Shown piece by piece: positions 1 to 64,000 of a stretch of 64,000 nucleotides of DNA. The stretch spans positions 25,462-89,461 of the forward strand of contig JAMOAW010000002.1 of assembly GCA_039908535.1 (NCBI GenBank), read 5' to 3'. The notes under the pieces are model-generated. The model was given only the letters and a program-made list of their open reading frames with translations, was not told the origin of the DNA and did no database searches. Position numbers and translations under genes: made by a program. Numbering within the stretch: the first letter of the stretch is position 1; every line of letters begins with the position of its first letter. The stretch is from Magnetococcus sp. DMHC-6 (GTDB taxonomy: Bacteria > Pseudomonadota > Magnetococcia > Magnetococcales > JADFZT01).

Positions 1-144
1 GTGATGCACGCAACTCTTTGTCCATTGCTGCGCAACTCTTCTCCATACTCCTCACCAATATGAGAGAGTGCCTTGATCAAAGAGGTCGTTTTGCCAGAAC
101 CGGCACCCGCGATCATTAAAAAGCTTTGCCTTTTTTTTAGACAT
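1..144 (-). CDS. UvrD/Rep-type SF1 helicase, first 48 codons only (gene runs off the left edge); GajB-like partner of the adjacent OLD nuclease
   Basis: Reverse strand from ATG 144..142 reads MSKKKAKLFLMIAGAGSGKTTSLIKALSHIGEEYGEELRSNGQRVACIT. Walker A GAGSGKT sits where UvrD/PcrA/Rep have it. The gene starts 45 nt after the OLD-like stop on the same strand. Confidence 0.6.
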
Positions 145-189
145 TCTCGTAGAGTGATATCTGCTTGGGTATCTGACCTGGATGCTCGA

Positions 190-2432
190 CTACTCATCAA
201 GAGTCTCCAAATTTACGGTTACATCTTGAATATTTTTTTGTTCTTCTTCTGAATTTTGTCTTAATTCCAATTCAAGCCACTTCAAACCCTCATCAATGTA
301 ATGAGGCACTTTCCAATTATTATGCTTATCATCATTATTCATCATAATCAGGTTAAGTGCAAACTCTGTTTTCTTGAATGTACGTGACCAAACACGATTA
401 AACAATGCTTTTGCTATATCATCTAACGATTTTTTTTTCGAAACGCTTAAATTTAGTTTTTTGCGTGAGGAATGCTGACACCAATCTAAATTTTCCAATG
501 CAAACATCTCTTCAAATGTACGACCTACCAATAGTTTACTGTTTCCTTCCCAGGAAATTAATTGGTTAGTTTGAAAGGCTATGCGAATTTTTTTTGTAAT
601 GATTTTTTCATCCTCTTTTAATGATAGAAGTTCTTCGATCTTTATTGTATTCAATAATAACTTTTCAATGGTTTTATTTGATGTTATAGCACCAGGTGTT
701 GTTGTTTGACATGTGCCTTTAGGTTTTTTAGTATTTCCTTCTCCCTTTTCGGTATCTGTATTTTTAACATGTTCATGGATGCTATCTAAATCTGTAATTA
801 TAAGTGTAATAATCCCCAAAAACTCAATTAAATCTCTAAAAATATGGGCAAATGCACCACCGACTTCTAGAATACTCAAATATCGGAATTGAAGATCTTT
901 AGCTACCTTTTCGATTATTAAAGGTAACAATAACCGTTCGACATTGCCCTCTACAAGAATGGCAGCATCTGCAAAAAATAGATCACAATGGGTAAGTTTC
1001 ATGTATCGAATGAGAAATGCTTTTTCATCTTCACCAGAATCTCCTTTTTTAAATTGTGCAAGATTCAATACTCGACTATGGGAACGACATTCTTTCGTCA
1101 CCTCACGACGAAAATATCGTATAGAAGAAAAACCAGTTTCATAGAGGATATGAGGAGAATGGGTGGTAACTACCAATTGTGTTGATAATGTTTCTCCTAT
1201 TGGCATATTCAGGCTCAATGCTTTAAATACTTGACGAATAAATACTTGTTGAAGTTGGACGTGAAGGTGAGCCTCTGGTTCTTCAATAATGATCAAATGG
1301 AGCGGAGGGGGGGCAGGTACTAACCTCTTTTCTTTATAGTCGAGCAATTCCAAAATCATGTAAATCATATTTTTGAACCCTAACCCATTGTATCTGTCCG
1401 GCAAAGTCATATCAGAATCGTTATTTGCATCTAATCCTGGAAGACTATAATGGACCTCTGCATTCTCCTTTAATACACTTTCTGAATAATGGTTGCCCGC
1501 ACATTAAGGCGTGGCATGGTCAGGTTGGGATGTCCCATCCCCATTTCTTCTAAAGCTTTAAAAGTTGGCCTAAAAACAGTTGAAAACATTGAATTTATTA
1601 TTTGCTCTGACTCATTAATGGCTTGCATAACTTTATAATTATTTACTTTTTCTTTGTTATGCTGTTTAAAAAAGCGGCTGAAAAGTTTTGATAGATTTTC
1701 TGAACGAACAGAAGAATGAGAGGATTCCTTATCCGTCAGATGCCTCTGTGCATCCATGACATCTACTCTAATAAGATTATTCAAGACTACTTTACATTTC
1801 TCCCCCGTCTCTTCAAGGAGCGGAAAAGGGGTATAGTTTTCCTTTTTCTTATGGCCCTCAAATTCGGCATGATCCAAAACATAATAGTGAATGGCATATG
1901 ACTCATAGAGTTGTTTTGACAAATAATCGCAAAGATTTTTAGGCCATGGATGAAAATCTGATGTTTTTTCCTTCTGGTGAATACTTATATTGTCTTTAGC
2001 TTCTTGGCTGGCATTTTTAAAATCTTCTAGCAGCTTTGTTACATTTTTTGGTTTCCACTGTAAGCGTACACCTATCTTAGTACCTGTCCATTCCAGGCTT
2101 GGTATTAGGTGGATAACATGACGTAAATCACTATCTACGATTTCAAACCACATATCCAGGGTGATACAGGGAAAATCATTCGAGTCCACCTCTTTATTTT
2201 TTAAAGCTTGGTCTCCAAGTCGGTTAAATTCCTTCCAACATGGCGCATAAAAATCATGAAGAGTAAATCGCTCCCCAGCAGAAGAGTCTTTTAAAAATGG
2301 AATAAGTACGTGAGTGGCTGAAGTTTTGCCACTATTATTAGCACCAACAAAAAAAGTTGTTTCCTTGTCCATTTCAATATGAACATCTTTTAATCGGCGA
2401 TAATTTTTAATATGAAGCGATTCAAGACGCAT
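190..2432 (-). pseudogene. OLD-family ABC-type ATPase + Toprim nuclease (class 2 OLD / Gabija GajA-like), reading frame broken once (ORFs 1470..2432 and 190..~1500)
   Basis: N-terminal ORF: MRLESLHIKNYRRL...GANNSGKTS (Walker A). C-terminal ORF: signature-like NGLGFKN, Walker B LHLIIIEEPEAHLH, Toprim Glu (ILVEGNVERLLLP) and DxD (IITDLDS). Both frames are open across ~1470-1500. A 1-nt indel there would join ...PRLNVR to GNHYSESVLKENAEVHYSLPG.... Confidence 0.7.
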
Positions 2433-2649
2433 TTTTTTTATCCATAGAGGTAATTGCAAAAACCGGTAAAAATGGAAATTTATGGACCTTTTGAATCACA
2501 AAGGATCGTAATTTAACGTCCTTTCTGGTATTATGTGTTTGCTAAAAACGATCATAAACACAAGAAAGGACGGAAGAAAATGAATAGTCTTCGAGATGGA
2601 TTATCGCTTATTTGGAACAGAATTCAAGGGTCATTATTTCCTGAGCTTA

Positions 2650-3658
2650 GAAAATTCGGTGACACAATACCAAGAAAATTCGGTGACACGAAAATTCGGT
2701 GACACGAAAATTCGGTGACACGAAAATTCGGTGACACAATACCTAATTGCTTTTTCAACACGAAAATTCGGTGACACAATACCTAATTGCTTTTTCACAC
2801 GAACACGAAAATTCGGTGACACAATACCTCACGAAAATTCGGTGACACAATACCTAATTGCTTTTTCACACGAACACGAAAATTCGGTGACACAATACCT
2901 AATTGCTTTTTCGAAAATTCGGTGACACAATACCTAATTGCTTTTTCACACGAAATTTCGGTGACACAACGAAATTTCGGTGACACAATATATAATTGCT
3001 CGACGAAATTTCGATGACACAATATATCACGAAATTTCGGTGACAAAAATTTCGGTGACACAATACCTACAAAAATTTCGGTGACATACAAAAATTTCGG
3101 TGACACAATACCTAATTGCTTTTTCCATAAAAATTTCGGTGACAAATAAAAATTTCGGTGACACTAAATTTCGGTGACAAACACTAAATTTCGGTGACAC
3201 AATACCTAAATAAAAATTTCCACTAAATTTCAATAAAAATTTCGGTGACACAATACCTAATTGCTTTTTCCAAATAAAATACCTAAATAAAAATTTCGGT
3301 GACACAATACCTAATAAAAATTTCGGTGACACAATACCTAATTGCTTTTTCCAAATAAAAATTTCAATAAAAATTTCGGTGACACAATACCTAATTGCTT
3401 TTTCCAAATATAAAAATTTCGGTGACACAATACCTAATTGCTTTTTCCAAATACAATAAAAATTTCGGTGAATACCTAATTGCTTTTTCCAAATAAAAAT
3501 TTCGGTGACAAATAAAAATTTCGACACAATACCTTAAAAATTTCGGTGACACAATACCTAATTGCTTTTTCCAAGCACTAAAAATTTCGGTGACATAAAA
3601 ATTTCCAAATTTCGGTGACACCAAATTTCGGTGACACAATACCTAATTGCTTTTTCCA
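2650..3658 (+). repeat. Nested ('stuttered') tandem array of a ~36-bp unit (A)AAAT(T)TCGGTGACACAATACCTAATTGCTTTTTC(C)
   Basis: By eye there are about 32 copies of the core TTCGGTGA. 13 of them run the full length through AATACCTAATTGCTTTTTC. The rest stop early (after GACA, GACAC, ...AATACC) and restart at the same 5' point. Unit flanks drift along the array (CACGAAAATTCGG, then CGAAATTTCGG, then ATAAAAATTTCGG). Confidence 0.95.
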
Positions 3659-4109
3659 AGGGAATTCCCGCATGTCACCAGAATTCCCGCAGATTTCTCT
3701 CTACCTGCTGAAAGCGGCGTTTCAGAAAGCCAAGCACTGAAAGATCTGTTCGAGGGAAAACTGCCTGCCTTCATGACACAGCCCTAAGTGCTGACTGGTC
3801 ACATCTATTCGCCCCTTCTGCCGATTTGGCAGGGTGGTGCTGAAGTTACCGGCGTAGAAAGGTATTTCTACTGGAGGCTGTGCATCGTCCGCCGCTATCC
3901 TGACGGCTTCTGTAACTGATTTTCTTGAAGACTGCCTATTTGTAATCGTATTTTAAGATACAGACCCGTTTTTTGAGAACCACCCCCATTTTGACCACAC
4001 CCCCGACATCTCAAACAATTCTCTTGAAAATTACCGACAATGTAACTATATTTTTAATATAAAGACTCTTTCTAATCATTTTTTGAGAGCCGTAACGATT
4101 TTTTGAGGT

Positions 4110-5621
4110 GTGATGACATTGGACACGGCACAGAACCGGCTGGCAGGCTATGCGTTTCTGATAGAGCAATACGAGTTGAATACTTTGCCGAACTGGCACA
4201 CCTCCTCAGTCAGCCCGATGGGGACGCTACGCTCGACTATTCAGGATGGGCAGGTGGAATCCGTCTATCCCCACTCCTATTGGCCCGGAGACGGAACGGG
4301 AGACCATCTGGAGTTCGCCCTCAAGTATGACGGTGTCAATCTTGGTATCCTGTCGGCCCTTTTCGACGTGGTTCCAGCAGACGAGATAGCGGCCTGGATC
4401 AGCTCGAAACCAACCGGGAAATACGCCCGCAGGATCTGGTTCCTGTATGAATTCCTGACCGGACGGAAACTTCCGCTGCCGAATCTGATCAAGGGGAATT
4501 ACATTGAGCTGCTTGAGTCGAACCGTTACTACACCACAGCACCCGGTCGTCGCATGCAGCGTCAGAGAGTCATCGACAATCTGCTTGGCGGGAAAGATTT
4601 CTCTCCCATCATCCGGCGCACCGAAAAGCTCGCCGTCATGGAAGGACTCGACCTGCAGAAACGGTGCGAAGAGGTCGTGACCTCCTATCCACCGGAGCTC
4701 CTCAGACGGGCACTAAGCTACCTGTATAACAAAGAGACCAAATCCTCATTCGAGATCGAACACATCAAGCCGAGTGCCTCCCGGATAGAGAAATTCATCG
4801 GCTTGCTGGAGATGGCCGAGCACAGAGACTTTTGCGAGAAGCCTCTCCTGATCGACGTGCAGAACCGCATCGTCGATCCCCGATTTCAAGACACGGACTA
4901 CCGGGCCAACCAGAATTATGTCGGTCAGACTATTTCCTACCAGAAGCAGCTCGTTCACTATGTCTGCCCGAAGCCCGACGACCTCCCGGAACTGATGGCG
5001 GGACTACTCGCTGCCCATCAAGTGATGAAGGAGGGCGCGGTCCCCGCCATTATCCATGCCGCCGCCATCTCCTACGGATTCCTCTTCATGCATCCCTTTG
5101 AGGATGGCAACGGCCGTATTCACCGGTTTCTCATTCACAATATTCTGTTCCTGCGCGGCGAGATCCCGAAAGGGCTCATGTTCCCGGTCTCCGCCGCCAT
5201 GCTGAAAAATATGGCACTTTACGATCACTCCCTGAAGGCGTTCTCAAACCCGCTGATGCGGCTGGTTGAATACGACCTGGACGATCTCGGCCAAATGACC
5301 GTGCCGGATGTGACCGGACCTCTGTACAGGTACATCGACATGACCGCTCAGGCGGAGGCGTTGTATGATTTCATCAAGCTCACCATTGAGCACGAACTGT
5401 TGGAAGAACTCGATTTTCTGGCGAATTACGACAAGACCAAGCAGGCCATTCAGGAAATCGTGGACATGCCTGACCGACTCATTGATCTTTTTATCCAGCT
5501 CTGCCTGCAAAACAATGGTCGCCTTTCGGCGAAAAAGAGGGAATCGCATTTCGGGTTTCTGACCGATGACGAGTTGGCCGACATGGAAAATTCCGCCCGG
5601 GAAGGATACGCGAGGGAGTGA
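4110..5621 (+). CDS. Fic/DOC family protein (AMPylase-type fold) with long N-terminal extension
   Basis: Canonical Fic motif HPFEDGNGRIHRFL in a 503-aa ORF. GTG 4110 / ATG 4113 start. The surrounding 3660-5650 segment is visibly more GC-rich than both flanks. Confidence 0.85.
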   Translation: MMTLDTAQNRLAGYAFLIEQYELNTLPNWHTSSVSPMGTLRSTIQDGQVESVYPHSYWPGDGTGDHLEFALKYDGVNLGILSALFDVVPADEIAAWISSKPTGKYARRIWFLYEFLTGRKLPLPNLIKGNYIELLESNRYYTTAPGRRMQRQRVIDNLLGGKDFSPIIRRTEKLAVMEGLDLQKRCEEVVTSYPPELLRRALSYLYNKETKSSFEIEHIKPSASRIEKFIGLLEMAEHRDFCEKPLLIDVQNRIVDPRFQDTDYRANQNYVGQTISYQKQLVHYVCPKPDDLPELMAGLLAAHQVMKEGAVPAIIHAAAISYGFLFMHPFEDGNGRIHRFLIHNILFLRGEIPKGLMFPVSAAMLKNMALYDHSLKAFSNPLMRLVEYDLDDLGQMTVPDVTGPLYRYIDMTAQAEALYDFIKLTIEHELLEELDFLANYDKTKQAIQEIVDMPDRLIDLFIQLCLQNNGRLSAKKRESHFGFLTDDELADMENSAREGYARE

Positions 5622-5707
5622 GCTTCCAGGAACTCGTCAAAGTCGGTTGGAACCATGGGTTACAGGCCCCCAGGAGGGGGAGAGTTTTCCAGGGTTTTGC
5701 TGCGAAG

Positions 5708-5918
5708 GGTACCACCACATTTAAGTGTGGACGATGAACGAGTGTGAACAAAAAGCAAAGTCAAGACCTTGGGGGATTGCATCCCCCAATCCCCCCTGCT
5801 TTTTGAAGGAAGCAAAACCGAGGTCAAAAGCAAGACCCTGGGGGCAATCCCCCAGACCCCTTTTTTTTTAAAGAATAAAATCAAAAAACAGACGACCACG
5901 GTTAAGTGTGGTGGTACC
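5708..5918. mobile_element. MITE family 1, copy A (~211 bp, imperfect ~23-bp terminal inverted repeats GGTACCACCACATTTAAGTGTGG / CCACGGTTAAGTGTGGTGGTACC)
   Basis: Same element as 56939..57155 in the opposite orientation. Its interior carries two GGGGG-N6-CCCCC hairpin modules shared with the REP family. It lies between the convergent 3' ends of fic and lptG. Confidence 0.8.
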
Positions 5919-5968
5919 TGAAAAAGAGGGTCTGGAGGATTTGTTCCCCATGGTTTTATTTCTATTTT

Positions 5969-7060
5969 TCAATGCCCCCGATGTGGATTGGCCAAATGTA
6001 GCAAAAGAAATCCGCCGATACCGCTAAAAAAGGCCACCGGCGCCCAAGCGGCCAAAAGAGGGGGGAGTCGGCCTCCCATGCCTAAGGCGGCGGTGATGTC
6101 AGTGACGATAAACATGGCAAAACCGGCCAGCAAGCCCATGAGCAAAGAACGGGTAGTTCCCCCCATACGTTGCAGGCGCAAAGAGAAGGGAAAGGCCAGT
6201 AGCACAGCGGCTAAGGTGGCAGCGGGATCGGAGAGTTTACGGTGTAACATCACCCGGTGCGTGGTGGTATCGTACCCCTCTTGCTCTAGGCGTTCCGCTT
6301 GGCGGCGCAGTTCGGAGAAGGTGAGAAACTCGGGCTGAGGGGTGGTTTTGGAGAGTTCGTCGATGTGTATATCCACGGTTAAGGTCAATTGGCTAAATTT
6401 TTTGGGATCGGTGCTACCATCTTGCGGATAGGAAATACCATTAATGAGGGTCCATTGCTCTTTGTTTTGCCATTCCATTTTTTGGGCATCAAGACGGTTG
6501 ATCAATCGATTTTGAGCATCGAATTGAAAGATGGTGACATCCAATAGGGCTTGATTGGTTGGAACGACTTGTTCAGCATGGATAATTTGGTGTTCCGCTT
6601 TAAACCAAACTTGATTTTGAAAATTGGTATGTTGGTTTATTTTATTTTTAATATAATTTTCAGTTTGATCAGCGGCTTGACTGGTTCTTGGGACGATAAG
6701 ATCTTGAACGACAATTTGCCCACTGGCCAGCACCAACCCACCGAGCATAAAAGGGATCAAAATACGATAGATCGGAATACCACTGGCGCGCATAATGGTA
6801 ATTTCATTGTCTCGCGCCAATTTTGTCAAAACAACCAATGTGGCCAATAGGGCGATAGAGGGTAAAAAATGGATTACAAAGCCTGGAGCCCGAAAGATCA
6901 TAAGCAGCCCCCAATCTGGCCAGTTAAAGTTTACTTGGTTGCCGAAGCGACGAATACTCTCCACGCCATCCATCAATAAAAATAAACCGATAAAAATACC
7001 CGTGATATGCAAACAGCCGATCAAAAAGAGGGTAAGAAGATAGTTAAACAGTAAGGGCAT
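5969..7060 (-). CDS. lptG: LPS export ABC permease LptG
   Basis: 363-aa polytopic membrane ORF of YjgP/YjgQ type, directly downstream of lptF. The lptFG pair lies divergent from pepA, as in many proteobacteria. Confidence 0.8.
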   Translation of the reverse strand: MPLLFNYLLTLFLIGCLHITGIFIGLFLLMDGVESIRRFGNQVNFNWPDWGLLMIFRAPGFVIHFLPSIALLATLVVLTKLARDNEITIMRASGIPIYRILIPFMLGGLVLASGQIVVQDLIVPRTSQAADQTENYIKNKINQHTNFQNQVWFKAEHQIIHAEQVVPTNQALLDVTIFQFDAQNRLINRLDAQKMEWQNKEQWTLINGISYPQDGSTDPKKFSQLTLTVDIHIDELSKTTPQPEFLTFSELRRQAERLEQEGYDTTTHRVMLHRKLSDPAATLAAVLLAFPFSLRLQRMGGTTRSLLMGLLAGFAMFIVTDITAALGMGGRLPPLLAAWAPVAFFSGIGGFLLLHLANPHRGH

Positions 7061-7096
7061 GGTCGGTTTTCTTTAGGACAAAGACGGTCAACAGGG

Positions 7097-8278
7097 TCAT
7101 GGTCTGATTTTTTGAAAAGAGGCATCTGGGCGCAACAATCTTCTGGGTAGAGTGGGTAAAATTTGGGTCAGCCAGAGAATGATTTTAAAGGTGCGTCCTT
7201 GGTTGGTAACTTTTATAATGTACAGGGTTAGAAGAGTCATCAGTAGGTTTGGTGACCAGAATCCGATGAGAGGATCCACAGTTTTTTTGTAGGTCATGGC
7301 TTCCCCCAGGCCAAGTAAAAGAAAGTGGAGAATCAAAATGAAAATGGCGATGACAAATCCATAGCCTCGTCCAGAACGGTGCGATTGCTGAATTCCCATG
7401 GGGATGGCCAGTATTCCCAAAATAAAAGTAGCGGCTGGAATGGCCATCCGACGGTGCCACACAATGCGTGCCTCGTGGGAGCGTTCGGAATTTTTATCGT
7501 GGGTGGCCAAGGTGAGTTGTTCGGCGTCGAGTTGTTGGAGCTTTTCTCGTCCTTCTTTAAATTGAATCCCAAGGGTGATGCCCAGATTGAGATCGTAGGA
7601 GTCAAAGTTTAATAATTGAAAATTGCCGTTGCTAAATTTTTGGTGGCGACCGCCATGTTCCAGCAATAGAGCGGTCTCCCCATCAGAAGAAAGATGTAAC
7701 AGGCCCTTTTGCGCCGTAAGGGTAATGGGATTTTTTGGGTCACGGCGGTCATGTACCAACAATCCGTGCAGTTGTTTGCCTTTAGGATCTTGTGCTTGCA
7801 CATAGATGGTAAGATTGGGTATCGTTTGATTGAAGGTTTGTGGTTTAATCGCTAAGGTCGCGGTGGAAATAAGAGCGTTTTTCAATCGAAAAAATTGATA
7901 TGAAGAGAGCGGGGTCGCCACCCATGTCAGCCAGAGAGAGAGAAGTGTCGCGCTGATGACAAGAATTGAAATAGGTCGAACAATCTGGTAAAGACTGGTA
8001 CCACACGCCTGCATGACGACCAGTTCACTGTCTTGGGAGAGACGCCCCAAGGCCATTAAAATTCCAATGAGCAGCGCAATGGGAAGGGTAATCGACAAAA
8101 TTTTTGGAATTAACATCACGGTCATCTCACCGAGAATCACAACAGAGACCCCTTTATTGACCCATAGATCCACCAAATTGAGAACCTGGGGCAATAAAAT
8201 GACAAAAGTCAGCACCCCCACCGCGAGAAGAGTGGAATGGGTGCATTCTTTAAAGAGGTAGCGAGATAGGCATTTCAT
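7097..8278 (-). CDS. lptF: LPS export ABC permease LptF
   Basis: Start chosen at MKCLSRYLFKECTHSTLLAVGVLTFVILLPQV (ATG 8278). The longer ORF reaching 8689 would run antisense through pepA and is low-complexity. Confidence 0.8.
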   Translation of the reverse strand: MKCLSRYLFKECTHSTLLAVGVLTFVILLPQVLNLVDLWVNKGVSVVILGEMTVMLIPKILSITLPIALLIGILMALGRLSQDSELVVMQACGTSLYQIVRPISILVISATLLSLWLTWVATPLSSYQFFRLKNALISTATLAIKPQTFNQTIPNLTIYVQAQDPKGKQLHGLLVHDRRDPKNPITLTAQKGLLHLSSDGETALLLEHGGRHQKFSNGNFQLLNFDSYDLNLGITLGIQFKEGREKLQQLDAEQLTLATHDKNSERSHEARIVWHRRMAIPAATFILGILAIPMGIQQSHRSGRGYGFVIAIFILILHFLLLGLGEAMTYKKTVDPLIGFWSPNLLMTLLTLYIIKVTNQGRTFKIILWLTQILPTLPRRLLRPDASFQKIRP

Positions 8279-8327
8279 TATTTCACATTGTATCAACACC
8301 TGATCCAGTAGGGAACGCTTCCATTGG

Positions 8328-9872
8328 ATGGAGATAAAAAAAATGGCAAAAAGTAAAGATTCTTTGGAGGTAGATTTATATTTTGGCCCCGTTTCTGGAT
8401 GGCGAGGGGATGCCTTGATTGCTGGCATCTTTGAAAATGGCGAACCACAAGCGGCCTTAAAGCAGTGTTCAACCGCGATCAACGAAAAGGTGAAGCGGCT
8501 TATTGAGGCGGGTTGGATGACCGGACGCAGCGGTGAAAGCATGACGGTGGCTTTGGAGGCCGACAGCGGGCTGTTAGCCGCACGGTTGGTTTTGGTGGGT
8601 TTGGGTAAAAAAGAGTCGGTGAGCGCGGAGTCCTTGCGCCTTTTGGGGGGCACTTTGGTGGATTTAGCCCGCAAAACCGGTATCGTCACCGCGTGCTGTT
8701 TGCTTCCTTTGGATAAAATGGGCCATATCGGTCGCCAAAAAGGGGTATGTGCCCTGGCAGAAGGGATCTGGTTGGGAGCATATCGGTTTCAATCCTATCG
8801 TTCGGAAGAGAGTAAAAACAAAGAGCTAAATCCCTTAAAGAGCCTTTTTTTGGCTGCTCTTGAAAAGAGTGCCAGCGTGCGACAAAAATTATTTCGAGTA
8901 GAGCAGACCTGTCGGGGGGTCTATTTGGCCCGAGATTTGTGCAATCATCCCGCCAATGTCGTCACACCAGAATATTTGGCCCAAAGCGCACGGGAAATGG
9001 GAGAACGATTGGGGATAAAAGTGACTGTTTTTTGTGAAAAATCTCTGCAACGCCGCCATATGAATGGCATTTTGGCGGTCGGCAGTGGCAGTGCCAATCC
9101 CCCCCGCTTAATCACCTTGGAGTATCGCAAAGGAGAGAAAAGAGCACCTTTAGTGGTGGTCGGCAAGGCGATCACCTTTGATTCTGGAGGAATTTCCCTT
9201 AAGCCGGCTGAAAATATGGATCAAATGAAAATGGATATGAGCGGTGGGGCAGCGGTGTTGGGATTTATGCAGGCCATCGCCGAAATGGGGTTGGATATCC
9301 ATGTCATTGGTGTGATTCCCGCCGCCGAAAATATGCCTTCCGGCACGGCGCAGCGGCCAGGGGATATCATCCGTTCCGCCAAAGGATTGTATATAGAGGT
9401 CCTCAATACCGATGCCGAGGGTCGCTTGATTTTGGCCGATGCCCTGCATTATGCCGAAAGCTTTGAACCGGGTGCCATCATTGATTTGGCCACTTTGACC
9501 GGTGCTTGTGTCGTGGCTTTGGGGAATGTAACTTCTGGCATGTTAGGCAACAACAAGCCGTTACTCAAGGCGTTGCAGAAAGCGGGAAAACAGTCTGGAG
9601 AAAGGGTCTGGCCCCTGCCAATGTTTGATGAATATCAAGAATTGCTTAAATCAACGGTAGCCGATGTGCGCAATATCGGGGATAAAACCGCTGGAGCCAT
9701 TACAGCAGCCTGTTTTCTTTCGCGATTTATCGAGTCCAATCGCCCTTGGGCCCACATTGATATTGCTGGAACCGCTTGGGACAGCAGCGGCAAGCGTGCC
9801 TATGTTCCCAAGGGTTCAGTGGGGGTCGGAGTGCGCTTGTTGTGTCGTTATGTTTTGAAAAATTTACACTAA
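8328..9872 (+). CDS. pepA: Leucyl aminopeptidase (M17)
   Basis: M17 signature NTDAEGRLILADAL and VGKAITFDSGG. 514 aa (alternative start at 8343). Confidence 0.92.
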   Translation: MEIKKMAKSKDSLEVDLYFGPVSGWRGDALIAGIFENGEPQAALKQCSTAINEKVKRLIEAGWMTGRSGESMTVALEADSGLLAARLVLVGLGKKESVSAESLRLLGGTLVDLARKTGIVTACCLLPLDKMGHIGRQKGVCALAEGIWLGAYRFQSYRSEESKNKELNPLKSLFLAALEKSASVRQKLFRVEQTCRGVYLARDLCNHPANVVTPEYLAQSAREMGERLGIKVTVFCEKSLQRRHMNGILAVGSGSANPPRLITLEYRKGEKRAPLVVVGKAITFDSGGISLKPAENMDQMKMDMSGGAAVLGFMQAIAEMGLDIHVIGVIPAAENMPSGTAQRPGDIIRSAKGLYIEVLNTDAEGRLILADALHYAESFEPGAIIDLATLTGACVVALGNVTSGMLGNNKPLLKALQKAGKQSGERVWPLPMFDEYQELLKSTVADVRNIGDKTAGAITAACFLSRFIESNRPWAHIDIAGTAWDSSGKRAYVPKGSVGVGVRLLCRYVLKNLH

Positions 9873-9873
9873 T

Positions 9874-10341
9874 ATGGCGCGCACCCAAGAGGGTTCCGTC
9901 ACGGCCCGCTTTTATCAACTGGGCCTTTCTACTTTAGAGTATACCTTACCGCGTTTGCTGGCAAAGATCTGGGAGGCTGGCCGTAAAAGTTGTCTGGTGG
10001 CCAGCTCCCAACAGCAGGCTCTGTGGTTGGATGAATTATTGTGGCGTGAGCCAAAAGAGGGATTTCTGCCCCATGGTCGTTGTGACCGTCCCAATCCTGA
10101 ATTGCAACCAGTATTGATCTGCTTACAAGCAGAGGATATCAATGGTGCCAGCGTGGTGCTGGATCTGGGCGACCGAGTGCTCGAAAATCCCGCCCGTTTT
10201 GATATGGTGATCGATTTTGTCGTGGGTAGCGATCCACAATCCGTCGCCGCCAGTCGTCTGCGCTATCGCGCCTATCGACAGTTACAATGCCAAATGGAAT
10301 ACTGGGTTCAAGGAGAAGGGGGAAAGTGGGAAAAACGCTAG
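9874..10341 (+). CDS. holC: DNA polymerase III chi subunit
   Basis: 155 aa. ARFYQL...LPRLLAKIWEAGRKSCLVASS...LDELLW is typical of HolC. It starts 1 nt after the pepA stop (conserved pepA-holC pair). Confidence 0.85.
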   Translation: MARTQEGSVTARFYQLGLSTLEYTLPRLLAKIWEAGRKSCLVASSQQQALWLDELLWREPKEGFLPHGRCDRPNPELQPVLICLQAEDINGASVVLDLGDRVLENPARFDMVIDFVVGSDPQSVAASRLRYRAYRQLQCQMEYWVQGEGGKWEKR

Positions 10342-10351
10342 AAAGTTGTAA

Positions 10352-10499
10352 AAACGAGACCCTTTGGGCAAAAATTCAAAACCCTGATGGATGAATCCAC
10401 CCCATCCCCTCTTTTTTTTAACTTAACCATCAAAAGAAAAAAGGGGGGTGGAGGATTGGGGGGGGGGGGGGGGCAGTTCTCCGTCCTCCAAGGTTTTAC
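10352..10499 (+). repeat. REP/MITE family 2 copy R1 (degenerate), contains a G16 homopolymer at 10458-10473
   Basis: Aligns by eye with 13018.., 19602.., 35128... It lies between the convergent holC and PilZ genes. Confidence 0.7.
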
Positions 10500-10501
10500 A
10501 T

Positions 10502-10813
10502 TTAATATAAGGTATGATTAAAAAGAGAGAGTCCAACGCGAAAGTCGTTTTTATACTCCTCGCAGTAGGCAACCAGTCCTGAAAACAAGCCTTGCCCGAA
10601 CTCGCCAGTGAGTTGTAAACTCACCATTGTCCCTGGGGAGATCGGATAGGCAGAAAGAAGACCAAAGCCTTTAATGCTGATATCCACTAAACGGACCGCT
10701 AGACGATTCTCATCAATAATCAACACTCCTTCGGTGCGGTGGGGTCGACGGGGATAACGACGATTTTCCCGATCCGATGATCCCTCTTTTTTTTCCACTT
10801 GTTCCGTATCCAT
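10502..10813 (-). CDS. PilZ-domain protein (c-di-GMP receptor type)
   Basis: RRYPRRPHR ... DISIKGFGL matches the RxxxR / (D/N)xSxxG PilZ motifs. 103 aa. Confidence 0.75.
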   Translation of the reverse strand: MDTEQVEKKEGSSDRENRRYPRRPHRTEGVLIIDENRLAVRLVDISIKGFGLLSAYPISPGTMVSLQLTGEFGQGLFSGLVAYCEEYKNDFRVGLSLFNHTLY

Positions 10814-10924
10814 GGCACCTGTTAGAAAGATGAAAGATCCCTATATAAAATTATCATAATCTCATTTATTTTATTAATATATTAAGGTATTCCTCGTCCT
10901 AAGTAAAGTATATTTATCAATTTA

Positions 10925-11407
10925 TTAACTATTTTTTTGTATGAGGACCACGGCCATAGCGGCGACCCCTTCGTTGCGACCGGTAAAACCGAGTTTTTCG
11001 GTAGTGGTGGCTTTGATGTTGATCTGGTTGGGTTCGACTTGCAAAATAGCGGCCATGTTGGCGACTATAACGGACATAAAGGGGGCCAGTTTCGGTTTTT
11101 CGCAGATGATGGTAGCGTCTAAGTTAACCAGACTGAAGTTAAGATTTGTCAAAATTTGATAAATTTGTTTTAATAGTTTGCCGCTGTCGGCTCCCGCCAA
11201 TGCGGGGTCGGAGTCAGGAAAATGTTGCCCGATATCCCCCAGGGCGGCGGCTCCCAGCAGGGCATCCATAATGGCATGGAGCAGAACATCGGCATCGGAA
11301 TGACCTAGTAGCCCTTGGGGATGGGGGATGTGCACACCTCCCAGGATAAGAGGACGATAAGTACACCAGGGGTGCACATCAAAACCTTGGCCAATGCGTA
11401 AGTTCAT
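10925..11407 (-). CDS. ispF: 2-C-methyl-D-erythritol 2,4-cyclodiphosphate synthase
   Basis: RIGQGFDVH...GHSDADVLLHAIMDALLGA. 160 aa. 4-nt overlap with ispD. Confidence 0.93.
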   Translation of the reverse strand: MNLRIGQGFDVHPWCTYRPLILGGVHIPHPQGLLGHSDADVLLHAIMDALLGAAALGDIGQHFPDSDPALAGADSGKLLKQIYQILTNLNFSLVNLDATIICEKPKLAPFMSVIVANMAAILQVEPNQINIKATTTEKLGFTGRNEGVAAMAVVLIQKNS

Positions 11408-12123
11408 GGTATCTCCTGTTGCAAAAGGGCTTGAACCAGGGAAAAATCCGCTGGTTGGGTGACTTTAATGGTACGTTGATCCCCCTGGATAACCAAGACG
11501 GGAATGCCCATGCGCTCCATGAGGGCGGCATCATCGGTGGCTAGGGGACCTGTTTGATGATGAGCTTGATAAAGGGTTTCAAAATGAAACAGTTGCGGGG
11601 TTTGCGCCAGCCATAGGGTATTGCGATCCAATGTCTCTTGGATCACCCTGTTGGGATCGACCCGTTTAATGGTATCTTGAGCTGGTATGGCGGCGATCAA
11701 TGCCATACCCAACATGCGGGCGGCAAACAGGCGGTCTAGGGTGGCCTGAGTGAGTAGGGGACGGACGCCATCGTGAATACCCACCCACTCCCAATGGTGC
11801 CCCTTGAGGAGCTCCAGTCCGAGTCGCACCGACTCTTGCCGTTCTTTCCCACCGAGTACGGGGGGAGCGATTTTGGGCAGGTGGTGTAGGTGAGGGGTCA
11901 TAAGCTCCTCCCACATGTTTAAACCGTTGGCGGGAATGACCGGTATAATGGTTGGTATCAATGGATGTTGATGCAGACGGGTCAGGGTATGGAGCAATAG
12001 GGGTTGCCCTAAAAGGGGGGTATATTGTTTGGGCAGTCGGCTACCAAAACGTAGCCCTTGGCCAGCGGCTACGACAAGGAAAGGGCAAGGATCGGTGAGG
12101 GCATTTTTATTTGTTGCTTCCAT
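11404..12123 (-). CDS. ispD: 2-C-methyl-D-erythritol 4-phosphate cytidylyltransferase
   Basis: VVAAGQGLRFGSRLPKQY N-terminal motif. 239 aa. Forms an operon with ispF. Confidence 0.88.
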   Translation of the reverse strand: MEATNKNALTDPCPFLVVAAGQGLRFGSRLPKQYTPLLGQPLLLHTLTRLHQHPLIPTIIPVIPANGLNMWEELMTPHLHHLPKIAPPVLGGKERQESVRLGLELLKGHHWEWVGIHDGVRPLLTQATLDRLFAARMLGMALIAAIPAQDTIKRVDPNRVIQETLDRNTLWLAQTPQLFHFETLYQAHHQTGPLATDDAALMERMGIPVLVIQGDQRTIKVTQPADFSLVQALLQQEIP

Positions 12124-12195
12124 AGGATTAAAGATGTAGAAAAAACAGAGGCGTTTGTCAATGGATGATTTTGGTCAAAGGAGTTAAATTTTAGA

Positions 12196-13011
12196 ATGAT
12201 CGCATTCTTATTTTGGTTGGCCGTGTTGGTTTACGGTGTCAGTGCGGGAGTGGTGATCCATAATTATTTGCGTGTCCAAAAGCAACCCTCGGTGCTGGCG
12301 TGGTGGCTTGTTGTTCTTGGTTGTGTGCTTCTGGGAGGAATTTTTGCGCACCGTGTTTTGGCCGCTGGGGGGATGTTAATCATGGATTTAGCCACTTCTT
12401 TGGAGTTGGTGGCATTAGTGGTGGGTATTCTTTATGTGATTGGCTGGCGATTGCGTCGGGTCGAGACCCGCTCCATGGGGGTGTTGATCTTACCACTAAT
12501 TTTTATATTATTAGTTGTTTCAAAGTTATTCCCGGCTGGTGGCGAGGATTTGCGTTATCTTTATGACCCTCTGTTGGTCACCCATTTGGTATTGTCTTTG
12601 TTGGCCTACGGTCTATTTAGCATGGCCTTTGTGTTGGCTTTGTTGAGTTCTTTTCAAGAGCGTGCTTTGCGCGCCAAACGTTTTGACAAATTTTTCGACA
12701 TCATGCCCCCCTTGGACTCTATTGAGGAGATATTATTTTTTTGTGTAGGTTGGGGATTTATTTTATTGACATTAAGTATTATCTCTGGAGCCTTTTTTTC
12801 CAAACAACAATCTGGCTTTTATTTCCAATTCTCCCATAAGGTGGTCTTCTCTTGGGTGACTTGGCTGTTATTTGGCACGTTGCTTTTAGGCCGTAAGCTC
12901 TATGGCTGGCGGGGGCGAAAGGCGGTGCGTTTGACCGGATTTGGTTATCTTTGCATTGTGCTGGCCTATTTTGGAGTTAAATTTGTAACCGAGGTGTTTT
13001 TGAGCAAATAG
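12196..13011 (+). CDS. Cytochrome c assembly family inner-membrane protein (YpjD/CcsA-like)
   Basis: 271-aa polytopic ORF with a C-terminal ...LLLGRKLYGWRGRKAVRLT.. pattern, as I recall for YpjD-type proteins. Confidence 0.55.
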   Translation: MIAFLFWLAVLVYGVSAGVVIHNYLRVQKQPSVLAWWLVVLGCVLLGGIFAHRVLAAGGMLIMDLATSLELVALVVGILYVIGWRLRRVETRSMGVLILPLIFILLVVSKLFPAGGEDLRYLYDPLLVTHLVLSLLAYGLFSMAFVLALLSSFQERALRAKRFDKFFDIMPPLDSIEEILFFCVGWGFILLTLSIISGAFFSKQQSGFYFQFSHKVVFSWVTWLLFGTLLLGRKLYGWRGRKAVRLTGFGYLCIVLAYFGVKFVTEVFLSK

Positions 13012-13017
13012 ACAAAA

Positions 13018-13150
13018 GAACATGATGCCCTGTGGACAAAAAATTAAAATCAAAACCCTGGGGGCAATCCCCCAGACCCCTTTTTTCTTTTAATAAAAAA
13101 AAAGGGTGGGGGTGTTGGGGGCGGTTCTCCGCCCCCAAGGTCTTGAATGC
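13018..13150 (+). repeat. REP/MITE family 2 copy R2
   Basis: GAACATGATGCCCTGTGGAC...CCCTGGGGGCAATCCCCCAGACCCC...GGGGGCGGTTCTCCGCCCCCAAGGTCTTGA, between convergent genes. Confidence 0.85.
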
Positions 13151-13184
13151 CCTTTGTTCGATTCACGCTAAACCAAGCACAGAC

Positions 13185-14051
13185 TCAATATTCAACACGA
13201 CCTATTTTTATGGAACCTACACCTGAGTGATTTGCTATGACAACGTGTTGTGCATCATAAATTTTAATATTACCTGTTCCCTCTGAGCGAATCGTTGCAT
13301 CGACTGAGGTGCCATCAATCATAATATTTCCAGTTCCTTGGAGATCAATCGATAACTTATGAATCTCTCCATGCTCAACTTTTATATCACCTGTTCCATT
13401 AGAAACAATTTTTAGGTCTCCAGTGATGTGACCTATTTGAAGATTGCCTGTTCCTTGCAAGGTAATCTCTCCATCATGCAAGGCTGTAATCTCTACATCT
13501 CCATATCCAAGCATCTCCAGCTTAAAAGGGGCATCTGTCTTATTTATAGCAATTTTGGCACCAAAACTTTTAATGTTGAGTGGGAGTGAACGAGGGGCTA
13601 AAATATGAATTTTAGGAGAGTTTGCTGTAGAATTTTGATCACCAGGAAGGTTAATAGTGCCTATGGATACATTTCCACCACGAACGACAACATTTCCATT
13701 AATCTGCACATTTGAGGAAGTTATTATAGAAGAATTGGAAGATTTACCCATCTCCTTGAGTGTGACTTGCCCGCCTTCAGTATGTGTATGAATAGCGTTA
13801 ATGGCGTTTGTATCCCCTAAAAATTGGAAACGAATATCTTCACGTTGCTCTGTATCTATTTGAATTTGTGCAGATTCAGCCTGAATTTCGAGTTTATTTC
13901 CATTTAGAGTAATATTTTTTTCATCCGCAAAGAGTGGATTATGTAAGAGTGAAAAAAATGTGATAACATTTAATAAAATAAACTTACTTCGTGCAGATAA
14001 ATAAGTCATTAAAAAAAAATTTTTTTGACTTTTTTTGTTAATTTTTTCCAT
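13185..14051 (-). CDS. Secreted DUF2807/GIN-domain beta-helix protein
   Basis: Repeated LQGTGNLQI / SNGTGDIKV / LQGTGNIMI / SEGTGNIKI / HSGVGSIKI rungs. Hydrophobic N-terminus (alternative start ATG 14009). Confidence 0.65.
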   Translation of the reverse strand: MEKINKKSQKNFFLMTYLSARSKFILLNVITFFSLLHNPLFADEKNITLNGNKLEIQAESAQIQIDTEQREDIRFQFLGDTNAINAIHTHTEGGQVTLKEMGKSSNSSIITSSNVQINGNVVVRGGNVSIGTINLPGDQNSTANSPKIHILAPRSLPLNIKSFGAKIAINKTDAPFKLEMLGYGDVEITALHDGEITLQGTGNLQIGHITGDLKIVSNGTGDIKVEHGEIHKLSIDLQGTGNIMIDGTSVDATIRSEGTGNIKIYDAQHVVIANHSGVGSIKIGRVEY

Positions 14052-14103
14052 TTTTTATCTCTATATTTTAATTTTGATTAAATTTGAATAAAACAAAATT
14101 TTT

Positions 14104-14706
14104 CTATTTTACTGATTTATCTGATCCAATTAAGGGAAGATTCGTCTCTTTCAAAACAATTCCTGGTGCAACATGAGATGGGTTAGCAATGTGGGGCACA
14201 GGGGATATTAAAGGTTGCATCATGTATTTTTCACTATTTTCCTTTTTTAACAAATCTTGCATATCTTGTCCAACGATAGCATAAAAATTTTCCATTTCAG
14301 TAAGGATTTCTTTGTCAAAAAATGTTTTTTTGGCCTTTTCAAGCAATTCACCCATAGCATCATAAGCGGCGCGTGCTGCTCGAATATTATTGCGTTTGCG
14401 AGATATGGTGACCAGACCAGATTGCGCTTTGAGTTGATAGGCTAAATCAGCCGTATAAAGAATTTGGTTATAGATCTTTTCTGCATCATCCAGTTGGTTT
14501 TCACGTTCCATAAAATGGCCTAGTTGTAACAGTGTCATACTGTTTTTCGGACAATGATGCATAATTCTATTAAGAAGTTCACGATTTTTAGTGACGCTTA
14601 AGTTTTGTACATCAGGAACTTGAAAACAAGGATCAAAAGCAAAAGCCGTATTCACAATAAAGAACAGAAGGATGCTATTAGCAAATCCACATAATTTCAA
14701 AAACAT
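14104..14706 (-). CDS. Secreted TPR-like protein (paralogue of 14802..15410)
   Basis: Signal peptide ending AFAFDPC. Shared blocks with its neighbour: HHCPKN..LLQLG...E.Q.DDAEKIYN....DL.Y.L.AQ.GL..I.R...IR.A. 200 aa. Confidence 0.6.
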   Translation of the reverse strand: MFLKLCGFANSILLFFIVNTAFAFDPCFQVPDVQNLSVTKNRELLNRIMHHCPKNSMTLLQLGHFMERENQLDDAEKIYNQILYTADLAYQLKAQSGLVTISRKRNNIRAARAAYDAMGELLEKAKKTFFDKEILTEMENFYAIVGQDMQDLLKKENSEKYMMQPLISPVPHIANPSHVAPGIVLKETNLPLIGSDKSVK

Positions 14707-14801
14707 GCTCTATCTTTCGTTATATTTATAATTTCGCATAGGGTCAGCGATTTATAAAGCAAATAAAATGAGGATTTGATTTGTAACAAGACTATAATAT
14801 A

Positions 14802-15410
14802 TTACTTAAAATTAACACCTCCAAAACCAACATCTGACTTATCATCAACTGCAACAGTTCCGATATCAGTTTTATCAGAATATTTATTACTAAATCCACG
14901 TGTATTATTATATGGTTGCAATGTATTTACAGTTCCACGATTTTGTTTCATTCTATCCAAAATATTATGTCTTAATTTTGTATATGTATTCTCAGCTTTA
15001 TTAAGAGCACTCATATTTGAAAAAGATTTCAAATTTTTGGCTTTTTCAATCATGACACCCAAGGCCTCATTGGCCTCTTGAGCTTTACGAATATCACCGC
15101 TTTGACGCGCTATGGAAGCCAATCCAGTTTGAGCCATGAGGCTGTAGCTTAAATCAGGACCCGTAACAACACGGTTATAGACATTTTCTGCTTCTTCTAA
15201 ATTTCCCTCTTGCTCAAACATAAATCCAATTTGAAGTAAAGCTTCCTGATTTTGTGGACAATTATTAATAATTTTAGAGAGTAGGGAGTGGCTTTGAATA
15301 GGAGTTAAACCTTGCTGATTAAATTGATCGTTACAGGGATCAAATGCTAATGCAGAATTAATCATGCAAAAGAAAATGATAAAGCTCATTATTTTGCAAA
15401 AATTATTCAT
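14802..15410 (-). CDS. Secreted TPR-like protein (paralogue of 14104..14706)
   Basis: Signal peptide ending ALAFDPC. Collinear similarity to the previous ORF. 202 aa. Confidence 0.6.
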   Translation of the reverse strand: MNNFCKIMSFIIFFCMINSALAFDPCNDQFNQQGLTPIQSHSLLSKIINNCPQNQEALLQIGFMFEQEGNLEEAENVYNRVVTGPDLSYSLMAQTGLASIARQSGDIRKAQEANEALGVMIEKAKNLKSFSNMSALNKAENTYTKLRHNILDRMKQNRGTVNTLQPYNNTRGFSNKYSDKTDIGTVAVDDKSDVGFGGVNFK

Positions 15411-15441
15411 TTGATTTGACCCCTTTATGTGTTATTGCCGT

Positions 15442-16155
15442 TTATTTATACACATGAAACTCAATTCGGCGGTTTTTTGGATTTTCGGGGTCTAAACCCG
15501 CAATAGGTTTCGTTTTTCCCATACCAACGGGAACCAAACGCCAATCTTCAATGCCATTACGGACCAGATAATCTTTGACCGACATGGCCCTTTGCCAAGA
15601 CAATTGACGATTCATTTCATCATTCCCAACCGCATCCGTGTGTCCTTCAACAATTAAAGTAGAATTTTTTGCAGCTGGTGATTTGAGTGCTTCTGCCATA
15701 GTGTTCAAATAGTCATAGGTTGCAGACGATAAAGCTGCAGAACCACTTTTAAACTGTATCGGAAAGGAGACTCCCCCAGAAGAACCGCGTTCTGACTTCG
15801 TTTGAGATAATTCAGAGGGCACAGCTTGTTTCGCACTCTCTTTCGCACTCTCTTTCGCACTCTCTTTCGCACTCTCTTTCGCACTCTCTTTCGCAACTTC
15901 ATTCGAGGGAGCAGGGGAGGGGGTGGTTTTAAATTGAATAGATCTTGTTTTACGCTCTTTCTTAGGCTCAGAAGAGGGCTCAGAAGGAGGAGTAGCCGCA
16001 GAATCAAATAAAATATTTACCAATTCAGAAGCCTCTGGTGCTTTTTCATAAACTTTGGCATCACTCACATCACCCCCGATAACTAAATTTGGAGATAATA
16101 TAGAAGCACTCAGAACAATTGCGAATGATAATTTTAAAAAATCTTTTTTTATCAT
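15442..16155 (-). CDS. OmpA/MotB-type peptidoglycan-binding protein with (AKES)n linker
   Basis: C-terminal LIVEGHTDAVGNDEMNRQLSWQRAMSVKDYL...RRIEF (OmpA_C). N-terminal signal peptide. Confidence 0.85.
   Translation of the reverse strand: MIKKDFLKLSFAIVLSASILSPNLVIGGDVSDAKVYEKAPEASELVNILFDSAATPPSEPSSEPKKERKTRSIQFKTTPSPAPSNEVAKESAKESAKESAKESAKESAKQAVPSELSQTKSERGSSGGVSFPIQFKSGSAALSSATYDYLNTMAEALKSPAAKNSTLIVEGHTDAVGNDEMNRQLSWQRAMSVKDYLVRNGIEDWRLVPVGMGKTKPIAGLDPENPKNRRIEFHVYK
15833..15895. repeat. 12-bp in-frame tandem repeat GCACTCTCTTTC x5 (+ partial), encoding (AKES)n in the OmpA-like gene
   Basis: Five perfect units read directly at 15833-15892. Confidence 0.9.
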
Positions 16156-16199
16156 CTTTTCCCTCTTGGTATATTGCTAGCAAAAGCATTAAATTTGAA

Positions 16200-17729
16200 T
16201 TATTTAATGGTCAATTGTAATTTTCCATCAACCACTGGAACATTTAAAGCAGAAAATGAACTGCTTATTTTGTTCATATTATATCCCTGAATGACTTCAA
16301 GATCAGCACCCGATATCACGCTCGGCAATTTGTTCGTCACATCTGTTGTTGCAGCAAAACATTGAATCGTTTCTACCGAGTTTGGATAATCAAAAACAAT
16401 ACTAAATGGCATATTACCATCTGGAAGTTCAATTCCGCCCTGCTTAAGAAGAGCATTTTGGTTAAATCGATTAGGAAAAATTTTAATGACAGAATGATTC
16501 CCTTGCTCCCAAAAGCAATAGGTATATGCATTCTCCGTTAGGTTTAGAGAGATGATCATACTCTCGCCCACTTTATATTCTTTTTTGGGTGAAGATAATA
16601 AAATTTGTAAATTTGTACTTGTTGCTTGATTGCCTCCTCTGGCTTCAATTTCACGGACAATTTTAATGTGTTTAGCAATATTGTCCGCAATAGGTATGTT
16701 TAAATATGCCTGAAGCCAAATATTCGACGGAACATTATCCAATGAATTGGCTGTGTAGTGTATATTTTGTTTCTTGAAAATCACATTAACAGCATCTATA
16801 GCCTTAGAAGAATTTCGTGGATATTCGTCTTGAAAATATCCATATGCACCCAATATTAAGTCACCGATAGCCGCCGATCCATCCTCATTGATACTGTCTT
16901 CAATTTGACGAACCAACCTTTTATCAGGTTCAGATCCTGGTATAAGACGCCAATAGGGTACAGCAAACTGTCGTCCTAATAGTTGTACAACACTTACTTC
17001 TACAAGTTGTCGGATGGCCGCATGTACACCTTGTGACTTACTGGCACTGCCAGACATTCCAATCCCAGATCCAAAAATAGAAAATGACCAACCGGATGAT
17101 TTACTCTCTTTTTTAATATTAATCGTATTGGAGGTAAGGGCTCCAAGGGAGGTTTGGGAAACATAGTCCAACATGCTAAAATCAATGGTCATACGTGATT
17201 CATTAAAATCGTTATCATTAGACGTCCCTGCATCTACAGAAGAATTCCCAATAGGTATAGAAATATCCATATCTTTTGAGGTGCCTTTTGTAGAAACATC
17301 TTTATCAAATTCAGTAATTGCACCACTAATAACAAAATTGGGGATTTTGGTAAGCCGAATGCCTTGGCGAATGTTGATTTCATTGCTCATATATTGAGGA
17401 TCGTAAGGAACATTGACAATAGGCATCCCAATCTTATTGACTGCCGTCGTAACCATGCGCGTAATATCACTAGGCAATCCAGCACCGGCCGTATCATTGT
17501 TAATGGGTTTTATCTGAAAGTACATGGGATTAGATGATGAGCGTCCTGTGTACGTCCGCAAAAGTTTACCAAAATTGTATATTACTTCATCGTAATCTGT
17601 TTGACGGGTTGTTACGGCTTCCGTTTCTTTCATTTCAATCACTGGCGCATCTGTGGCACAACCCGTTAATCCCAGCGGATAGACTCCTAAAATGGCAACC
17701 AGATGAAATAATCTCCAATTTTTTTTCAT
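16200..17729 (-). CDS. Outer-membrane lipoprotein, CsgG/HfaB-like N-terminal domain fused to C-terminal DUF4384
   Basis: Lipobox LGLTGC. IKPINNDTAGAGLPSDITRMVTTAVNKIG and FVISGAITEFDKD resemble CsgG-family blocks. The C-terminal KVGESMIISLNL..AYTYCFWEQGNHSVIKIFPNRFN fits the DUF4384 pattern. Confidence 0.6.
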   Translation of the reverse strand: MKKNWRLFHLVAILGVYPLGLTGCATDAPVIEMKETEAVTTRQTDYDEVIYNFGKLLRTYTGRSSSNPMYFQIKPINNDTAGAGLPSDITRMVTTAVNKIGMPIVNVPYDPQYMSNEINIRQGIRLTKIPNFVISGAITEFDKDVSTKGTSKDMDISIPIGNSSVDAGTSNDNDFNESRMTIDFSMLDYVSQTSLGALTSNTINIKKESKSSGWSFSIFGSGIGMSGSASKSQGVHAAIRQLVEVSVVQLLGRQFAVPYWRLIPGSEPDKRLVRQIEDSINEDGSAAIGDLILGAYGYFQDEYPRNSSKAIDAVNVIFKKQNIHYTANSLDNVPSNIWLQAYLNIPIADNIAKHIKIVREIEARGGNQATSTNLQILLSSPKKEYKVGESMIISLNLTENAYTYCFWEQGNHSVIKIFPNRFNQNALLKQGGIELPDGNMPFSIVFDYPNSVETIQCFAATTDVTNKLPSVISGADLEVIQGYNMNKISSSFSALNVPVVDGKLQLTIK

Positions 17730-18151
17730 TTTACTTCGATTCCTTGCGTATGAACGGTCGTATTGATCTTTTTATTACGAATGTTGGTCCCTTTAAGAAC
17801 ATCCACCTGTCCTACATTAACATCAGGGTCTTCACCAGCAAGTTTGTTTATTTTTATTTCTTTATTGGTATCTACATAGTTGACAATTTTCTTTTTATTG
17901 TTATTATTATCAATTGTTTGGTTGCAAAGATTGTATGTCTTACCACCTGCCTGTTTTGTTTGACGTATTTGCTCATTTATTTCTTTGTCATCGCAGTACT
18001 GATAGGATGTATCCCCATAAGCACCCGAATTTTTTTGCATCTCTTCGCGTTGCTTAATCAAATTACCTTGTAATGAGCCAGCCAAGAGAGATCCAGACGT
18101 AAGCACGATGACACTCAATATTGTAGCAAATTGAACAAAAATTTTTTGCAT
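17726..18151 (-). CDS. Small secreted protein, translationally coupled to the CsgG-like gene
   Basis: 141 aa with a signal peptide (..LLAGSLQG). Its stop overlaps the downstream ATG (ATGA at 17726-17729). The C-terminal VNVGQVDVLKGTNIRNKKINTTV resembles the repeat of the four small paralogues. Confidence 0.6.
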   Translation of the reverse strand: MQKIFVQFATILSVIVLTSGSLLAGSLQGNLIKQREEMQKNSGAYGDTSYQYCDDKEINEQIRQTKQAGGKTYNLCNQTIDNNNNKKKIVNYVDTNKEIKINKLAGEDPDVNVGQVDVLKGTNIRNKKINTTVHTQGIEVK

Positions 18152-18229
18152 TTAGGTATCCCCATACACGCCAGAAAGTAACTTTTGAGATTTATATCCC
18201 AATAGTTAAACATAATATCACATGTAAGA

Positions 18230-18544
18230 TTAGTGAATCTTTACGCTACCAACATTCACTTGAGATTTACCAGAACTCGTGATATCGCCTGTCTCAGATT
18301 CTGTTTTAATCTCACTGTTTTGCATCTTTGTTCCTCGACCAATATCGACACTGGATGCATTAACCGTTGAAGTGTCAGAAGCTTTAATATTGCCGGTTTT
18401 CGCACTTGTCTCGATTCTGCTGTTCTGAATTGTCGTACCTGGACCAGAATTACTCTCTTCGCTTAACGATGTAAGACTTCCAGCACATAAAGGATTCATG
18501 ACAGCAAAAACAGCTACCAATGTAATGGCAGATACCAATTTCAT
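18230..18544 (-). CDS. Small secreted two-repeat protein, paralogue 1
   Basis: Signal peptide, then two ~33-aa repeats TTIQNSRIETSAKTGNIKASDTSTVNASSVDIGRG / TKMQNSEIKTESETGDITSSGKSQVNVGSVKIH. Confidence 0.7.
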   Translation of the reverse strand: MKLVSAITLVAVFAVMNPLCAGSLTSLSEESNSGPGTTIQNSRIETSAKTGNIKASDTSTVNASSVDIGRGTKMQNSEIKTESETGDITSSGKSQVNVGSVKIH

Positions 18545-18663
18545 GTGAAAACTCCTTATTCTGTTTGGAGGATGAATAGTAGAATATATATTAAATAAAA
18601 ATCATGTATAAAATATACAATCTTTACGCCAATAAATTGGCGTAAAGATTGTTCATTGATTGA

Positions 18664-18972
18664 TTATTGAATCTTGACACCACCCGCATTGACTTCTGAC
18701 TTATCAGAAGCTTTGATATTGCCAGTATCTGAACTGGCTTTGATTTCAGAGTTTTGAATCGTGGTGCCACGTCCAATCTCAACAGTGGCTGCTCCGACTT
18801 TGGATTCGTCTGAAGCTTCAATGTTGCCAGTTTTGGCATCGGTAGTAATTTTGGTATTCTGAATCGTGGTCTCTTTGCCACCACTACTAATGGCCGTTAT
18901 GCTGTCCGCAGAGGCAGAACCAATGACAACAAAAAGAGATGTAACAAAAGCAATGGCTGATAACGTTTTCAT
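18664..18972 (-). CDS. Small secreted two-repeat protein, paralogue 2
   Basis: MKTLSAIAF... start (ATG 18972). Repeats TTIQNTKITTDAKTGNIEASDESKVGAATVEIGRG / TTIQNSEIKASSDTGNIKASDKSEVNAGGVKIQ. Near-identical at DNA level to paralogue 3. Confidence 0.7.
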   Translation of the reverse strand: MKTLSAIAFVTSLFVVIGSASADSITAISSGGKETTIQNTKITTDAKTGNIEASDESKVGAATVEIGRGTTIQNSEIKASSDTGNIKASDKSEVNAGGVKIQ

Positions 18973-19113
18973 TTCGTTGCGTACTCCCCACAAAGATAGA
19001 TAATTTGTTGCTTCAACATTTACTACATGACAAAAAAATATTCATTCATCTAATTCAAATAAAGATTATATTTCATACACTGAAAGTCAGCGTATGAAAT
19101 ATATTATATTTGA

Positions 19114-19425
19114 TTATTGAATTTTGACACTACCAGCATCAACTTCTGACTTATCAGAAGCATTGATATTTCCGGTATCTGATTTGGCCTTTATTTCAGA
19201 ATTTTGAATTGTCGTGCCACGTCCAATCTCAACAGTGGCTGCTCCGACTTTGGATTCGTCCGAAGCTTCAATATTTCCAGTTTTGGCATCGGTAGTAATT
19301 TTGGTATTCTGAATCGTGGTCTCTTTGCCGCCACCACTACTAATTGCAGTTATGCTGTCTGCAGAAGCAGAGCCGATGACAACAAAAAAAGATGCTGCAA
19401 AAGCAATTATTGGAAACTTTCTCAT
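19114..19425 (-). CDS. Small secreted two-repeat protein, paralogue 3
   Basis: 103 aa with the same architecture. Long stretches are identical to 18664..18972. Confidence 0.7.
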   Translation of the reverse strand: MRKFPIIAFAASFFVVIGSASADSITAISSGGGKETTIQNTKITTDAKTGNIEASDESKVGAATVEIGRGTTIQNSEIKAKSDTGNINASDKSEVDAGSVKIQ

Positions 19426-19601
19426 TTTGTTTTGTACTCCTTTGAAGAAGGAAAGGAACGATAGTTTGTAAATATAATTATATTACATCATAAGTATAGC
19501 ATACATTGTGTTGCGATGTCAAGATCGTTTTTAATTTGATTAATATATTTAATTATATATTTAATTTTTTTAAAATAATTATATTAATATAAAATATAAT
19601 C

Positions 19602-19750
19602 CGAACGATGCCCTGCGGAAAAAAAATCAAATGCCAAACCCTGGGGGATGAATCCCCCAGACCCCCTCTTTTTTTTAAAACTTAAAAAAAAGAGGGGGTC
19701 TGGGGGGCAGTTCTCCGCCCCCCAAAGGTCTTGATTTTTTCCGATACATT
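19602..19750 (+). repeat. REP/MITE family 2 copy R3
   Basis: CGAACGATGCCCTGCGG...CCCTGGGGGATGAATCCCCCAGACCCCCTC T-run / A-run GAGGGGGTCTGGGGGGCAGTTCTCCGCCCCCC...CCGATACAT. Confidence 0.85.
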
Positions 19751-19759
19751 AAAATTTGA

Positions 19760-20068
19760 TTATTTAATCTTTACACCACCAGCATCAACATCTGAATTTC
19801 TTAATGCTTTAATATTTCCTGTATCAGAGGTTGTCTTAATATCTGAGTTTTGAATTTTTGTGCCACGTCCAACTTCAACGATAGCCGCTCCAACTGTGGA
19901 ATTGTCTGCACCTTCAATATTACCGGTTTTAGCCTCTGTATTCAAAGTAGAATTCTGGATCGTGGTTGTATCGGTTGAACCACCTGAACTAAGTGCAGTT
20001 AGACTATTAGAAAAGGCCGATGTTATAAAAATAAAAGTAGAAACAACGAATGCAAATAATGAGAACAT
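19760..20068 (-). CDS. Small secreted two-repeat protein, paralogue 4 (5' end abuts or overlaps a REP copy)
   Basis: MFSLFAFVVSTFIFITSAFS..., then TTIQNSTLNTEAKTGNIEGADNSTVGAAIVEVGRG / TKIQNSDIKTTSDTGNIKALRNSDVDAGGVKIK. ATG 20068..20066 lies inside the GAACAT terminus of REP R4. Confidence 0.6.
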   Translation of the reverse strand: MFSLFAFVVSTFIFITSAFSNSLTALSSGGSTDTTTIQNSTLNTEAKTGNIEGADNSTVGAAIVEVGRGTKIQNSDIKTTSDTGNIKALRNSDVDAGGVKIK

Positions 20069-20223
20069 AATGCCCTGCGGGAAAAAAAAATCAAATGCCA
20101 AACCCTGGGGGATGAATCCCCCAGACCCCCTCTTTTTTTTAAAACTTAAAAAAAAAGGGTGGGGGGAATTGGGGGGTGGCTCTGCCCACCCAAAGGTCTT
20201 GATTTTATTTTTCCAATACATAA
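20063..20223 (+). repeat. REP/MITE family 2 copy R4
   Basis: Full-length copy GAACATAATGCCCTGCGGG...CCAATACAT. Confidence 0.85.
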
Positions 20224-20250
20224 ATATTTTCATTCCATACTCCATAATAT

Positions 20251-20375
20251 GAACATAATGCCATTCGGGCAGAAAATAAAAAACAAAAAACTGAGGATTG
20301 AATCCCCAGACTCCCTCTTTTTTTAAATATTAAAAGAAAAGGGTAGGGGATTGAGGGGAGCAGTTCTTCTCTGAT
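20251..20375 (+). repeat. REP/MITE family 2 copy R5 (diverged), tandem to R4
   Basis: GAACATAATGCCATTCGGGCAG...CTGAGGATTGAATCCCCAGACTCCCTC.... It ends just before the caspase gene stop. Confidence 0.7.
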
Positions 20376-20383
20376 TGATAAGC

Positions 20384-22882
20384 TTATTCTTTAACTACCT
20401 GAAAATCCATCCCAGTGGAATTAAAGACAGGTGTTTGGTCATCTGTTTTATATTTATATACCAACAAAGGGACTTCTTGATGCATGTAGGTCAGTAATTC
20501 TTTGACAAAAATTGTCCCGTCTTCAGGTTTTTTGTCGGCTTGACCATCTAAACCAGTCAATATCGAATAGGTAAATATACCGTGTCCTAGCTCTGTCAAC
20601 TCATTAGCAGCTTGATTCCCCGTGGTGGCCGTCGCAATATGAATTCCTGTTGCACGCGCCAATTTTGCCATAGAACGTTGCTTATCAAAACTGGCAAACG
20701 CAGGCAAAGCTGAACCAGAGTAACACGCATCAATAAGGAGTAAAATTTTTTGCGCACCTATGTGGGCGATATATGATTTGAGTTCATCTGATGAAAGACC
20801 TTGCGTAGTAACAGATTTTTCCTCACCATCAAAATTGGTTGGAATAAAATACCAACGATTATTCATAGACACACCATGTCCTGCAAAATATAAAACAACC
20901 GTATCTTCAGGGGGAATGCGTTGTAGAGAATCCAAAGAAGTTTCAATCTGCTTTTTGGTCGCTTTTTGGTCGTAAATTTCGTATGTTGTTATATTATTGA
21001 AAACATTTATATATTTTTTTAAGAAAAAATCAAGAACGCCTTTGGCATCTAACACAGAAAAATCAAGATTCATTTCTTGAATTTGGTATTGATTGATCCC
21101 TACAACAAAAATATGCAATTTTGGTTTTATAGAAGCTTGGGTGACAGAGTCACCACCCGTAGGTGGTGATGCCACTTCTGTAGACGCAGATTTGGCATCT
21201 GGTGCTGTCGGTCTCTGGTTGGATTTTTCATCTTTGAGCTGATAGGATAATTTTTCTTCAATCGGTTCGCTCTCTATAAGATCTTTACTTAAACCAACTG
21301 TTTTTAGTACATTTTGTCCATTTACCAATTCGACACGATAAACCGTCTTTAACATTTCACCACTATCTTCAGTCAGATTTTCAGATGAAATAATTCGGCT
21401 TTTATCAATAATTTTTTGATTATGAAATAATCGGATCTCTTGAATTCCGCCGCCCTGATCCAGAGCATCAATACTCACATCCACCTCTTTAGAATAGCCG
21501 TTGGCATCAGGATTAACTGGTTTGATGATCATTTTAGGAGGCAGATAAAAACCATCGGATACCACCGGGACAACCGTGTTTTCTACAACATCTTTTTTTG
21601 CGAGAAGTTTACCAAGTAGGGCAGGGCGATAATAATTTTCAAGAAAGCCATCTAAAGCGAAAGAGTGTTGATCGCCTGCCCATTGAATGGCATCTAAACG
21701 ATCTTCAATGGCACCGTCTAAGGTTCCATCAAAATAGCCTTCTGGTGTGACAACCGCCCATCCCTCTTGCATAGAAACCAGACGTGCGATCTCCTTACCC
21801 GTTTCTTGATTCCAAACACGAAGCGTTTGGTCTGTTCCACCAGAGATCAACCAATCCTTCCCAGAGGCAAAAGTGACTGCATTGACCCCTTTTTGATGTC
21901 CCTCTAGGCGACGTATTTCGCGTCCATCGGAAACATTCCAAATGCGAAGGGTTTTATCCTGGCTGGCAGTGGCGAGGAAACGATGGTCTTGCGTAAAAGC
22001 CACTCCATTCACTTTTTCTTCATGCCCCGTGAATGTGGCCAATTTAGAACCGTCTGCAGGGTTCCAGAGATATGCTTGACCATCCTCGTGTCCTGTCACC
22101 AAAAATCGACCATCTGATGACCAAGCAATGCACAGAACAGCTCCTGTCGAAGCGTTCCATTCTAGAATAGGTTTTCCATCCATGGACCAAATTTGCACAC
22201 GACCATCTGATCCCGCCGTTGCCAATGATTGATTATCAGGAGCAAGGACCAAACCGTTTATTTGTTTTTCATGCGTTTGGATTGTTGACAATGGAGAAGC
22301 TGTTCTGAGATCCCAAATGCGTAGGGTGCCATCTAGGCTGGAGGTAATCAGTCGTTTTCCGTCGCGGGTAGGAGCCACACCCGTCACACTTCCGGTGTGA
22401 CCACGAAACGTAAGGAGGGTTTCTCTGGTCTCCATACGCCATAAACGCGCCGTACCATCCTCACTCCCAGTCACCAAAAAAGCTTTGCCAGCAGGGGCCA
22501 TCGACAAATTTTTTGGTAAAGGCGTTCCAAAAAACTCTTCCAAATTTTCAACAAAGGCCACACTGCGTACAGGCTGATTATGACCTGTGAGATTGACCTC
22601 TCTCTGACCATTATCAACATTCCAAACTTGAACTGCATGATTGCCGCTGGCACTTGCAAACCAAGTACCATCAGGACTAACAGCCACATCGTTGATGGCA
22701 GAACTATATCGAGATTGAATTTTAAACGTGGGTTTAAAAATTTGTCGTGTGTTTTTTTGTATCGCTTTGACAATGGTTTTGCTGGAATTGAACATGGCTG
22801 GACGGCTCTCGGCTGGTTGGCTGAAAAAGAGCAATCCTGTCAAAATAGATATGAAGCAAAGGTAGACCAAAAAGCGTTTCAT
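20384..22882 (-). CDS. Exported WD40-repeat protein with C-terminal caspase-like (peptidase C14) domain
   Basis: Signal peptide. Multiple WD40 blades (..H..V..VAF.PDG..L.T.S.DGT.R.W..). C14 dyad contexts VVLYFAGHGV (His) and KILLLIDACYSGS (Cys). 832 aa. Confidence 0.85.
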   Translation of the reverse strand: MKRFLVYLCFISILTGLLFFSQPAESRPAMFNSSKTIVKAIQKNTRQIFKPTFKIQSRYSSAINDVAVSPDGTWFASASGNHAVQVWNVDNGQREVNLTGHNQPVRSVAFVENLEEFFGTPLPKNLSMAPAGKAFLVTGSEDGTARLWRMETRETLLTFRGHTGSVTGVAPTRDGKRLITSSLDGTLRIWDLRTASPLSTIQTHEKQINGLVLAPDNQSLATAGSDGRVQIWSMDGKPILEWNASTGAVLCIAWSSDGRFLVTGHEDGQAYLWNPADGSKLATFTGHEEKVNGVAFTQDHRFLATASQDKTLRIWNVSDGREIRRLEGHQKGVNAVTFASGKDWLISGGTDQTLRVWNQETGKEIARLVSMQEGWAVVTPEGYFDGTLDGAIEDRLDAIQWAGDQHSFALDGFLENYYRPALLGKLLAKKDVVENTVVPVVSDGFYLPPKMIIKPVNPDANGYSKEVDVSIDALDQGGGIQEIRLFHNQKIIDKSRIISSENLTEDSGEMLKTVYRVELVNGQNVLKTVGLSKDLIESEPIEEKLSYQLKDEKSNQRPTAPDAKSASTEVASPPTGGDSVTQASIKPKLHIFVVGINQYQIQEMNLDFSVLDAKGVLDFFLKKYINVFNNITTYEIYDQKATKKQIETSLDSLQRIPPEDTVVLYFAGHGVSMNNRWYFIPTNFDGEEKSVTTQGLSSDELKSYIAHIGAQKILLLIDACYSGSALPAFASFDKQRSMAKLARATGIHIATATTGNQAANELTELGHGIFTYSILTGLDGQADKKPEDGTIFVKELLTYMHQEVPLLVYKYKTDDQTPVFNSTGMDFQVVKE

Positions 22883-22965
22883 GGTTTTGTTAGCTTCCCC
22901 CCATAAAAAGAATCTTTATCTTTAATAAAATATTAAAAAAAATTTTTTTTGTCAAGAATATTTAC

Positions 22966-23838
22966 TTAATTTTTAAAATTTTTTATTAAATCAAAATTTG
23001 CATGTATTTTAGAAAGAATTCGGGGCCACTCCTTTACCCAGCAACATTGATGATCAAAACTGGCGATAACACGTACTGAAATGGTTTTTGGGTCAGCAAA
23101 TTTATTTTGAAATGCATACGTCACTTCAGGAGGTACAATACGGTCCTGTGCTCCAATAAAATGAATTTGCGGTATATGTTGTAATGTCGAGGTATCCTCT
23201 GCTGGATCAAGGGAATCTGGCATACTAGAAACTCCGTGCCATTTGGTCCACATAGCGACATCTAAATTGGCGGCGATGGTCAATAACCAAGCAATATCCT
23301 TGCGCTCCCTCGCAATCAAGGTCGCCACAGTACCTCCTCCAGAATAACCAACCAGAGCAATGGAATCCGTTTTTGTTTGGGCTTTGACAACATCAATAAC
23401 CCTTGCCATAGCCACAATCACCTCCTGCGAATAACGGTGAGAAGTCCAATAGCGAACATCACACTCTTTTGAAATATTATCAACAAATTGACAAGGTCTA
23501 CTCACATATAAAACCTTGGATGAGGGATCCTGAAGAGCCAATTTTAAAGCAATCGGATTGGTCGGAGAGGGATTTTTTGAAGGTGTCCTTTGATTTAGCC
23601 AAGCCCTCCCATCGCCTTCAATGTAAACAACGAGTAAATCACTTGGTTCTTTTAAAATACGCAAAAAACCTCGTAGATGAAAAAAACCTGTTTCCCATTC
23701 TACCGATGAAAATCCACTGTGCTGTGCTAATTCAGAGGCTTCTTGCCATCGCACCATCCAAGAAGGGGTGCAACTCACGCCCCATATGCTGCATAAACAG
23801 TATATAAAAATTTTTCGCCATTTGTTAGAAAAATACAT
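22966..23838 (-). CDS. Alpha/beta-fold hydrolase, probable lipoprotein
   Basis: N-terminal signal with ..WGVSC. Nucleophile elbow LVGYSGGG. 290 aa. Confidence 0.6.
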   Translation of the reverse strand: MYFSNKWRKIFIYCLCSIWGVSCTPSWMVRWQEASELAQHSGFSSVEWETGFFHLRGFLRILKEPSDLLVVYIEGDGRAWLNQRTPSKNPSPTNPIALKLALQDPSSKVLYVSRPCQFVDNISKECDVRYWTSHRYSQEVIVAMARVIDVVKAQTKTDSIALVGYSGGGTVATLIARERKDIAWLLTIAANLDVAMWTKWHGVSSMPDSLDPAEDTSTLQHIPQIHFIGAQDRIVPPEVTYAFQNKFADPKTISVRVIASFDHQCCWVKEWPRILSKIHANFDLIKNFKN

Positions 23839-24051
23839 TATTTAAATCCTGATTTTCCCCAAATATTTTTTGTTTAATTTTTTTTATTCCAAAATCATGA
23901 CGTACAATTTTTTTAAAAAAACTTAACATATCTTGACATTTATATCAATATTTGATAAATTCTATATAAACATAAAGAAAAAAAATAAAAAGATGGCGTT
24001 TCTGACGCAATTAGGGTGAACGATTCTTCAATAATATGGAAGGATAGTGCT

Positions 24052-24990
24052 ATGTTTAAATATAAAATTTTATTTTTATCTATTTTTTTTGTTGTATTAA
24101 CTCTCTCCATGACGGTTCATGCGGCACCTACTCCTGTAGAATTATTAATGCAGGTAAAAGGAGATGTTTTCTACAGTCATGAGGGGGGAGAATGGAAAGC
24201 CGTCCACCGTAATAAATATCTATTTCCTGGCGATCAGATTAAAACTGAAAATGGGGGATCTGGTCGTCTTATTAACCAAAAGAAACAACAGTACCGCACC
24301 TTAGGTCCCAATACCCTTCTTAAAATTAACGATGACCAAGCCTCGTTGGTCTCTGGGACTTCCCTTTCAGATTTTCAAGCCTTAGATGAACTCTCAAGCT
24401 CAGTCACCAATTTGTTTTCCAATTCACAAATGTATACCACAAAACGACGCAGTATCTTACACAAAGAGACGATCCATTTGGAAACCATCCAAAAAATAAC
24501 TTTGTCCAATACATATCCAGAGTTAATTTGGGAAGAGCTCGGCCCACAATACAGCTACCGATTAACCATAGATGATCATAGTGTCGATATCCATGGAACA
24601 AACAATGAAATCGTCCGATATAAAATTTCCGAACTTTCGCCCGGAGAACATCCATACAAGGTGGAACTCTTGAAAGATGGCAAGGTGATCGAAAGCCCAA
24701 AAAAAGCAACAGTCATTCGTTGGCTATCTCATGATGAGATGGAAATCATCTCTCAAGAAATGGAAAAAATTCGGCATTTAATCCCAGATGACGATTTAAT
24801 CCTGGCCAGTTATTTGGAAGAAAAAGGGTTGGCTGTCGCGGCTATGGACATGTACCAAAAATATTTCAAAGAAAATCCTGAGGACGTGGATATGCGTCCT
24901 ATGATGATTCAATCTTATTATAACCTAAAATTGACCAATCTAAGGAAAAAAGAGATGATCAATTTTAGCTCGAGTGAAAGTGGAAAATAA
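24052..24990 (+). CDS. Secreted protein with FecR-like N-terminal domain
   Basis: MFKYKILFLSIFFVVLTLSMTVHA signal. VKGDVFYSHEGGEWKAV..NKYLFPGDQIKTENGGSGRL resembles the FecR domain pattern. The ORF maximum starts at 24016. Confidence 0.5.
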   Translation: MFKYKILFLSIFFVVLTLSMTVHAAPTPVELLMQVKGDVFYSHEGGEWKAVHRNKYLFPGDQIKTENGGSGRLINQKKQQYRTLGPNTLLKINDDQASLVSGTSLSDFQALDELSSSVTNLFSNSQMYTTKRRSILHKETIHLETIQKITLSNTYPELIWEELGPQYSYRLTIDDHSVDIHGTNNEIVRYKISELSPGEHPYKVELLKDGKVIESPKKATVIRWLSHDEMEIISQEMEKIRHLIPDDDLILASYLEEKGLAVAAMDMYQKYFKENPEDVDMRPMMIQSYYNLKLTNLRKKEMINFSSSESGK

Positions 24991-24992
24991 CA

Positions 24993-27032
24993 TCATTTTA
25001 TTTGCATCCCCGGTTTGGCTCCTGAATCTGGAGAGAGAAGAAACAGATCACTTCCTCCAGGTCCAGCAGCCAAAACCATCCCTTCAGAAACGCCAAATTT
25101 CATCTTACGAGGTTTGAGATTCACCACCGCTGCGACTAAACGACCTGCCAATAGAGCGGGATCATAAGCGACTTTGATCCCAGCAAAGACCCGTCGTTGC
25201 CCTAAATTTCCTACATCTAACACTAAATCCAAAAGTTTATCGGCCCCAGGCACTGAATTGGCTGAAAGAATACGTGCCACCCGAATATCCACACGGGAAA
25301 ACTCTTCCATGCCAATTTCCGCTGCTTGATCTATTGGAATAGCAGAACTCTCCAACTCTTTAGGAGGTGATTTAAGGGGGGCCATCTCCTCTTTTGCTTC
25401 ATTTAAGAGGAGTTCTATCTGTTTTGGGTCCACCCGTTGACACAAATGCTGGTAAACACCCACCTGATGTCCACGCAAAGGGGTCGCGCCATCCGCCCAG
25501 ACCATCGGGGCCAAATTCATAAATATTTCAGTCTGTTTGGCCAATTCTGGCATAACTGGTTTGAGATAAAGGATCAATAAGCGAAATAAATTTAAAGCGA
25601 CCGAACAGGTTTCATGGAGTTTTAAACGCGCCTCGCCATCACTCTGTTTGGCCAACACCCAAGGAGCCTGCTGTTCAATATAACGATTGGCTTGATCTGC
25701 CAACGTCATAATGCTGCGCATGGCTTTGTTAAACTCTCGTTCTTGATAAAAATGGGCGATTTCTTCTGAAGTTTGCACGAAGGTCTCAAAAAGACCGCCA
25801 TCGGTAGGGTAGGGGGTCGATAAAACCCCCGCAAAAAATTTATGCAAAAAACCCGCAGTGCGTGAAGCTAAATTGACCACTTTGCCAACCAGATCGCTAT
25901 TCACTCGAAAGGCAAAATCTTCAAAATTTAGATCAATATCATCCACTCGACTGGTTAACTTGGTGGCATAATAATAACGCAAATATTCTGGAGATAAAAA
26001 TTTTAGATAAGTACGGGCATTGATAAAAGTTCCGCGTGATTTGGACATTTTTTGACCATTTATGGTCAAAAATCCATGCGCAAAAATGGCAGTTGGGGTG
26101 CGAAATCCCGCCCCATGTAACATGGCTGGCCAAAAAAGAGTATGAAAATAAACGATATCTTTGCCTATAAAATGATAAACTTCGCTGTGATCACTGGATC
26201 GCCAATAGAGATCAAAATCTTCACCGGTGCGCTGACACCAATTCAATGTTGAGGCCATATATCCAACCGGGGCGTCCAACCAGACATAAAAATATTTGCC
26301 AGGAGCATCTGGAATTTCAAAGCCAAAATAGGGTCCATCTCTAGAAATGTCCCAATCTTTCAATCCCTCCTTAAACCATTCATCCAGTTTATGGGACATT
26401 TCCGGTTGCACAGATTCGGATTGACACCACTCTTTTAAAAACGTTTCAAAATGGTTCAATTGAAAAAAATAGTGCTCTGATTCGCGCTCTTCAGGGGGGT
26501 GATTACACAAGGCGCAACGCGCTTCAATTAAATCGGTCGGGGCATAGGTGGTACCACAGAGTTCGCAAGCGTCTCCATATTGATCCAAGGCCTTGCAGGA
26601 GGGGCACATCCCACGAATAAATCGATCAGGAAGAAACATGTTGTCGTGAATACAATAGGCTTGCCGGACATTTTTTACCTGAATGTGGCCAGCCTGGCGA
26701 TTTTTTTGATAAATTTCTTGACTTAAAAGACGATTTTCTTCCGAGTTGGTGGAAAAATAGTTATCAAAAGCGATGTGAAATGCGGTAAAATCTGCAACAT
26801 GTTCCTGATGCATTCGATTTACCAATTCAACAGGAGTGACTCCTTCACGCTGCGCCCGAATCATCACCGGCGTTCCGTGGGTATCATCGGCGCAGACATA
26901 CACACAGTGGCGTTGACGAAGCTTATGATAACGAACCCAAATATCGGTTTGTATATATTCTACCAAATGGCCTAAATGAATGGGACCATTGGCATAAGGA
27001 AGTGCGCTGGTGACCAAAATGCGAGATGTCAT
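24993..27032 (-). CDS. metG: Methionyl-tRNA synthetase
   Basis: HIGH-type [20 protein letters not shown], zinc-knuckle cysteines, and a C-terminal tRNA-binding (EMAP-like) domain. 679 aa. Confidence 0.95.
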
Positions 27033-27190
27033 GATCGAGTATCCAAAATTTTAAGATGGTAAAAAAATAATCCTTTCCAGATAAATTGGATATTAGGCTT
27101 GGATGATCGTGGCCGCAAGTATTTTTAAAAAAATGGAGATATTATAATTTAACATAATATACATTATACGACATTTATGAAAACCAAGCT

Positions 27191-27345
27191 TTGACCATTT
27201 TAATATGGTCTCCTTTAGTATAGTCTCCCTTATGGAAACCAATCTTAGTATGGTTTCCATAAGGGAAACCAATCTTTGACCATTTTTGACCATTTAGTAT
27301 GGTCTCCCTTTTTTGACCATTTTAGTATGGTCTCCCTTATGGTAT
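27191..27345 (+). repeat. Nested partial tandem copies of TTGACCATTT(T)AGTATGGTCTCCCTTATGG, each containing the dyad GACCAT-N5/6-ATGGTC, plus a perfect 15-bp hairpin
   Basis: Dyad copies at about 27193, 27285 and 27315, with a diverged copy. Perfect inverted repeat CCCTTATGGAAACCA (27227-27241) / TGGTTTCCATAAGGG (27251-27265). Lies in the metG / HD-GYP divergent intergenic region. Confidence 0.85.
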
Positions 27346-27394
27346 ACTTTTCTCAAAATTTATATAAATTTCGTTTAAAGGCATTTTAAATCTT

Positions 27395-29581
27395 ATGAAT
27401 CAGATCCAAACCATTATCTCACGCATACAAGAGCTAAACCGGATTGGTCACCGATTTTTTACGGAACTTGATCCTAAAAAAATTTTTGAACAAATTCTTA
27501 TTGCCGCAAAATCTTTAACGCACTGCGATGCTGGAACCGTCTATTCTTTCACACAGGATCACCAGTTGCATTTTGAAATTTTGATCAACGACAGCTTGAA
27601 CATTTTTCAATCTGGCTGTTCAGAAAAAATTATTTTTCAGAAAAACATTCCACTTTTCAAAAATGATCAGCCCAATTTGCGCATGATAGCGGCTTATGTT
27701 GCCTTAAAAAATCAAACCATCAATCTGGAAGATGCCTACACAGCAACAAATTTTGATTTTTTTGTAATAAAACAGTTTGATCAGCAGTTTAATTATCGAT
27801 CGAAATCCTTCCTGGTCGTGCCACTTAGAAACCATAACGATGATTTAGTCGGTGTTTTGCAATTAATCAACGCCAAAGATCCAGAAACTGGCGAATTTTG
27901 TACCTTTTCTGAACTGGAGCAAAGCCTAATTGAAAATTTAGCTACCCAGGCCGCCATTGTCATTACCAACCATAAACTCATTCAAAAATTAAATGAAATC
28001 GGCATTTCTCTCTCCTCTGAAAGAGATACCAATCGCTTACTTGAAACCATTCTCTTGGCAGCCAAAAATATAACCAATGCCGATGCTGGGACTATGTATA
28101 GCGTTACCAGCAGGCAAACCCTTAAATTTGAAATTATTCGTACCGACTCCTTAAACATAGCCATGGGTGGCACGACAGGCGTACCGATTAATTTTCCTGA
28201 ATTGTCGTTATATAAAAATGGACAGCCCAATCTGCATATGATCGCGGCCTATGCCGTCATTAAAGAACAAACAATCAACCTCCCAGATGCCTATGAGGCT
28301 CAAGGATTTGATTTTACAGGAACCCATGCCTTTGACAGAAAAACAGGGTATCGCTCCATCTCTTTCCTGACCATTCCTCTCAAAAATCACGAAAATGAAA
28401 TTATAGGTGTATTGCAACTGATTAATGCCAAAGATCCTGTTTCTAACAAAATAAAACCTTTTTCTGAAGAGGATCAAAGACTTGCTGAATCACTGGCCTC
28501 GCAAGCAGCTATTGCCCTAACCAACCAACGTTTAATTGAAAACCTGAAACAACTGTTTGAATCTTTTATCCAATCCATCGCTTCTGCCATTGATGATAAA
28601 TCTCCTTATACCGGTGGCCACTGTCACCGAGTGCCTGTTTTAGTAGAAATGCTCATTGAAGCCGCTGCCGAGTCCAATATTGGCGAACTCAAAAATTTTA
28701 AGATGACCCCAGATGACCTCTATGAATTAAAAATCGCCTCTTGGTTACATGACTGCGGAAAAGTGGTTACCCCATCTGAGATCGTAGATAAATCGACAAA
28801 GTTGGAGAAAATTTTTGACCGGATCCATCTCGTCGATACCCGATTTGAAATTTTAAAACGAGATGCCGAACTGAACATGCTGAAAGATAAGCTCAAAGCA
28901 GTGACAGAGGGTCGGCCTCAAGATATCCCTCTTTTAGAGGAAAATTTACAAAAATTTTTGCTTGAATTAAATCAAGATCGTGATTTTCTGCACGAATGCA
29001 ATATTGGGGGTGAATTTATGTCGCGAGAACGCCAAGAACGCGTTCAAATGATGGCCAAACGGTTCTTCATCGGAGCCGATGGCCAACCAACCCCCTTTCT
29101 GACGGAAGACGAGGTCTATAACCTGAACATCGCCAGGGGGACGATTACTCAGGAAGAACGGGCGATTATTAACCATCATGTGTCGGCCTCCATTAAGATG
29201 CTTCAGGCTTTGCCGTTTCCAAAGAATCTTCAAAATGTACCTGAAATCGCTGGTGCCCACCACGAAACCATGATTGGAAGTGGTTATCCAAAAGGTTTGG
29301 TTAAATCACAAATGTCCATCCAAGCCCGTGCCTTGGCTATTGCCGATGTATTTGAGGCCTTGACAGCCCGCGACCGGCCTTATAAAAAAGGTAAAACATT
29401 ATCTCAATCTTTGCAAATTCTTGGATTTATGAAAAAAGATCAGCATATAGATCCAGACCTGTTCCATGTTTTTATCGATAAAAAAGTTTACCTGCGTTAT
29501 GCAGAAGAGTACCTTGGACCTGAACAGATTGACGAAGTGATACCAGAAAAAATTCCTGGTTACACCCCCCTGCCCAACTAA
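27395..29581 (+). CDS. GAF-GAF-HD-GYP protein (c-di-GMP phosphodiesterase type)
   Basis: Two GAF-like modules (..DAGTVYS.. / ..DAGTMYS.., ..SFLVVPL.. / ..SFLTIPL..). HD domain WLHDCGKV and GAHHETMIGSGYPKGL (GYP). 728 aa. Confidence 0.85.
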   Translation: MNQIQTIISRIQELNRIGHRFFTELDPKKIFEQILIAAKSLTHCDAGTVYSFTQDHQLHFEILINDSLNIFQSGCSEKIIFQKNIPLFKNDQPNLRMIAAYVALKNQTINLEDAYTATNFDFFVIKQFDQQFNYRSKSFLVVPLRNHNDDLVGVLQLINAKDPETGEFCTFSELEQSLIENLATQAAIVITNHKLIQKLNEIGISLSSERDTNRLLETILLAAKNITNADAGTMYSVTSRQTLKFEIIRTDSLNIAMGGTTGVPINFPELSLYKNGQPNLHMIAAYAVIKEQTINLPDAYEAQGFDFTGTHAFDRKTGYRSISFLTIPLKNHENEIIGVLQLINAKDPVSNKIKPFSEEDQRLAESLASQAAIALTNQRLIENLKQLFESFIQSIASAIDDKSPYTGGHCHRVPVLVEMLIEAAAESNIGELKNFKMTPDDLYELKIASWLHDCGKVVTPSEIVDKSTKLEKIFDRIHLVDTRFEILKRDAELNMLKDKLKAVTEGRPQDIPLLEENLQKFLLELNQDRDFLHECNIGGEFMSRERQERVQMMAKRFFIGADGQPTPFLTEDEVYNLNIARGTITQEERAIINHHVSASIKMLQALPFPKNLQNVPEIAGAHHETMIGSGYPKGLVKSQMSIQARALAIADVFEALTARDRPYKKGKTLSQSLQILGFMKKDQHIDPDLFHVFIDKKVYLRYAEEYLGPEQIDEVIPEKIPGYTPLPN

Positions 29582-29621
29582 ATTTTATCTCTGGTGGTGT
29601 TCATGTTTATTCTTTTTTTCT

Positions 29622-31828
29622 TTGGAGTATAAGGTGTTACAACGCCAATTGCTGCGTTACCTATTGAGCTTGGCGGTTCTTACCATTTTTTTATTGCACA
29701 CGCTGGATGTGCTGCCATTGCAATTTCTAAAACAAATGGAAAATGTTGCCTATGATCTTCGGGTGCGTATAACCATGCCAGAAACCCTGGATCCGCGTAT
29801 TGTTATTGTTGATTTAGATGAAAAAAGTCTTGCTAAAATAGGTCGTTGGCCCTGGGGACGGCAACACGTGGCGCGTTTGGTGGATTATTTGTTTAATTAT
29901 TATCAAATTAGTGTCTTGGGTTTTGATATCGTGTTTGCTGAACCGGATGAAAGTTCTGGTTTAAAAATTTTGGATAAATTGCTACAAAACGAACTCAAAG
30001 AAAACACCCTTTTTAAACTGCTATTTGCAAAAATTCGACCAACTCTAGAAAATGATAAAATTTTTGCCAGCCATTTAAAGGACCGAGCTGTTATTCTTGG
30101 CTATTATTTTCGTTCCGAAGCCATGAGTGGATCCACCTCTTCGGGTATGTTACCAGAACCTATTCTCACTTTGGATGAGTTTGAAAAGTCTAATATTCCT
30201 TTTTATGAGGCTCGTGAATTTGGGGCCAATTTACCTGATTTGCAAAAGGCGGCTCTCAATGCCGGCTTTTTTGATAGCCCTGCGGTGGGCGAAGACGGAG
30301 TATTTCGGAGTGCGCCCTTGATCCAAAAATATCAAAAAGGGCTTTACCAATCGTTATCCTTGGGAATTATCCGTGCCCTTTTGGGGGATCCTCCTTTGAC
30401 TTTTGGAATCGTTTCCACCACGGACAATCCACTTGAAACCGATTATGGATTGGAATGGGTGGGGGTCGGTGATTACAAAATTCCAGTGAACGAGCAAGCT
30501 GCGGTGTTGGTCCCCTATCGAGGCAAACAGGGCAGTTTTCCTTATGTCTCTGCCGTGGATATTTTAGAAAAGAAAGCTCCCCTTACTCTATTGAAAGATA
30601 CCATCGTCTTGGTCGGCACCTCGGCCCCTGGGCTCATGGATTTACGGACGACGCCCGTACAAAGTGTTTATCCAGGTGTGGAGGTACATGCCAATATCAT
30701 CAGCGGAATTTTGGATGGCAAGATTCATCAAAAACCTGGTTATTCTTTGGGAGTGGATCTTTTGACTCTTCTGTTTGTTGGTCTGACCATGACTTTTTTA
30801 TTACCTCATTTAGCCCCCGCCTGGACCACCTATGTGACGGTATTATTTTTATTTTTTCTCAGTTGGATCAATCTTCTTTTTTGGAAAGAATTCTATCTCG
30901 TTATAACCTATTCTACACCAATCATTTTGATTTTTATGATGTTTTTATTGCATATGTCCTATGGTTTTTTCGTAGAGTCCCGTGGCAAGCGACAGTTATC
31001 TAGAATGTTTGGTCAATATATTCCATCAGAATTGGTGGATGAGATGAATCAAAGTGGCAAGGATTTTTCTATTGGGGGGGAGTCTCGGGAAATGTCGGTA
31101 CTTTTTTCTGATGTTCGTGGATTTACCACCATTTCTGAAGGGCTTAACCCAGAGGAGTTGACCAATTTGATGAATGGCTTTTTAACACCGATGACCCATA
31201 TTATTCATGCGCATCGGGGAACGATTGATAAATATATGGGTGATGCGATCATGGCTTTTTGGGGAGCTCCTCTGGATGACCCCACCCATGCCCGCAATGC
31301 CGTTTTGGCTGGTCTTGCGATGATTGATGGCCACCTTTGACGATCGGTGTTGGGGTGAATAGCGGATTGATGAATGTAGGTAATATGGGATCGGAATTTC
31401 GCATGGCTTATACTGTTTTGGGAGATGCCGTCAATTTAGGGTCTCGTCTGGAAGGGTTAACCAAACAGTATGGTGTCCATATGATTATCGGTGCCTCTAC
31501 GCAACACATTGTCGGCGCACAGATTGCTTGTCGGGAGTTGGATCGGGTTCGTGTCAAAGGTAAGGACGAACCGGTGATTATCTATGAACCCATTGGCCCG
31601 GTTGAAGGTTTATCTCCTGAAATGCAATCGGAGTTAAACATTTATCATCAAGCGTTAGCCTTGTATCGAATGCAAAATTGGGAAGAGGCTCTTCAACGTT
31701 TTCGAGCTCTTCAGCAACGGGATCCAGAGCGGATGATCTATAATATCTATCGGCAGCGCATTCAACTCTTTCGTAACGAACCGCCTGGATCAGATTGGGA
31801 TGGGGTGTTTACCCATACCAGTAAATAA
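29622..31828 (+). pseudogene. CHASE2-sensor class III adenylate/guanylate cyclase, catalytic domain interrupted (ORFs 29622..31340 and 31337..31828)
   Basis: CHASE2-like periplasmic part and TM block. Cyclase motifs VLFSDVRGFTTISE, GTIDKYMGDAIMAFWGAP, then a stop at 31338. It continues in another frame as (WPP)[29 protein letters not shown]. Confidence 0.75.
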
Positions 31829-31834
31829 AACGAT

Positions 31835-32095
31835 GCGGCACCACCACACTTAACCGTAGTCGTCTGTTTTTTGATTTTATTATTTAAAAAAAAAGGGGTC
31901 TGGGGGATTGCCCCCAGGGTTTTGTTTTTGTTTTTGTTTTTGTTTTTGTTTTTGTTTTTGTTTTTGTTTTTGCTTTTGCTTTTGCTTTTGCTTTTGCTTT
32001 TGCTTTTGCTTTTGCTTTTGACCTCGGTTTTGCTTCCTTCAAACAGCAGGGGGATTGGGGGATGCAATCCCCCAAGGTCTTGACTTTGTTTTTAC
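31835..32095. mobile_element. MITE family 1, copy B (one terminus recognisable, other end degraded) carrying an expanded hexanucleotide repeat
   Basis: GCGGCACCACCACACTTAACCGTAG... aligns with copy C up to ...CCCCAAGGTCTTGACTTTG, then diverges. Lies between the convergent cyclase and terB. Confidence 0.7.
31919..32020. repeat. Hexanucleotide microsatellite: (TTTTTG) x8 plus a leading partial unit, then (CTTTTG) x8
   Basis: Counted directly. The homologous spot in MITE copies A and C has only 1-2 such units. Confidence 0.95.
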
Positions 32096-32123
32096 ACCCT
32101 GCCCTACCCTGCAATCATATTGT

Positions 32124-32576
32124 TTACAGGCTAAAATCGGTTGGATTCAAACCCAATTCCGAAATCATTCGACGGACAATGTTTTGTTCTTGTAGGTCAA
32201 AATTTCCGTCTGAGGCCCCGATGGCACAACAGACGCGGACGATAAGTTGCGCTTGCGGTTTGCCACGAAATTGACCAATGATCTGCATCACTTCGCCAGT
32301 GCCGATATTCGTATCAAACTCAAATTTTTCCACATATTTTTGGAACAGTTTGATAACATCATTTTGATCGAAAACTTTGAGTTGCTCGGAACTTTTCAGA
32401 TATCCCATCATTTTTTGTTTTTCTTGTGAGGTCACATTGCCATCGGCGTAGCCTACTAAGGCACACCCGGCGATGACGGCTTCAAGAAGATCTTTGGATT
32501 TAAACTTGGTGATTTCGGTATTAAGTGTCTCCTGAGCGAGGGTGACATTTTGTTTAAGCCAATCGGTGAACGCCAT
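32124..32576 (-). CDS. terB: Tellurite-resistance-type TerB protein
   Basis: MAFTDWLKQNV...AVIAGCALVGYADGNVTSQEKQKM... (TerB fold pattern). ATG 32576 is 2 nt after the upstream stop. Confidence 0.75.
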   Translation of the reverse strand: MAFTDWLKQNVTLAQETLNTEITKFKSKDLLEAVIAGCALVGYADGNVTSQEKQKMMGYLKSSEQLKVFDQNDVIKLFQKYVEKFEFDTNIGTGEVMQIIGQFRGKPQAQLIVRVCCAIGASDGNFDLQEQNIVRRMISELGLNPTDFSL

Positions 32577-32578
32577 TT

Positions 32579-33823
32579 TTATCTCCTTGTTGTATTTTGG
32601 TCCAGGATGCCCCATCGGATACCCCAATGATAGGCATTGTCCATGGCTGCGTGTCCGTTAAAATAACGGGTTTCTTTGGTAATTTTTAATTTTTCTTGGT
32701 CCATGTCAATGTGGGCAATGGCACACATCATTTGGCCGGTAACGGCCTGATCGAGAGGGATTTCAATATCGGGGTGACCGAAAATTTTAAGGGTTGCCAC
32801 CCCCTGTGCAGCGGTCCAATCTGGTACTGCATTGTATATAAAGGCGAACAGTAAAACACGCTTAATTTTGACGAACTGATCACCGTTAATACGCATTTTT
32901 TGCCAATGGGAAGGAGTTTCTGTTTGATCTTCACCAAGGTGCAAAATATAGGGTTCTTCATGAAAATGGCCCATTTGATTTCCAAAGGCCTGAATGGTTC
33001 CTTTTTGGCCATTGACCAATTCACACAGACAGCCGAGGTTGAGATCGCCCCCTTTGCCTGTCAACAATCCTGCCAGGAGACCACTTTTTTGGGGACGATG
33101 CCATTGCAAATGGATGGCTATCTCTCCGAATCCTTCTGGACGACTTTTTTTTACATAGAGAGACTCGCCTTGTTTTTGCAAAATGAGTTTGCGTCCTTCT
33201 GCTACCTCTTTGGGAGGCGTAAAAACGGGTAATGGCGGGGGGGAGGCGACCACTGGGGCATCGTCGGTGATCATCACCCCATAATGTTTGGCTAAAGGGG
33301 CCAATCCCCCGATAAACCCCTGCCCTACTGCCCTAAATTTCCATTGTCCCTGGCGTTTATAAATCCGCGCCAGGGTGATGGCCGTCTCTGGCATCCCTTG
33401 AACGGGGAGATCAAAACGGAGCACTTCGGCAAACCCATTTGGATTGAGCACTCGGATGAATACCTGCTGAAATCGCGCAAAATTTTGTCCGCGTGCCACC
33501 CCTTCATGGATGGTCAAACAAAGATCAATGGCGACAATAGAGATGGCCATGTTGTCCAAATCTATCGTAAATGATCGCAAATCAGAGGTGACTTTCGTAG
33601 AAGGGATCGGTTGATAACAAACCGTTCCATCTGGGGATTTTTGTGAACCATAAAAGACAAAACCGTCATCGGCCAGAACCCGATCGTTTTCTCCCAATAA
33701 AAAAGCCGACGCATCCACCTCCATACCCTGTTGCGTATTTGGAGCCCAACCAATCGCCACCACAACACGCTCCTGAACAGGAAGGATCATATTGGCTCCA
33801 GGTATCAAGCTTGATCCGGTCAT
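32579..33823 (-). CDS. TerA-like protein with two TerD-type domains
   Basis: N-terminal TerD-like block (VAIGWAP...VDASAFLL..DDGFVFYG...WKFRAVGQG) and a second divergent TerD-like half. 414 aa. Confidence 0.7.
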   Translation of the reverse strand: MTGSSLIPGANMILPVQERVVVAIGWAPNTQQGMEVDASAFLLGENDRVLADDGFVFYGSQKSPDGTVCYQPIPSTKVTSDLRSFTIDLDNMAISIVAIDLCLTIHEGVARGQNFARFQQVFIRVLNPNGFAEVLRFDLPVQGMPETAITLARIYKRQGQWKFRAVGQGFIGGLAPLAKHYGVMITDDAPVVASPPPLPVFTPPKEVAEGRKLILQKQGESLYVKKSRPEGFGEIAIHLQWHRPQKSGLLAGLLTGKGGDLNLGCLCELVNGQKGTIQAFGNQMGHFHEEPYILHLGEDQTETPSHWQKMRINGDQFVKIKRVLLFAFIYNAVPDWTAAQGVATLKIFGHPDIEIPLDQAVTGQMMCAIAHIDMDQEKLKITKETRYFNGHAAMDNAYHWGIRWGILDQNTTRR

Positions 33824-33856
33824 TTTTTTACCTCACTGCTCAAGGCAACAGCCGGG

Positions 33857-34441
33857 TTAAAGCATACCTGTCATTGCTGGCATCATTTCATGGAAGGTCC
33901 GACCAGTGGTTTTTTCGCCAATGGCATGTAGTTTCCATTCGTTGTTATGACGATAGAGTTTGGCCATGATCAGACCAGTATGGGATCCCACTTCACTCAG
34001 TTTAAAGGTGGCCAGTTCTGTGTTACTGACTTCGTCGACAAGACGACAACGCGCATTGGCCACTTGGTCGAAGGTTTGACCGCTAAACGAGGTCACGGTA
34101 AAGACAAGAGATTTAACCGTAGAGGGTAATTTAGAGAGATCGATTTTGATCACTTCGTCATCCCCCTCCCCTGCCCCGGTCAGGTTGTCACCGGTATGGA
34201 CAATGGCCCCACTCATACCGCGCAATTTTTTAAACCAGATCTCTTCGATTAATTTTCCCCCCTCATCAAAGACGAGACAAGAGGCATCCAGATCAATATC
34301 GCCCCCACCGCCGCCAAAGAGGCCAGCCATAAACCCCTTTTTTTGGATCACGTCCCACCCTAACCCCATAAAAACCCGCTGTAGGGTTTGATTCTCTTTT
34401 GAGAGGCTAATTTTTTGTCCTTTGGTAAGTGAAATACTCAT
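33857..34441 (-). CDS. terD: TerD-family stress protein
   Basis: MSISLTKGQKISL...MGLGWDV...DIDLDASCLVFDE...GDNLTGAGEGDDE...WKLHAIGE. 194 aa. Confidence 0.85.
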   Translation of the reverse strand: MSISLTKGQKISLSKENQTLQRVFMGLGWDVIQKKGFMAGLFGGGGGDIDLDASCLVFDEGGKLIEEIWFKKLRGMSGAIVHTGDNLTGAGEGDDEVIKIDLSKLPSTVKSLVFTVTSFSGQTFDQVANARCRLVDEVSNTELATFKLSEVGSHTGLIMAKLYRHNNEWKLHAIGEKTTGRTFHEMMPAMTGML

Positions 34442-34479
34442 ATTGCACGTCTCCTTGACTCAATAGAAAAACACGAGTG

Positions 34480-35082
34480 TTATAATGGAACGACTGTTGG
34501 ATGATCGGTTAACGCCAGCATAGCCCCATCGTGGGGCAAATTACCATAGCCCCAGACCTCTCCTTTGGTGCCGACCAACCATTCTTGTACCCGTCGAGCC
34601 TTTTCTGACCAGGTACAAGAGAGTGTTTTCATCTCTCCTGTTAAGAGATTCCCTTCAATTTCCATTTCTGTTGAAAATAATGCGTCTAAATGGAGAGATT
34701 TTAGTTCAAAAATAGTGGGCATATAGGCCGAAAGGCTGCCTGTGGCGACTAAAATTCGTCGCCCAGCCTCTTGATGACGCTGGAACTCTTGCATGGTTGA
34801 TGGGATCCATTCCAATTGTTTAAAGAGAGACTCTGCGGCCCCTCTGGCTTGATCAAGGGTTTTACCAGCCAATATTCGCCGTAAAATTTCCACCCGGAAG
34901 ATCTCTCTTCTTCGACTTGGTGAAACCAATGCGGCCCTGGCCCCAGCCCCACAGCAAGCCGTTAAAAATTTTTGTTGACCCGCTATAGATCTTAAAAAAA
35001 ATGACATGGTTTCTTGAAAAACCATGGTCCGATCAAAATCAAAAATAACGGAATCGCGATTGATTATGATAAGATTTTCCAC
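34480..35082 (-). CDS. HAD-superfamily hydrolase (Ter-cluster associated)
   Basis: Motif I IFDFDRTMV (DxDxT). 200 aa. First gene of the ter operon on this strand. Confidence 0.6.
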   Translation of the reverse strand: MENLIIINRDSVIFDFDRTMVFQETMSFFLRSIAGQQKFLTACCGAGARAALVSPSRRREIFRVEILRRILAGKTLDQARGAAESLFKQLEWIPSTMQEFQRHQEAGRRILVATGSLSAYMPTIFELKSLHLDALFSTEMEIEGNLLTGEMKTLSCTWSEKARRVQEWLVGTKGEVWGYGNLPHDGAMLALTDHPTVVPL

Positions 35083-35127
35083 AGATAAACGAAAGGCTCC
35101 GAAATCAGGCGGTTTTGAGTAGGTTTA

Positions 35128-35288
35128 GAACATGATGCCCTTCGGGCAGAAAAAATCAAAGGCCAAACCCTGGGGGATGAATCCCCCAGACCCCCTCTTT
35201 TTTTTAAAAATCAAAAGAAAAGGGTGGGGGGAATTGGGGGGCGGTTCTCCGCCCCCCAAGGTCTTGATTTTTGTCTTTCCGATACATA
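35128..35288 (+). repeat. REP/MITE family 2 copy R6 (full length)
   Basis: GAACATGATGCCCTTCGGGCAG...CCGATACAT, directly downstream of the flagellin gene. Confidence 0.85.
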
Positions 35289-35375
35289 AATTAAAGAATG
35301 CAGCATGGAGCACCAAAAGTCAAAAATAAAATCCAGAAGATCTTTTTTAGGATAAACGCCCCCCTGCCCGATTCA

Positions 35376-36206
35376 TTATTGCAATAAATTCAATACCTGC
35401 TTTGGTTGCAAATTAGCTTGCGCTAAAATGGCAATGCCTGCTTGCTGAATAATACTATTTCGGGCCAAAAGGGTGGCTTCTTGAGCAACATCGACATCCA
35501 TAATATGAGACCTAGCAATTTGAAGATTTTCAGAACCACTTGTCAGGGAGGAGATGATCGATTCAAACCGATTTTGAAAGGCCCCCAATTGGGAGCGAAT
35601 AGAGGTGACGGAATCTAGCGCGGTATCCACCAAACCAATCGTTGTACTTGCATTGGCCATGGTACTGACATTGGCCAATGTGCCTCCCACCCCCAATCCA
35701 ATGGCACTGTTCACCGCCCCCATAATGGAGATTTGGATGGTTTGCATGGCATCGGTGCCAATTTGAAATTTTTTATTGGTAAAGCCACCACTCAATAAAA
35801 TTTGGTTGTTAAAATCGGTGTTATTGCCGATTCGATCAATTTCGGCAACCAGTTGCATGACCTCCGTGTTGAGATCGTTTCGATCGGTATTGGTCAAGGA
35901 GGAGGTGTTGGCTTCCACCGCCTTTTCTCGGATTTGTTGCAAGGCCTCCACGGTTTGGCTGAGAGCCTCGTCGGCGATTTGAGTGAGAGATAACCCATCG
36001 TTGGCATTGGTAATCGCTTGATTCATCCCTCGGATATTGGCTGTCAAGCGGGTACTGATTGAAAGTCCAGCTGGATCGTCTTTGGAACTGTTGATGCGCA
36101 ATCCAGAAGCCAATCGGTTATAATTGATACTTAGATTATTGGTAGAACGAGCTAGATAGCGTTGAACCGACAATGCGGCAATGTTGCTATTGATTGAAAG
36201 AGCCAT
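35376..36206 (-). CDS. fliC: Flagellin
   Basis: MALSINSNIAALSVQRYLARSTNNLSINYNRLASGLRINSSKDDPAGLSIS... and C-terminal ...LAQANLQPKQVLNLLQ. Start taken at ATG 36206, not at the ORF maximum 36332. Confidence 0.9.
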   Translation of the reverse strand: MALSINSNIAALSVQRYLARSTNNLSINYNRLASGLRINSSKDDPAGLSISTRLTANIRGMNQAITNANDGLSLTQIADEALSQTVEALQQIREKAVEANTSSLTNTDRNDLNTEVMQLVAEIDRIGNNTDFNNQILLSGGFTNKKFQIGTDAMQTIQISIMGAVNSAIGLGVGGTLANVSTMANASTTIGLVDTALDSVTSIRSQLGAFQNRFESIISSLTSGSENLQIARSHIMDVDVAQEATLLARNSIIQQAGIAILAQANLQPKQVLNLLQ

Positions 36207-36403
36207 GAACCAATCTCCACTGCTGTTATTATTGTTATCCAGCGGATATTTACCCAATTTAGGTATAAATTTAATTATAGTGCGGATTTCTTCCGCTTGA
36301 TTTATCCTACCAGGGTTGATAATTTGCGTCAAGAACGGAATTGCCTTGAATGAGATGAAGAAGCAACTTTTTTGAATTATCGCAATGAAAGGAGAAAAAT
36401 AAT

Positions 36404-38179
36404 ATGAAAAAATTGGAAAAATTGGAAAGAACTATCAGCGATAAAGAACTTTTAAAAAATTTATTTTCTTATCTGCTTCCCTATAAAAAATATATCGTTG
36501 TTGCCATTCTCTGCATGATTTTAATTTCCGGGTTAACCTCTTTGCAGGCCTATCTGATCAAACCTGTTTTGGATAAAATTTTTATTGAAAAAAATCAATT
36601 ATATTTCAATATATTACCCTGGATAATTTTCATTGTTTTTCTATTAAAAGGAATGACCTATTTTTTTTATCAATACTATTTAGAACGGGTCGGACAGAGC
36701 GTGGTTAAAGATTTACGTTTGCAACTTTTTGTCCATTTGCACCGTCAATCCTTGGCTTTTTTTCATAATCATACCTCTGGAGAATTGATGTCACGTCTGA
36801 TGTCGGATGTGGCGATTGTTCAAAGCACGGTCTCTTCAGCGACTGTTGGCATGATCAAAGACACGCTGGAGATGGTTGGTTTAATTGGGCTTATTTTTTA
36901 TTTGAATTGGGAATTGGCTATATTTTGTTTTGGTTTTATTATGATTGCGTTTTTACCCGTTATTTTTTTTAGTCGTTTACATCGCCGTTTAAGCACCCGT
37001 ATTCAAGAAAATAACGCCGACTTGACCGCTATTGTCAATGAATCGATCAAGGGCAATCCCATAATCAAGGCCTTTGGTATGGAGCATTTTGAAGCAGAAC
37101 GGTTTGGTCATGCCCTCCTCAATTTATTTCATGTGACGGTTTACGATGTTAAGATGCGTAAAATTTCCCACTCCATTATGGAACTATTGGGAGGGATTGG
37201 CATTATTTCCATTATTGTTTTTGGCGGCCAACAAGTGATGGATGGCACCTCCTCCACCGGTACATTTTTTTCTTTTTTGACCGCCTTGGTCATGATTTAT
37301 GAACCCATTAAAGGCATTACCAAGGTCAACAGTTCTATCCAACATGGTCTAGCCGCTTTTAATCGTGTCACATGGTTGTTAAACCAACAGCCACAAATTC
37401 AAAACAAACCAGAGGCGATTTCTTTACCTCCTTTTAATAAAGAAATTTGTTTTTCCGATGTTTTTTTTAAATATGACCACTCCGATAAACAGGTGTTGCG
37501 TGGTGTCGATTTAAAGATAGCAAAAGGTCAAAAGGTCGCCATTGTTGGCCATAGCGGTAGCGGCAAAACCACGGTCGCCAATCTATTACCACGTTTTTTT
37601 GATGTCACGGGTGGTGGTATTACCATAGATGGCTTTGACATACGCGATGTGACGTTTGGTTCATTGCGTGAACAAATTTCAGTGGTCACGCAAGATACCA
37701 TCTTATTTAACGATACCATTCGCAACAATATCGCCTATGGCCTTCCAGAGTGTTCCGAAGAGAGGCTTCTCTTGGCGGCCCGCCAAGCCAATGCCATGGA
37801 ATTCATCGTAACTCTCCCTAAACAATTTGAAACCATCATCGGTGAGTCGGGGGTGCGGTTTTCAGGGGGACAACGGCAACGTTTGGCGGTGGCGCGAGCC
37901 TTTTTAAAAAATGCCCCTATTTTAATCCTCGACGAAGCCACCTCGGCCTTGGATACCGAATCGGAGCGATTGGTTCAAAATGCCATTGAACAACTCATGG
38001 AAGGACGCACCGTCCTCCTCATCGCTCATCGTCTCTCCACAGTCGAACGGGCCGACCTGATCGTTTTAATGAAAGATGGCCAGATTATCGAACAAGGAAC
38101 CCATGCGGAATTGCTCAATCAGCCAGAGAGTGAATATCGAAAATTTCATACGTTGCAAAGTCGTTTGATAGAGGAATAA
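36404..38179 (+). CDS. msbA: ABC exporter, MsbA-like (lipid A flippase type), fused TMD-NBD
   Basis: Six-TM N-terminus. Walker A GHSGSGKTT, signature FSGGQRQRLA, Walker B ILILDEATS. 591 aa. Confidence 0.8.
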   Translation: MKKLEKLERTISDKELLKNLFSYLLPYKKYIVVAILCMILISGLTSLQAYLIKPVLDKIFIEKNQLYFNILPWIIFIVFLLKGMTYFFYQYYLERVGQSVVKDLRLQLFVHLHRQSLAFFHNHTSGELMSRLMSDVAIVQSTVSSATVGMIKDTLEMVGLIGLIFYLNWELAIFCFGFIMIAFLPVIFFSRLHRRLSTRIQENNADLTAIVNESIKGNPIIKAFGMEHFEAERFGHALLNLFHVTVYDVKMRKISHSIMELLGGIGIISIIVFGGQQVMDGTSSTGTFFSFLTALVMIYEPIKGITKVNSSIQHGLAAFNRVTWLLNQQPQIQNKPEAISLPPFNKEICFSDVFFKYDHSDKQVLRGVDLKIAKGQKVAIVGHSGSGKTTVANLLPRFFDVTGGGITIDGFDIRDVTFGSLREQISVVTQDTILFNDTIRNNIAYGLPECSEERLLLAARQANAMEFIVTLPKQFETIIGESGVRFSGGQRQRLAVARAFLKNAPILILDEATSALDTESERLVQNAIEQLMEGRTVLLIAHRLSTVERADLIVLMKDGQIIEQGTHAELLNQPESEYRKFHTLQSRLIEE

Positions 38180-38229
38180 TAGACAGGCTTAAGATTTGGA
38201 TACATCGTAACAATACTGAAAGGTTAACA

Positions 38230-40248
38230 ATGATTATAAAAAAAATTATTTTTTTTTACTCCATTGCCAGCATCGGAATGATTCTCTTTTTTCCTGGAAT
38301 AGGAAGGACATCCACAACAGACAGCCTCATGGAAGAGCTTATGAGAACTCCATTGGAGAGTCTGATCGAGATGGAGATCACCTCTGCAGCTAAAAAGCCA
38401 CAAAAATTGATGAATGTGGCTAGTGCCATTTATATTATTACCGCTGATGACATCAAACGCTCTACGGCCACGGTATTGCCAGAGCTTTTGATGGGAGTGC
38501 CGGGGATGCATGTGGTTCAAATTAATGCTCATTCGTGGGCCATTTCGGCTCGTGGTTTTAATGGTCTCTTCTCCAGAGATCTTCTCATCTTAATGGATGG
38601 CCGAAGCCTCTATACCCCTTTGTTTTCCGGTGTCTATTGGGATACCCAAGATCTTCCCTTAGAGGATATTGAACGCATTGAAATCATTCGAGGACCAGGA
38701 GGGACGCTATGGGGAGCCAATGCGGTTAATGGGGTGATTAACATTTTAACTAAAAAGGCCAACGAGACCAAAGGCTCTTTGGTAACGGTGGTCGCTGGCA
38801 CACAAGAACGGGTTACAACCTATCGTTATGGCGATCAAACCGATTCTGGGACGGCTTGGCGGGTTTGGGGAAAGGGAATTGATCAAGACCCCTTTTCTCG
38901 TACCGATGGTTGGCAAGCCCATGATTCCTGGCAACGCGCTCAAGGTGGTTTTCGTCTGGATAAAACCTTTTCTTCGCAAGATGAATGGAGTTTGCAAGGA
39001 GATATCTATGATGGAAATTTAGATCAAAAATCAACAGTTACCTCTTTGCTTGCTCCCTATAATTCTACGCTTAAAGAAACCAATTCGGTTTGGGGTGCCA
39101 ACCTGCTTAGCCATTGGAAGCGGATATTATCCAGCCACTCCGATATGGATTTCTTGGTTTATTATGATCATACCTACCGCTCTTTGGACGAGACACGAGA
39201 TACCCTGGATTTAGGTTTTCAACATCGGTTTCCCTTGAGTGACCATCAGGAGATCACTTGGGGGATGGGATATCGCTTAAGTCATGGAGAGTATCCTTTC
39301 GATTCCACAACGAGCATGGATCCCGACTCCCGTACTGATAATCTATTAAGTACCTTTGTTCAAGATGAAATTCAACTCATTCCAAATCAAGTTAAATTAA
39401 TTCTCGGTACCAAAATTGAACATAACGATTATACCGGTTTGGAGCTCCAACCCAACGCAAGAGTTTTGTGGAGGATGGCGGAGGATCAAACGCTTTGGAC
39501 ATCAGTCTCCCGCGCCGTGCGTACTCCTTCATGGAGCAACCATAATTTTCGTATCAATGTGACAGCCTTTCCCATGGGCCCCCCTTTTAATGTAGGGGAA
39601 ATTTCCATATTTGGCAGTGAGGCTGTCCAATCAGAAGAGTTAATGGCCTATGAATTGGGCTATCGGAAACAATTTGGAAAAAATTTTTTTCTTGATACTA
39701 CAGCCTTTTATCATGTTTACGACGATCTCGTCAGTAATGAAAATGGGACTCCCTTTGTAGAAGCCGATGCCATATCAACCCATTTAGTGACTCCAATTTA
39801 TTGGGAAAATAAACTGCAAGCCCATACCTATGGCTTGGAACTGGATACCCAATGGCAGACGAGCGAATCTTTACGTCTTCAATTGGGGGCCTCCTTACAA
39901 AAAATTGACCTTGATTTAAAAGAGGGCAGCACCGACACCTCCTCTTTAGCCAGTGCTGGTGATGACCCCCAATTTCAGTTTCATCTGCATAGCTATTGGG
40001 ATATTATTGAACATGTTCAACTCGATACTATGCTCTATTATGTCCAACGGTTATCGAGTTTAAACATTCCGGCCTTTTGGCGTGCAGATATTCGACTGGG
40101 TTGGGAGGTACAAAAAAATTGTCGTCTGGATCTTATAGGGATCAACCTGTTGGACGATTCTACCCCGCAATTTATCGATGCCGCAGGTGCAACGGAAAAT
40201 TCAGAATTTCCCCGTTCATTCTTGGCTAAACTCACTTGGAGCTTTTGA
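38230..40248 (+). CDS. TonB-dependent outer-membrane receptor
   Basis: Signal peptide. Plug-domain blocks (VPGMHVVQ...RGFN, IERIEIIRGPGGTLWGANAVNGVINI). C-terminal beta-barrel ending ...AKLTWSF. Confidence 0.88.
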   Translation: MIIKKIIFFYSIASIGMILFFPGIGRTSTTDSLMEELMRTPLESLIEMEITSAAKKPQKLMNVASAIYIITADDIKRSTATVLPELLMGVPGMHVVQINAHSWAISARGFNGLFSRDLLILMDGRSLYTPLFSGVYWDTQDLPLEDIERIEIIRGPGGTLWGANAVNGVINILTKKANETKGSLVTVVAGTQERVTTYRYGDQTDSGTAWRVWGKGIDQDPFSRTDGWQAHDSWQRAQGGFRLDKTFSSQDEWSLQGDIYDGNLDQKSTVTSLLAPYNSTLKETNSVWGANLLSHWKRILSSHSDMDFLVYYDHTYRSLDETRDTLDLGFQHRFPLSDHQEITWGMGYRLSHGEYPFDSTTSMDPDSRTDNLLSTFVQDEIQLIPNQVKLILGTKIEHNDYTGLELQPNARVLWRMAEDQTLWTSVSRAVRTPSWSNHNFRINVTAFPMGPPFNVGEISIFGSEAVQSEELMAYELGYRKQFGKNFFLDTTAFYHVYDDLVSNENGTPFVEADAISTHLVTPIYWENKLQAHTYGLELDTQWQTSESLRLQLGASLQKIDLDLKEGSTDTSSLASAGDDPQFQFHLHSYWDIIEHVQLDTMLYYVQRLSSLNIPAFWRADIRLGWEVQKNCRLDLIGINLLDDSTPQFIDAAGATENSEFPRSFLAKLTWSF

Positions 40249-40785
40249 ATGTTTTTTACACGAAAAAAGCTTTTTTGGGGGCTATTATGGCTGTTCATGA
40301 CGAATTCACTCATCGCGTCGGAAAAACCAACGGCAGATCAACTAAAAACCGCTTTTTTATACCATTTTATCCATTTTATTAAATGGCCAGATCATGCCTT
40401 TAAAAACGACACCAAATTTTACCTCTGTGTGTTCGGAGAGACACATCTTTCCAGTTTAATCCAACAAATAGCTGGGAAGACCATTCAACAACGGATAATT
40501 ATTGTTCGAACCGACTTAAAAATTGACCAATTAGAGGATTGTCATATCTTGTTTTTTCCTCAAACTGAGACACAATCTATGCAAAAAATACTTGATTCGT
40601 TAGTGGGAAAACCCATTTTAACGGTTGGTCACGCCAGTGGGTTTGCCAGTTCTGGGGGAATGATCGGCTTTTTTGAAGAGAAGAGTAAAATTCATTTTGA
40701 AATTAATCTTGAACAGGCCAAACAATCTGATTTATTCATCAGTTCCAAATTATTACAAATTGGCAAATTAATTGGGGCTAAATAA
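40249..40785 (+). CDS. YfiR-like periplasmic protein (DUF4154)
   Basis: LKTAFLYHFIHFIKWP... and ..ILTVG...GGMIGF...FEINL..A pattern. The start abuts the receptor stop. Confidence 0.7.
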   Translation: MFFTRKKLFWGLLWLFMTNSLIASEKPTADQLKTAFLYHFIHFIKWPDHAFKNDTKFYLCVFGETHLSSLIQQIAGKTIQQRIIIVRTDLKIDQLEDCHILFFPQTETQSMQKILDSLVGKPILTVGHASGFASSGGMIGFFEEKSKIHFEINLEQAKQSDLFISSKLLQIGKLIGAK

Positions 40786-43700
40786 TGCGCAGTAGCGGAC
40801 ATTTTAATGATCTTTCCATTCGCCATAAATTAATTTGGATTTTAATGTTAACCAGTGGGATCACGTTATTAATGTCGGCGTTGGCCTTTTCCCTTAATCA
40901 ATGGTACAAAGAGCGTGGGGCAATTGTTGAGTCGGTAACCATTCAAGCCCGTCTTATTGCCGAAAACAGTCGTGCTGCCTTGGTTTTTCAGGATGTAGAA
41001 ACCGCTCAAGAGATATTGTCGGCCTTGAAAGCCTCCACTTTGGTGGTGTCCGGATCGTTATATAATGCCAAAGGAGAACTGTTTGCCAACTTTGTTCGAC
41101 AAGGCTATTCGGCTCCGCATTCGACCTTTCAAAATATAAATTATAAAGAGAATATTTTATTTGCATCTGATTATTTATTGGTTCGTGAACCGATTTTTAT
41201 CAACAAAGAGCAAGTCGGCAGCGTTGTGATCCATTTTGATCTATTTTCCTATTTTTCGGCTTTTTTAAAAACCGTATTGCTGGGTTTTGTTTTGATTTTG
41301 GCCGCCTCATTGCTGATTGCATTTATATTGTCTTTGCGTTTTCAAAATCTCATTTTTCTGCCCATCGAACGCCTACGGATTGCCACGCGCAGCGTTGGAG
41401 AGGGACGATTCGATATTAAAATACCCATCCATTCCAACGATGAAATCGGTCAATTGGCGCAAGCATTTAATGCCATGACCGATGGTTTGCGCTACATTGA
41501 AAATATTTTGGACTCCCTGGCAGATATTTTGTTGGTCTTATCCATACATGGTCACATCCAAAAAGTGAACCGCCCTGAGTTATTTGGGTATTCGGAAAAA
41601 GAACTCCTAGGGAGAAAAATACAAGATTTTTTACAATTTGCAGAAAATTCTGCCTTTGCCAACGATTGGTTAACGGTGTTGCTTTCTGAGGAGTTTATTG
41701 TCAACGAAGAGGCCCTGTTGATCATCCCCCATCGGCACATTCCGGTTTTAATTTCAGGATCGTTAATGCGAGATGTGGATCGCCAAGTGAGCGGCATGAT
41801 TTTATTGGTAAAAGATATCTCAGCCTACCGGGAGGCGCAGCACTCTTTGCAAGAAAAGGAGACCCAATTAATCGCCTCACAATTGGCCAACCAGACCAAA
41901 AGCGCGTTTTTAGCCAATATGAGCCATGAAATCCGCACCCCCATGAACGCTATTATCGGCTTGACCGATTTGGCCCTGCAATTGACGGATTCATCTCCAA
42001 AAATGCGTGATTATCTGGAAAAAATCACCTCTTCATCACGATCATTATTGCGTATTATCAATGATATTCTTGATTTTTCCAAAATTGAGGCGGGCAAATT
42101 AGAGCTTGAACTGATCGAATTCAGATTGGACCAACTTTTGGATAATTTGGTGGAAATGTTTCGGAAAAAAATTTTAGAAAAAAAAATAGAATTGATCATC
42201 CATCTCTCCGTTCAAACGCCACTGGTGCTTATTGGAGAGTCGTTGCGTTTGGAACAAATTTTAATGAACCTTCTGAGCAATGCCATTAAATTTACTCAGG
42301 TGGGTGAAATAGAAATTTCGGTCACTGTGGATACCAAAAAGGAGGATCAAGTCATGTTAGCCTTTGTTGTTCGTGATACGGGTATTGGCATGACCGGTGA
42401 ACAAATGGAACAATTATTTCAACCTTTTGTCCAAGCCGATGGTTCAACGACACGTAAATATGGCGGTACTGGCTTAGGTTTGACCATCAGTAAACGCTTG
42501 GTAGAGTTATTGAATGGTCGCATTTGGGTGAATAGCCAACCCAATCAGGGCAGTACATTTTATGTTACCCTCCCCTTTAAATGGGTTGCGCACCACCCTA
42601 AAGATTTTGCCTTTTTGCCGAATATAAAGAAAAGTCGTGTTTTGGTTGTCAATCGCCACCTCCTCTCTCGACAAGGGGTGATGGCTGCTTTGGAGAGTTT
42701 TGGTTTTGAGGTGATTGGGGTCTCCTCTGCTCAAGAGGCCTTGGAGGTGATTGAGCAATCACCGATTGGAGTGGTATTGCTGGATGAAAACCTAACTCTG
42801 CCTAAAATGAGCCAAAAAATTCCTATTATTCATCTAAAAACCGAATTGGTCCAAACTCTTGAGCTTGGAAGTGATCTAATTTTACCCAAACCGATCAACC
42901 GCGCAGAACTTTTAAAGTTAGTCTGTCACAGTTTGGGGATAAAGCTTAAAAAAGAAATAAAAAAAGGCCAAGAAGCTTTCAATACCGACCAAATAAAAGC
43001 CCAATTAGCCGGTACACATCTGCTTCTGGTAGAGGATAATGCCATCAACCGTCAAGTCGCTCGCGAAATATTGGAAGGGATTGGATTAAAAATATCCCAA
43101 GCGGAAAATGGTCAAGAAGCGGTGGAGATGGTCGCGGCACAAACCTTTAACGCCATTCTTATGGATATCCATATGCCCATCATGGATGGTTATACCGCCA
43201 CCCAAGAGATTCGCACCCGTCTGGGTCAAAAGGAGATTCCCATTATTGCTATGACTGCGAATGCCATGGTCGGAGATCGAGAAAAATCCTTGGCCTCTGG
43301 CATGAACGATCATATTACAAAACCTATTGTTAAAAAAGATCTTTATCACGTTCTATTGCAATGGATCTCTCAGCAACAAATGGATGGATCCCCCATCTCT
43401 TCTTTACCGACGGATTCCAACGCAAGTTTACCTACTTTTCCAGGTTTAGATCTCAATGCCGCTTCCGATCGTCTGGGGGGCAACCATGAATTGCTTTGGA
43501 CGCTATTGCAAGAATTTCAACGCAGCAATGCCGATGTTAGCCAACGGGTTCGAGAGGGATTAGAGAGCTTTATCCCCGAAGAGATCATAAAAGCCAAAAA
43601 TTTGGTCCATTCTATCAAAGGGATGGCGGGAAATCTTTCGGCCCAGGAGTTGTATCAAGCCGCGACCGTTTTAGACCGGGCTATTCGCGAAAAAAATCGT

Positions 43701-44024
43701 TCCCAGTGGCCAGAACTACTTGATCATTTTGAATTTTGTCTTCACCAAGTTTTTTCTTCCATTCTTTTATGGAAAAATCCAAGCCAAGAGCAACAGAGAT
43801 CAACCGAACCCCTCCCCTTCACAGAATTGATTCGTTTATTAAAAGAACTCAATCGTTTGATTCACGACAACGATTCTCAAGCCCTCAAGCAGATAAAATT
43901 ATTGCGTCCTTTTCTTACCAACACAAAATGGCAGCATCAGGGGATTCAGTTAGAAACGACTTTGGATCGGTTGGATTTTCAGGCGGCCAAAGAGCAAATT
44001 ACCTTTATTCTTCAGCAGATTTGA
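40785..44024 (+). CDS. Hybrid sensor histidine kinase/response regulator (sensor-HAMP-PAS-HisKA-HATPase-REC-REC-HPt)
   Basis: His[11 protein letters not shown], HATPase [10 protein letters not shown], receiver DIHMPIMDG...KP, HPt [10 protein letters not shown]. 1-nt overlap with the upstream gene. Confidence 0.9.
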
Positions 44025-44037
44025 TTTTTTTATTAAA

Positions 44038-44754
44038 ATGTCCACTTCGATCTCCTTATTTTCTAATCCGCGCAGAGTCGATTTAATATTTTTTATTGCC
44101 TCTTTTTTTATTTTTTTAATGTTTGCTATAAACGCATGGGCATTTTTTATTTTTATTATTTTATTATCTTATTATTCAGTTGCAGAGATTCTTAAGGATC
44201 GTCGATTGAGTGAGAAAAATTTTTTGGGTAAAATTGATCCAGAAATAAACAAACGAGATCAAATAATTATATTATATACAATGATCACTATCGCCTGTTT
44301 TGCCTATATATTGGCCTGTCAGTTTTTCAATATTTTTTTGTTTGCTTTGTTTGTTATTACTTTAAGTATAATATTTAAAGATAATTTAGCAAACAAAACA
44401 GCACAAAGAAATTTTTTTTATAAAACCTCTTTTATCGTCGGATTTTGTTATTCTTTTCTATCTATTTTAATAGATAGAAAAGATATTTTTGATTCCTTCT
44501 TAAATATTTTAGTAGAGATATTTGATCTGCAAAAAAACGTATGTGGTCTTGCAAAAGTGTTTGCAGCTTTTAACGAGCTTTCGACCTCCATTATTGATTT
44601 ATTGCCATTTCCATTTGATATTTTATTGGTTCCGTTAAATTTAAATTTATTATACGGCCCTCTTGTTGCGGTTGGTGTGCTTGGGGTGATCAAGTCAAGG
44701 GAGGCCGTGTTATGTTCTCTCTTGGGCCGAAACCCGCACGACCACCTTGTCTAA
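44038..44754 (+). CDS. Hypothetical polytopic membrane protein in a strongly AT-rich segment
   Basis: 238-aa ORF, hydrophobic and Ile/Phe/Leu-rich. No motif recognised. Its 3' end overlaps the convergent CDF gene by 45 nt. Confidence 0.4.
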   Translation: MSTSISLFSNPRRVDLIFFIASFFIFLMFAINAWAFFIFIILLSYYSVAEILKDRRLSEKNFLGKIDPEINKRDQIIILYTMITIACFAYILACQFFNIFLFALFVITLSIIFKDNLANKTAQRNFFYKTSFIVGFCYSFLSILIDRKDIFDSFLNILVEIFDLQKNVCGLAKVFAAFNELSTSIIDLLPFPFDILLVPLNLNLLYGPLVAVGVLGVIKSREAVLCSLLGRNPHDHLV

Positions 44755-46053
44755 CAAACGGAGATGGTCGCGCAAGGAGCGCTCGACGTCTGCGGCGATG
44801 GCATCGGCCTGCCGTATAGAGAGATTTGGATCGACACCAATTTCCACATCGCTATAGACTTTATGCCCCACCCAACGCGCTCGCACCGACCGGACACCTC
44901 GCACCCCTTGCACATGAATAGGGGCGTGGGCTATCTCGTCCACGATTTCCGGTTCGATGCCATCAATCAAGCGAAACCAGACCGCGATGGCGGCATTTTT
45001 AACGATGAATAAAATGGCAATGGTGATACCTATTCCCACCAAGGGATCTAACAAGGGATAGCCCAGCCATGTTCCGGCGACCCCAATCAGGACCGATAGA
45101 CTGGTAAAGCCATCCACACGGGAGTGCTGACCATCGGCAATCAAGGCCGCTGAACCGATCTCTTTGCCAACGCGAATTCTAAACACTGCCACCGCTTCGT
45201 TGCCAATAAATCCAATTAAAGCCGCTGCCGCCACCCACCCCAAATGGGTCATGGGTTGGGGATGAATAAATTTAAGAAAGGCTTCATAGCCGGCCACGCA
45301 AGCGGAAAAAAAGATAACCAAAACAATAATCACCCCTGCCACATCCTCGGTTTTTCCATAACCATAAGTAAACCGTTTGGTTGGAGGCCGTCTGGCCAGG
45401 GCAAAGGCGATCCAAAGGGGAATGCTGGTGGCGGCATCGGCAAAGTTGTGGATGGTATCGGCCATGAGGGCCACAGAACTAGAAAAATAGACAATAATTA
45501 CCTGAAATAGAGCCGTAATTCCCAACCCTACCAAAGAGACTTTTAAGGCATAAATCCCTTTGGTACTGCTTTCCATCACCGAATCCACCTTGTCGGAGAT
45601 GTCGTGGGAGTGGGCAAAAGTATTTTTAAGCCATCCCATAATACCAGAGCCGTGGTCGTGGTCGTGATCATGATGGTGATGCCCACCATGTTCATGAGGA
45701 TGGTCGTGCCCCTCTTCGGTAAATTCGGTCGTTAAAATATGTTGTTCCTGCTCATCTTGGAGATAAAGACGCAATTTAAATTCATGGGGTTCTGGAATGT
45801 CGCTGGTGGATTCCAGGTATGCACTTTCCGTTCGAAACCGAAACAGTTGTGTTTGACCATCTGGGCGAATGGTTTCAATAGAGATGGCCTCGGCGGGCAT
45901 GGGTTCTATAGCGGTTTGATAAAGATCGGTGAAATAGAGGCGAAAACGGGGGGGAACGCCGGTTTCAAAAACGCTTAACTCCACACGGCCATGGGGATGG
46001 TCGAGGATGGGACCGCCATGACGGCCATAACGGGGGGAAGGGTTTGAATCCAT
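44710..46053 (-). CDS. Cation diffusion facilitator (CDF) metal efflux protein with N-terminal extension and His-rich tract
   Basis: HDHPHEHGGHHHHDHDHDHG tract, six-TM CDF core (..ADTIHNFADA.., ..ALIADGQHSRVD..) and a C-terminal cytoplasmic domain. Confidence 0.85.
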   Translation of the reverse strand: MDSNPSPRYGRHGGPILDHPHGRVELSVFETGVPPRFRLYFTDLYQTAIEPMPAEAISIETIRPDGQTQLFRFRTESAYLESTSDIPEPHEFKLRLYLQDEQEQHILTTEFTEEGHDHPHEHGGHHHHDHDHDHGSGIMGWLKNTFAHSHDISDKVDSVMESSTKGIYALKVSLVGLGITALFQVIIVYFSSSVALMADTIHNFADAATSIPLWIAFALARRPPTKRFTYGYGKTEDVAGVIIVLVIFFSACVAGYEAFLKFIHPQPMTHLGWVAAAALIGFIGNEAVAVFRIRVGKEIGSAALIADGQHSRVDGFTSLSVLIGVAGTWLGYPLLDPLVGIGITIAILFIVKNAAIAVWFRLIDGIEPEIVDEIAHAPIHVQGVRGVRSVRARWVGHKVYSDVEIGVDPNLSIRQADAIAADVERSLRDHLRLLDKVVVRVSAQERT

Positions 46054-46078
46054 TTCGTTAACTCCATAACACGCAACG

Positions 46079-46348
46079 TTATAAATATTTGGCCAAGGCG
46101 TTTAATTCGCGGATTAACGCCGCCACATCCGCATCAGAACGGGTCAACCCATCTTGGATGCAATGTTCAATGTGATCTTGGATAAAAAGTTTACGGGCGT
46201 TGGTCAAGGCGTTGATTACGGCGTGGAGTTGTTGTGCTGTATTGGCACAAGGTTGTCGTGACTCGATCATATCGATCACCCGCTTTAGATGCCCGGAGGC
46301 CCGTTTCAGACGTAAAACAATATCTTCATGGGTTTGATGTTCAGCCAT
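46079..46348 (-). CDS. CsoR/RcnR/FrmR-family metal-sensing repressor (DUF156)
   Basis: 89 aa. RLKRASGHLKRVIDMIE..C....QQLHAV..AL pattern. Lies immediately upstream of the CDF gene on the same strand. Confidence 0.85.
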   Translation of the reverse strand: MAEHQTHEDIVLRLKRASGHLKRVIDMIESRQPCANTAQQLHAVINALTNARKLFIQDHIEHCIQDGLTRSDADVAALIRELNALAKYL

Positions 46349-46526
46349 TTTTGTCTCCTTATCCTATCCTGGGGGAGAGGTTACCATATCTTTCATAAAA
46401 ATTAAATGGCTTTTTATACTCGCACATAAAAGTACACCATTTTTTATTTGATTCCTTTTGGAAAAAATTTAAGATAGAATTATTCAAAAAAGTATAATTC
46501 TTAAAATATGATAGGGAGTTTTCTCC

Positions 46527-47141
46527 ATGCCCAATACTTTGACAGCCGATGATGTTTGGAAAATGTTCCAAGAGACAAACCTGTTATTTAAAAAAAATTC
46601 TATAGAAATCAATTGCATGCAAAGAGAAATCAAAGAAATGCAAAAGGAATGGCAAATAGAAATTAAAGAAATACAACAAGATACCCGGCAAACCATCAAA
46701 GACCTCTCTCGTCAGGTTGGCGATTTGACGGGCAAGTGGGGCCGGTTTGTGGAAAACATGGTGGCCCCTAGTTGTAAAACTCTGTTTGCTAAAAGAGGGA
46801 TTCCCGTGCATGAGGTGCATCAACAGGTTAAGGCGTGGCGGGATGACAATCGCAGCATGGAGGTGGATATTTTGGTGGTGAATAGCGAATCGGTCGTTGT
46901 CGTAGAGGTTAAAAGCACCTTAAAACAAAAAGATGTAGAAGATTATATTGGGCGAATAAATCAATTTAAATATTTTTTTCCACGTTTTACCACCTATCAT
47001 GTTTTTGGCGCGGTAGCGGGAATGGTCGTCGAGGAACATGCCAACACCTATGCCCGCCAACAAGGATTGTTTGTCATTGTTCAAGCTGGGGAGAGCGTTG
47101 AGTTGGCCAATGCCGACAATTTCATTCCCCGTAGTTGGTAA
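46527..47141 (+). CDS. Hypothetical protein: N-terminal coiled-coil plus PD-(D/E)XK-like nuclease core
   Basis: ...MEVDILVVNSESVVVVEVKSTLKQKD... gives a D...E-x-K arrangement. 204 aa. Confidence 0.5.
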   Translation: MPNTLTADDVWKMFQETNLLFKKNSIEINCMQREIKEMQKEWQIEIKEIQQDTRQTIKDLSRQVGDLTGKWGRFVENMVAPSCKTLFAKRGIPVHEVHQQVKAWRDDNRSMEVDILVVNSESVVVVEVKSTLKQKDVEDYIGRINQFKYFFPRFTTYHVFGAVAGMVVEEHANTYARQQGLFVIVQAGESVELANADNFIPRSW

Positions 47142-47149
47142 TTATTTTA

Positions 47150-47287
47150 ATGTATCGGAAAAATAAAAATCAAGACCTTGGGGGGCGGAGAACCGCCCCC
47201 CCAATTCCCCCCACCCTTTTCTTTTGATTTTTAAAAAAAAGAGGGGGTCTGGCCTTTGATTTTTTCTGCCCGAAGGGCATCATGTTC
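47150..47287 (-). repeat. REP/MITE family 2 copy R7 (inverted orientation, lacks one hairpin module)
   Basis: ATGTATCGG...GGGGGGCGGAGAACCGCCCCCCC...GGGCATCATGTTC. Confidence 0.8.
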
Positions 47288-47290
47288 AAT

Positions 47291-47731
47291 TTACAACCCC
47301 TCCGAACCGTGATCATCGGTCAGGCACTGGCTATGGTCGCCTAATGTTTGCAATATCCGACACCTTTCCACCCGCCCTGCCCCGCAACCTGCGATAATGC
47401 GTTGTAGTTCCGCACGCAACCCCGCCAATCGTTCGATTTTTAGCTCCACAGTCCGAAGGTGTTCCCGAGCCACCGCATCCACTTCGCCACAAGGTCGATC
47501 CCCCGCTTGGGCTAGGGTGAGCAGACGGCGGATTTGATCCAATGAAAACCCCAATTCTCGACAATGGCGAATAAAAAGCAACCGCTCTAAATGATTGGCA
47601 GAGTATAGCCGTTGATTGCCGCTTGACCTTGGGGGGGTGGTCAGCACGCCGACCTGTTCATAATAGCGGATCGTTTGCACCTGACATCCTCCCATTTTAG
47701 CCAAATGGCCTATGGAAAATTCTTTAGCCAT
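47291..47731 (-). CDS. MerR-family metal-responsive transcriptional regulator
   Basis: N-terminal HTH FSIGHLAKMGGCQVQTIRYYEQVGVL. C-terminal cysteines (..DRPCGE.., ..AGCGAGRVERC..). 146 aa. Confidence 0.85.
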   Translation of the reverse strand: MAKEFSIGHLAKMGGCQVQTIRYYEQVGVLTTPPRSSGNQRLYSANHLERLLFIRHCRELGFSLDQIRRLLTLAQAGDRPCGEVDAVAREHLRTVELKIERLAGLRAELQRIIAGCGAGRVERCRILQTLGDHSQCLTDDHGSEGL

Positions 47732-47746
47732 TCTGTATTTTTTTCC

Positions 47747-47777
47747 TTGAAGCTATAGTTGCTGTAGGTTGTAGATT
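47747..47777 (+). promoter_or_regulatory. MerR-type promoter: TTGAAG -35, 19-bp spacer with imperfect dyad CTATAG-TTG-CTGTAG, TAGATT -10
   Basis: Read directly from the sequence. The overlong 19-bp spacer with a dyad inside is the MerR-family hallmark. It faces the permease gene and lies divergent from the merR-like gene. Confidence 0.55.
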
Positions 47778-47861
47778 TTTCGATATTATCTCAAAAGGCA
47801 AAAAATAGACATGTGTTTTGTGTATTTTGCATCATCCTCTTTAAAAAAAGGAGTTATTTGA

Positions 47862-48915
47862 ATGGCACTGTTTTTGGATCAACTGCTTAGTTTACTGCTA
47901 GAGATATCTCCTTGGTTGATTTTTGGGTTGCTGGCGGCAGGTTTGGTCAAGGCTTGGGTTCCTGAAACTCTGATCAGCCGTTGGTTGGGGGGGAGTGGTA
48001 TGGGTAGCATTACCCGAGGGGCATTGATTGGCACTCCGTTGCCTCTGTGCTCATGTAGCGTGATTCCCATGGCCATGGGGTTATATCGCAAAGGGGCTTC
48101 CAAACCGGCCACCATCTCTTTTTTAGTAGCCACTCCAGAGACCGGTATTGATTCTATAGCCCTTTCTTGGGTGCTTTTAGGACCGTTTATGACCCTTATT
48201 CGTCCAGTGTCGGCCATGATGAGTGCTATTTTTTCTGGTGTTTTAATTCTTATTTTTGCCAAAGAGCGTGCCACCTCTCCCCTGCCCCAACCCAAAGCTT
48301 GTATTAAATCCTGTTGTGGTGTTTCCGCCAATTCCAACGACTCTCTCCCAAAGCCCACCCACACACAGACGCTAAAATATGGTATAGCCTATGCGATGGG
48401 GGATATGTGGGATGATTTGGCGTTGTGGCTTATGGGGGGAGTTGTGGTGACGGCGGCGGTGATGACTTGGATTCCCCAAGGGGAGTTGACCGACTATGTG
48501 GGGGGGGGGGTGGCTCTCCATGTTGAGCATGGTTCTGGTCAGCGTTCCGGTCTATGTCTGCGCCTCTGCCTCCACGCCTGTGGCTGCCGCTATGCTTCAT
48601 GCCGGTTTGACTCCTGGCATGGCCCTAGCCTTTCTCATCGCTGGACCCGCTACCAATCTGGCAACTTTGGTAGTGGTTTACCAAGAGATGGGGGGACGTA
48701 CCTTGACCGCTTATCTGGTTGGCATCGTGCTGAGTGCCATGGGGATGGGGGCTTTGACGGATTTTATTGGAACACAATGGCCTGTGTTGCAAAGCGTTGC
48801 CAACCTGAATACCGGTGCCGAAGCGGCACTGCCGGTTTGGCTGGAGTGGGGATGTACATTGTTTGTGTTGGGGTTGACGGGACGGACTTTGAAACAAAAA
48901 ATTAAAATGGGTTAA
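47862..48915 (+). pseudogene. ArsP/YraQ-like (DUF318) permease with vicinal-Cys motif, frame broken at a G11 tract (ORFs 47862.. and 48496..48915)
   Basis: N-terminal half has PLPLCSCSVIP. After the G run at 48500-48510, frame 1 becomes Arg/Cys-rich nonsense. The other frame reads membrane-like LSMVLVSVPVYVCASASTPVAAAMLHAGLTPGMALAFLIAGPATN. Confidence 0.7.
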
Positions 48916-49079
48916 ATGAGAGATTCGGAAGGGATCTCTCTCAATGGAAGCCATCTTAACTTATAAAGAAAGCGGCTTGATGAGTGAAACTAAAATGAAA
49001 AAAACTGATCCATCTACTATGATTTTGATTTGTATTAGTATGAATGCGGTTGAACTGCACCTGCTTTTGGAACGCCGGC

Positions 49080-49988
49080 ATGCCTTCTCCCCTGCCCTTT
49101 AATCTTTTGGTTCTCTTAGGCCCCACCGCATCGGGAAAAACCGCTTTGGCGGTGGAGGCGGCGTTGCAGTTGCAGGGAGAGATTATCTCGGCAGACTCGC
49201 GACAGGTGTATCGGGGGATGGATATTGGGACTGGAAAAGATTTAAACGAATATGGGGCGATCCCCTACCATATGATCGATATTCTCAATCCAGATCAGCC
49301 TTTTAACCTTTTTGAATTTCAAAGCCGCTTTAATATGCTGTTTCCAGATATCCTCTCCCGAAACCGTTTGCCATGTTTAGTGGGGGGAACGGGGTTATAT
49401 GTGGAGGCGGTGTTGATGGGATATCCATTAAAAGAGGCCCCCTCTAACCCGGAACGCCGCCAAGAGTTAGAGCGTCTCGACCTGGAAGCATTACAAAAAC
49501 TCTTGTTAAGCCACCAACCCAGCTTACACAACCGCACCGATCTGCTGGAAAAAAAATATCTCATCCGCGCCATCGAAATTCAAGAATCTCCTCTCCCCCC
49601 TCTCCCCGCTCCCACTTTAGCAATAAAACCGATCGTATTTGGTCTGCGCTTTGACAAAACCACACTCAAACAACGAATTACCAACCGTCTGCGACACCGC
49701 ATGGCCCAAGGTTTGATCCAAGAGGTGGAACAACTCCTCGCCCAAGGGTACTCCCATGCGACTTTGGAGGCCTTTGGGCTGGAATATCGTTTTGTCTCCC
49801 AATATGTACGCGGTGCACTTCATAATCGCAATGACTTGTTCCAAAAGCTCAATTCGGCCATCCACCAATACGCCAAACGCCAACTCACTTGGTTTGCCCG
49901 CATGGAACGGCATGGCATCGTCATTCATTGGTTGGACGGTGAAAAAAAACCTTTGGCGCAACTATTGCATATAATTGATCGCATATAA
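49080..49988 (+). CDS. miaA: tRNA dimethylallyltransferase
   Basis: LLGPTASGKTALAV...ISADSRQVYRGMDIGTGK. Start taken at ATG 49080. Confidence 0.92.
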   Translation: MPSPLPFNLLVLLGPTASGKTALAVEAALQLQGEIISADSRQVYRGMDIGTGKDLNEYGAIPYHMIDILNPDQPFNLFEFQSRFNMLFPDILSRNRLPCLVGGTGLYVEAVLMGYPLKEAPSNPERRQELERLDLEALQKLLLSHQPSLHNRTDLLEKKYLIRAIEIQESPLPPLPAPTLAIKPIVFGLRFDKTTLKQRITNRLRHRMAQGLIQEVEQLLAQGYSHATLEAFGLEYRFVSQYVRGALHNRNDLFQKLNSAIHQYAKRQLTWFARMERHGIVIHWLDGEKKPLAQLLHIIDRI

Positions 49989-50065
49989 GATGTAAGCGTT
50001 TTTTTTCCGATACAAACCTTACCAGCCTGAAACATTCAGGTGGACATTTACGAACGGGAATACAT

Positions 50066-53000
50066 ATGCAAGCCGGCACAATACTTGCCGAAAACCGCTA
50101 TACCATCCTAAAACAATTGGGAGAGGGAACCTTTGGTTCGACGTTTTTAGCCCTGGAGGAGAGTTCTAGGCTGAAAGTCGTTGTCAAGCCAATTGGGCCA
50201 ATAGTGGTTGGCGATGATCGAGAATTTAACAATTTGATAAAAAATTTCCATTTTGTTCATCATTTGGATCATCCCTGTATTGCCCAACTTCACGCTTTGG
50301 AATATGATGCCAAAATTGGGCAACATTTTCTGGTCATAGAATATATTGATGGCCAAAATTTAAATGAATTTCGTAAAAAACAACCCGACGCAAAACTCAC
50401 GGTGTTGGATGCTCTACATATTTGTCAACAAATAGCCGATGTTTTAGACCATTCCCACCGCACCATTTTACATCGTAATCTTAAACCTGAAAATATATTT
50501 ATATATGCGGACGGAATGGTCAAATTAACCGATTTTTGCCTGACTTCAGAAGCCATGCGGGCGCAATTATTGCAAAGCCGCACGATATGCCAGGGGGGGC
50601 AAACATTTCCCCATCCCTATCTGGCCCCGGAACAGCTCTTCTCATTTCCTCCCCCAGGACCAGCGGCAGATCGGTACGCATTGGCGGCCATTTTTTATGA
50701 ACTGGTGGCTGGCTCTCCCCCCCCATGCAACCAAATTAAATCCACGGAACTGGCGAAAAAAAATGATTTGGTTGGCAACGAATCGTTTAAACCGCTGGAC
50801 AAACTGAGTAAACGTCAAAATATTGTGTTAGCAGAGGCCCTCTCCCAAAATCCCGCTTTGCGTTATCCTTCGGCTGGAGAGTTTATCGAGGCCTTGACAC
50901 CCACCCGGTATACCACGCTAGGTAGCCACAGTCACACCCTTATGCTATTAGGCGGCCTTACCCTTATTGGTGGACTGACCGCTTTGTTGCTATTTTCTGA
51001 TGGTTGGGGCCCCGCGCCCTTCTCTGCCACCCCTCCACAAACAGAAAATCAGCCGTTAAATAATGAGATCACGACCTTGGCCTTACAAATTCATAGCGTA
51101 CCGGAAGGGGCCAATTTAATATTGAACGATCAATCTATTGGCCAAACGCCTTTTATTGGCAAAAAGGTACTCAAAGGTCGTTATCATATTCGTTTGGAAA
51201 AATCGGGATATAAAACTACCGACATCGAGGTGACCCTCAACGCCGATACCCGGCTTGACTTAACCTTGGTTGCTGAAATAGCGGATAAAACCATTGTATC
51301 TGAACAAGAACCTCTTGGCAAAGGGCTGACCAAACATATCCAAGAATTGCTTGATGCCGCCAACCAGGATATCAAAGCCGACCGACTCACCGCGCCGGTC
51401 AACAATAATGCCTACGAAAAATTGCATCAAGTATTGGATTGGGATCCCAACAACGCCGAAGCCAAAGCATCCCTGACCAAAATAGTCGATATATATCTTA
51501 AATTAACCGATGAAAACGCCACCAACTTGGAAGAGGCCGCCAAATATTTAGAAAAAGCCTCTACAATCCAACCAAATGATCCACGCATTAAAGAATATGA
51601 GAAAAAAATGGATGTCTGGTTGCGCGAGCGGCGTTTGACAGTTCTTCTTGAATTGGCCCAAAACCACGTCGATGCCAATCGTCTGACACAACCCGATGGG
51701 AACAACGCCCTAGAGGTCTACCAACAAATTTTACGCATTGATCCCAACCATGCCGAGGCGTTGACCGCCGTCAAAGGGATGATCAACGATCTATTAAAAG
51801 AGGCCCGTGCCGATATTAAAGCCGAGCGTTTCATCGCACCAGATAGACAAAACGCCTTGGAAAAATTTCGTTTTATCCTAAAAATAGATCCCAATAATAC
51901 CGATGCCCAAGCGGCAATTGAATCGCTCTTTGACCACTATTTAACCTTAGCTAAAAAAGCCAAAAATGATGTGGATGAGATGAATCGTCAATTGGATATG
52001 GCCAACAAAGTGCGACCAGACGACTCTAGAATTGAACTCTACCGCCAAAAAATAAACACAGATTTACAAAAAAAGGCCGAGTCTGAACAACAACAAAAAA
52101 TTCACGATACCCTGCAACGCGCCCAACACTATTTGGAGGCCGACCAACTGACCCGTCCAGAACAAAACAACGCCTGGACCCAATTGCAGGCCGTTTTGCA
52201 ATTGGACCCTGAAAATGGTGCGGCAAAAGCCGGAATCGATCAACTGGTTGAAAAGCTATTTCGTTTTGTCGACATCGATATTCAAGAGCGACGCCTGAAC
52301 AATCCCCCCACGCGCAACGCCTTGGAAAAATTGCGCACCCTTGAAGAGATTCGGCCCAACGAACCCAGAATACAAAGTGCTCGCGAACGCATTGGTACCA
52401 TGTATCTGGAAATGGCCACGCAAACACAAGGGGAGAAGGCCGAGCAATATCGGCAGCAAGCGACCCTGCTGCTGCCCAAGTCATCCACAACGGATACCCC
52501 CTCCAATCCTCTGGAGCAACTCTCTGCCCTTCCTCAAGGGGAGATAGAAACCCTTTTAAAACAAGCGCAAGATGATCTAGAGGCCCAACGACTCACCCAG
52601 CCATCCGATCAAAACGCCATGGTGAGATTTAAAAAAGTTTTGCAATATGACCCGCAAAATCAACGTGCCCTGGCCGGATTGCGCGAAGTCGCGCATCAAT
52701 TAGTTCTCTTTGCCCAACAAGATCTTAAAGAGGAACGCCTCTCTAAACCAGCCAATAAAAACGCCCTGGATCGCTTTCGTCTCGCCCTAGAGGTAGACCC
52801 CAACAACCAAGAGGCCCAGCAAGGGATTCGCGATGTTGCCAGGGCATTGTTAAAAATGGCCCTGGAGATGGCTACAAAAAAACCTAACAATGCCGAGCCA
52901 TTGTTTCAAAAAGCCGCGCTCATTTTACCCGAAGATGAAGAGATCAATTTGGCCTATCAAGCGTTCAAAGGCAACAACGGTATACAAAAACCCCTAGAAC

Positions 53001-53833
53001 AGGCCCCAGTCGCGACCCCGCCCCCCATCTCTCAACCCGTAGCAACGACGGAGGCGCCCCCCATAACCAACCAACCTCCCCAAGGAGCACCCTCCCCCCT
53101 CGCCAACGCCGAAATATGGCGCGAACCCTCGACGGATATCTCTTTTGTGCATTTGCCAAAAGGGTGTTTTCAAATGGGCAGTCAACCAAACGATTCCGAC
53201 GAAGAACCGACCCATGAGGTGTGTGTCGACTCCTTTTGGATGGGACAGTATGAGATCACTCAGGAACAATGGGTAGCGGTCATGGGGCAGAGAGGTAACC
53301 CCTCTCGTTTTCAAATGGGCAAAGAGTATCCCGTGGATCAAGTCTCCTGGAATGAAGCGCAACTGTTTATAAAGACCTTCTCCAATCTGACCAAAAAACA
53401 GTTTCGTCTGCCGACCGAGGCCGAATGGGAGTACGCCTGCCGGGCCAACACCACCACCCCTTTTTCGTTTGGTGCCACCATCCAACCCCAACAAGCCAAT
53501 TATAATGCCAATTTGGTCTATGGACAGGGATCCACAGGGGTCTATCGGCGTTCTTCAACACCAGTGGGAAGTTTTCCACCCAATGGCTTCCATATTTTCG
53601 ATATGCATGGTAATCTATATGAATGGGTAGAAGATTGGTATGAAAAAAGCTATTATCACACTTCTCCTAAAAATAATCCCAAGGGTGGAGATGGTACAAG
53701 TGGTATGCGCGTTTTACGAGGTGGAGCTTGGTACAGCAACCCTGAAAACCTCCGTTGTGGCTACCGATATCGGGGACGACCTGATATTCAAAATTATGGC
53801 AATGGCATGCGCTTGGTATATGTTTCTCCTTAA
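50066..53833 (+). CDS. Membrane-spanning multidomain protein: Ser/Thr-kinase-like domain (HRN/DFC variant), TM, PEGA domain, ~7 helical repeat modules, C-terminal FGE-sulfatase (SUMF1-like) domain
   Basis: GEGTFGSTFLA, VVVK, HRNLKPEN, TDFC, YLAPE. SVPEGANLILNDQSIGQTPF (PEGA). Repeated ..RLT.P..NNA.E....L..DPNN.EA... C-terminal RLPTEAEWEYACRA..., RVLRGGAW. Confidence 0.85.
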   Translation: MQAGTILAENRYTILKQLGEGTFGSTFLALEESSRLKVVVKPIGPIVVGDDREFNNLIKNFHFVHHLDHPCIAQLHALEYDAKIGQHFLVIEYIDGQNLNEFRKKQPDAKLTVLDALHICQQIADVLDHSHRTILHRNLKPENIFIYADGMVKLTDFCLTSEAMRAQLLQSRTICQGGQTFPHPYLAPEQLFSFPPPGPAADRYALAAIFYELVAGSPPPCNQIKSTELAKKNDLVGNESFKPLDKLSKRQNIVLAEALSQNPALRYPSAGEFIEALTPTRYTTLGSHSHTLMLLGGLTLIGGLTALLLFSDGWGPAPFSATPPQTENQPLNNEITTLALQIHSVPEGANLILNDQSIGQTPFIGKKVLKGRYHIRLEKSGYKTTDIEVTLNADTRLDLTLVAEIADKTIVSEQEPLGKGLTKHIQELLDAANQDIKADRLTAPVNNNAYEKLHQVLDWDPNNAEAKASLTKIVDIYLKLTDENATNLEEAAKYLEKASTIQPNDPRIKEYEKKMDVWLRERRLTVLLELAQNHVDANRLTQPDGNNALEVYQQILRIDPNHAEALTAVKGMINDLLKEARADIKAERFIAPDRQNALEKFRFILKIDPNNTDAQAAIESLFDHYLTLAKKAKNDVDEMNRQLDMANKVRPDDSRIELYRQKINTDLQKKAESEQQQKIHDTLQRAQHYLEADQLTRPEQNNAWTQLQAVLQLDPENGAAKAGIDQLVEKLFRFVDIDIQERRLNNPPTRNALEKLRTLEEIRPNEPRIQSARERIGTMYLEMATQTQGEKAEQYRQQATLLLPKSSTTDTPSNPLEQLSALPQGEIETLLKQAQDDLEAQRLTQPSDQNAMVRFKKVLQYDPQNQRALAGLREVAHQLVLFAQQDLKEERLSKPANKNALDRFRLALEVDPNNQEAQQGIRDVARALLKMALEMATKKPNNAEPLFQKAALILPEDEEINLAYQAFKGNNGIQKPLEQAPVATPPPISQPVATTEAPPITNQPPQGAPSPLANAEIWREPSTDISFVHLPKGCFQMGSQPNDSDEEPTHEVCVDSFWMGQYEITQEQWVAVMGQRGNPSRFQMGKEYPVDQVSWNEAQLFIKTFSNLTKKQFRLPTEAEWEYACRANTTTPFSFGATIQPQQANYNANLVYGQGSTGVYRRSSTPVGSFPPNGFHIFDMHGNLYEWVEDWYEKSYYHTSPKNNPKGGDGTSGMRVLRGGAWYSNPENLRCGYRYRGRPDIQNYGNGMRLVYVSP

Positions 53834-53861
53834 CGTAACCTAACTAAAATCGAGTTTATCT

Positions 53862-54362
53862 GTGAACCCGATCAGAATCTTTATCCTAACCTTATTGATC
53901 TCCTTATTGGCCAGTTCCTTTTTGGAAAATATGGATGGCTTAGGGCTCTCCTTGTCCGATATCATAGCCACGTTGGCGTTATTGGGGGTCATCCTCTATT
54001 TTCGCAAAAAAAATATCGCAAAACAGCAAAAGCCTTTTTTTACCAATTCTCAACAAACGCCATCTCCCATGGAGCCAAAACCCAATGAGAACACCGTGAA
54101 TATCCCCTCCATGTCCTCTAAAAAAGAGACCGATCGCGTGATTCACCATCCCCCGGCTTGGTCTGTGATTGAGCGAGGCGATCCCGTTGGTCGGTTTCGC
54201 AATACCGCTATTTACAACTGGATACGTACCTCTGATCTACGTAGCGCGGAATATTCTGGTATTGTCACCATAGATATCCCCGAAAATTGCCCATGCGTTG
54301 AAATTCCCAGTCGCGGAGAATTAATTCTGCCGCCCGGACTGGTGTACGCCATTCGGTCTTAG
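53862..54362 (+). CDS. Hypothetical membrane-anchored protein
   Basis: 166-aa ORF (GTG start) with two N-terminal hydrophobic segments. No motif recognised. Confidence 0.4.
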   Translation: MNPIRIFILTLLISLLASSFLENMDGLGLSLSDIIATLALLGVILYFRKKNIAKQQKPFFTNSQQTPSPMEPKPNENTVNIPSMSSKKETDRVIHHPPAWSVIERGDPVGRFRNTAIYNWIRTSDLRSAEYSGIVTIDIPENCPCVEIPSRGELILPPGLVYAIRS

Positions 54363-54367
54363 AATAG

Positions 54368-56912
54368 ATGAAAAAAGAGTCCGGGCATACGCCGATGATG
54401 GAGCAATTTTTGGCCATCAAAGCCGAATATCCGGGAACTCTGCTTTTTTATCGCATGGGGGATTTTTACGAACTCTTTTTAGACGATGCCATTCAAGCCG
54501 CACCCGTGATGGAGATCGCTCTCACCACCCGTGGAAGATCCAACGGTGAACCCATTCCCATGGCCGGGGTGCCGATTCATGCCGCTGAAAGCTATTTAAA
54601 AAAGCTTATTTTGGCGGGTTTTCGGGTGGCTATTTGTGAACAAATGGAACCCGCAGGCCAGAGCAAAGGCCCAGTCCGACGCGAAGTGGTCCGTTTGGTA
54701 ACGGCTGGGACCCTCACCGAAGAGGAACTATTAGAGGCACGAGCCAATAATTTTTTGGTCGCCATTGCCCCACCGCACCCTAAAGAGCTCCGCATTGGCA
54801 TTGCCGCCTTGGATCTTTCAACGGGTCAATTTCAAGTCGCCCGCGCCGATTCTTGGGATCAAGCCGCCGCCGAGTTATCTATTTTAAATCCCGCCGAGGT
54901 CATTGCCCCCACCGAATGGCATCCTGTGGAGCCGTTTTCCCCCTGGCTCAAAAAACTCACCCGCCGTCCAAATTGGGAATTTGACCCTGGGGAGGCCTCC
55001 CGGTTGCTCATGGACCATTTTTTGTCAATCCGCTGCCGGTGGCTTGCTGGCTTACTGCCGTGAAACCCAAAAAGATGCCTTGACCCATATTACGGGCCTC
55101 ACCCGTACCTATCCCGATGACACCCTTATTTTAGATGATGCCTGCCGCCGCAACCTGGAGATAAATGTCAGTTTGCGCACCAATCAACGCAAAGGAAGCC
55201 TTGGCGATCTTCTGGATACCGCCCATACCGCTATGGGAGGGCGGCTTTTGCGCGGCTGGTTAAACCGTCCTTTGCGCAGTTGTTCTCTTATTCAACAACG
55301 TTTGGCGGGCGTCGAATGGTTTTTAAAACATTTTCAAAAACGGGAAACCGTCCGCCAAACTCTTAAAAAGGTCCACGATCTGGAACGTCTTTTAGGTCGC
55401 ATTGCCCTTAAACGCGCCTCACCAAGAGATTTGGGTGCCCTGCGGGATACCCTCAATTGCATTCCCCTTGTGGAACAACTGTTCACAGATCAAAAACTCC
55501 CGGAGATTTTGCAACAGGTATTACCTTCGTTATCTCAACATGCCGACTTGTCGGTCCGTTTAAACCAAACTTTGACCGATGAACCCCCCATTAAACTCCA
55601 AGATGGCAACGTCATTCGCCCCCTTTTCAACCCAGAACTGGATAAGTTACGCACCATCACCGAACATGGCAAAGAGTATCTGGCCGAATTGGAGCAACGG
55701 GAGAGAAAAAAAACCGGTATTTCTAGCCTCAAAATTGTCTATCATCACAGTTTTGGTTATACCCTACAAGTCACCAATACCCAACGGGATAAAGTACCCT
55801 ACCATTATATTCCCAAACAGACCATGGTAAACGCGGTCCGCTATGTAACCGAAGAGTTAAAACAAGAGGAAGAGACCATTCTAAATGCCGAAGTCAATCT
55901 GACTCACATGGAGGCTATGCTGTTTGAACAGTTGGCCCTTGAGGTGTCAGAACATGCGGCCTCTTTACAACAGACCGCTCATGCGTTGGCTGTTCTGGAT
56001 GTCCTGACCACCTTTGCCGATACCGCTCATCGGCGCAATTATTGCCAACCATACCTAGAAGAAGGCGACACCATTGACATTCGCAATGGCCGCCACCCGG
56101 TGGTAGAGGCTTTCAACGACACCCCTTTTGTCGCCAACGATACCCTCTTAAATACCACCACCAACCGCATTGCCCTCATCACTGGCCCCAACATGGCAGG
56201 CAAGTCCACCTTGATGCGTCAGGTGGCCCTTATTGTTCTCATGGCTCAAATGGGCTCTTTTGTGCCGGCAAGCAGTGCCAAAATTGGTTTGGTGGATCGT
56301 ATTTTTACTCGAATTGGGGCGGCCGATGATCTGGCCGGGGGGCGTTCAACCTTCATGGTAGAGATGACAGAAGCCGCGCACATTCTACACCATGCCACGC
56401 CTCGCTCTTTGGTGATTTTTGACGAAATCGGACGCGGCACCTCTACCTTGGATGGCCTGGCCATTGCTCGGGCCGTGGCCGAACATATTTATTCTTATAA
56501 CCGCTCACGCACCCTTTTTGCCACCCACTTCCATGAATTGACCATTTTGGAACAACTCAATCCCGGCATTGTCAACCATACTGTAGAGGTCAAAGAGGTT
56601 GAAGAGCAAATTCTTTTTCTACACACCATCATTCGCGGGGCCGCCGATCGTTCCTATGGTATCCACGTCGCCCAACTGGCAGGGCTCCCCGCCACCGTCA
56701 TCACCCGTGCCAATGCCATTTTGGCCGATCTAGAATCCAACGCACCCCAAAAGAAACGCCCTGCTAAACCGAATAAAACCCAAACGCAATTAAGCCTTTT
56801 TTTAGAACACCCTCCTGAACCAATCGTTTTGGAATTAAAACATATGAATCCAGACGATCTAACCCCCAAGCAAGCCTTGGAGTTACTTTATCGATTAAAA
56901 AAAATGGTTTAA
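54368..56912 (+). pseudogene. mutS: DNA mismatch repair protein MutS, reading frame broken near 55018-55025 (ORFs 54368..55063 and 54903..56912)
   Basis: N-terminus: [30 protein letters not shown]. After ...LLMDHF the frame changes at a T6 run and resumes [16 protein letters not shown].... The second ORF has Walker A GPNMAGKST and DEIGRGTST. Confidence 0.85.
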
Positions 56913-56938
56913 TGGTCGTGCGCTTAGATCTATTTTCG

Positions 56939-57155
56939 GTAGCACCACACTTAACCGTGGTCATTTGTTTTTTGATTTTATTATTTAAAAAAAAAGGGGT
57001 CTGGGGGATTGCCCCCAGGGTTTTTCTTTTACTTTTGACCTCGGTTTTGCTTTCTTCAAAAAGCAGGGGGATTGGGGGATGCAATCCCCCAAGGTCTTGA
57101 CTTGGCTTTTTGTTCAGGCACTCGTTCATCGTCCACACTTAAATGTGGTGGTACC
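56939..57155. mobile_element. MITE family 1, copy C, complete, flanked by a 9-bp direct repeat CTATTTTCG
   Basis: Termini GTAGCACCACACTTAACCGTGG ... CCACACTTAAATGTGGTGGTACC. CTATTTTCG occurs at 56930-56938 and 57156-57164. The right copy contains the recQ stop codon. Confidence 0.85.
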
Positions 57156-58988
57156 CTATTTTCGATGATGTTTGATGAAATCTTCCACTACTCGCAAAAA
57201 AACCGGGCCATATTTTTCCAACTTGGCTTTGCCTACCCCAGAAATGGCCATCATTTGTTCCAGAGTGCGCGGCTGTTTTTCGGCCATGATCCGTAAGGTC
57301 GCATCATGAAAAATGACATAGGGTGGCACTTTTTGAGCAAGTGATAATTCACTGCGTTTGGCCCGCAAGAGATCCCATAAATCCTCTTTTCCCTCACCAA
57401 ACACCTCTTCTACCGCTCGTTTATAGTTATTTTTCTTTTTAACCGATGAAAAAAATTTCTCTTCTGGTTCTTGACGGATAAACACTTTTTGTTCATCACG
57501 CAACAAGGGACCGCAAGCATGGGTTAATTTTAACCCTGCAAACTCATGGTCATTTTTACACAGATAACCTGCTACCACCAAATGACGAAAGACCGCGTGC
57601 CATTGACGTTCACTCAAATCTTTGCCAATTCCAAAGGTACTGACCAAGTGATGACGGTGCTTAAGAACCTGTTCCGACTCTATGCCACGCAATACATTTA
57701 CCAAGTGACGCACACCAAATATTTGCTCGGTTCGGTGTACACATGAGAGGGCTTTGCGAGAGGCCAGGGTGGCGTCCCAGACTGGAGCTGGATTTAAACA
57801 AATGTCGCAATTGCCACAATCCGCCCCTCCCGTTTCACCAAAATAGCGTAAAAGAATATTACGGCGACAACTGAACGCCTCACAATAATTCAACATCGAT
57901 TCCAACTTGGCACTTTCCACCCGTTTTTGGGTTTCATCGGCATTGGATTCGGTGATAAATTTACGCAACATCACCATATCTTCCAAGCCATAAGTGAGCA
58001 AAGCCTCGGCCTTTTCACGATCTCGACCCGCACGTCCGGTCTCTTGATAATAGGCCTCCAGGCTTTTAGGCATATCCAAATGAACGACAAATCGCACGTC
58101 TGGTTTATCGATTCCGAGTCCAAAGGCGATGGTCGCTACCATAATAATCCCCTCTTCATTTAAAAAACGGTCCTGATTCTCTTGCCGTTGTTTGGAATTC
58201 ATTCCCGCATGATAGGTTAAGGCTTTCCGTCCTTGTTGGAGAAGATAGTCACAGGTTAACGCCACCTTGTTACGGGAAATTCGGTAGACGATTCCAGACT
58301 CTTTAGGAGATTTTCTGGTTAAAAAATGACGCAATTGTAAATGTGGATTATTTTTGGCAATAACCGTATAACGAATATTGGGACGATCAAAACTAGAGAT
58401 AAATATACGAGCGCGTCCCAAACCAAGACGTGTTAAAATTTCAGCCCGCGTTGTGACATCTGCGGTGGCTGTCAATGCAATCCTGGGCACCATGGGAAAA
58501 TGGTTTTCCAAAACCGACAGCCCCAAATAATCTGGACGAAAATCATGCCCCCACTGAGAAACGCAATGGGCCTCGTCGATGGCAAACAATGCCAACGGTA
58601 CTTGATGTAAATAATCTAAGAAATCGGGACGTAATAACCGTTCTGGAGAGACATACAATAGGTCCAACGCACCCGCAGACAACCGTTGAAAAACTTGATG
58701 GGCCTCTTCTGGAGTTTGTGCTGAACTCAAACTTCCGGCCCGAACATTTAATTGCAACAACGCCTCAACCTGATCCCGCATCAATGAAATAAGCGGTGTT
58801 ACTACGACCCCGACACCAGAACGAACCAAAGAAGGCAACTGATAACAAAGAGATTTTCCACCCCCCGTTGGCATTAACACCAGGGCATCTCCCCCGCCAA
58901 TGACATGCTCAATAATCTCTTCTTGATGCCCCAAAAATTGAGAATAACCATACACAGAACGCAATAAATCATAAATCCGTTGGCGCAT
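57156..58988 (-). CDS. recQ: ATP-dependent DNA helicase RecQ
   Basis: MPTGGGKSLCYQLP, DEAHCVSQWGHDFRPDY, zinc-finger cysteines, C-terminal HRDC-like region. 610 aa. Confidence 0.93.
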   Translation of the reverse strand: MRQRIYDLLRSVYGYSQFLGHQEEIIEHVIGGGDALVLMPTGGGKSLCYQLPSLVRSGVGVVVTPLISLMRDQVEALLQLNVRAGSLSSAQTPEEAHQVFQRLSAGALDLLYVSPERLLRPDFLDYLHQVPLALFAIDEAHCVSQWGHDFRPDYLGLSVLENHFPMVPRIALTATADVTTRAEILTRLGLGRARIFISSFDRPNIRYTVIAKNNPHLQLRHFLTRKSPKESGIVYRISRNKVALTCDYLLQQGRKALTYHAGMNSKQRQENQDRFLNEEGIIMVATIAFGLGIDKPDVRFVVHLDMPKSLEAYYQETGRAGRDREKAEALLTYGLEDMVMLRKFITESNADETQKRVESAKLESMLNYCEAFSCRRNILLRYFGETGGADCGNCDICLNPAPVWDATLASRKALSCVHRTEQIFGVRHLVNVLRGIESEQVLKHRHHLVSTFGIGKDLSERQWHAVFRHLVVAGYLCKNDHEFAGLKLTHACGPLLRDEQKVFIRQEPEEKFFSSVKKKNNYKRAVEEVFGEGKEDLWDLLRAKRSELSLAQKVPPYVIFHDATLRIMAEKQPRTLEQMMAISGVGKAKLEKYGPVFLRVVEDFIKHHRK

Positions 58989-59132
58989 ATATCTTCCACT
59001 TGCTATTATTTAGAGGTCATCGTCACCCCCGCGAAAACAGGAATCGCTCAAGAGAAGCCTACCTTGTGGGAGAAGAGGAGATAAAAGCCGGATTGTTGTT
59101 ATGACGCAAGTATAAATCGTGTCAATATTCTC

Positions 59133-59186
59133 GAACATAATGCCCTTTGGGCAAAAAATCAAAATCAAAACCCTGGGGGATGAATT
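59133..59186 (+). repeat. REP/MITE family 2 copy R8, 5' part only
   Basis: GAACATAATGCCCTTTGGGCAAAAAATCAAAATCAAAACCCTGGGGGATGAAT, then unrelated sequence. Confidence 0.7.
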
Positions 59187-59465
59187 TCCCTGTCCATAAT
59201 GAAAACTTCATCCGCCCCAAATTTGGCTCAAGCGAGTTTTGTGCTCTCCACTTATGGTGCTGGTAAATAGGAAGGTCGCCAAAAAGGACGAGTGAGCTAA
59301 CGGGTCGTTTCGGTCCACTAATAAAAATAGTACCAAATTCCGTATCCGATAAGGTCGCCATCAAAAACGAATTTTTTTAAATATCAAATAAATTCAATTT
59401 TTAACAAATAATACAAAAAAATTGAATTCGAAATTGGGGCAGCTGAGGTTTTTAGTAGGGATAGG

Positions 59466-60296
59466 TCATCCTCTGCAGGCGTTGATCCACTCCTCAGTTC
59501 CATCTACAGGAACATGGATTGGAACGCCTTGATCAATCATCCGGGCGACGATGAAGCGGCATGCTAGGCTGAATTTTTCCTTGTTAGGAATTGTATTCCG
59601 GTTGACGACGATATTCCTCCAAAACCAGAAGGAGTGAAGCCGGATTCCCTGGGAACCACGTTCGCCATCATCCCGAAGTTCAATATGCCGGAATGATTGC
59701 CATGGCCGGATTCCTCCCCACATGAGGAGATTACGGTACCGGATACCCTCCGATGTCATGAGTAGGGATTCACTGAACCACCGTACCGGCAACCAGAGGA
59801 ACAAGGTGCCGAAGACAAGAAACCCAAAAAATTCAAGCTGGGCCTCGGACGGGTATAATGTTTGGTGAATGATGGCCAAACGAAAAAATGGACCGAACCA
59901 GAGAGCAACGATAAGCCATGCCGTCAGTCTGGACCTGGGTGGAACGACGAGTTGTCCACCGCTTTTGCTCATTACACCTTTGGACCAGAGACGCAATAAC
60001 TCGTTCTCATGATCCAGTTGTTCGGGTTCGACCTTTCGAAAAGTGCGAACCAGTGCAACACCTGAGGTAACTATAACGACCATGATGAAAAACAGGTACA
60101 GTCCGAATGCGACGGCATTCGTCTCCCAACAGATCGGCATGAAGGGAACCATCAGATTTAAACACCAGGGTGGCATATCATCCAGGGCGATGATGGGCAG
60201 CAACACACCTGACGCAAGAACTCCTACTCTCTGCAAGGTACGGCTGCTGGGCGATATGACAACCATCTTGATCCTCTCGTTGGAATTTGGGGACAC
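59466..60296 (-). CDS. Hypothetical polytopic membrane protein (more GC-rich than neighbours)
   Basis: 276-aa ORF with 4-5 hydrophobic segments and a soluble C-terminal part. No motif recognised. Confidence 0.5.
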   Translation of the reverse strand: MSPNSNERIKMVVISPSSRTLQRVGVLASGVLLPIIALDDMPPWCLNLMVPFMPICWETNAVAFGLYLFFIMVVIVTSGVALVRTFRKVEPEQLDHENELLRLWSKGVMSKSGGQLVVPPRSRLTAWLIVALWFGPFFRLAIIHQTLYPSEAQLEFFGFLVFGTLFLWLPVRWFSESLLMTSEGIRYRNLLMWGGIRPWQSFRHIELRDDGERGSQGIRLHSFWFWRNIVVNRNTIPNKEKFSLACRFIVARMIDQGVPIHVPVDGTEEWINACRG

Positions 60297-60312
60297 CCCA
60301 TTAATTCTTCAG

Positions 60313-60392
60313 AACATGATGCCCTGTGGGCAAAAAAAAGCAAAGGCCAAACCTTGGGGGATGAATCCCCCAAACCCCCTCTTTTTTTTAAG
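60313..60392 (+). repeat. REP/MITE family 2 copy R9, 5' part only
   Basis: GAACATGATGCCCTGTGGGC...CCTTGGGGGATGAATCCCCCAAACCCCCTC T-run, then a break. Confidence 0.7.
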
Positions 60393-60407
60393 TATTAAAG
60401 GATACCC

Positions 60408-61349
60408 CTATCGCCGAATGGCATCCAAATTTTCTATAAACCAAGCATAGGTCTTTTTTATGCCCTCCTCTAAAGATGTCTTTGCGTGCCAACCAAGCCT
60501 ATCCGCTTGTGAAACATCCAAAAGTTTTCTGGGGGTGCCTTCAGGCTTAGTGGGATCAAAGAACACTGTCCCTGAATAGTCCACAATGTGTTTCATAAGA
60601 TCGACCAGTTCGGCAATAGTGACCTCTTGGCCAGTGCCAATATTGATGGGTTCGCTGCGGTTATAATGATCCATTAAAAATAAGCAGGCATCGGCCAAAT
60701 CATCTACAAATAAAAATTCACGGCGTACCCGTCCCGTTCCCCAAACCGTAACGGTTGGCGTATCGCGCACTTTGGCTTCATGAAAACGACGCATCAAGGC
60801 TGGTAAGACATGGGCATTTTCGTTGTGAAAATTATCTCCTGGGCCATATAAATTGGTCGGCATAACGCTTATGGCAGAAAAGCCAAACTGTTTCCTGTAG
60901 GCTTGACACATTTTGATACCGGCCATTTTGGCAATGGCATACCATTCATTGGTGGACTCCAATGGACCTGTGAGCAAATATTCCTCACGCATGGGCTGTG
61001 CTGCCGCTCTTGGATAGATGCACGAACTACCCAAAAATAATAATTTTTCCACCCCACTCTTCCAAGCAGAATCGATGACGTTGGTCTGAATTTGCAAATT
61101 ATCGCGAATAAAATCGGCTGGATAGGTGTCGTTCGCATAAATGCCACCGACACGCGCCGCCGCTAAAAATAGATATTTTGGACGTTCTTGTTGAAAAAAA
61201 TCCTCCACAGTCCGTTGATTGGTTAAATCTAATTGTGCATGTGTTCTGGTGAGAAGATGATCAAAACCCTGCTTTTGCAACGATCGAACCAGCGCCGACC
61301 CAACCAACCCCCGATGACCCGCAATAAAAATAGAATCGCTTTTATTCAT
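60408..61349 (-). CDS. fcl: GDP-L-fucose synthase (GDP-4-keto-6-deoxymannose epimerase/reductase)
   Basis: [20 protein letters not shown] (Rossmann), ...YPADFI.DNL.IQTNVI... Start ATG 61349 overlaps the gmd stop by 8 nt. Confidence 0.88.
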
Positions 61350-62445
61350 GATGATCAAATGTTTGAAAGCCTCTACGGCGTACCCATTCGTCTCTTTTGG
61401 CCAGTTTAAAATCCTCTTGCACCATCTCAATAACCAGCTCATTAAAGCTAATTTTAGGAACCCAACCCAACTTTTCCCGCGCTTTACTGGCATCCCCCAA
61501 TAAAGTTTCTACCTCTGTGGGACGAAAATAGCGTGGATCTACTTGTACAATAGGAGCGTCACGGTCGGTCAGATAACCTTTTTCCTCTACGCCACTCCCT
61601 TGCCAATACAGTTCCATGCCCAGCTCACAAGCGGCACTGTTGACGAAATCTCGCACGGAATATTGTCTGCCAGTGGCAATGACATAATCTTCAGGCTTCT
61701 CTTGTTGTAACATGAGCCACTGCATGTGAACATAATCTCGGGCATGTCCCCAATCGCGCTTGGCATTCATATTACCTAAATAAAGACAATTTTGTAATCC
61801 AAGTTTAATTCGCGCCAAAGCACGGGTAATCTTTCTGGTCACAAAGGTCTCGCCCCGAATGGGCGACTCATGGTTAAATAAAATACCATTGCAACAATAC
61901 ATCCCATATGCTTCCCGATAGTTGACGGTAATCCAATAACTATACAATTTAGCCACCGCATACGGAGAACGAGGATAAAATGGGGTGGTCTCCTTTTGTG
62001 GGGTCTCCTGTACATTGCCAAACAATTCTGAGGTAGAGGCTTGATAAAAACGCACCTTATCTTCTAACTTGAGAATGCGTATAGACTCCAGCAAACGCAA
62101 AGTCCCCAAGGCATCCGAGTTAGCCGTATATTCTGGCGATTCAAAAGAGACCGCAACATGACTCTGCGCGGCTAGATTATAGATCTCATCTGGCTGAACC
62201 TCTTGAACAATGCGAATGAGATTTGTACTATCGGTCAAATCCCCATGATGCAAAATAAAAGATCGGTTTACATCATGGGGATCTTGATACAGATGGTCGA
62301 TTCGGTCGGTATTAAAAAGCGAGGATCGACGTTTGAGTCCATGGACTTCATACCCCTTTGTTAATAATAATTCCGCCAAATAGGCCCCATCTTGACCGGT
62401 TACACCGGTAATCAAAGCCCTTTTATTACCGTTTTGCTCGCTCAA
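61342..62445 (-). CDS. gmd: GDP-mannose 4,6-dehydratase
   Basis: [44 protein letters not shown]. 367 aa. Confidence 0.93.
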
Positions 62446-62580
62446 GCTGCGCCCCTTTTTTAATATATCGGAACAATAACAATCAAGACCTTAAAAAAAA
62501 AGAGAAGGGCTAGGTGATTCATCCCACAGGTTTTGTTGTTATTTTTTTTCCAAAAAAGTATCCTATTCTCTGTACCACCC

Positions 62581-64000
62581 TCACAGATTGCGTATCTCTA
62601 ACCCCAACTCCTTATGTTGCGTCAACGCGGACAAGTTACTCACCACGGCGATATGGCCAAGCTCTGGGCGTAGATAGGTATCGGCCACCCGGTGGAGATC
62701 GTGCAGGGAAGTGGCAAGGAGTTGATCCCGAAAGCGATGGCGAATTTCGGGGGTCTTGCCGTGATAAATATCATTAAAGGCGCGAGTGGCCTCTCCGGCC
62801 GGGGAACCGGGACGATCAAGAGGGCCGATAACGCCTAAAATGGCCTCTTCAAGGGTACGGGGTTCATGGCGCGTTTCGGCCAACCAGTCAAGAGAGCGGT
62901 CAAAATCGTTCAGGGTCTCCAGCAAACGGGGATCCCGATAAGAATAAAAACGGAAGGCGCGGGCATCGGTATCCATCCCCGCCCCTCCACCATAAGCCCC
63001 ACCTTGTTCCCGAATGGCGCGATGGAGATAGCCATTTTTAAGAAAAGTCCCCAACACCGAAAGAGCCGCCGCGTCTGGATGGGCGAAAGGAACGCCAGGG
63101 TAGGCCTTGGCACAAAAATGGACTTGGGTGGTGGTGGCCCAACCCAATTGAACACGCTCCTCTAAAGAGGGAGTAGCCAAGGTGGGTTGGGTTTGGGCGA
63201 TCGAATGGGTGGGCCAAAGCGTTTTTAAATGATCGGTAAAATCGGCAAAATGTTTTTTCTCTCCAATCACCACCAATTGTCCGCTGTTAGAGAGGATTTT
63301 TTCCCGTAGTTGTTCCAATTTATGGATAAATTCGGTTAATTTTTCCTCGTTATCCAACGATTGGTCCAACTTGCGCAAACGTTGAATGGCGGTCATACCT
63401 CCCCAACGTTCCGAAAAAGCCGCGCAAGGACTCAAAGAACGGGTGGCGGCGGACATGGCCAGGGCGTGGCCGTTATCGGTGATTTTAAGCTCGGCCATGG
63501 CTCGAGTTTGCGCCACCAATTCCCGCAGTCGCGTGCGTTCATCAAAACGGGCTGTGGTGAGCGTATCACGTAACAATTCGGTAAAGGGGCGGTGGTTGCG
63601 GGTCAGAGCTTTACCGGTCAAGGAAAATACCCCCAGAAACCCCATGGGATCGTCTATGGCCCCCCGGCAATAGCTCCGGGCATGGATGCCGCCACTGATG
63701 GCCGATTGTAAGGCTTGAATGGTTAAATAATCCCGCTCGCCACACCCCACCTCGGTCAGAAAAGAGGAAAAAAGCGGCAGAAGATCCACCAACGACTCTT
63801 CTAAGTCGGGAAGTTCCAGAATAAACTGTTGGTAAACCAATCCGTTGGTAGGCTGGTCATACCAAGAGAGGGTCACATGATCATGGGTATCCAAAGTTCT
63901 TTGGGGTATGGCGGGATGGTCTGGAACATCGGCCAAGGTGAGTTTGGGCAAAATTTCTGGATCATCCTCGCTCTCTTGGCGTTGCTTAAGGGCGACGGTG
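62581..64000 (-). CDS. M16-family (PreP/insulinase-like) metallopeptidase, C-terminal part; gene continues beyond the right edge
   Basis: The frame stays open upstream of the listed start to position 64000 (..TVALKQRQESEDDPEILPKLTLADV..). GGAYGGGA and the overall pattern match M16C / presequence-protease C-terminal halves. Confidence 0.7.
   Translation of the reverse strand, partial: TVALKQRQESEDDPEILPKLTLADVPDHPAIPQRTLDTHDHVTLSWYDQPTNGLVYQQFILELPDLEESLVDLLPLFSSFLTEVGCGERDYLTIQALQSAISGGIHARSYCRGAIDDPMGFLGVFSLTGKALTRNHRPFTELLRDTLTTARFDERTRLRELVAQTRAMAELKITDNGHALAMSAATRSLSPCAAFSERWGGMTAIQRLRKLDQSLDNEEKLTEFIHKLEQLREKILSNSGQLVVIGEKKHFADFTDHLKTLWPTHSIAQTQPTLATPSLEERVQLGWATTTQVHFCAKAYPGVPFAHPDAAALSVLGTFLKNGYLHRAIREQGGAYGGGAGMDTDARAFRFYSYRDPRLLETLNDFDRSLDWLAETRHEPRTLEEAILGVIGPLDRPGSPAGEATRAFNDIYHGKTPEIRHRFRDQLLATSLHDLHRVADTYLRPELGHIAVVSNLSALTQHKELGLEIRNL

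Follow-up and report, generated by a model that had tools for sequence, protein, structure and literature searches.

An exported WD40-caspase of Magnetococcus sp. DMHC-6 near a CsgG-like/DUF4384 cassette: a candidate periplasmic accessory of surface-structure modules

Introduction

Caspase homologues are abundant in bacteria, but a substrate or role is known for almost none of them; the debate about them has centered on cell death. In the literature, the partner domains of orthocaspases include WD40, FGE-sulfatase, and DUF4384, and the latter two have also been reported on a family of proteobacterial kinases. N-terminal helices that are likely signal peptides were listed in dozens of prokaryotic C14 proteins (Asplund-Samuelsson 2012). 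The acidic S1 residues described for this type of protease are Asp95 and Asp211 in TbMCA2 and Asp365, Asp462, and Glu500 in MALT1 (PMC4357240). A cysteine protease is also part of a described fiber system: FapD is exported by Sec, and secretion of the amyloid subunits via an autotransporter-like barrel depends on its catalytic Cys (PMC5557850).

What does a bacterial caspase cut? Here, we analyze a WD40-caspase gene within a 64-kb stretch of DNA from Magnetococcus sp. DMHC-6 (the window). Its predicted export, intact catalytic residues, reproducible envelope neighbors, and adjacent candidate substrates make this question directly testable. The candidate substrates encoded next door are the four small repeat proteins of a rare CsgG-fold secretion cassette without named components, which the analysis also brings out, and a few further secreted proteins of the same cassette.

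Results

The caspase gene is intact, and the public record of the same gene (MEO5376305.1, "caspase family protein," from a Magnetococcus sp. DMHC-6 MAG) has the identical start codon. Family relatives, ∼780 to 800 amino acids long, were found by searching with the C-terminal half of the protein; their list is not exhaustive, given that the identical public protein is absent from it. The WD40-caspase protein type is already known, and its gene wiring appears to be undescribed. Features of the locus are collected in Table 1.

Table 1. Features of the caspase locus and of the window kinase (positions in the window)
Feature	Position	Strand	Basis or remark
Predicted exported WD40-Ig-C14 protease gene, 832 aa	20384..22882	-	ORF list and Pfam domains
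Predicted signal peptide, residues 1-26, MKRFLVYLCFISILTGLLFFSQPAES↓RP	22805..22882	-	Heuristic n/h/c analysis versus cytoplasmic controls
Seven-blade WD40 beta-propeller, residues ~58-372	21767..22711	-	Pfam WD40, E 2e-67; seven blade motifs
Conserved linker domain, residues 373-445, GWAVVTPEGYFDGTLDG...YYRPALL	21548..21766	-	Family-defining conservation
Ig-like beta-sandwich, residues ~450-547	21242..21535	-	AF2 strands with pLDDT >90; Ig-domain Foldseek matches
C14 caspase-fold protease domain, residues 588-832	20387..21121	-	Pfam PF00656
Alpha/beta-hydrolase lipoprotein, GYSGG nucleophile elbow, DHQCCW	22966..23838	-	Pfam and motifs; directly upstream of caspase
Terminator-like hairpin and T-run	20291..20309	-	Just 3' of caspase stop codon
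Two-repeat small secreted subunit, paralogue 4	19760..20068	-	Probable start MFSLF
Strong promoter-like site, paralogue 1 subunit	19522..19493		
Two-repeat small secreted subunit, paralogue 1	19114..19425	-	
Hairpin at paralogue 1 subunit	19103..19067		
Two-repeat small secreted subunit, paralogue 2	18664..18972	-	
Two-repeat small secreted subunit, paralogue 3	18230..18544	-	
p141-family secreted protein, 141 aa	17726..18151	-	
Lipoprotein, lipobox LTGC: CsgG-fold N-terminal domain (modeled), helical linker, DUF4384 beta-sandwich	16200..17729	-	
OmpA-like peptidoglycan-binding protein	15442..16155	-	
Two paralogous secreted TPR-like proteins	14802..15410, 14104..14706	-	
DUF2807 secreted protein, GIN-type beta-helix	13185..14051	-	Last cassette gene
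Terminator-like site after DUF2807 gene	13076..13057		
Ser/Thr kinase: Pkinase-PEGA-TPR-FGE-sulfatase	50066..53833	+	Candidate, unlinked partner

Is the caspase exported? By heuristic analysis, its N terminus has an n-region of charge +2, a site with small residues at −3 and −1 (AES↓RP, residue 26), and a hydrophobic core with a KD11 of 2.78, compared to ≤1.5 in eight cytoplasmic controls. A hydrophobic-window scan of the whole protein revealed no second hydrophobic segment. The same heuristic features were found in 14 of the 14 relatives checked, the property being kept while the sequence diverges; their cleavage sites lie at the equivalent position, nine being canonical AxA and the remainder having small residues at −3/−1. 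The mature protein retains two cysteines only, which we count under the evidence for export. All 12 genes across 13185-23838 encode proteins with a signal peptide or a lipobox by the same criteria. These data suggest that Sec export of the caspase to the periplasm is very likely and is a trait of the whole family, as the initial annotation had proposed from the N terminus of this one protein. Its further remark that export is unusual for orthocaspases was overstated, because likely signal peptides had already been reported in dozens of C14 proteins (Asplund-Samuelsson 2012).

The predicted mature protein begins with the WD40 propeller, whose seven "xxxWx" blade motifs are at residues 84, 145, 187, 229, 270, 312, and 354. 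The linker that follows had no Pfam match over residues 373 to 445; it is the best-conserved stretch in the family and is modeled with a pLDDT of ∼80 to 93. With regard to the Ig-like domain, PF17957 is present in relatives. The AF2 model as a whole has a pLDDT of 87.9 and a pTM of 0.88, and the top eight Foldseek matches to it in the PDB were all MALT1 paracaspase (E values of 1e-9 to 2e-8). A single-sequence search of the PDB with the C14 domain returned zero matches.

The protease domain matched PF00656 (Peptidase_C14) at an E value of 1.4e-14 (54.8 bits versus a cut-off of 21.4), over profile positions 6 to 226 of 233. His669 (codon 20876-20878) lies in the motif YFAGHG that starts at residue 665, and Cys720 (codon 20723-20725) lies in IDACYSG, starting at 717. 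Both are invariant in sets of 17, 15, and 55 relatives, so that the dyad, first noted from these two motifs, is indeed intact. The family profile, which also aligns to AtMC4 and GSU0716, places the two residues on the catalytic His and Cys of Yca1 (4f6o; YSGHGG and DSCHSG), arguing that neither was misassigned. Three acidic S1 residues, D612, D718, and E761, are also conserved in the family. In the alignment, the Asp of the Yca1 NDA motif corresponds to D612; D718 precedes Cys720 by two residues, and E761 we take to be the equivalent of MALT1 Glu500. Given this acidic S1 pocket, cleavage after Arg or Lys is predicted. On the basis of profile and model, the protein is a C14B member (metacaspase/paracaspase/orthocaspase type) that is predicted to be catalytically competent.

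On the same strand, 2.65 kb downstream of the caspase, lies the DUF4384 lipoprotein gene. The two genes had been described as neighbors; five small genes stand between them. PF14326 (DUF4384) matched residues 384 to 462 of the lipoprotein with 48.1 bits (cut-off of 27; E value of 1.2e-12). The match to PF03783 (CsgG) was weak, with 19.1 bits versus a cut-off of 20.8 (E value of 8.6e-4), and the relative in locus L041 reached 20.6 bits. A profile search of the PDB with the lipoprotein family returned zero sequences. When the AF2 model was submitted to Foldseek, the top 15 matches were all CsgG (4uv2, 4uv3, and 6lqh; E values of 6e-6 to 1e-3, prob 1.0); a low-confidence insert of 30 residues (145 to 175) occupies the place of the CsgG hairpin. 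As judged from this model, the N-terminal half of the lipoprotein has the fold of CsgG, the curli channel. The lipobox is conserved among its relatives.

The four small subunits consist of imperfect repeats of strand-turn-strand type, rich in T, S, N, G, and Q. They matched no Pfam family at an E value of ≤0.1, the curlin repeat included. Aligned by hhalign with Escherichia coli CsgA, they paired with it in the signal peptides only, and kinship with the DUF2807 beta-helix protein of the cassette was rejected at an hhalign probability of 0.4%. The subunit family is rare, with only 13 cluster representatives among 1.84 billion proteins. Pfam and NCBIfam models revealed no homologue of CsgB, CsgC, CsgE, or CsgF in any cassette protein. 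The p141 gene always immediately precedes the CsgG-like gene, and in the window its stop codon overlaps the start of the latter. The conserved gene order repeat proteins, p141, CsgG-like extends to other Magnetococcales, to Sulfurimonas, and to metagenomes. By these sequence comparisons, the CsgG-like lipoprotein and the four two-repeat proteins form a rare, conserved cassette. The first of its two TPR-like proteins (14802..15410) ends in GGVNFK, the C-terminal motif of the cassette.

A single operon running from the caspase to the DUF2807 gene is doubtful in view of the terminator-like hairpin and separate promoter-like sites; the hairpin after the caspase and the subunit genes' own promoter-like site indicate that caspase and subunits are probably on separate transcripts. 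In DMHC-6, a magnetotactic bacterium, the cassette adjoins mtxA. Kinship of MtxA with FecR proteins beside CHAT genes, or with the protein that follows the caspase in locus L016, was not significant.

Do cassettes in other genomes have a protease nearby? A lipoprotein WD40-C14 protease, exported and non-orthologous to ours, flanks the cassette in L049, and non-orthologous lipoprotein TPR-CHAT proteases flank it in three loci of Campylobacterota type (L010, L041, and L042). Cassettes in L008/L009, L043, L045, and L052 are without a nearby caspase-fold protease. The caspase family itself stands beside the cassette in 1 of 30 loci, that of the present genome. We considered the conserved Arg between the subunit repeats as the cleavage site and rejected it: its presence shows no correlation with that of a protease, the residue being present in L008, with no caspase near, and absent in CHAT-linked loci. 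One potential explanation is that exported caspase-fold proteases are interchangeable accessories of an undescribed CsgG-like/DUF4384 cassette that would export two-repeat, possibly fiber-forming subunits, amounting to caspase-dependent fiber biogenesis; we regard this as possible, though rather unlikely. The earlier suggestion that the caspase processes the repeat subunits is plausible insofar as exported caspase-fold proteases lie beside the cassette in three lineages. Against it stand the protease-free cassettes and the 29 other caspase loci that have no cassette.

Across the 30 caspase-family loci, we counted genes within 8 kb of the caspase. An autotransporter-type barrel was the most frequent neighbor (15 loci), followed by an alpha/beta-hydrolase lipoprotein (14/30), which adjoins the caspase in the window too, an OmpA-like protein (13/30), a Ser/Thr kinase (11/30), and a DUF4384 protein (7/30). 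The OmpA, kinase, and DUF4384 frequencies agree with the literature and bear out the recurrent domain network that the initial annotation had named. The hydrolase-barrel pair was also found alone, without caspase or kinase. In L001, L003, L004, and L022, the module is accompanied by giant repeat-rich proteins resembling adhesins; locus L003 combines the WD40-caspase and a giant repeat protein with a T1SS and a LapD-like gene.

Discussion

These neighbors suggest that the caspase trims exported surface or fiber proteins rather than killing the cell. The reading that we put forward, at somewhat short of even confidence, is that it is a periplasmic accessory for limited proteolysis in outer membrane export or surface-structure (fiber) modules, acting with the hydrolase lipoprotein encoded upstream. 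After Sec export and removal of the signal peptide, the mature protease would reside in the periplasm alongside the hydrolase lipoprotein. Its partner module in most relatives would be an autotransporter-type barrel and an OmpA-like anchor, to which a membrane Ser/Thr kinase is often added; in DMHC-6 it would be the adjacent cassette, with its CsgG-like (curli-type) candidate channel and two-repeat subunits. We infer that the WD40 and Ig domains dock the substrate or an envelope partner and that cleavage then matures, releases, or gates the exported proteins, by analogy with the periplasmic cysteine proteases FapD, which serves Fap amyloid secretion, and LapG, which serves release of the LapA adhesin. 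This accessory role is weakened by the caspase family meeting the cassette in a single locus and by the cassettes that lack a protease elsewhere. It is also weakened because the kinase, FHA, and PP2C neighbors of many relatives fit signaling equally well.

The main rival, which we consider possible but unlikely, concerns signaling: the caspase would be the periplasmic input arm of an envelope pathway of Ser/Thr kinase, FHA, and PP2C proteins. It would sense or cleave a periplasmic target and so switch a membrane kinase whose periplasmic part carries a domain of PEGA, DUF4384, or FGE type, a role comparable to that of TagR/TagQ, which act upstream of PpkA in the type VI secretion pathway, and proximity to the CsgG-like cassette would be incidental. 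The kinases counted above often lie only 100 to 2,000 bp from the caspase, and that of Roseospira is fused to DUF4384. FHA and/or PP2C genes come next in five loci (L001, L004, L022, L025, and L027), and L004 is inside a T6SS cluster with ClpV, VgrG, TssK, and DotU. In Magnetococcus MYC-9, the caspase has an FGE-sulfatase protein encoded at a distance of 1 kb, and the literature ties both FGE-sulfatase and DUF4384 to the proteobacterial kinase family. The FGE-sulfatase kinase-like protein noted at the outset in the window is a Pkinase-PEGA-TPR-FGE-sulfatase protein; its single predicted transmembrane helix (around residues 292 to 311) would place the PEGA, TPR, and FGE-sulfatase domains in the periplasm. 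All three members of the network said to share the 64 kb are present. Their co-occurrence carries little weight, however, because the kinase, the only one in the window, sits in an unrelated context 27 kb from the caspase, among housekeeping genes (miaA, mutS, and recQ). It has no FHA or PP2C partner in the window, and no kinase, FHA, PP2C, or T6SS gene adjoins the caspase. Moreover, a kinase adjoins the caspase in none of the Magnetococcales relatives (L011 to L018 and L024). Barrel and hydrolase are commoner partners, and they also occur as a pair where caspase and kinase are both missing.

Could the caspase instead be a protease for general housekeeping or quality control in the periplasm, with no dedicated partner and with neighbors that merely share its envelope location? 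The neighbor sets do differ across lineages, and four loci (L002, L015, L023, and L026) are without any recurrent neighbor. We nevertheless find this improbable: four or five neighbor families recur in Magnetococcales, Desulfobacterota, Rhodospirillales, and other lineages, and the WD40 domain, the Ig domain, and the strictly conserved 70-residue linker point to a specific partner for binding.

More improbable still is an effector of programmed cell death, stress, or anti-phage defense, such as has been suggested for cytoplasmic orthocaspases, that destroys envelope proteins once activated and kills or arrests the cell. The caspase fold is generally associated with conflict systems, the protein has a subthreshold "caspase_w_EACC1" match (68.6 bits versus a cut-off of 140) and a weak subthreshold match to the PADLOC "caspase" model, and a Gabija GajA gene occurs elsewhere in the window. 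However, that gene is split and 18 kb away, and the caspase neighbors are envelope-building and signaling genes rather than defense genes; a sensor partner, whether NTPase, NACHT, TIR, effector-associated, or other, is absent. A cytoplasmic death role is weak because targets in the cytoplasm lie beyond the reach of a periplasmic enzyme. As for known anti-phage defense systems, PADLOC yielded generic caspase and WD40 matches only, with zero partner genes. The death or stress pathway first suggested thus finds no support in a periplasmic enzyme that matches no defense-system model.

Finally, it is hardly credible that the protein is either non-exported (an uncleaved anchor or annotation artifact) or non-catalytic (a pseudoprotease scaffold): AES↓RP is less canonical than AxA and the dyad is mutated in 44% of cyanobacterial orthocaspases, but the public annotation shares our start codon, the signal-peptide property is conserved over 14 diverging relatives, and His, Cys, and S1 residues are invariant in 55 sequences.

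How does the proposed periplasmic accessory compare with described systems? With the prokaryotic orthocaspases and metacaspase-like C14B peptidases, for example the WD40-bearing bacterial C14 proteins (Asplund-Samuelsson 2012), it has in common PF00656, the His-Cys dyad, the acidic S1 residues, and WD40, along with OmpA, FGE-sulfatase, and DUF4384 in the gene or domain network. In the cyanobacterial orthocaspases that have been reviewed, the accessory domains nearly always follow the protease, whereas here WD40, linker, and Ig precede it. The present caspase also differs in being exported whole, as predicted, and in having its own neighborhood of hydrolase lipoprotein, autotransporter-type barrel, OmpA, and kinase.

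The best structural match is MALT1, which has a caspase-like fold (Foldseek E value of 1e-9, ∼255 aligned columns with 12 to 15% identity). Both proteins pair the protease with an Ig-like domain, and the three acidic S1 residues are taken to be in equivalent positions. In contrast to MALT1, the present protein is bacterial and predicted to be periplasmic, its Ig domain lies N-terminal, not C-terminal, to the protease, and it has neither a death domain nor a CBM-complex context.

In the TagQRST-PpkA-PppA-Fha1 pathway of T6SS, periplasmic and outer membrane accessories act upstream of a membrane Ser/Thr kinase, FHA, and PP2C, and one relative (L004) lies within a T6SS cluster; the window caspase has none of these genes next to it. 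No caspase is known to act in that pathway.

Curli (type VIII) resemble the cassette in combining a CsgG-fold lipoprotein with several small secreted repeat subunits. They have CsgA/CsgB curlin repeats and CsgC/E/F, none of which is present in the cassette by profile, and no protease component; unlike CsgG, the CsgG-like protein continues into a helical linker and DUF4384. In the LapG/LapD system of the LapA adhesin, a periplasmic cysteine protease cuts an exported surface protein, which is the parallel that we propose for the caspase. LapG belongs to another peptidase family, and of the giant repeat protein, T1SS, and LapD-like genes seen with the WD40-caspase in the relative locus L003, none occurs in the window. 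FapD of the Pseudomonas Fap system is a small C39-type peptidase, not of caspase fold and unrelated in sequence, and the Fap channel is FapF rather than a CsgG-like lipoprotein. There, likewise, a periplasmic cysteine protease is encoded together with secreted repeat subunits and an outer membrane channel.

Domain anatomy and active site of the caspase

The window belongs to the metagenome-assembled genome Magnetococcus sp. DMHC-6; the products of neighboring genes are 100% identical to proteins recorded for it. The caspase gene is an intact open reading frame with a purine-rich stretch 5' of its ATG, and its public record (MEO5376305.1, "caspase family protein," 832 aa) has the identical start codon. 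Pfam searches identified WD40 repeats (E = 2e-67), with seven blade motifs, and a Peptidase_C14 match in the C-terminal 276 residues that lies far over the curated cut-off (E = 1.4e-14). Residues 365-561 had no Pfam match in the window copy; the equivalent region in relatives is occupied by an Ig-like domain (PF17957). An AlphaFold2 model of residues 372-832, based on an alignment of 55 sequences, was confident (pLDDT 87.9, pTM 0.88), with a beta-sandwich between a small conserved domain and a caspase-type alpha/beta domain. Foldseek comparison of this model with the PDB returned the MALT1 paracaspase as hits 1 to 8 (E = 1e-9 to 2e-8), with Ig-like domains next in rank.

The initial annotation had proposed an intact His/Cys dyad. 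His669 (in YFAGHG) and Cys720 (in IDACYSG) were invariant across caspase-family alignments of 17, 15, and 55 members, and in a protease-domain profile they align with the catalytic motifs of the yeast metacaspase Yca1, so the residues had been assigned correctly. The same profile also matched Arabidopsis MC4 and Geobacter GSU0716. What residue would the enzyme cleave after? Acidic S1 residues are known in TbMCA2 (Asp95 and Asp211) and MALT1 (Asp365 and Asp462) (PMC4357240). Asp612 and Asp718 of the caspase occupy these positions, and both were invariant, as was Glu761. The last of these is presumably the equivalent of MALT1 Glu500. Acidic S1 residues at Asp612, Asp718, and probably Glu761 point to a predicted specificity for Arg or Lys, as in other C14B peptidases, and not for Asp.

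Probable export of the caspase

Export was judged by a simple n/h/c heuristic, with eight cytoplasmic proteins of the window as controls. The N-terminus of the caspase carries a charge of +2 and a hydrophobic core with a mean Kyte-Doolittle value of 2.78 over 11 residues, compared to ≤1.5 in the controls; cleavage is predicted between AES and RP (residue 26), and the heuristic revealed no second hydrophobic segment. Signal-peptide features were present in all 14 full-length relatives checked, despite their differing sequences, with a canonical AxA site in nine of them. The mature protein contains only two cysteines, and by the same heuristic each of the 12 gene products encoded from 13185 to 23838 bears a signal peptide or a lipobox. 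Judged from sequence, these features of the caspase, its relatives, and its neighbors, together with the two-cysteine mature protein, make export very likely. The signal peptide noted in the initial annotation is thus upheld, but export is less unusual for orthocaspases than was claimed there: N-terminal helices, likely signal peptides, were reported in dozens of prokaryotic C14 proteins (Asplund-Samuelsson et al. 2012). In the same report, WD40 occurred in 10.9% and FGE-sulfatase in 4.9% of prokaryotic C14 proteins, and OmpA genes were found in 14 of their operons.

Coordinates of features in the window and in loci of relatives (L numbers)
Sequence	Coordinates	Strand	Feature
Window	190-2459	-	Gabija gajA, apparently split (ORFs 190..1410 and 1470..2459)
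Window	13185-20245	-	Rare cassette without named components
Window	20384..22882	-	Caspase
Window	22966..23838	-	Alpha/beta-hydrolase lipoprotein directly upstream of caspase; intact GYSGG elbow, family motif DHQCCW
Window	24016-24990	+	Homologue of the magnetotaxis protein MtxA (MtxA Ig-like and C-terminal domains, DUF7354), divergent from the hydrolase-caspase pair
Window	29622-31828	+	CHASE2-adenylate/guanylate cyclase; two overlapping ORFs, cyclase domain split across both
Window	32579-34441	-	Two TerD-domain genes adjoining a HAD hydrolase
Window	35376..36332		Flagellin gene
Window	50066..53833		Ser/Thr kinase; one transmembrane helix near residue 292, then PEGA, TPR, and FGE-sulfatase domains
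Window	54368-56912	+	mutS; two overlapping ORFs, domains I-II in one, III-V in the other
L003	1-22355		Caspase relative amid giant repeat protein, autotransporter-type barrel, TolC-like protein
L004	1-22373		Caspase relative in type VI secretion cluster (ClpV, VgrG, TssK, DotU)
L010	10001-16284		CsgG-like, TPR-CHAT, FecR-domain protein, in this order (Sulfurimonas-type)
L011	13418-14713		Stand-alone 431-aa FGE-sulfatase protein, 1 kb from caspase orthologue (Magnetococcus sp. MYC-9)
L039	6122-9338		Hydrolase-barrel pair; adjoining FecR protein
L040	5869-7855		Hydrolase-barrel pair
L041	6599-12132		As L010
L042	1369-6883		As L010
L049	2607-8656		666-aa lipoprotein WD40-C14 (lipobox TIGC), 3 kb from CsgG-like gene (metagenomic contig)

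Relatives and usual neighbors

A search with the C-terminal half of the caspase recovered a family of ~780- to 800-aa proteins with the same architecture (best identity, 46%), and no experimental name was attached to any of the relatives matched. A one-genome-per-species scan placed relatives in Magnetococcales, Desulfobacterota, Rhodospirillales (Roseospira), Elusimicrobia, and others. After ORFs were called in all loci and searched with the window proteins and a few locus proteins, we counted neighbors within 8 kb of the caspase in 30 loci, some of them short-flanked. An autotransporter-type beta-barrel of ~340 to 400 aa was found in 15 of these 30 loci, the alpha/beta-hydrolase lipoprotein in 14, an OmpA-like protein in 13, a Ser/Thr kinase in 11, a DUF4384 protein in 7, FHA in 3, PP2C in 2, and an FGE-sulfatase protein in 1. 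The 64-kb window itself lacks the autotransporter-type barrel. The hydrolase belongs to a family of at least 592 members and pairs with the barrel even where there is no caspase, an arrangement that is widespread.

Individual loci differ in their gene company. The type VI secretion locus L004 also carries the hydrolase, OmpA, a kinase, PP2C, and two FHA genes. At L003, the giant repeat protein is accompanied by an ABC/HlyD pair for type I secretion and by a c-di-GMP receptor resembling LapD, a combination that points to a LapG-like function of the caspase relative at this locus. In two other Magnetococcales loci, the caspase is followed by a secreted protein of ~290 aa, whose similarity to MtxA was not significant.

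Beyond the export signal, the fold, the catalytic and S1 residues, and the neighborhood statistics, which are established here, our best explanation, held tentatively, is that the caspase is exported, cleaves specifically after Arg or Lys, and, together with the adjacent hydrolase lipoprotein, assists modules of outer-membrane export or surface structure through limited proteolysis. The module served would be the autotransporter-type barrel in most relatives and the CsgG-like cassette in the window. We infer the substrates, docking through the WD40 and Ig-like domains, and the effect of cleavage.

Alternatively, the caspase could provide the periplasmic input to a signaling pathway of Ser/Thr kinase, FHA, and PP2C proteins. 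Many relatives elsewhere do have kinase neighbors, and in Roseospira DUF4384 is fused to a kinase near the caspase relative; however, there is no kinase, FHA, or PP2C gene near the caspase in the window or in any Magnetococcales relative, and we consider this role, the main alternative, less likely. The initial annotation had noted that three members of a domain network (caspase, DUF4384, FGE-sulfatase, Pkinase, WD40, and TPR) share the window. The kinase-FGE protein is indeed present, and the compartment predicted for its PEGA, TPR, and FGE-sulfatase domains is the periplasm, as for the caspase, but the presence of this protein alone carries little weight because its neighbors are miaA, mutS, and recQ. 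A generic periplasmic protease is improbable, and a death or defense effector somewhat more so. That the caspase is not exported or is inactive is very improbable.

Elsewhere in the window, ORF 190..1410 matches GajA models (E = 2e-144), and the split of gajA may reflect a frameshift, pseudogenization, or misassembly. The TerD, HAD hydrolase, and flagellin genes appear unrelated to the caspase finding.

The downstream cassette and its possible link to the caspase

The caspase gene is followed by genes for four ~100-aa paralogues, a 141-aa protein, a DUF4384 protein, an OmpA-like protein, two TPR-like paralogues, and a DUF2807 protein; none of the cassette proteins is covered by an NCBIfam or PADLOC model. 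Each small subunit has two 34-residue repeats (45 to 55% identical) behind its signal peptide; the subunits are rich in T, S, G, I, K, and N and lack aromatic residues. They form a rare family: of 1.84 billion representatives searched exhaustively with its profile, 13 matched (E ≤ 0.001), and two of these are copies from the window. The lipobox LTGC marks the DUF4384 protein as a lipoprotein. The N-terminal half of this protein matched Pfam CsgG slightly under the cut-off and adopted a CsgG fold in an AlphaFold2 model (pLDDT 72.9), for which all 15 top Foldseek PDB hits were CsgG. Many cassette proteins share a C-terminal motif, G-[GS]-V-x-I-x. The order of repeat-bearing proteins, 141-aa family, and CsgG-like lipoprotein is kept in other Magnetococcales, Sulfurimonas, and metagenomic contigs. 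The G+C content is ~36% at 14000-20000, compared to 36 to 52% in much of the window, which hints that the region is foreign or that the repeat genes are constrained in composition.

Can the caspase be linked to this cassette? The window's caspase family adjoins it here only (1 of 30 loci), and the cassette has no nearby caspase-fold gene in L008/L009, L043, L045, and L052. In addition, there is a terminator-like hairpin after the caspase gene, and the subunit genes are equipped with a separate strong promoter-like site and with hairpins of their own. On the other side, the cassette in other lineages is bordered by exported proteases of caspase fold that are not orthologous to the caspase: the lipoprotein WD40-C14 of L049, and lipoprotein TPR-CHAT proteases directly downstream of the CsgG-like/DUF4384 gene in L010, L041, and L042. 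Exported caspase-fold genes are uncommon in genomes, and on this general rarity chance is unlikely to have placed them beside the cassette in three independent lineages.

Comparison with known systems

The protein type and the domain network are already in the literature and public annotation. We found no published description of the conserved envelope neighborhood of the exported caspase family, of the CsgG-fold/DUF4384 cassette, or of exported caspase-fold proteases recurring beside it, and a full-text literature search gave no match for "CsgG-like" together with "caspase."

Although laid out like type VIII secretion, the cassette does not qualify as a curli system, since the CsgG fold comes without curlins and without homologues of CsgB, C, E, or F (Pfam and NCBIfam). 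We ruled out the subunits as curlins, as they have neither a Pfam match nor profile similarity to CsgA. A precedent for an exported cysteine protease serving subunit secretion is offered by the Pseudomonas Fap system, in which amyloid subunits exit through an autotransporter-like barrel and their secretion needs the catalytic Cys of FapD, a Sec-exported cysteine protease (PMC5557850).

What the first reader, a model, noticed from the sequence alone, without database searches (positions are those of the whole stretch)
54368..56912. mutS is interrupted; possible mutator background consistent with the many unstable repeats in this window
The MutS frame breaks at a T6 run (55018-55023): ...RLLMDHF | [16 protein letters not shown].... 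Compared with E. coli MutS as I remember it (..[36 protein letters not shown]..), about 15-20 residues containing the conserved L-x-GFG linker also seem to be missing. The lesion may therefore be a ~50-nt deletion rather than a simple indel.

The same 64 kb contains three other broken genes:
- OLD, by a 1-nt shift.
- The permease, at a G11 run.
- The cyclase, by a short deletion.

It also contains a G16 run, an expanded hexanucleotide repeat and two stutter arrays. Loss of mismatch repair would explain this constellation. Homopolymer sequencing errors would explain part of it too.
Basis: partly seen in the sequence, partly recalled or inferred. Interest (0 to 1): 0.7.

Follow-up and report, generated by a model that had tools for sequence, protein, structure and literature searches.

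The report
Broken mutS gene in draft genome
The DNA-repair gene mutS in this uncurated draft genome of an uncultured magnetotactic bacterium lacks 44 bases and is out of frame, but the break is more likely an assembly error (or a very recent mutation) than evidence of a long-standing mutator organism.

Summary
mutS is split into a 231-aa and a 669-aa ORF at the T6 run 55018-55023. The lesion is a 44-nt deletion that removes exactly the 15-aa connector segment present in 119 of 119 orthologues. The three other broken genes are also real in the sequence: OLD has a 1-nt shift, an ArsP-type permease is shifted at G11, and a CHASE2 cyclase has a 40-nt deletion.

The mutator reading is weak, for four reasons:
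- Apart from the deletion, mutS shows no decay.
- 27 of 28 homopolymer runs of 8 nt or more inside ORFs are in frame.
- There are no nonsense lesions.
- Two of the four lesions are 40-44-nt deletions, which mismatch repair does not prevent.

The window comes from the MAG Magnetococcus sp. DMHC-6. That genome was made from MDA-amplified cells, IDBA scaffolds and metaWRAP reassembly, without curation, and this route is documented to leave local assembly errors. No second public copy exists, so the reads cannot be checked here.

My estimates are about 55% assembly or amplification artefact, about 30% a genuine and very recent mutS-null allele, and under 10% a mutator background that explains the whole constellation. 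The finding is ordinary and of low interest.

The parts
54368..55021 (+). mutS 5' part, codons 1-218: MutS domain I including the GDFYE mismatch-binding motif, and domain II profile positions 1-94
55018..55023 (+). T6 run that holds the deletion junction. TTT (F218) is 55019-55021, the leftover T is 55022, and TGT (Cys) starts at 55023. 44 nt (15 codons minus 1 nt) are missing here.
55022..55063 (+). Out-of-frame tail of the 5' ORF ([13 protein letters not shown], then a stop)
55023..56912 (+). mutS 3' part (CQSAAGG... to the stop): rest of domain II, domains III, IV and V (Walker A GPNMAGKST, DEIGRGTS) and the C-terminal dimerisation helix. No further lesion.
55080..56912 (+). The 610-aa product annotated at NCBI as MutS (MEO5376330.1), starting at an internal TTG. 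The 231-aa 5' ORF is annotated separately as a hypothetical protein (MEO5376329.1).
31326..31327 (+). Junction of a 40-nt deletion in the CHASE2 adenylate/guanylate cyclase (ORFs 29622..31340 and 31337..31828). 15 aa present in 120 of 120 orthologues are missing.
48500..48510 (+). G11 run at which the ArsP-type permease (47862..48915) changes frame. No residues are missing (profile position 208/208), and G10 would be in frame.
1470..1480 (-). 1-nt frameshift in the OLD-family nuclease (ORFs 2459..1470 and 1410..190), at a short T/A run

Best explanation
The deposited sequence really does lack 44 nt of mutS, which deletes the 15-aa connector-domain segment and shifts the frame. The most likely reason is that the consensus is wrong at this point. 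I think it is a local assembly error, or less likely an amplification-born deletion, in an uncurated MAG built from MDA-amplified DNA, IDBA scaffolds and metaWRAP/SPAdes reassembly. On this reading the organism has an intact mutS and is not a mutator. The 40-nt deletion in the cyclase would be a second error of the same class. The G11 shift in the permease is either a length miscall or the normal instability of a long G tract. The OLD shift may be a genuine pseudogene of an accessory defence gene.

Shown: the anatomy of the lesions, the absence of decay in mutS, the provenance of the sequence and the lesion spectrum. Inferred: that the two deletions arose during assembly or amplification.
For: Provenance:
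- The window is 100% identical to the MAG Magnetococcus sp. DMHC-6.
- The supplementary methods of PMC9840458 state REPLI-g MDA of magnetically collected cells, 150-bp paired reads, IDBA scaffolds at k = 20-120, then metaWRAP binning and reassembly. No curation is described.
- Chen et al. [quoted passage not shown] They found 13 in a 1.13-Mb genome.
- MDA makes rearrangements with 2-21-nt junction microhomology (PMC1855051).

Sequence evidence:
- There are two lesions of almost the same unusual size, 44 nt and 40 nt. Each removes exactly a 15-aa block that is invariant in length among orthologues.
- mutS is otherwise pristine: 72 of 73 invariant columns are kept, and there is 1 substitution at 186 near-invariant columns against an orthologue median of 2.
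- There is no homopolymer-frameshift signature.
- All other roughly 45 ORFs of 120 aa or more have full-length Pfam matches.
- No other public copy of either MutS fragment exists.
Against: - There are no Ns in the window. If it is a true contig rather than a scaffold, reads should span the junctions.
- MDA chimeras are mostly inverted (more than 85%), whereas these deletions are direct.
- Four loci from sister MAGs made with the same pipeline (L082 to L085, about 84 kb) show no split genes in their gene tables. DMHC-1 agrees with an independent assembly over 17,083 bp with 0 indels. The pipeline is therefore not uniformly this error-prone: 4 lesions against 0 gives a conditional p of about 0.035.
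- I could not inspect reads, so the key step is inferred.
- My recollection of how IDBA and SPAdes join contigs with short or mis-estimated overlaps is from memory and was not verified.
Confidence: 0.55

Rival explanations
1. The deletion is real. The dominant DMHC-6 genotype in the sampled microcosm carries a very recent mutS-null allele, created by a 44-nt microhomology deletion. The cells are mismatch-repair deficient, but the state is too young to have left a genomic signature. The other three lesions are independent events.
For: - The sequence is continuous, without Ns.
- DMHC-6 shows more lesions than sister MAGs from the same pipeline.
- Both MutS pieces are otherwise intact, as expected for a fresh lesion.
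- mutS-null mutators are known at percent-level frequencies among natural isolates (established knowledge).
- No second DMHC-6 MutS appears among the 120 best homologues.
Against: - A MAG consensus requires the null allele to dominate the population.
- A second deletion of nearly the same odd size, in an unrelated gene 24 kb away, is not explained by mismatch-repair loss and would be a coincidence.
- The pipeline is known for local errors.
- No mutator spectrum is visible.
Confidence: 0.3
2. One reading: a long-standing mismatch-repair-deficient (mutator) background produced the broken genes, the G runs, the expanded hexanucleotide repeat and the stutter arrays.
For: There are four disrupted genes in 64 kb. 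One break is at a G11 tract. Homopolymers of 8 nt or more are about 12 times commoner than base composition predicts: 50 observed against about 4 expected.
Against: - mutS shows no relaxed constraint.
- 27 of 28 long runs inside ORFs are in frame.
- There are no substitution-derived stop codons.
- Two of the four lesions are 40-44-nt deletions, outside the MutS substrate range.
- G16 and the TTTTGC array are parts of a dispersed repeat element.
- All other ORFs are intact.
Confidence: 0.08
3. MutS is still made: a +1 ribosomal slip on CAU UUU U|UG U would join the two frames into a full-length protein lacking 15 aa, or the two fragments would work together.
For: The U6 run allows tRNA-Phe to re-pair perfectly one base downstream, which lands exactly in the downstream frame (D-H-F-C-Q).
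Against: - None of the 119 orthologues lacks the segment or has a frameshift there, and the segment holds an invariant Leu.
- The MutS_II domain would be truncated.
- No stimulatory element was identified.
- T6 is short for efficient slippage.
Confidence: 0.02

Closest known systems
Local assembly errors in uncurated short-read MAGs (described for IDBA-UD by Chen et al. 2020, PMC7111523)
   Same: Same assembler family and the same lack of a curation step. The result is a small unsupported stretch or join that corrupts a protein-coding gene, and several such lesions occur per genome.
   Different: Read support could not be examined here. The sample was also MDA-amplified, which adds a second possible source of error.
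Natural mutS-null mutator alleles (for example in E. coli/Salmonella isolates and Pseudomonas aeruginosa from chronic infection)
   Same: A single inactivating lesion in an otherwise intact mutS.
   Different: Those alleles were verified in isolates with measured mutation rates. Here there is no phenotype, no read-level confirmation and no mutator spectrum in the surrounding 64 kb.
Bacterial MutS1 (E. coli MutS, PDB 1E3M; Taq MutS 1EWQ)
   Same: All five domains and the motifs are recognisable: GDFYE, Walker A and B, and the C-terminal helix. The E-value is 5e-56 for the N-terminal part and 3e-149 for the C-terminal part.
   Different: The equivalent of residues 218-232 in the connector domain is deleted, and the reading frame is broken.
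Hypermutable poly-G contingency tracts (Campylobacter, Neisseria, Haemophilus)
   Same: A G11 tract inside the ArsP permease ORF, with the gene in the 'off' frame.
   Different: No population length heterogeneity could be examined. A tract-length miscall after MDA and Illumina sequencing is equally possible.

Membership tests
Bacterial MutS1 mismatch-repair protein | N-terminal mismatch-binding domain with the Phe-X-Glu motif | tested here: met
   MGDFYELF is present. MutS_I matches profile positions 1-113 of 113 at E = 1.9e-40.
Bacterial MutS1 mismatch-repair protein | Complete connector domain (MutS_II) | tested here: not met
   Only profile positions 1-94 of 133 are matched, whereas P0002 matches 1-132. 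15 aa that are present in 119 of 119 orthologues are absent.
Bacterial MutS1 mismatch-repair protein | Core, clamp and ATPase domains with Walker A and B motifs, and a C-terminal dimerisation region | tested here: met
   MutS_III, IV and V are matched at full length. GPNMAGKST and DEIGRGTS are present. The alignment to E. coli MutS runs to residue 853.
Bacterial MutS1 mismatch-repair protein | One continuous reading frame | tested here: not met
   The frame changes from 2 to 0 at 55022.
Natural mutator (mismatch-repair-null) lineage | The lesion is present in the organism's DNA, not only in the assembly | not testable with these tools
   No reads are available and no second public copy exists.
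Natural mutator (mismatch-repair-null) lineage | Mutational signature: excess of +/-1 frameshifts at long homopolymers and of transition-derived lesions | tested here: not met
   27 of 28 runs of 8 nt or more inside ORFs are in frame. There are no nonsense lesions. The other ORFs are full length.
Natural mutator (mismatch-repair-null) lineage | No back-up mutS in the genome | tested here: inconclusive
   No second DMHC-6 MutS appears among the 120 best hits, but the MAG is incomplete and could not be searched as a whole.
Local assembly error | Consensus at the site is not supported by any read, or shows anomalous read-pair distances | not testable with these tools
Local assembly error | The sequence was produced by a pipeline known to make such errors, without curation | tested here: met
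   MDA, IDBA scaffolds and metaWRAP reassembly. IDBA-UD errors are documented.
Local assembly error | Recurrent lesions of the same type at unrelated sites | tested here: met
   A 44-nt deletion in mutS and a 40-nt deletion in the cyclase. However, about 84 kb from sister MAGs showed none.
Programmed +1 frameshift gene | The frameshift site is conserved in orthologues | tested here: not met
   All 119 orthologues are continuous ORFs that contain the 15-aa segment.

The most novel reading that the evidence does not exclude
An uncultured freshwater magnetotactic coccus population was sampled shortly after its dominant genotype lost MutS through a 44-nt deletion. This would be a natural mutator bloom caught before any genomic signature accumulated. 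A 40-nt deletion in a cyclase would hint at an additional process in the same cells that generates deletions of about 40 nt.
Probability: 0.3. Interest if true: 0.35.

Novelty: not a real feature. Interest (0 to 1): 0.15.

Why it matters
If the lesion were real, it would be one more natural mutS-null allele. That is a known phenomenon, and it would be of modest interest for the population biology of uncultured magnetotactic bacteria.

The practical value is cautionary. Two NCBI protein records (MEO5376329.1 and MEO5376330.1) are fragments of a single MutS. At least one more gene in the same contig carries a deletion of the same kind. Gene-content or 'repair-loss' inferences from this MAG should therefore not be made before the reads are checked.

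Tried and rejected
- Independent copies. The look-up of encoding contigs found no record for the 610-aa MutS, the 231-aa fragment or RecQ. An exact 24-mer next to the junction had no match in metagenome contigs. The protein search shows nothing between 66% and 100% identity, and both fragments are single-member clusters. No second assembly of this organism is public.
- The genome-contig scan with the fused MutS was wasted.
- I searched all six frames of the window for the missing L-x-G-F-G segment, in case it had been displaced by a chimera. No convincing hit was found.
- One search used a query whose N-terminal part I had typed from imagination. I discarded it and repeated the search with the true sequence.
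- A simple +/-1 indel at the T6 run is rejected, because 15 codons are missing.
- An orthologue that naturally lacks the linker is rejected: 0 of 119 do.
- The Rfam and tRNA scans of the window found nothing.
- I considered poly-G read artefacts as the source of G16 and G11. G16 lies in a copy of a G-rich repeat element, and G11 shows no missing residues, so neither looks like a chimeric join.

Full report
**What is in the sequence**

Two overlapping ORFs on the + strand are both MutS: 54368..55063 (231 aa) and 54903..56912 (669 aa), which lie in different frames. The first aligns to E. coli MutS residues 8-211 (E = 5e-56). The second aligns to residues 236-853, starting at its own residue 44 (E = 3e-149).

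Pfam finds MutS_I and only positions 1-94 of 133 of MutS_II in the first ORF, ending at F218. It finds MutS_III, IV and V at full length in the second. The nearest orthologue, P0002, has a complete MutS_II.

D-H-F is the last conserved upstream tripeptide. C-Q is the first conserved downstream dipeptide, and one T is left between them.

In a MAFFT alignment with the 119 best orthologues, the stretch between that F and that C is 15 aa in 118 sequences and 14 aa in one. It is absent only here. It contains a Leu that is invariant in 119 of 119, followed by the G-F/Y-G/D motif. The lesion is therefore a 44-nt deletion (45 minus 1). It corresponds to E. coli residues 218-232 in the connector domain. 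It is not a homopolymer indel.

- OLD nuclease. The AAA_15 profile is split into positions 1-256 and 296-373. The two frames overlap over about 20 codons near 1470-1480, which fits a 1-nt shift at a short T/A run.
- ArsP-type permease. The profile is split exactly at position 208/208, at the G11 run 48500-48510. G10 would be in frame.
- CHASE2 cyclase. All 120 of the closest orthologues have exactly 15 aa between '...MI(D)' and 'PL...'. The downstream frame reads [11 protein letters not shown], matching GWPPLKIGVGVN in the orthologues. Only 'GA' (31326-31327) remains between ATT and TGG, which makes this a 40-nt deletion.

All the other roughly 45 ORFs of 120 aa or more give full-length Pfam matches.

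**Where the sequence comes from**

The 610-aa C-terminal product is 100% identical to 'MAG: DNA mismatch repair protein MutS [Magnetococcus sp. DMHC-6]', on a 121,124-bp contig. The next best MutS is only 66% identical.

NCBI carries the two pieces as separate proteins: MEO5376329.1 (a hypothetical protein) and MEO5376330.1 (MutS). Each is a single-member cluster.

The source paper (PMC9840458) states in its supplement that the DNA was prepared and assembled as follows:
1. Cells were collected magnetically and amplified with the REPLI-g Single Cell kit.
2. The DNA was sequenced as 150-bp pairs with an insert of about 270 bp.
3. The reads were assembled into scaffolds with IDBA at k = 20-120.
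4. [quoted passage not shown]

No curation is described. Chen et al. [quoted passage not shown] They found 13 of them in a 1.13-Mb genome and note that such errors spread incorrect protein sequences. MDA itself produces rearrangements with 2-21-nt junction microhomology, though more than 85% of them are inverted (PMC1855051).

**Is there a mutator signature?**

I found none, for four reasons.

1. mutS shows no relaxed constraint. It keeps 72 of the 73 columns that are invariant in the 119 orthologues, and the single loss is the deleted Leu. At 186 columns that are at least 95% conserved it has 1 substitution, against a median of 2 for the orthologues. There is no second frameshift or stop in 2.5 kb. 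The lesion is therefore either evolutionarily brand-new or not real. Either way it cannot account for long-lived features such as repeat arrays.

2. The hallmark of mismatch-repair loss is a steep rise of +/-1 frameshifts with homopolymer length, together with a transition excess (established knowledge from mutation-accumulation studies on mismatch-repair-deficient E. coli). The window has 28 runs of 8 nt or more inside ORFs, and 27 are in frame. The OLD shift sits at a run of only 2-3 nt. No ORF is broken by a substitution-derived stop.

3. Two of the four lesions are 40-44-nt deletions. MutS-dependent repair acts on mismatches and loops of about 1-4 nt (established knowledge), so its loss does not explain the cyclase deletion.

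4. The G16 run lies inside one copy of a dispersed intergenic palindromic element. Sister copies read GGGGGTCTGGGGGG or GGGGAATTGGGGGG at that position. The TTTTGC array lies inside another copy, whose closest sister, located just 3' of mutS, is 84 nt (14 units) shorter. Both are features of a repeat family, not scattered microsatellite instability.

**Real or artefact?**

The strongest internal clue is the pair of deletions. They are 44 and 40 nt long. Each removes exactly a 15-aa block that is fixed in length across orthologues. Each has at most about 4 nt of possible junction microhomology, and the two genes are unrelated and lie 24 kb apart. Two natural deletions of this unusual and nearly equal size, one of them in a housekeeping repair gene, would be a coincidence. 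A technical process with a characteristic length scale explains both.

Against a purely pipeline-wide artefact:
- The window has no Ns.
- Four loci from sister MAGs of the same study (DMHC-1, MYC-9, YQC-3 and DMHC-8; about 84 kb in total) show no split genes in their gene tables. Two suspicious spots in DMHC-8 turned out to be intact.
- DMHC-1 agrees with an independent NCBI assembly over 17,083 bp, with 172 mismatches and 0 gaps.
- Four lesions in 64 kb against none in 84 kb gives a conditional p of about 0.035.

Something is therefore specific to DMHC-6. It could be poorer or more uneven coverage after MDA, or it could be real biology. I cannot decide this without reads, and no second public copy of this organism exists.

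My estimates are:
- about 55%: a local assembly or amplification error;
- about 30%: a genuine, very recent mutS-null allele;
- about 2%: a functional product through a +1 slip on the U6 run. That slip would land exactly in the downstream frame, but it would yield a protein lacking a segment that no orthologue lacks.

**Comparison with known things**

As a protein, this is an ordinary MutS1 with every motif in place except the deleted connector segment, so it fails the 'complete domain II' and 'continuous ORF' tests. As a phenomenon it is either a textbook local assembly error in an uncurated MAG or one more natural mutS-null allele. Neither is new.

**Verdict**

The mutator interpretation is not supported by the lesion spectrum or by the state of mutS itself, and the provenance of the sequence makes an artefact the more likely explanation. 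Interest is low. The useful outcome is a warning about this MAG's gene calls and a precise read-level test.

Noticed in passing
5706-5927, 10372-10503, 13025-13151, 19598-19742, 20062-20212, 20258-20352, 31836-32093, 35127-35290, 47147-47287, 56929-57157, 59140-59195, 60311-60455: A dispersed intergenic palindromic repeat family of about 130-260 nt, with G5/C5-rich arms around a T8...A8 centre. There are at least 12 copies in 64 kb, in both orientations, which makes it MITE/REP-like. It contains the G16 run and the TTTTGC array.
   Followed up: partly
2650-3660: A 1-kb irregular 'stutter' array of AAA(A/T)TTCGGTGACAC, optionally extended by AATACCT and AATTGCTTTTTC. It has many truncated units at spacings of 16-120 nt and lies between the OLD nuclease start and a Fic-domain gene. 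Its origin is unknown; it could be biological or a repeat mis-assembly.
   Followed up: partly
31920-32020 versus 56937-57110: The TTTTGC x17 array is an expansion inside one copy of the repeat element. The closest sister copy, 3' of mutS, is 87-93% identical and 84 nt (14 units) shorter.
   Followed up: partly
18226-19985: Four copies of a 230-nt unit (67-91% identical, spaced 434-646 nt apart) in a stretch with few ORFs. I did not characterise them.
   Followed up: no
15829-15895: A perfect 12-nt x 5.6 tandem repeat (TTTCGCACTCTC) inside an OmpA-family ORF (15442..16155, - strand). It is an in-frame 4-aa repeat.
   Followed up: no
24016-24990, 29622-31828, 50066-53833 and 54368-56912; L083, L084, L085: The gene order MtxA, CHASE2 cyclase, Ser/Thr kinase-PEGA-FGE-sulfatase, MutS is contiguous in MYC-9, YQC-3 and DMHC-8. 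In DMHC-6 it is interrupted between MtxA and the cyclase (metG and an HD-GYP gene) and by about 18 kb of other genes between the cyclase and the kinase (Ter genes, flagellin, a TonB receptor, a hybrid kinase, the ArsP permease and miaA).
   Followed up: partly
L081 and L082, position 18196 onward: The two NCBI assemblies of DMHC-1 (GCA_015228935.1 and GCA_039908575.1) are 99% identical without indels for 17 kb, then diverge completely inside a gene. This is either a strain difference or a chimeric join in one of the assemblies.
   Followed up: no
27395-29581: A GAF/HD-GYP protein matches the HD_5 profile only from position 58 of 170. I did not check whether this reflects divergence or a further in-frame loss.
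   Followed up: no
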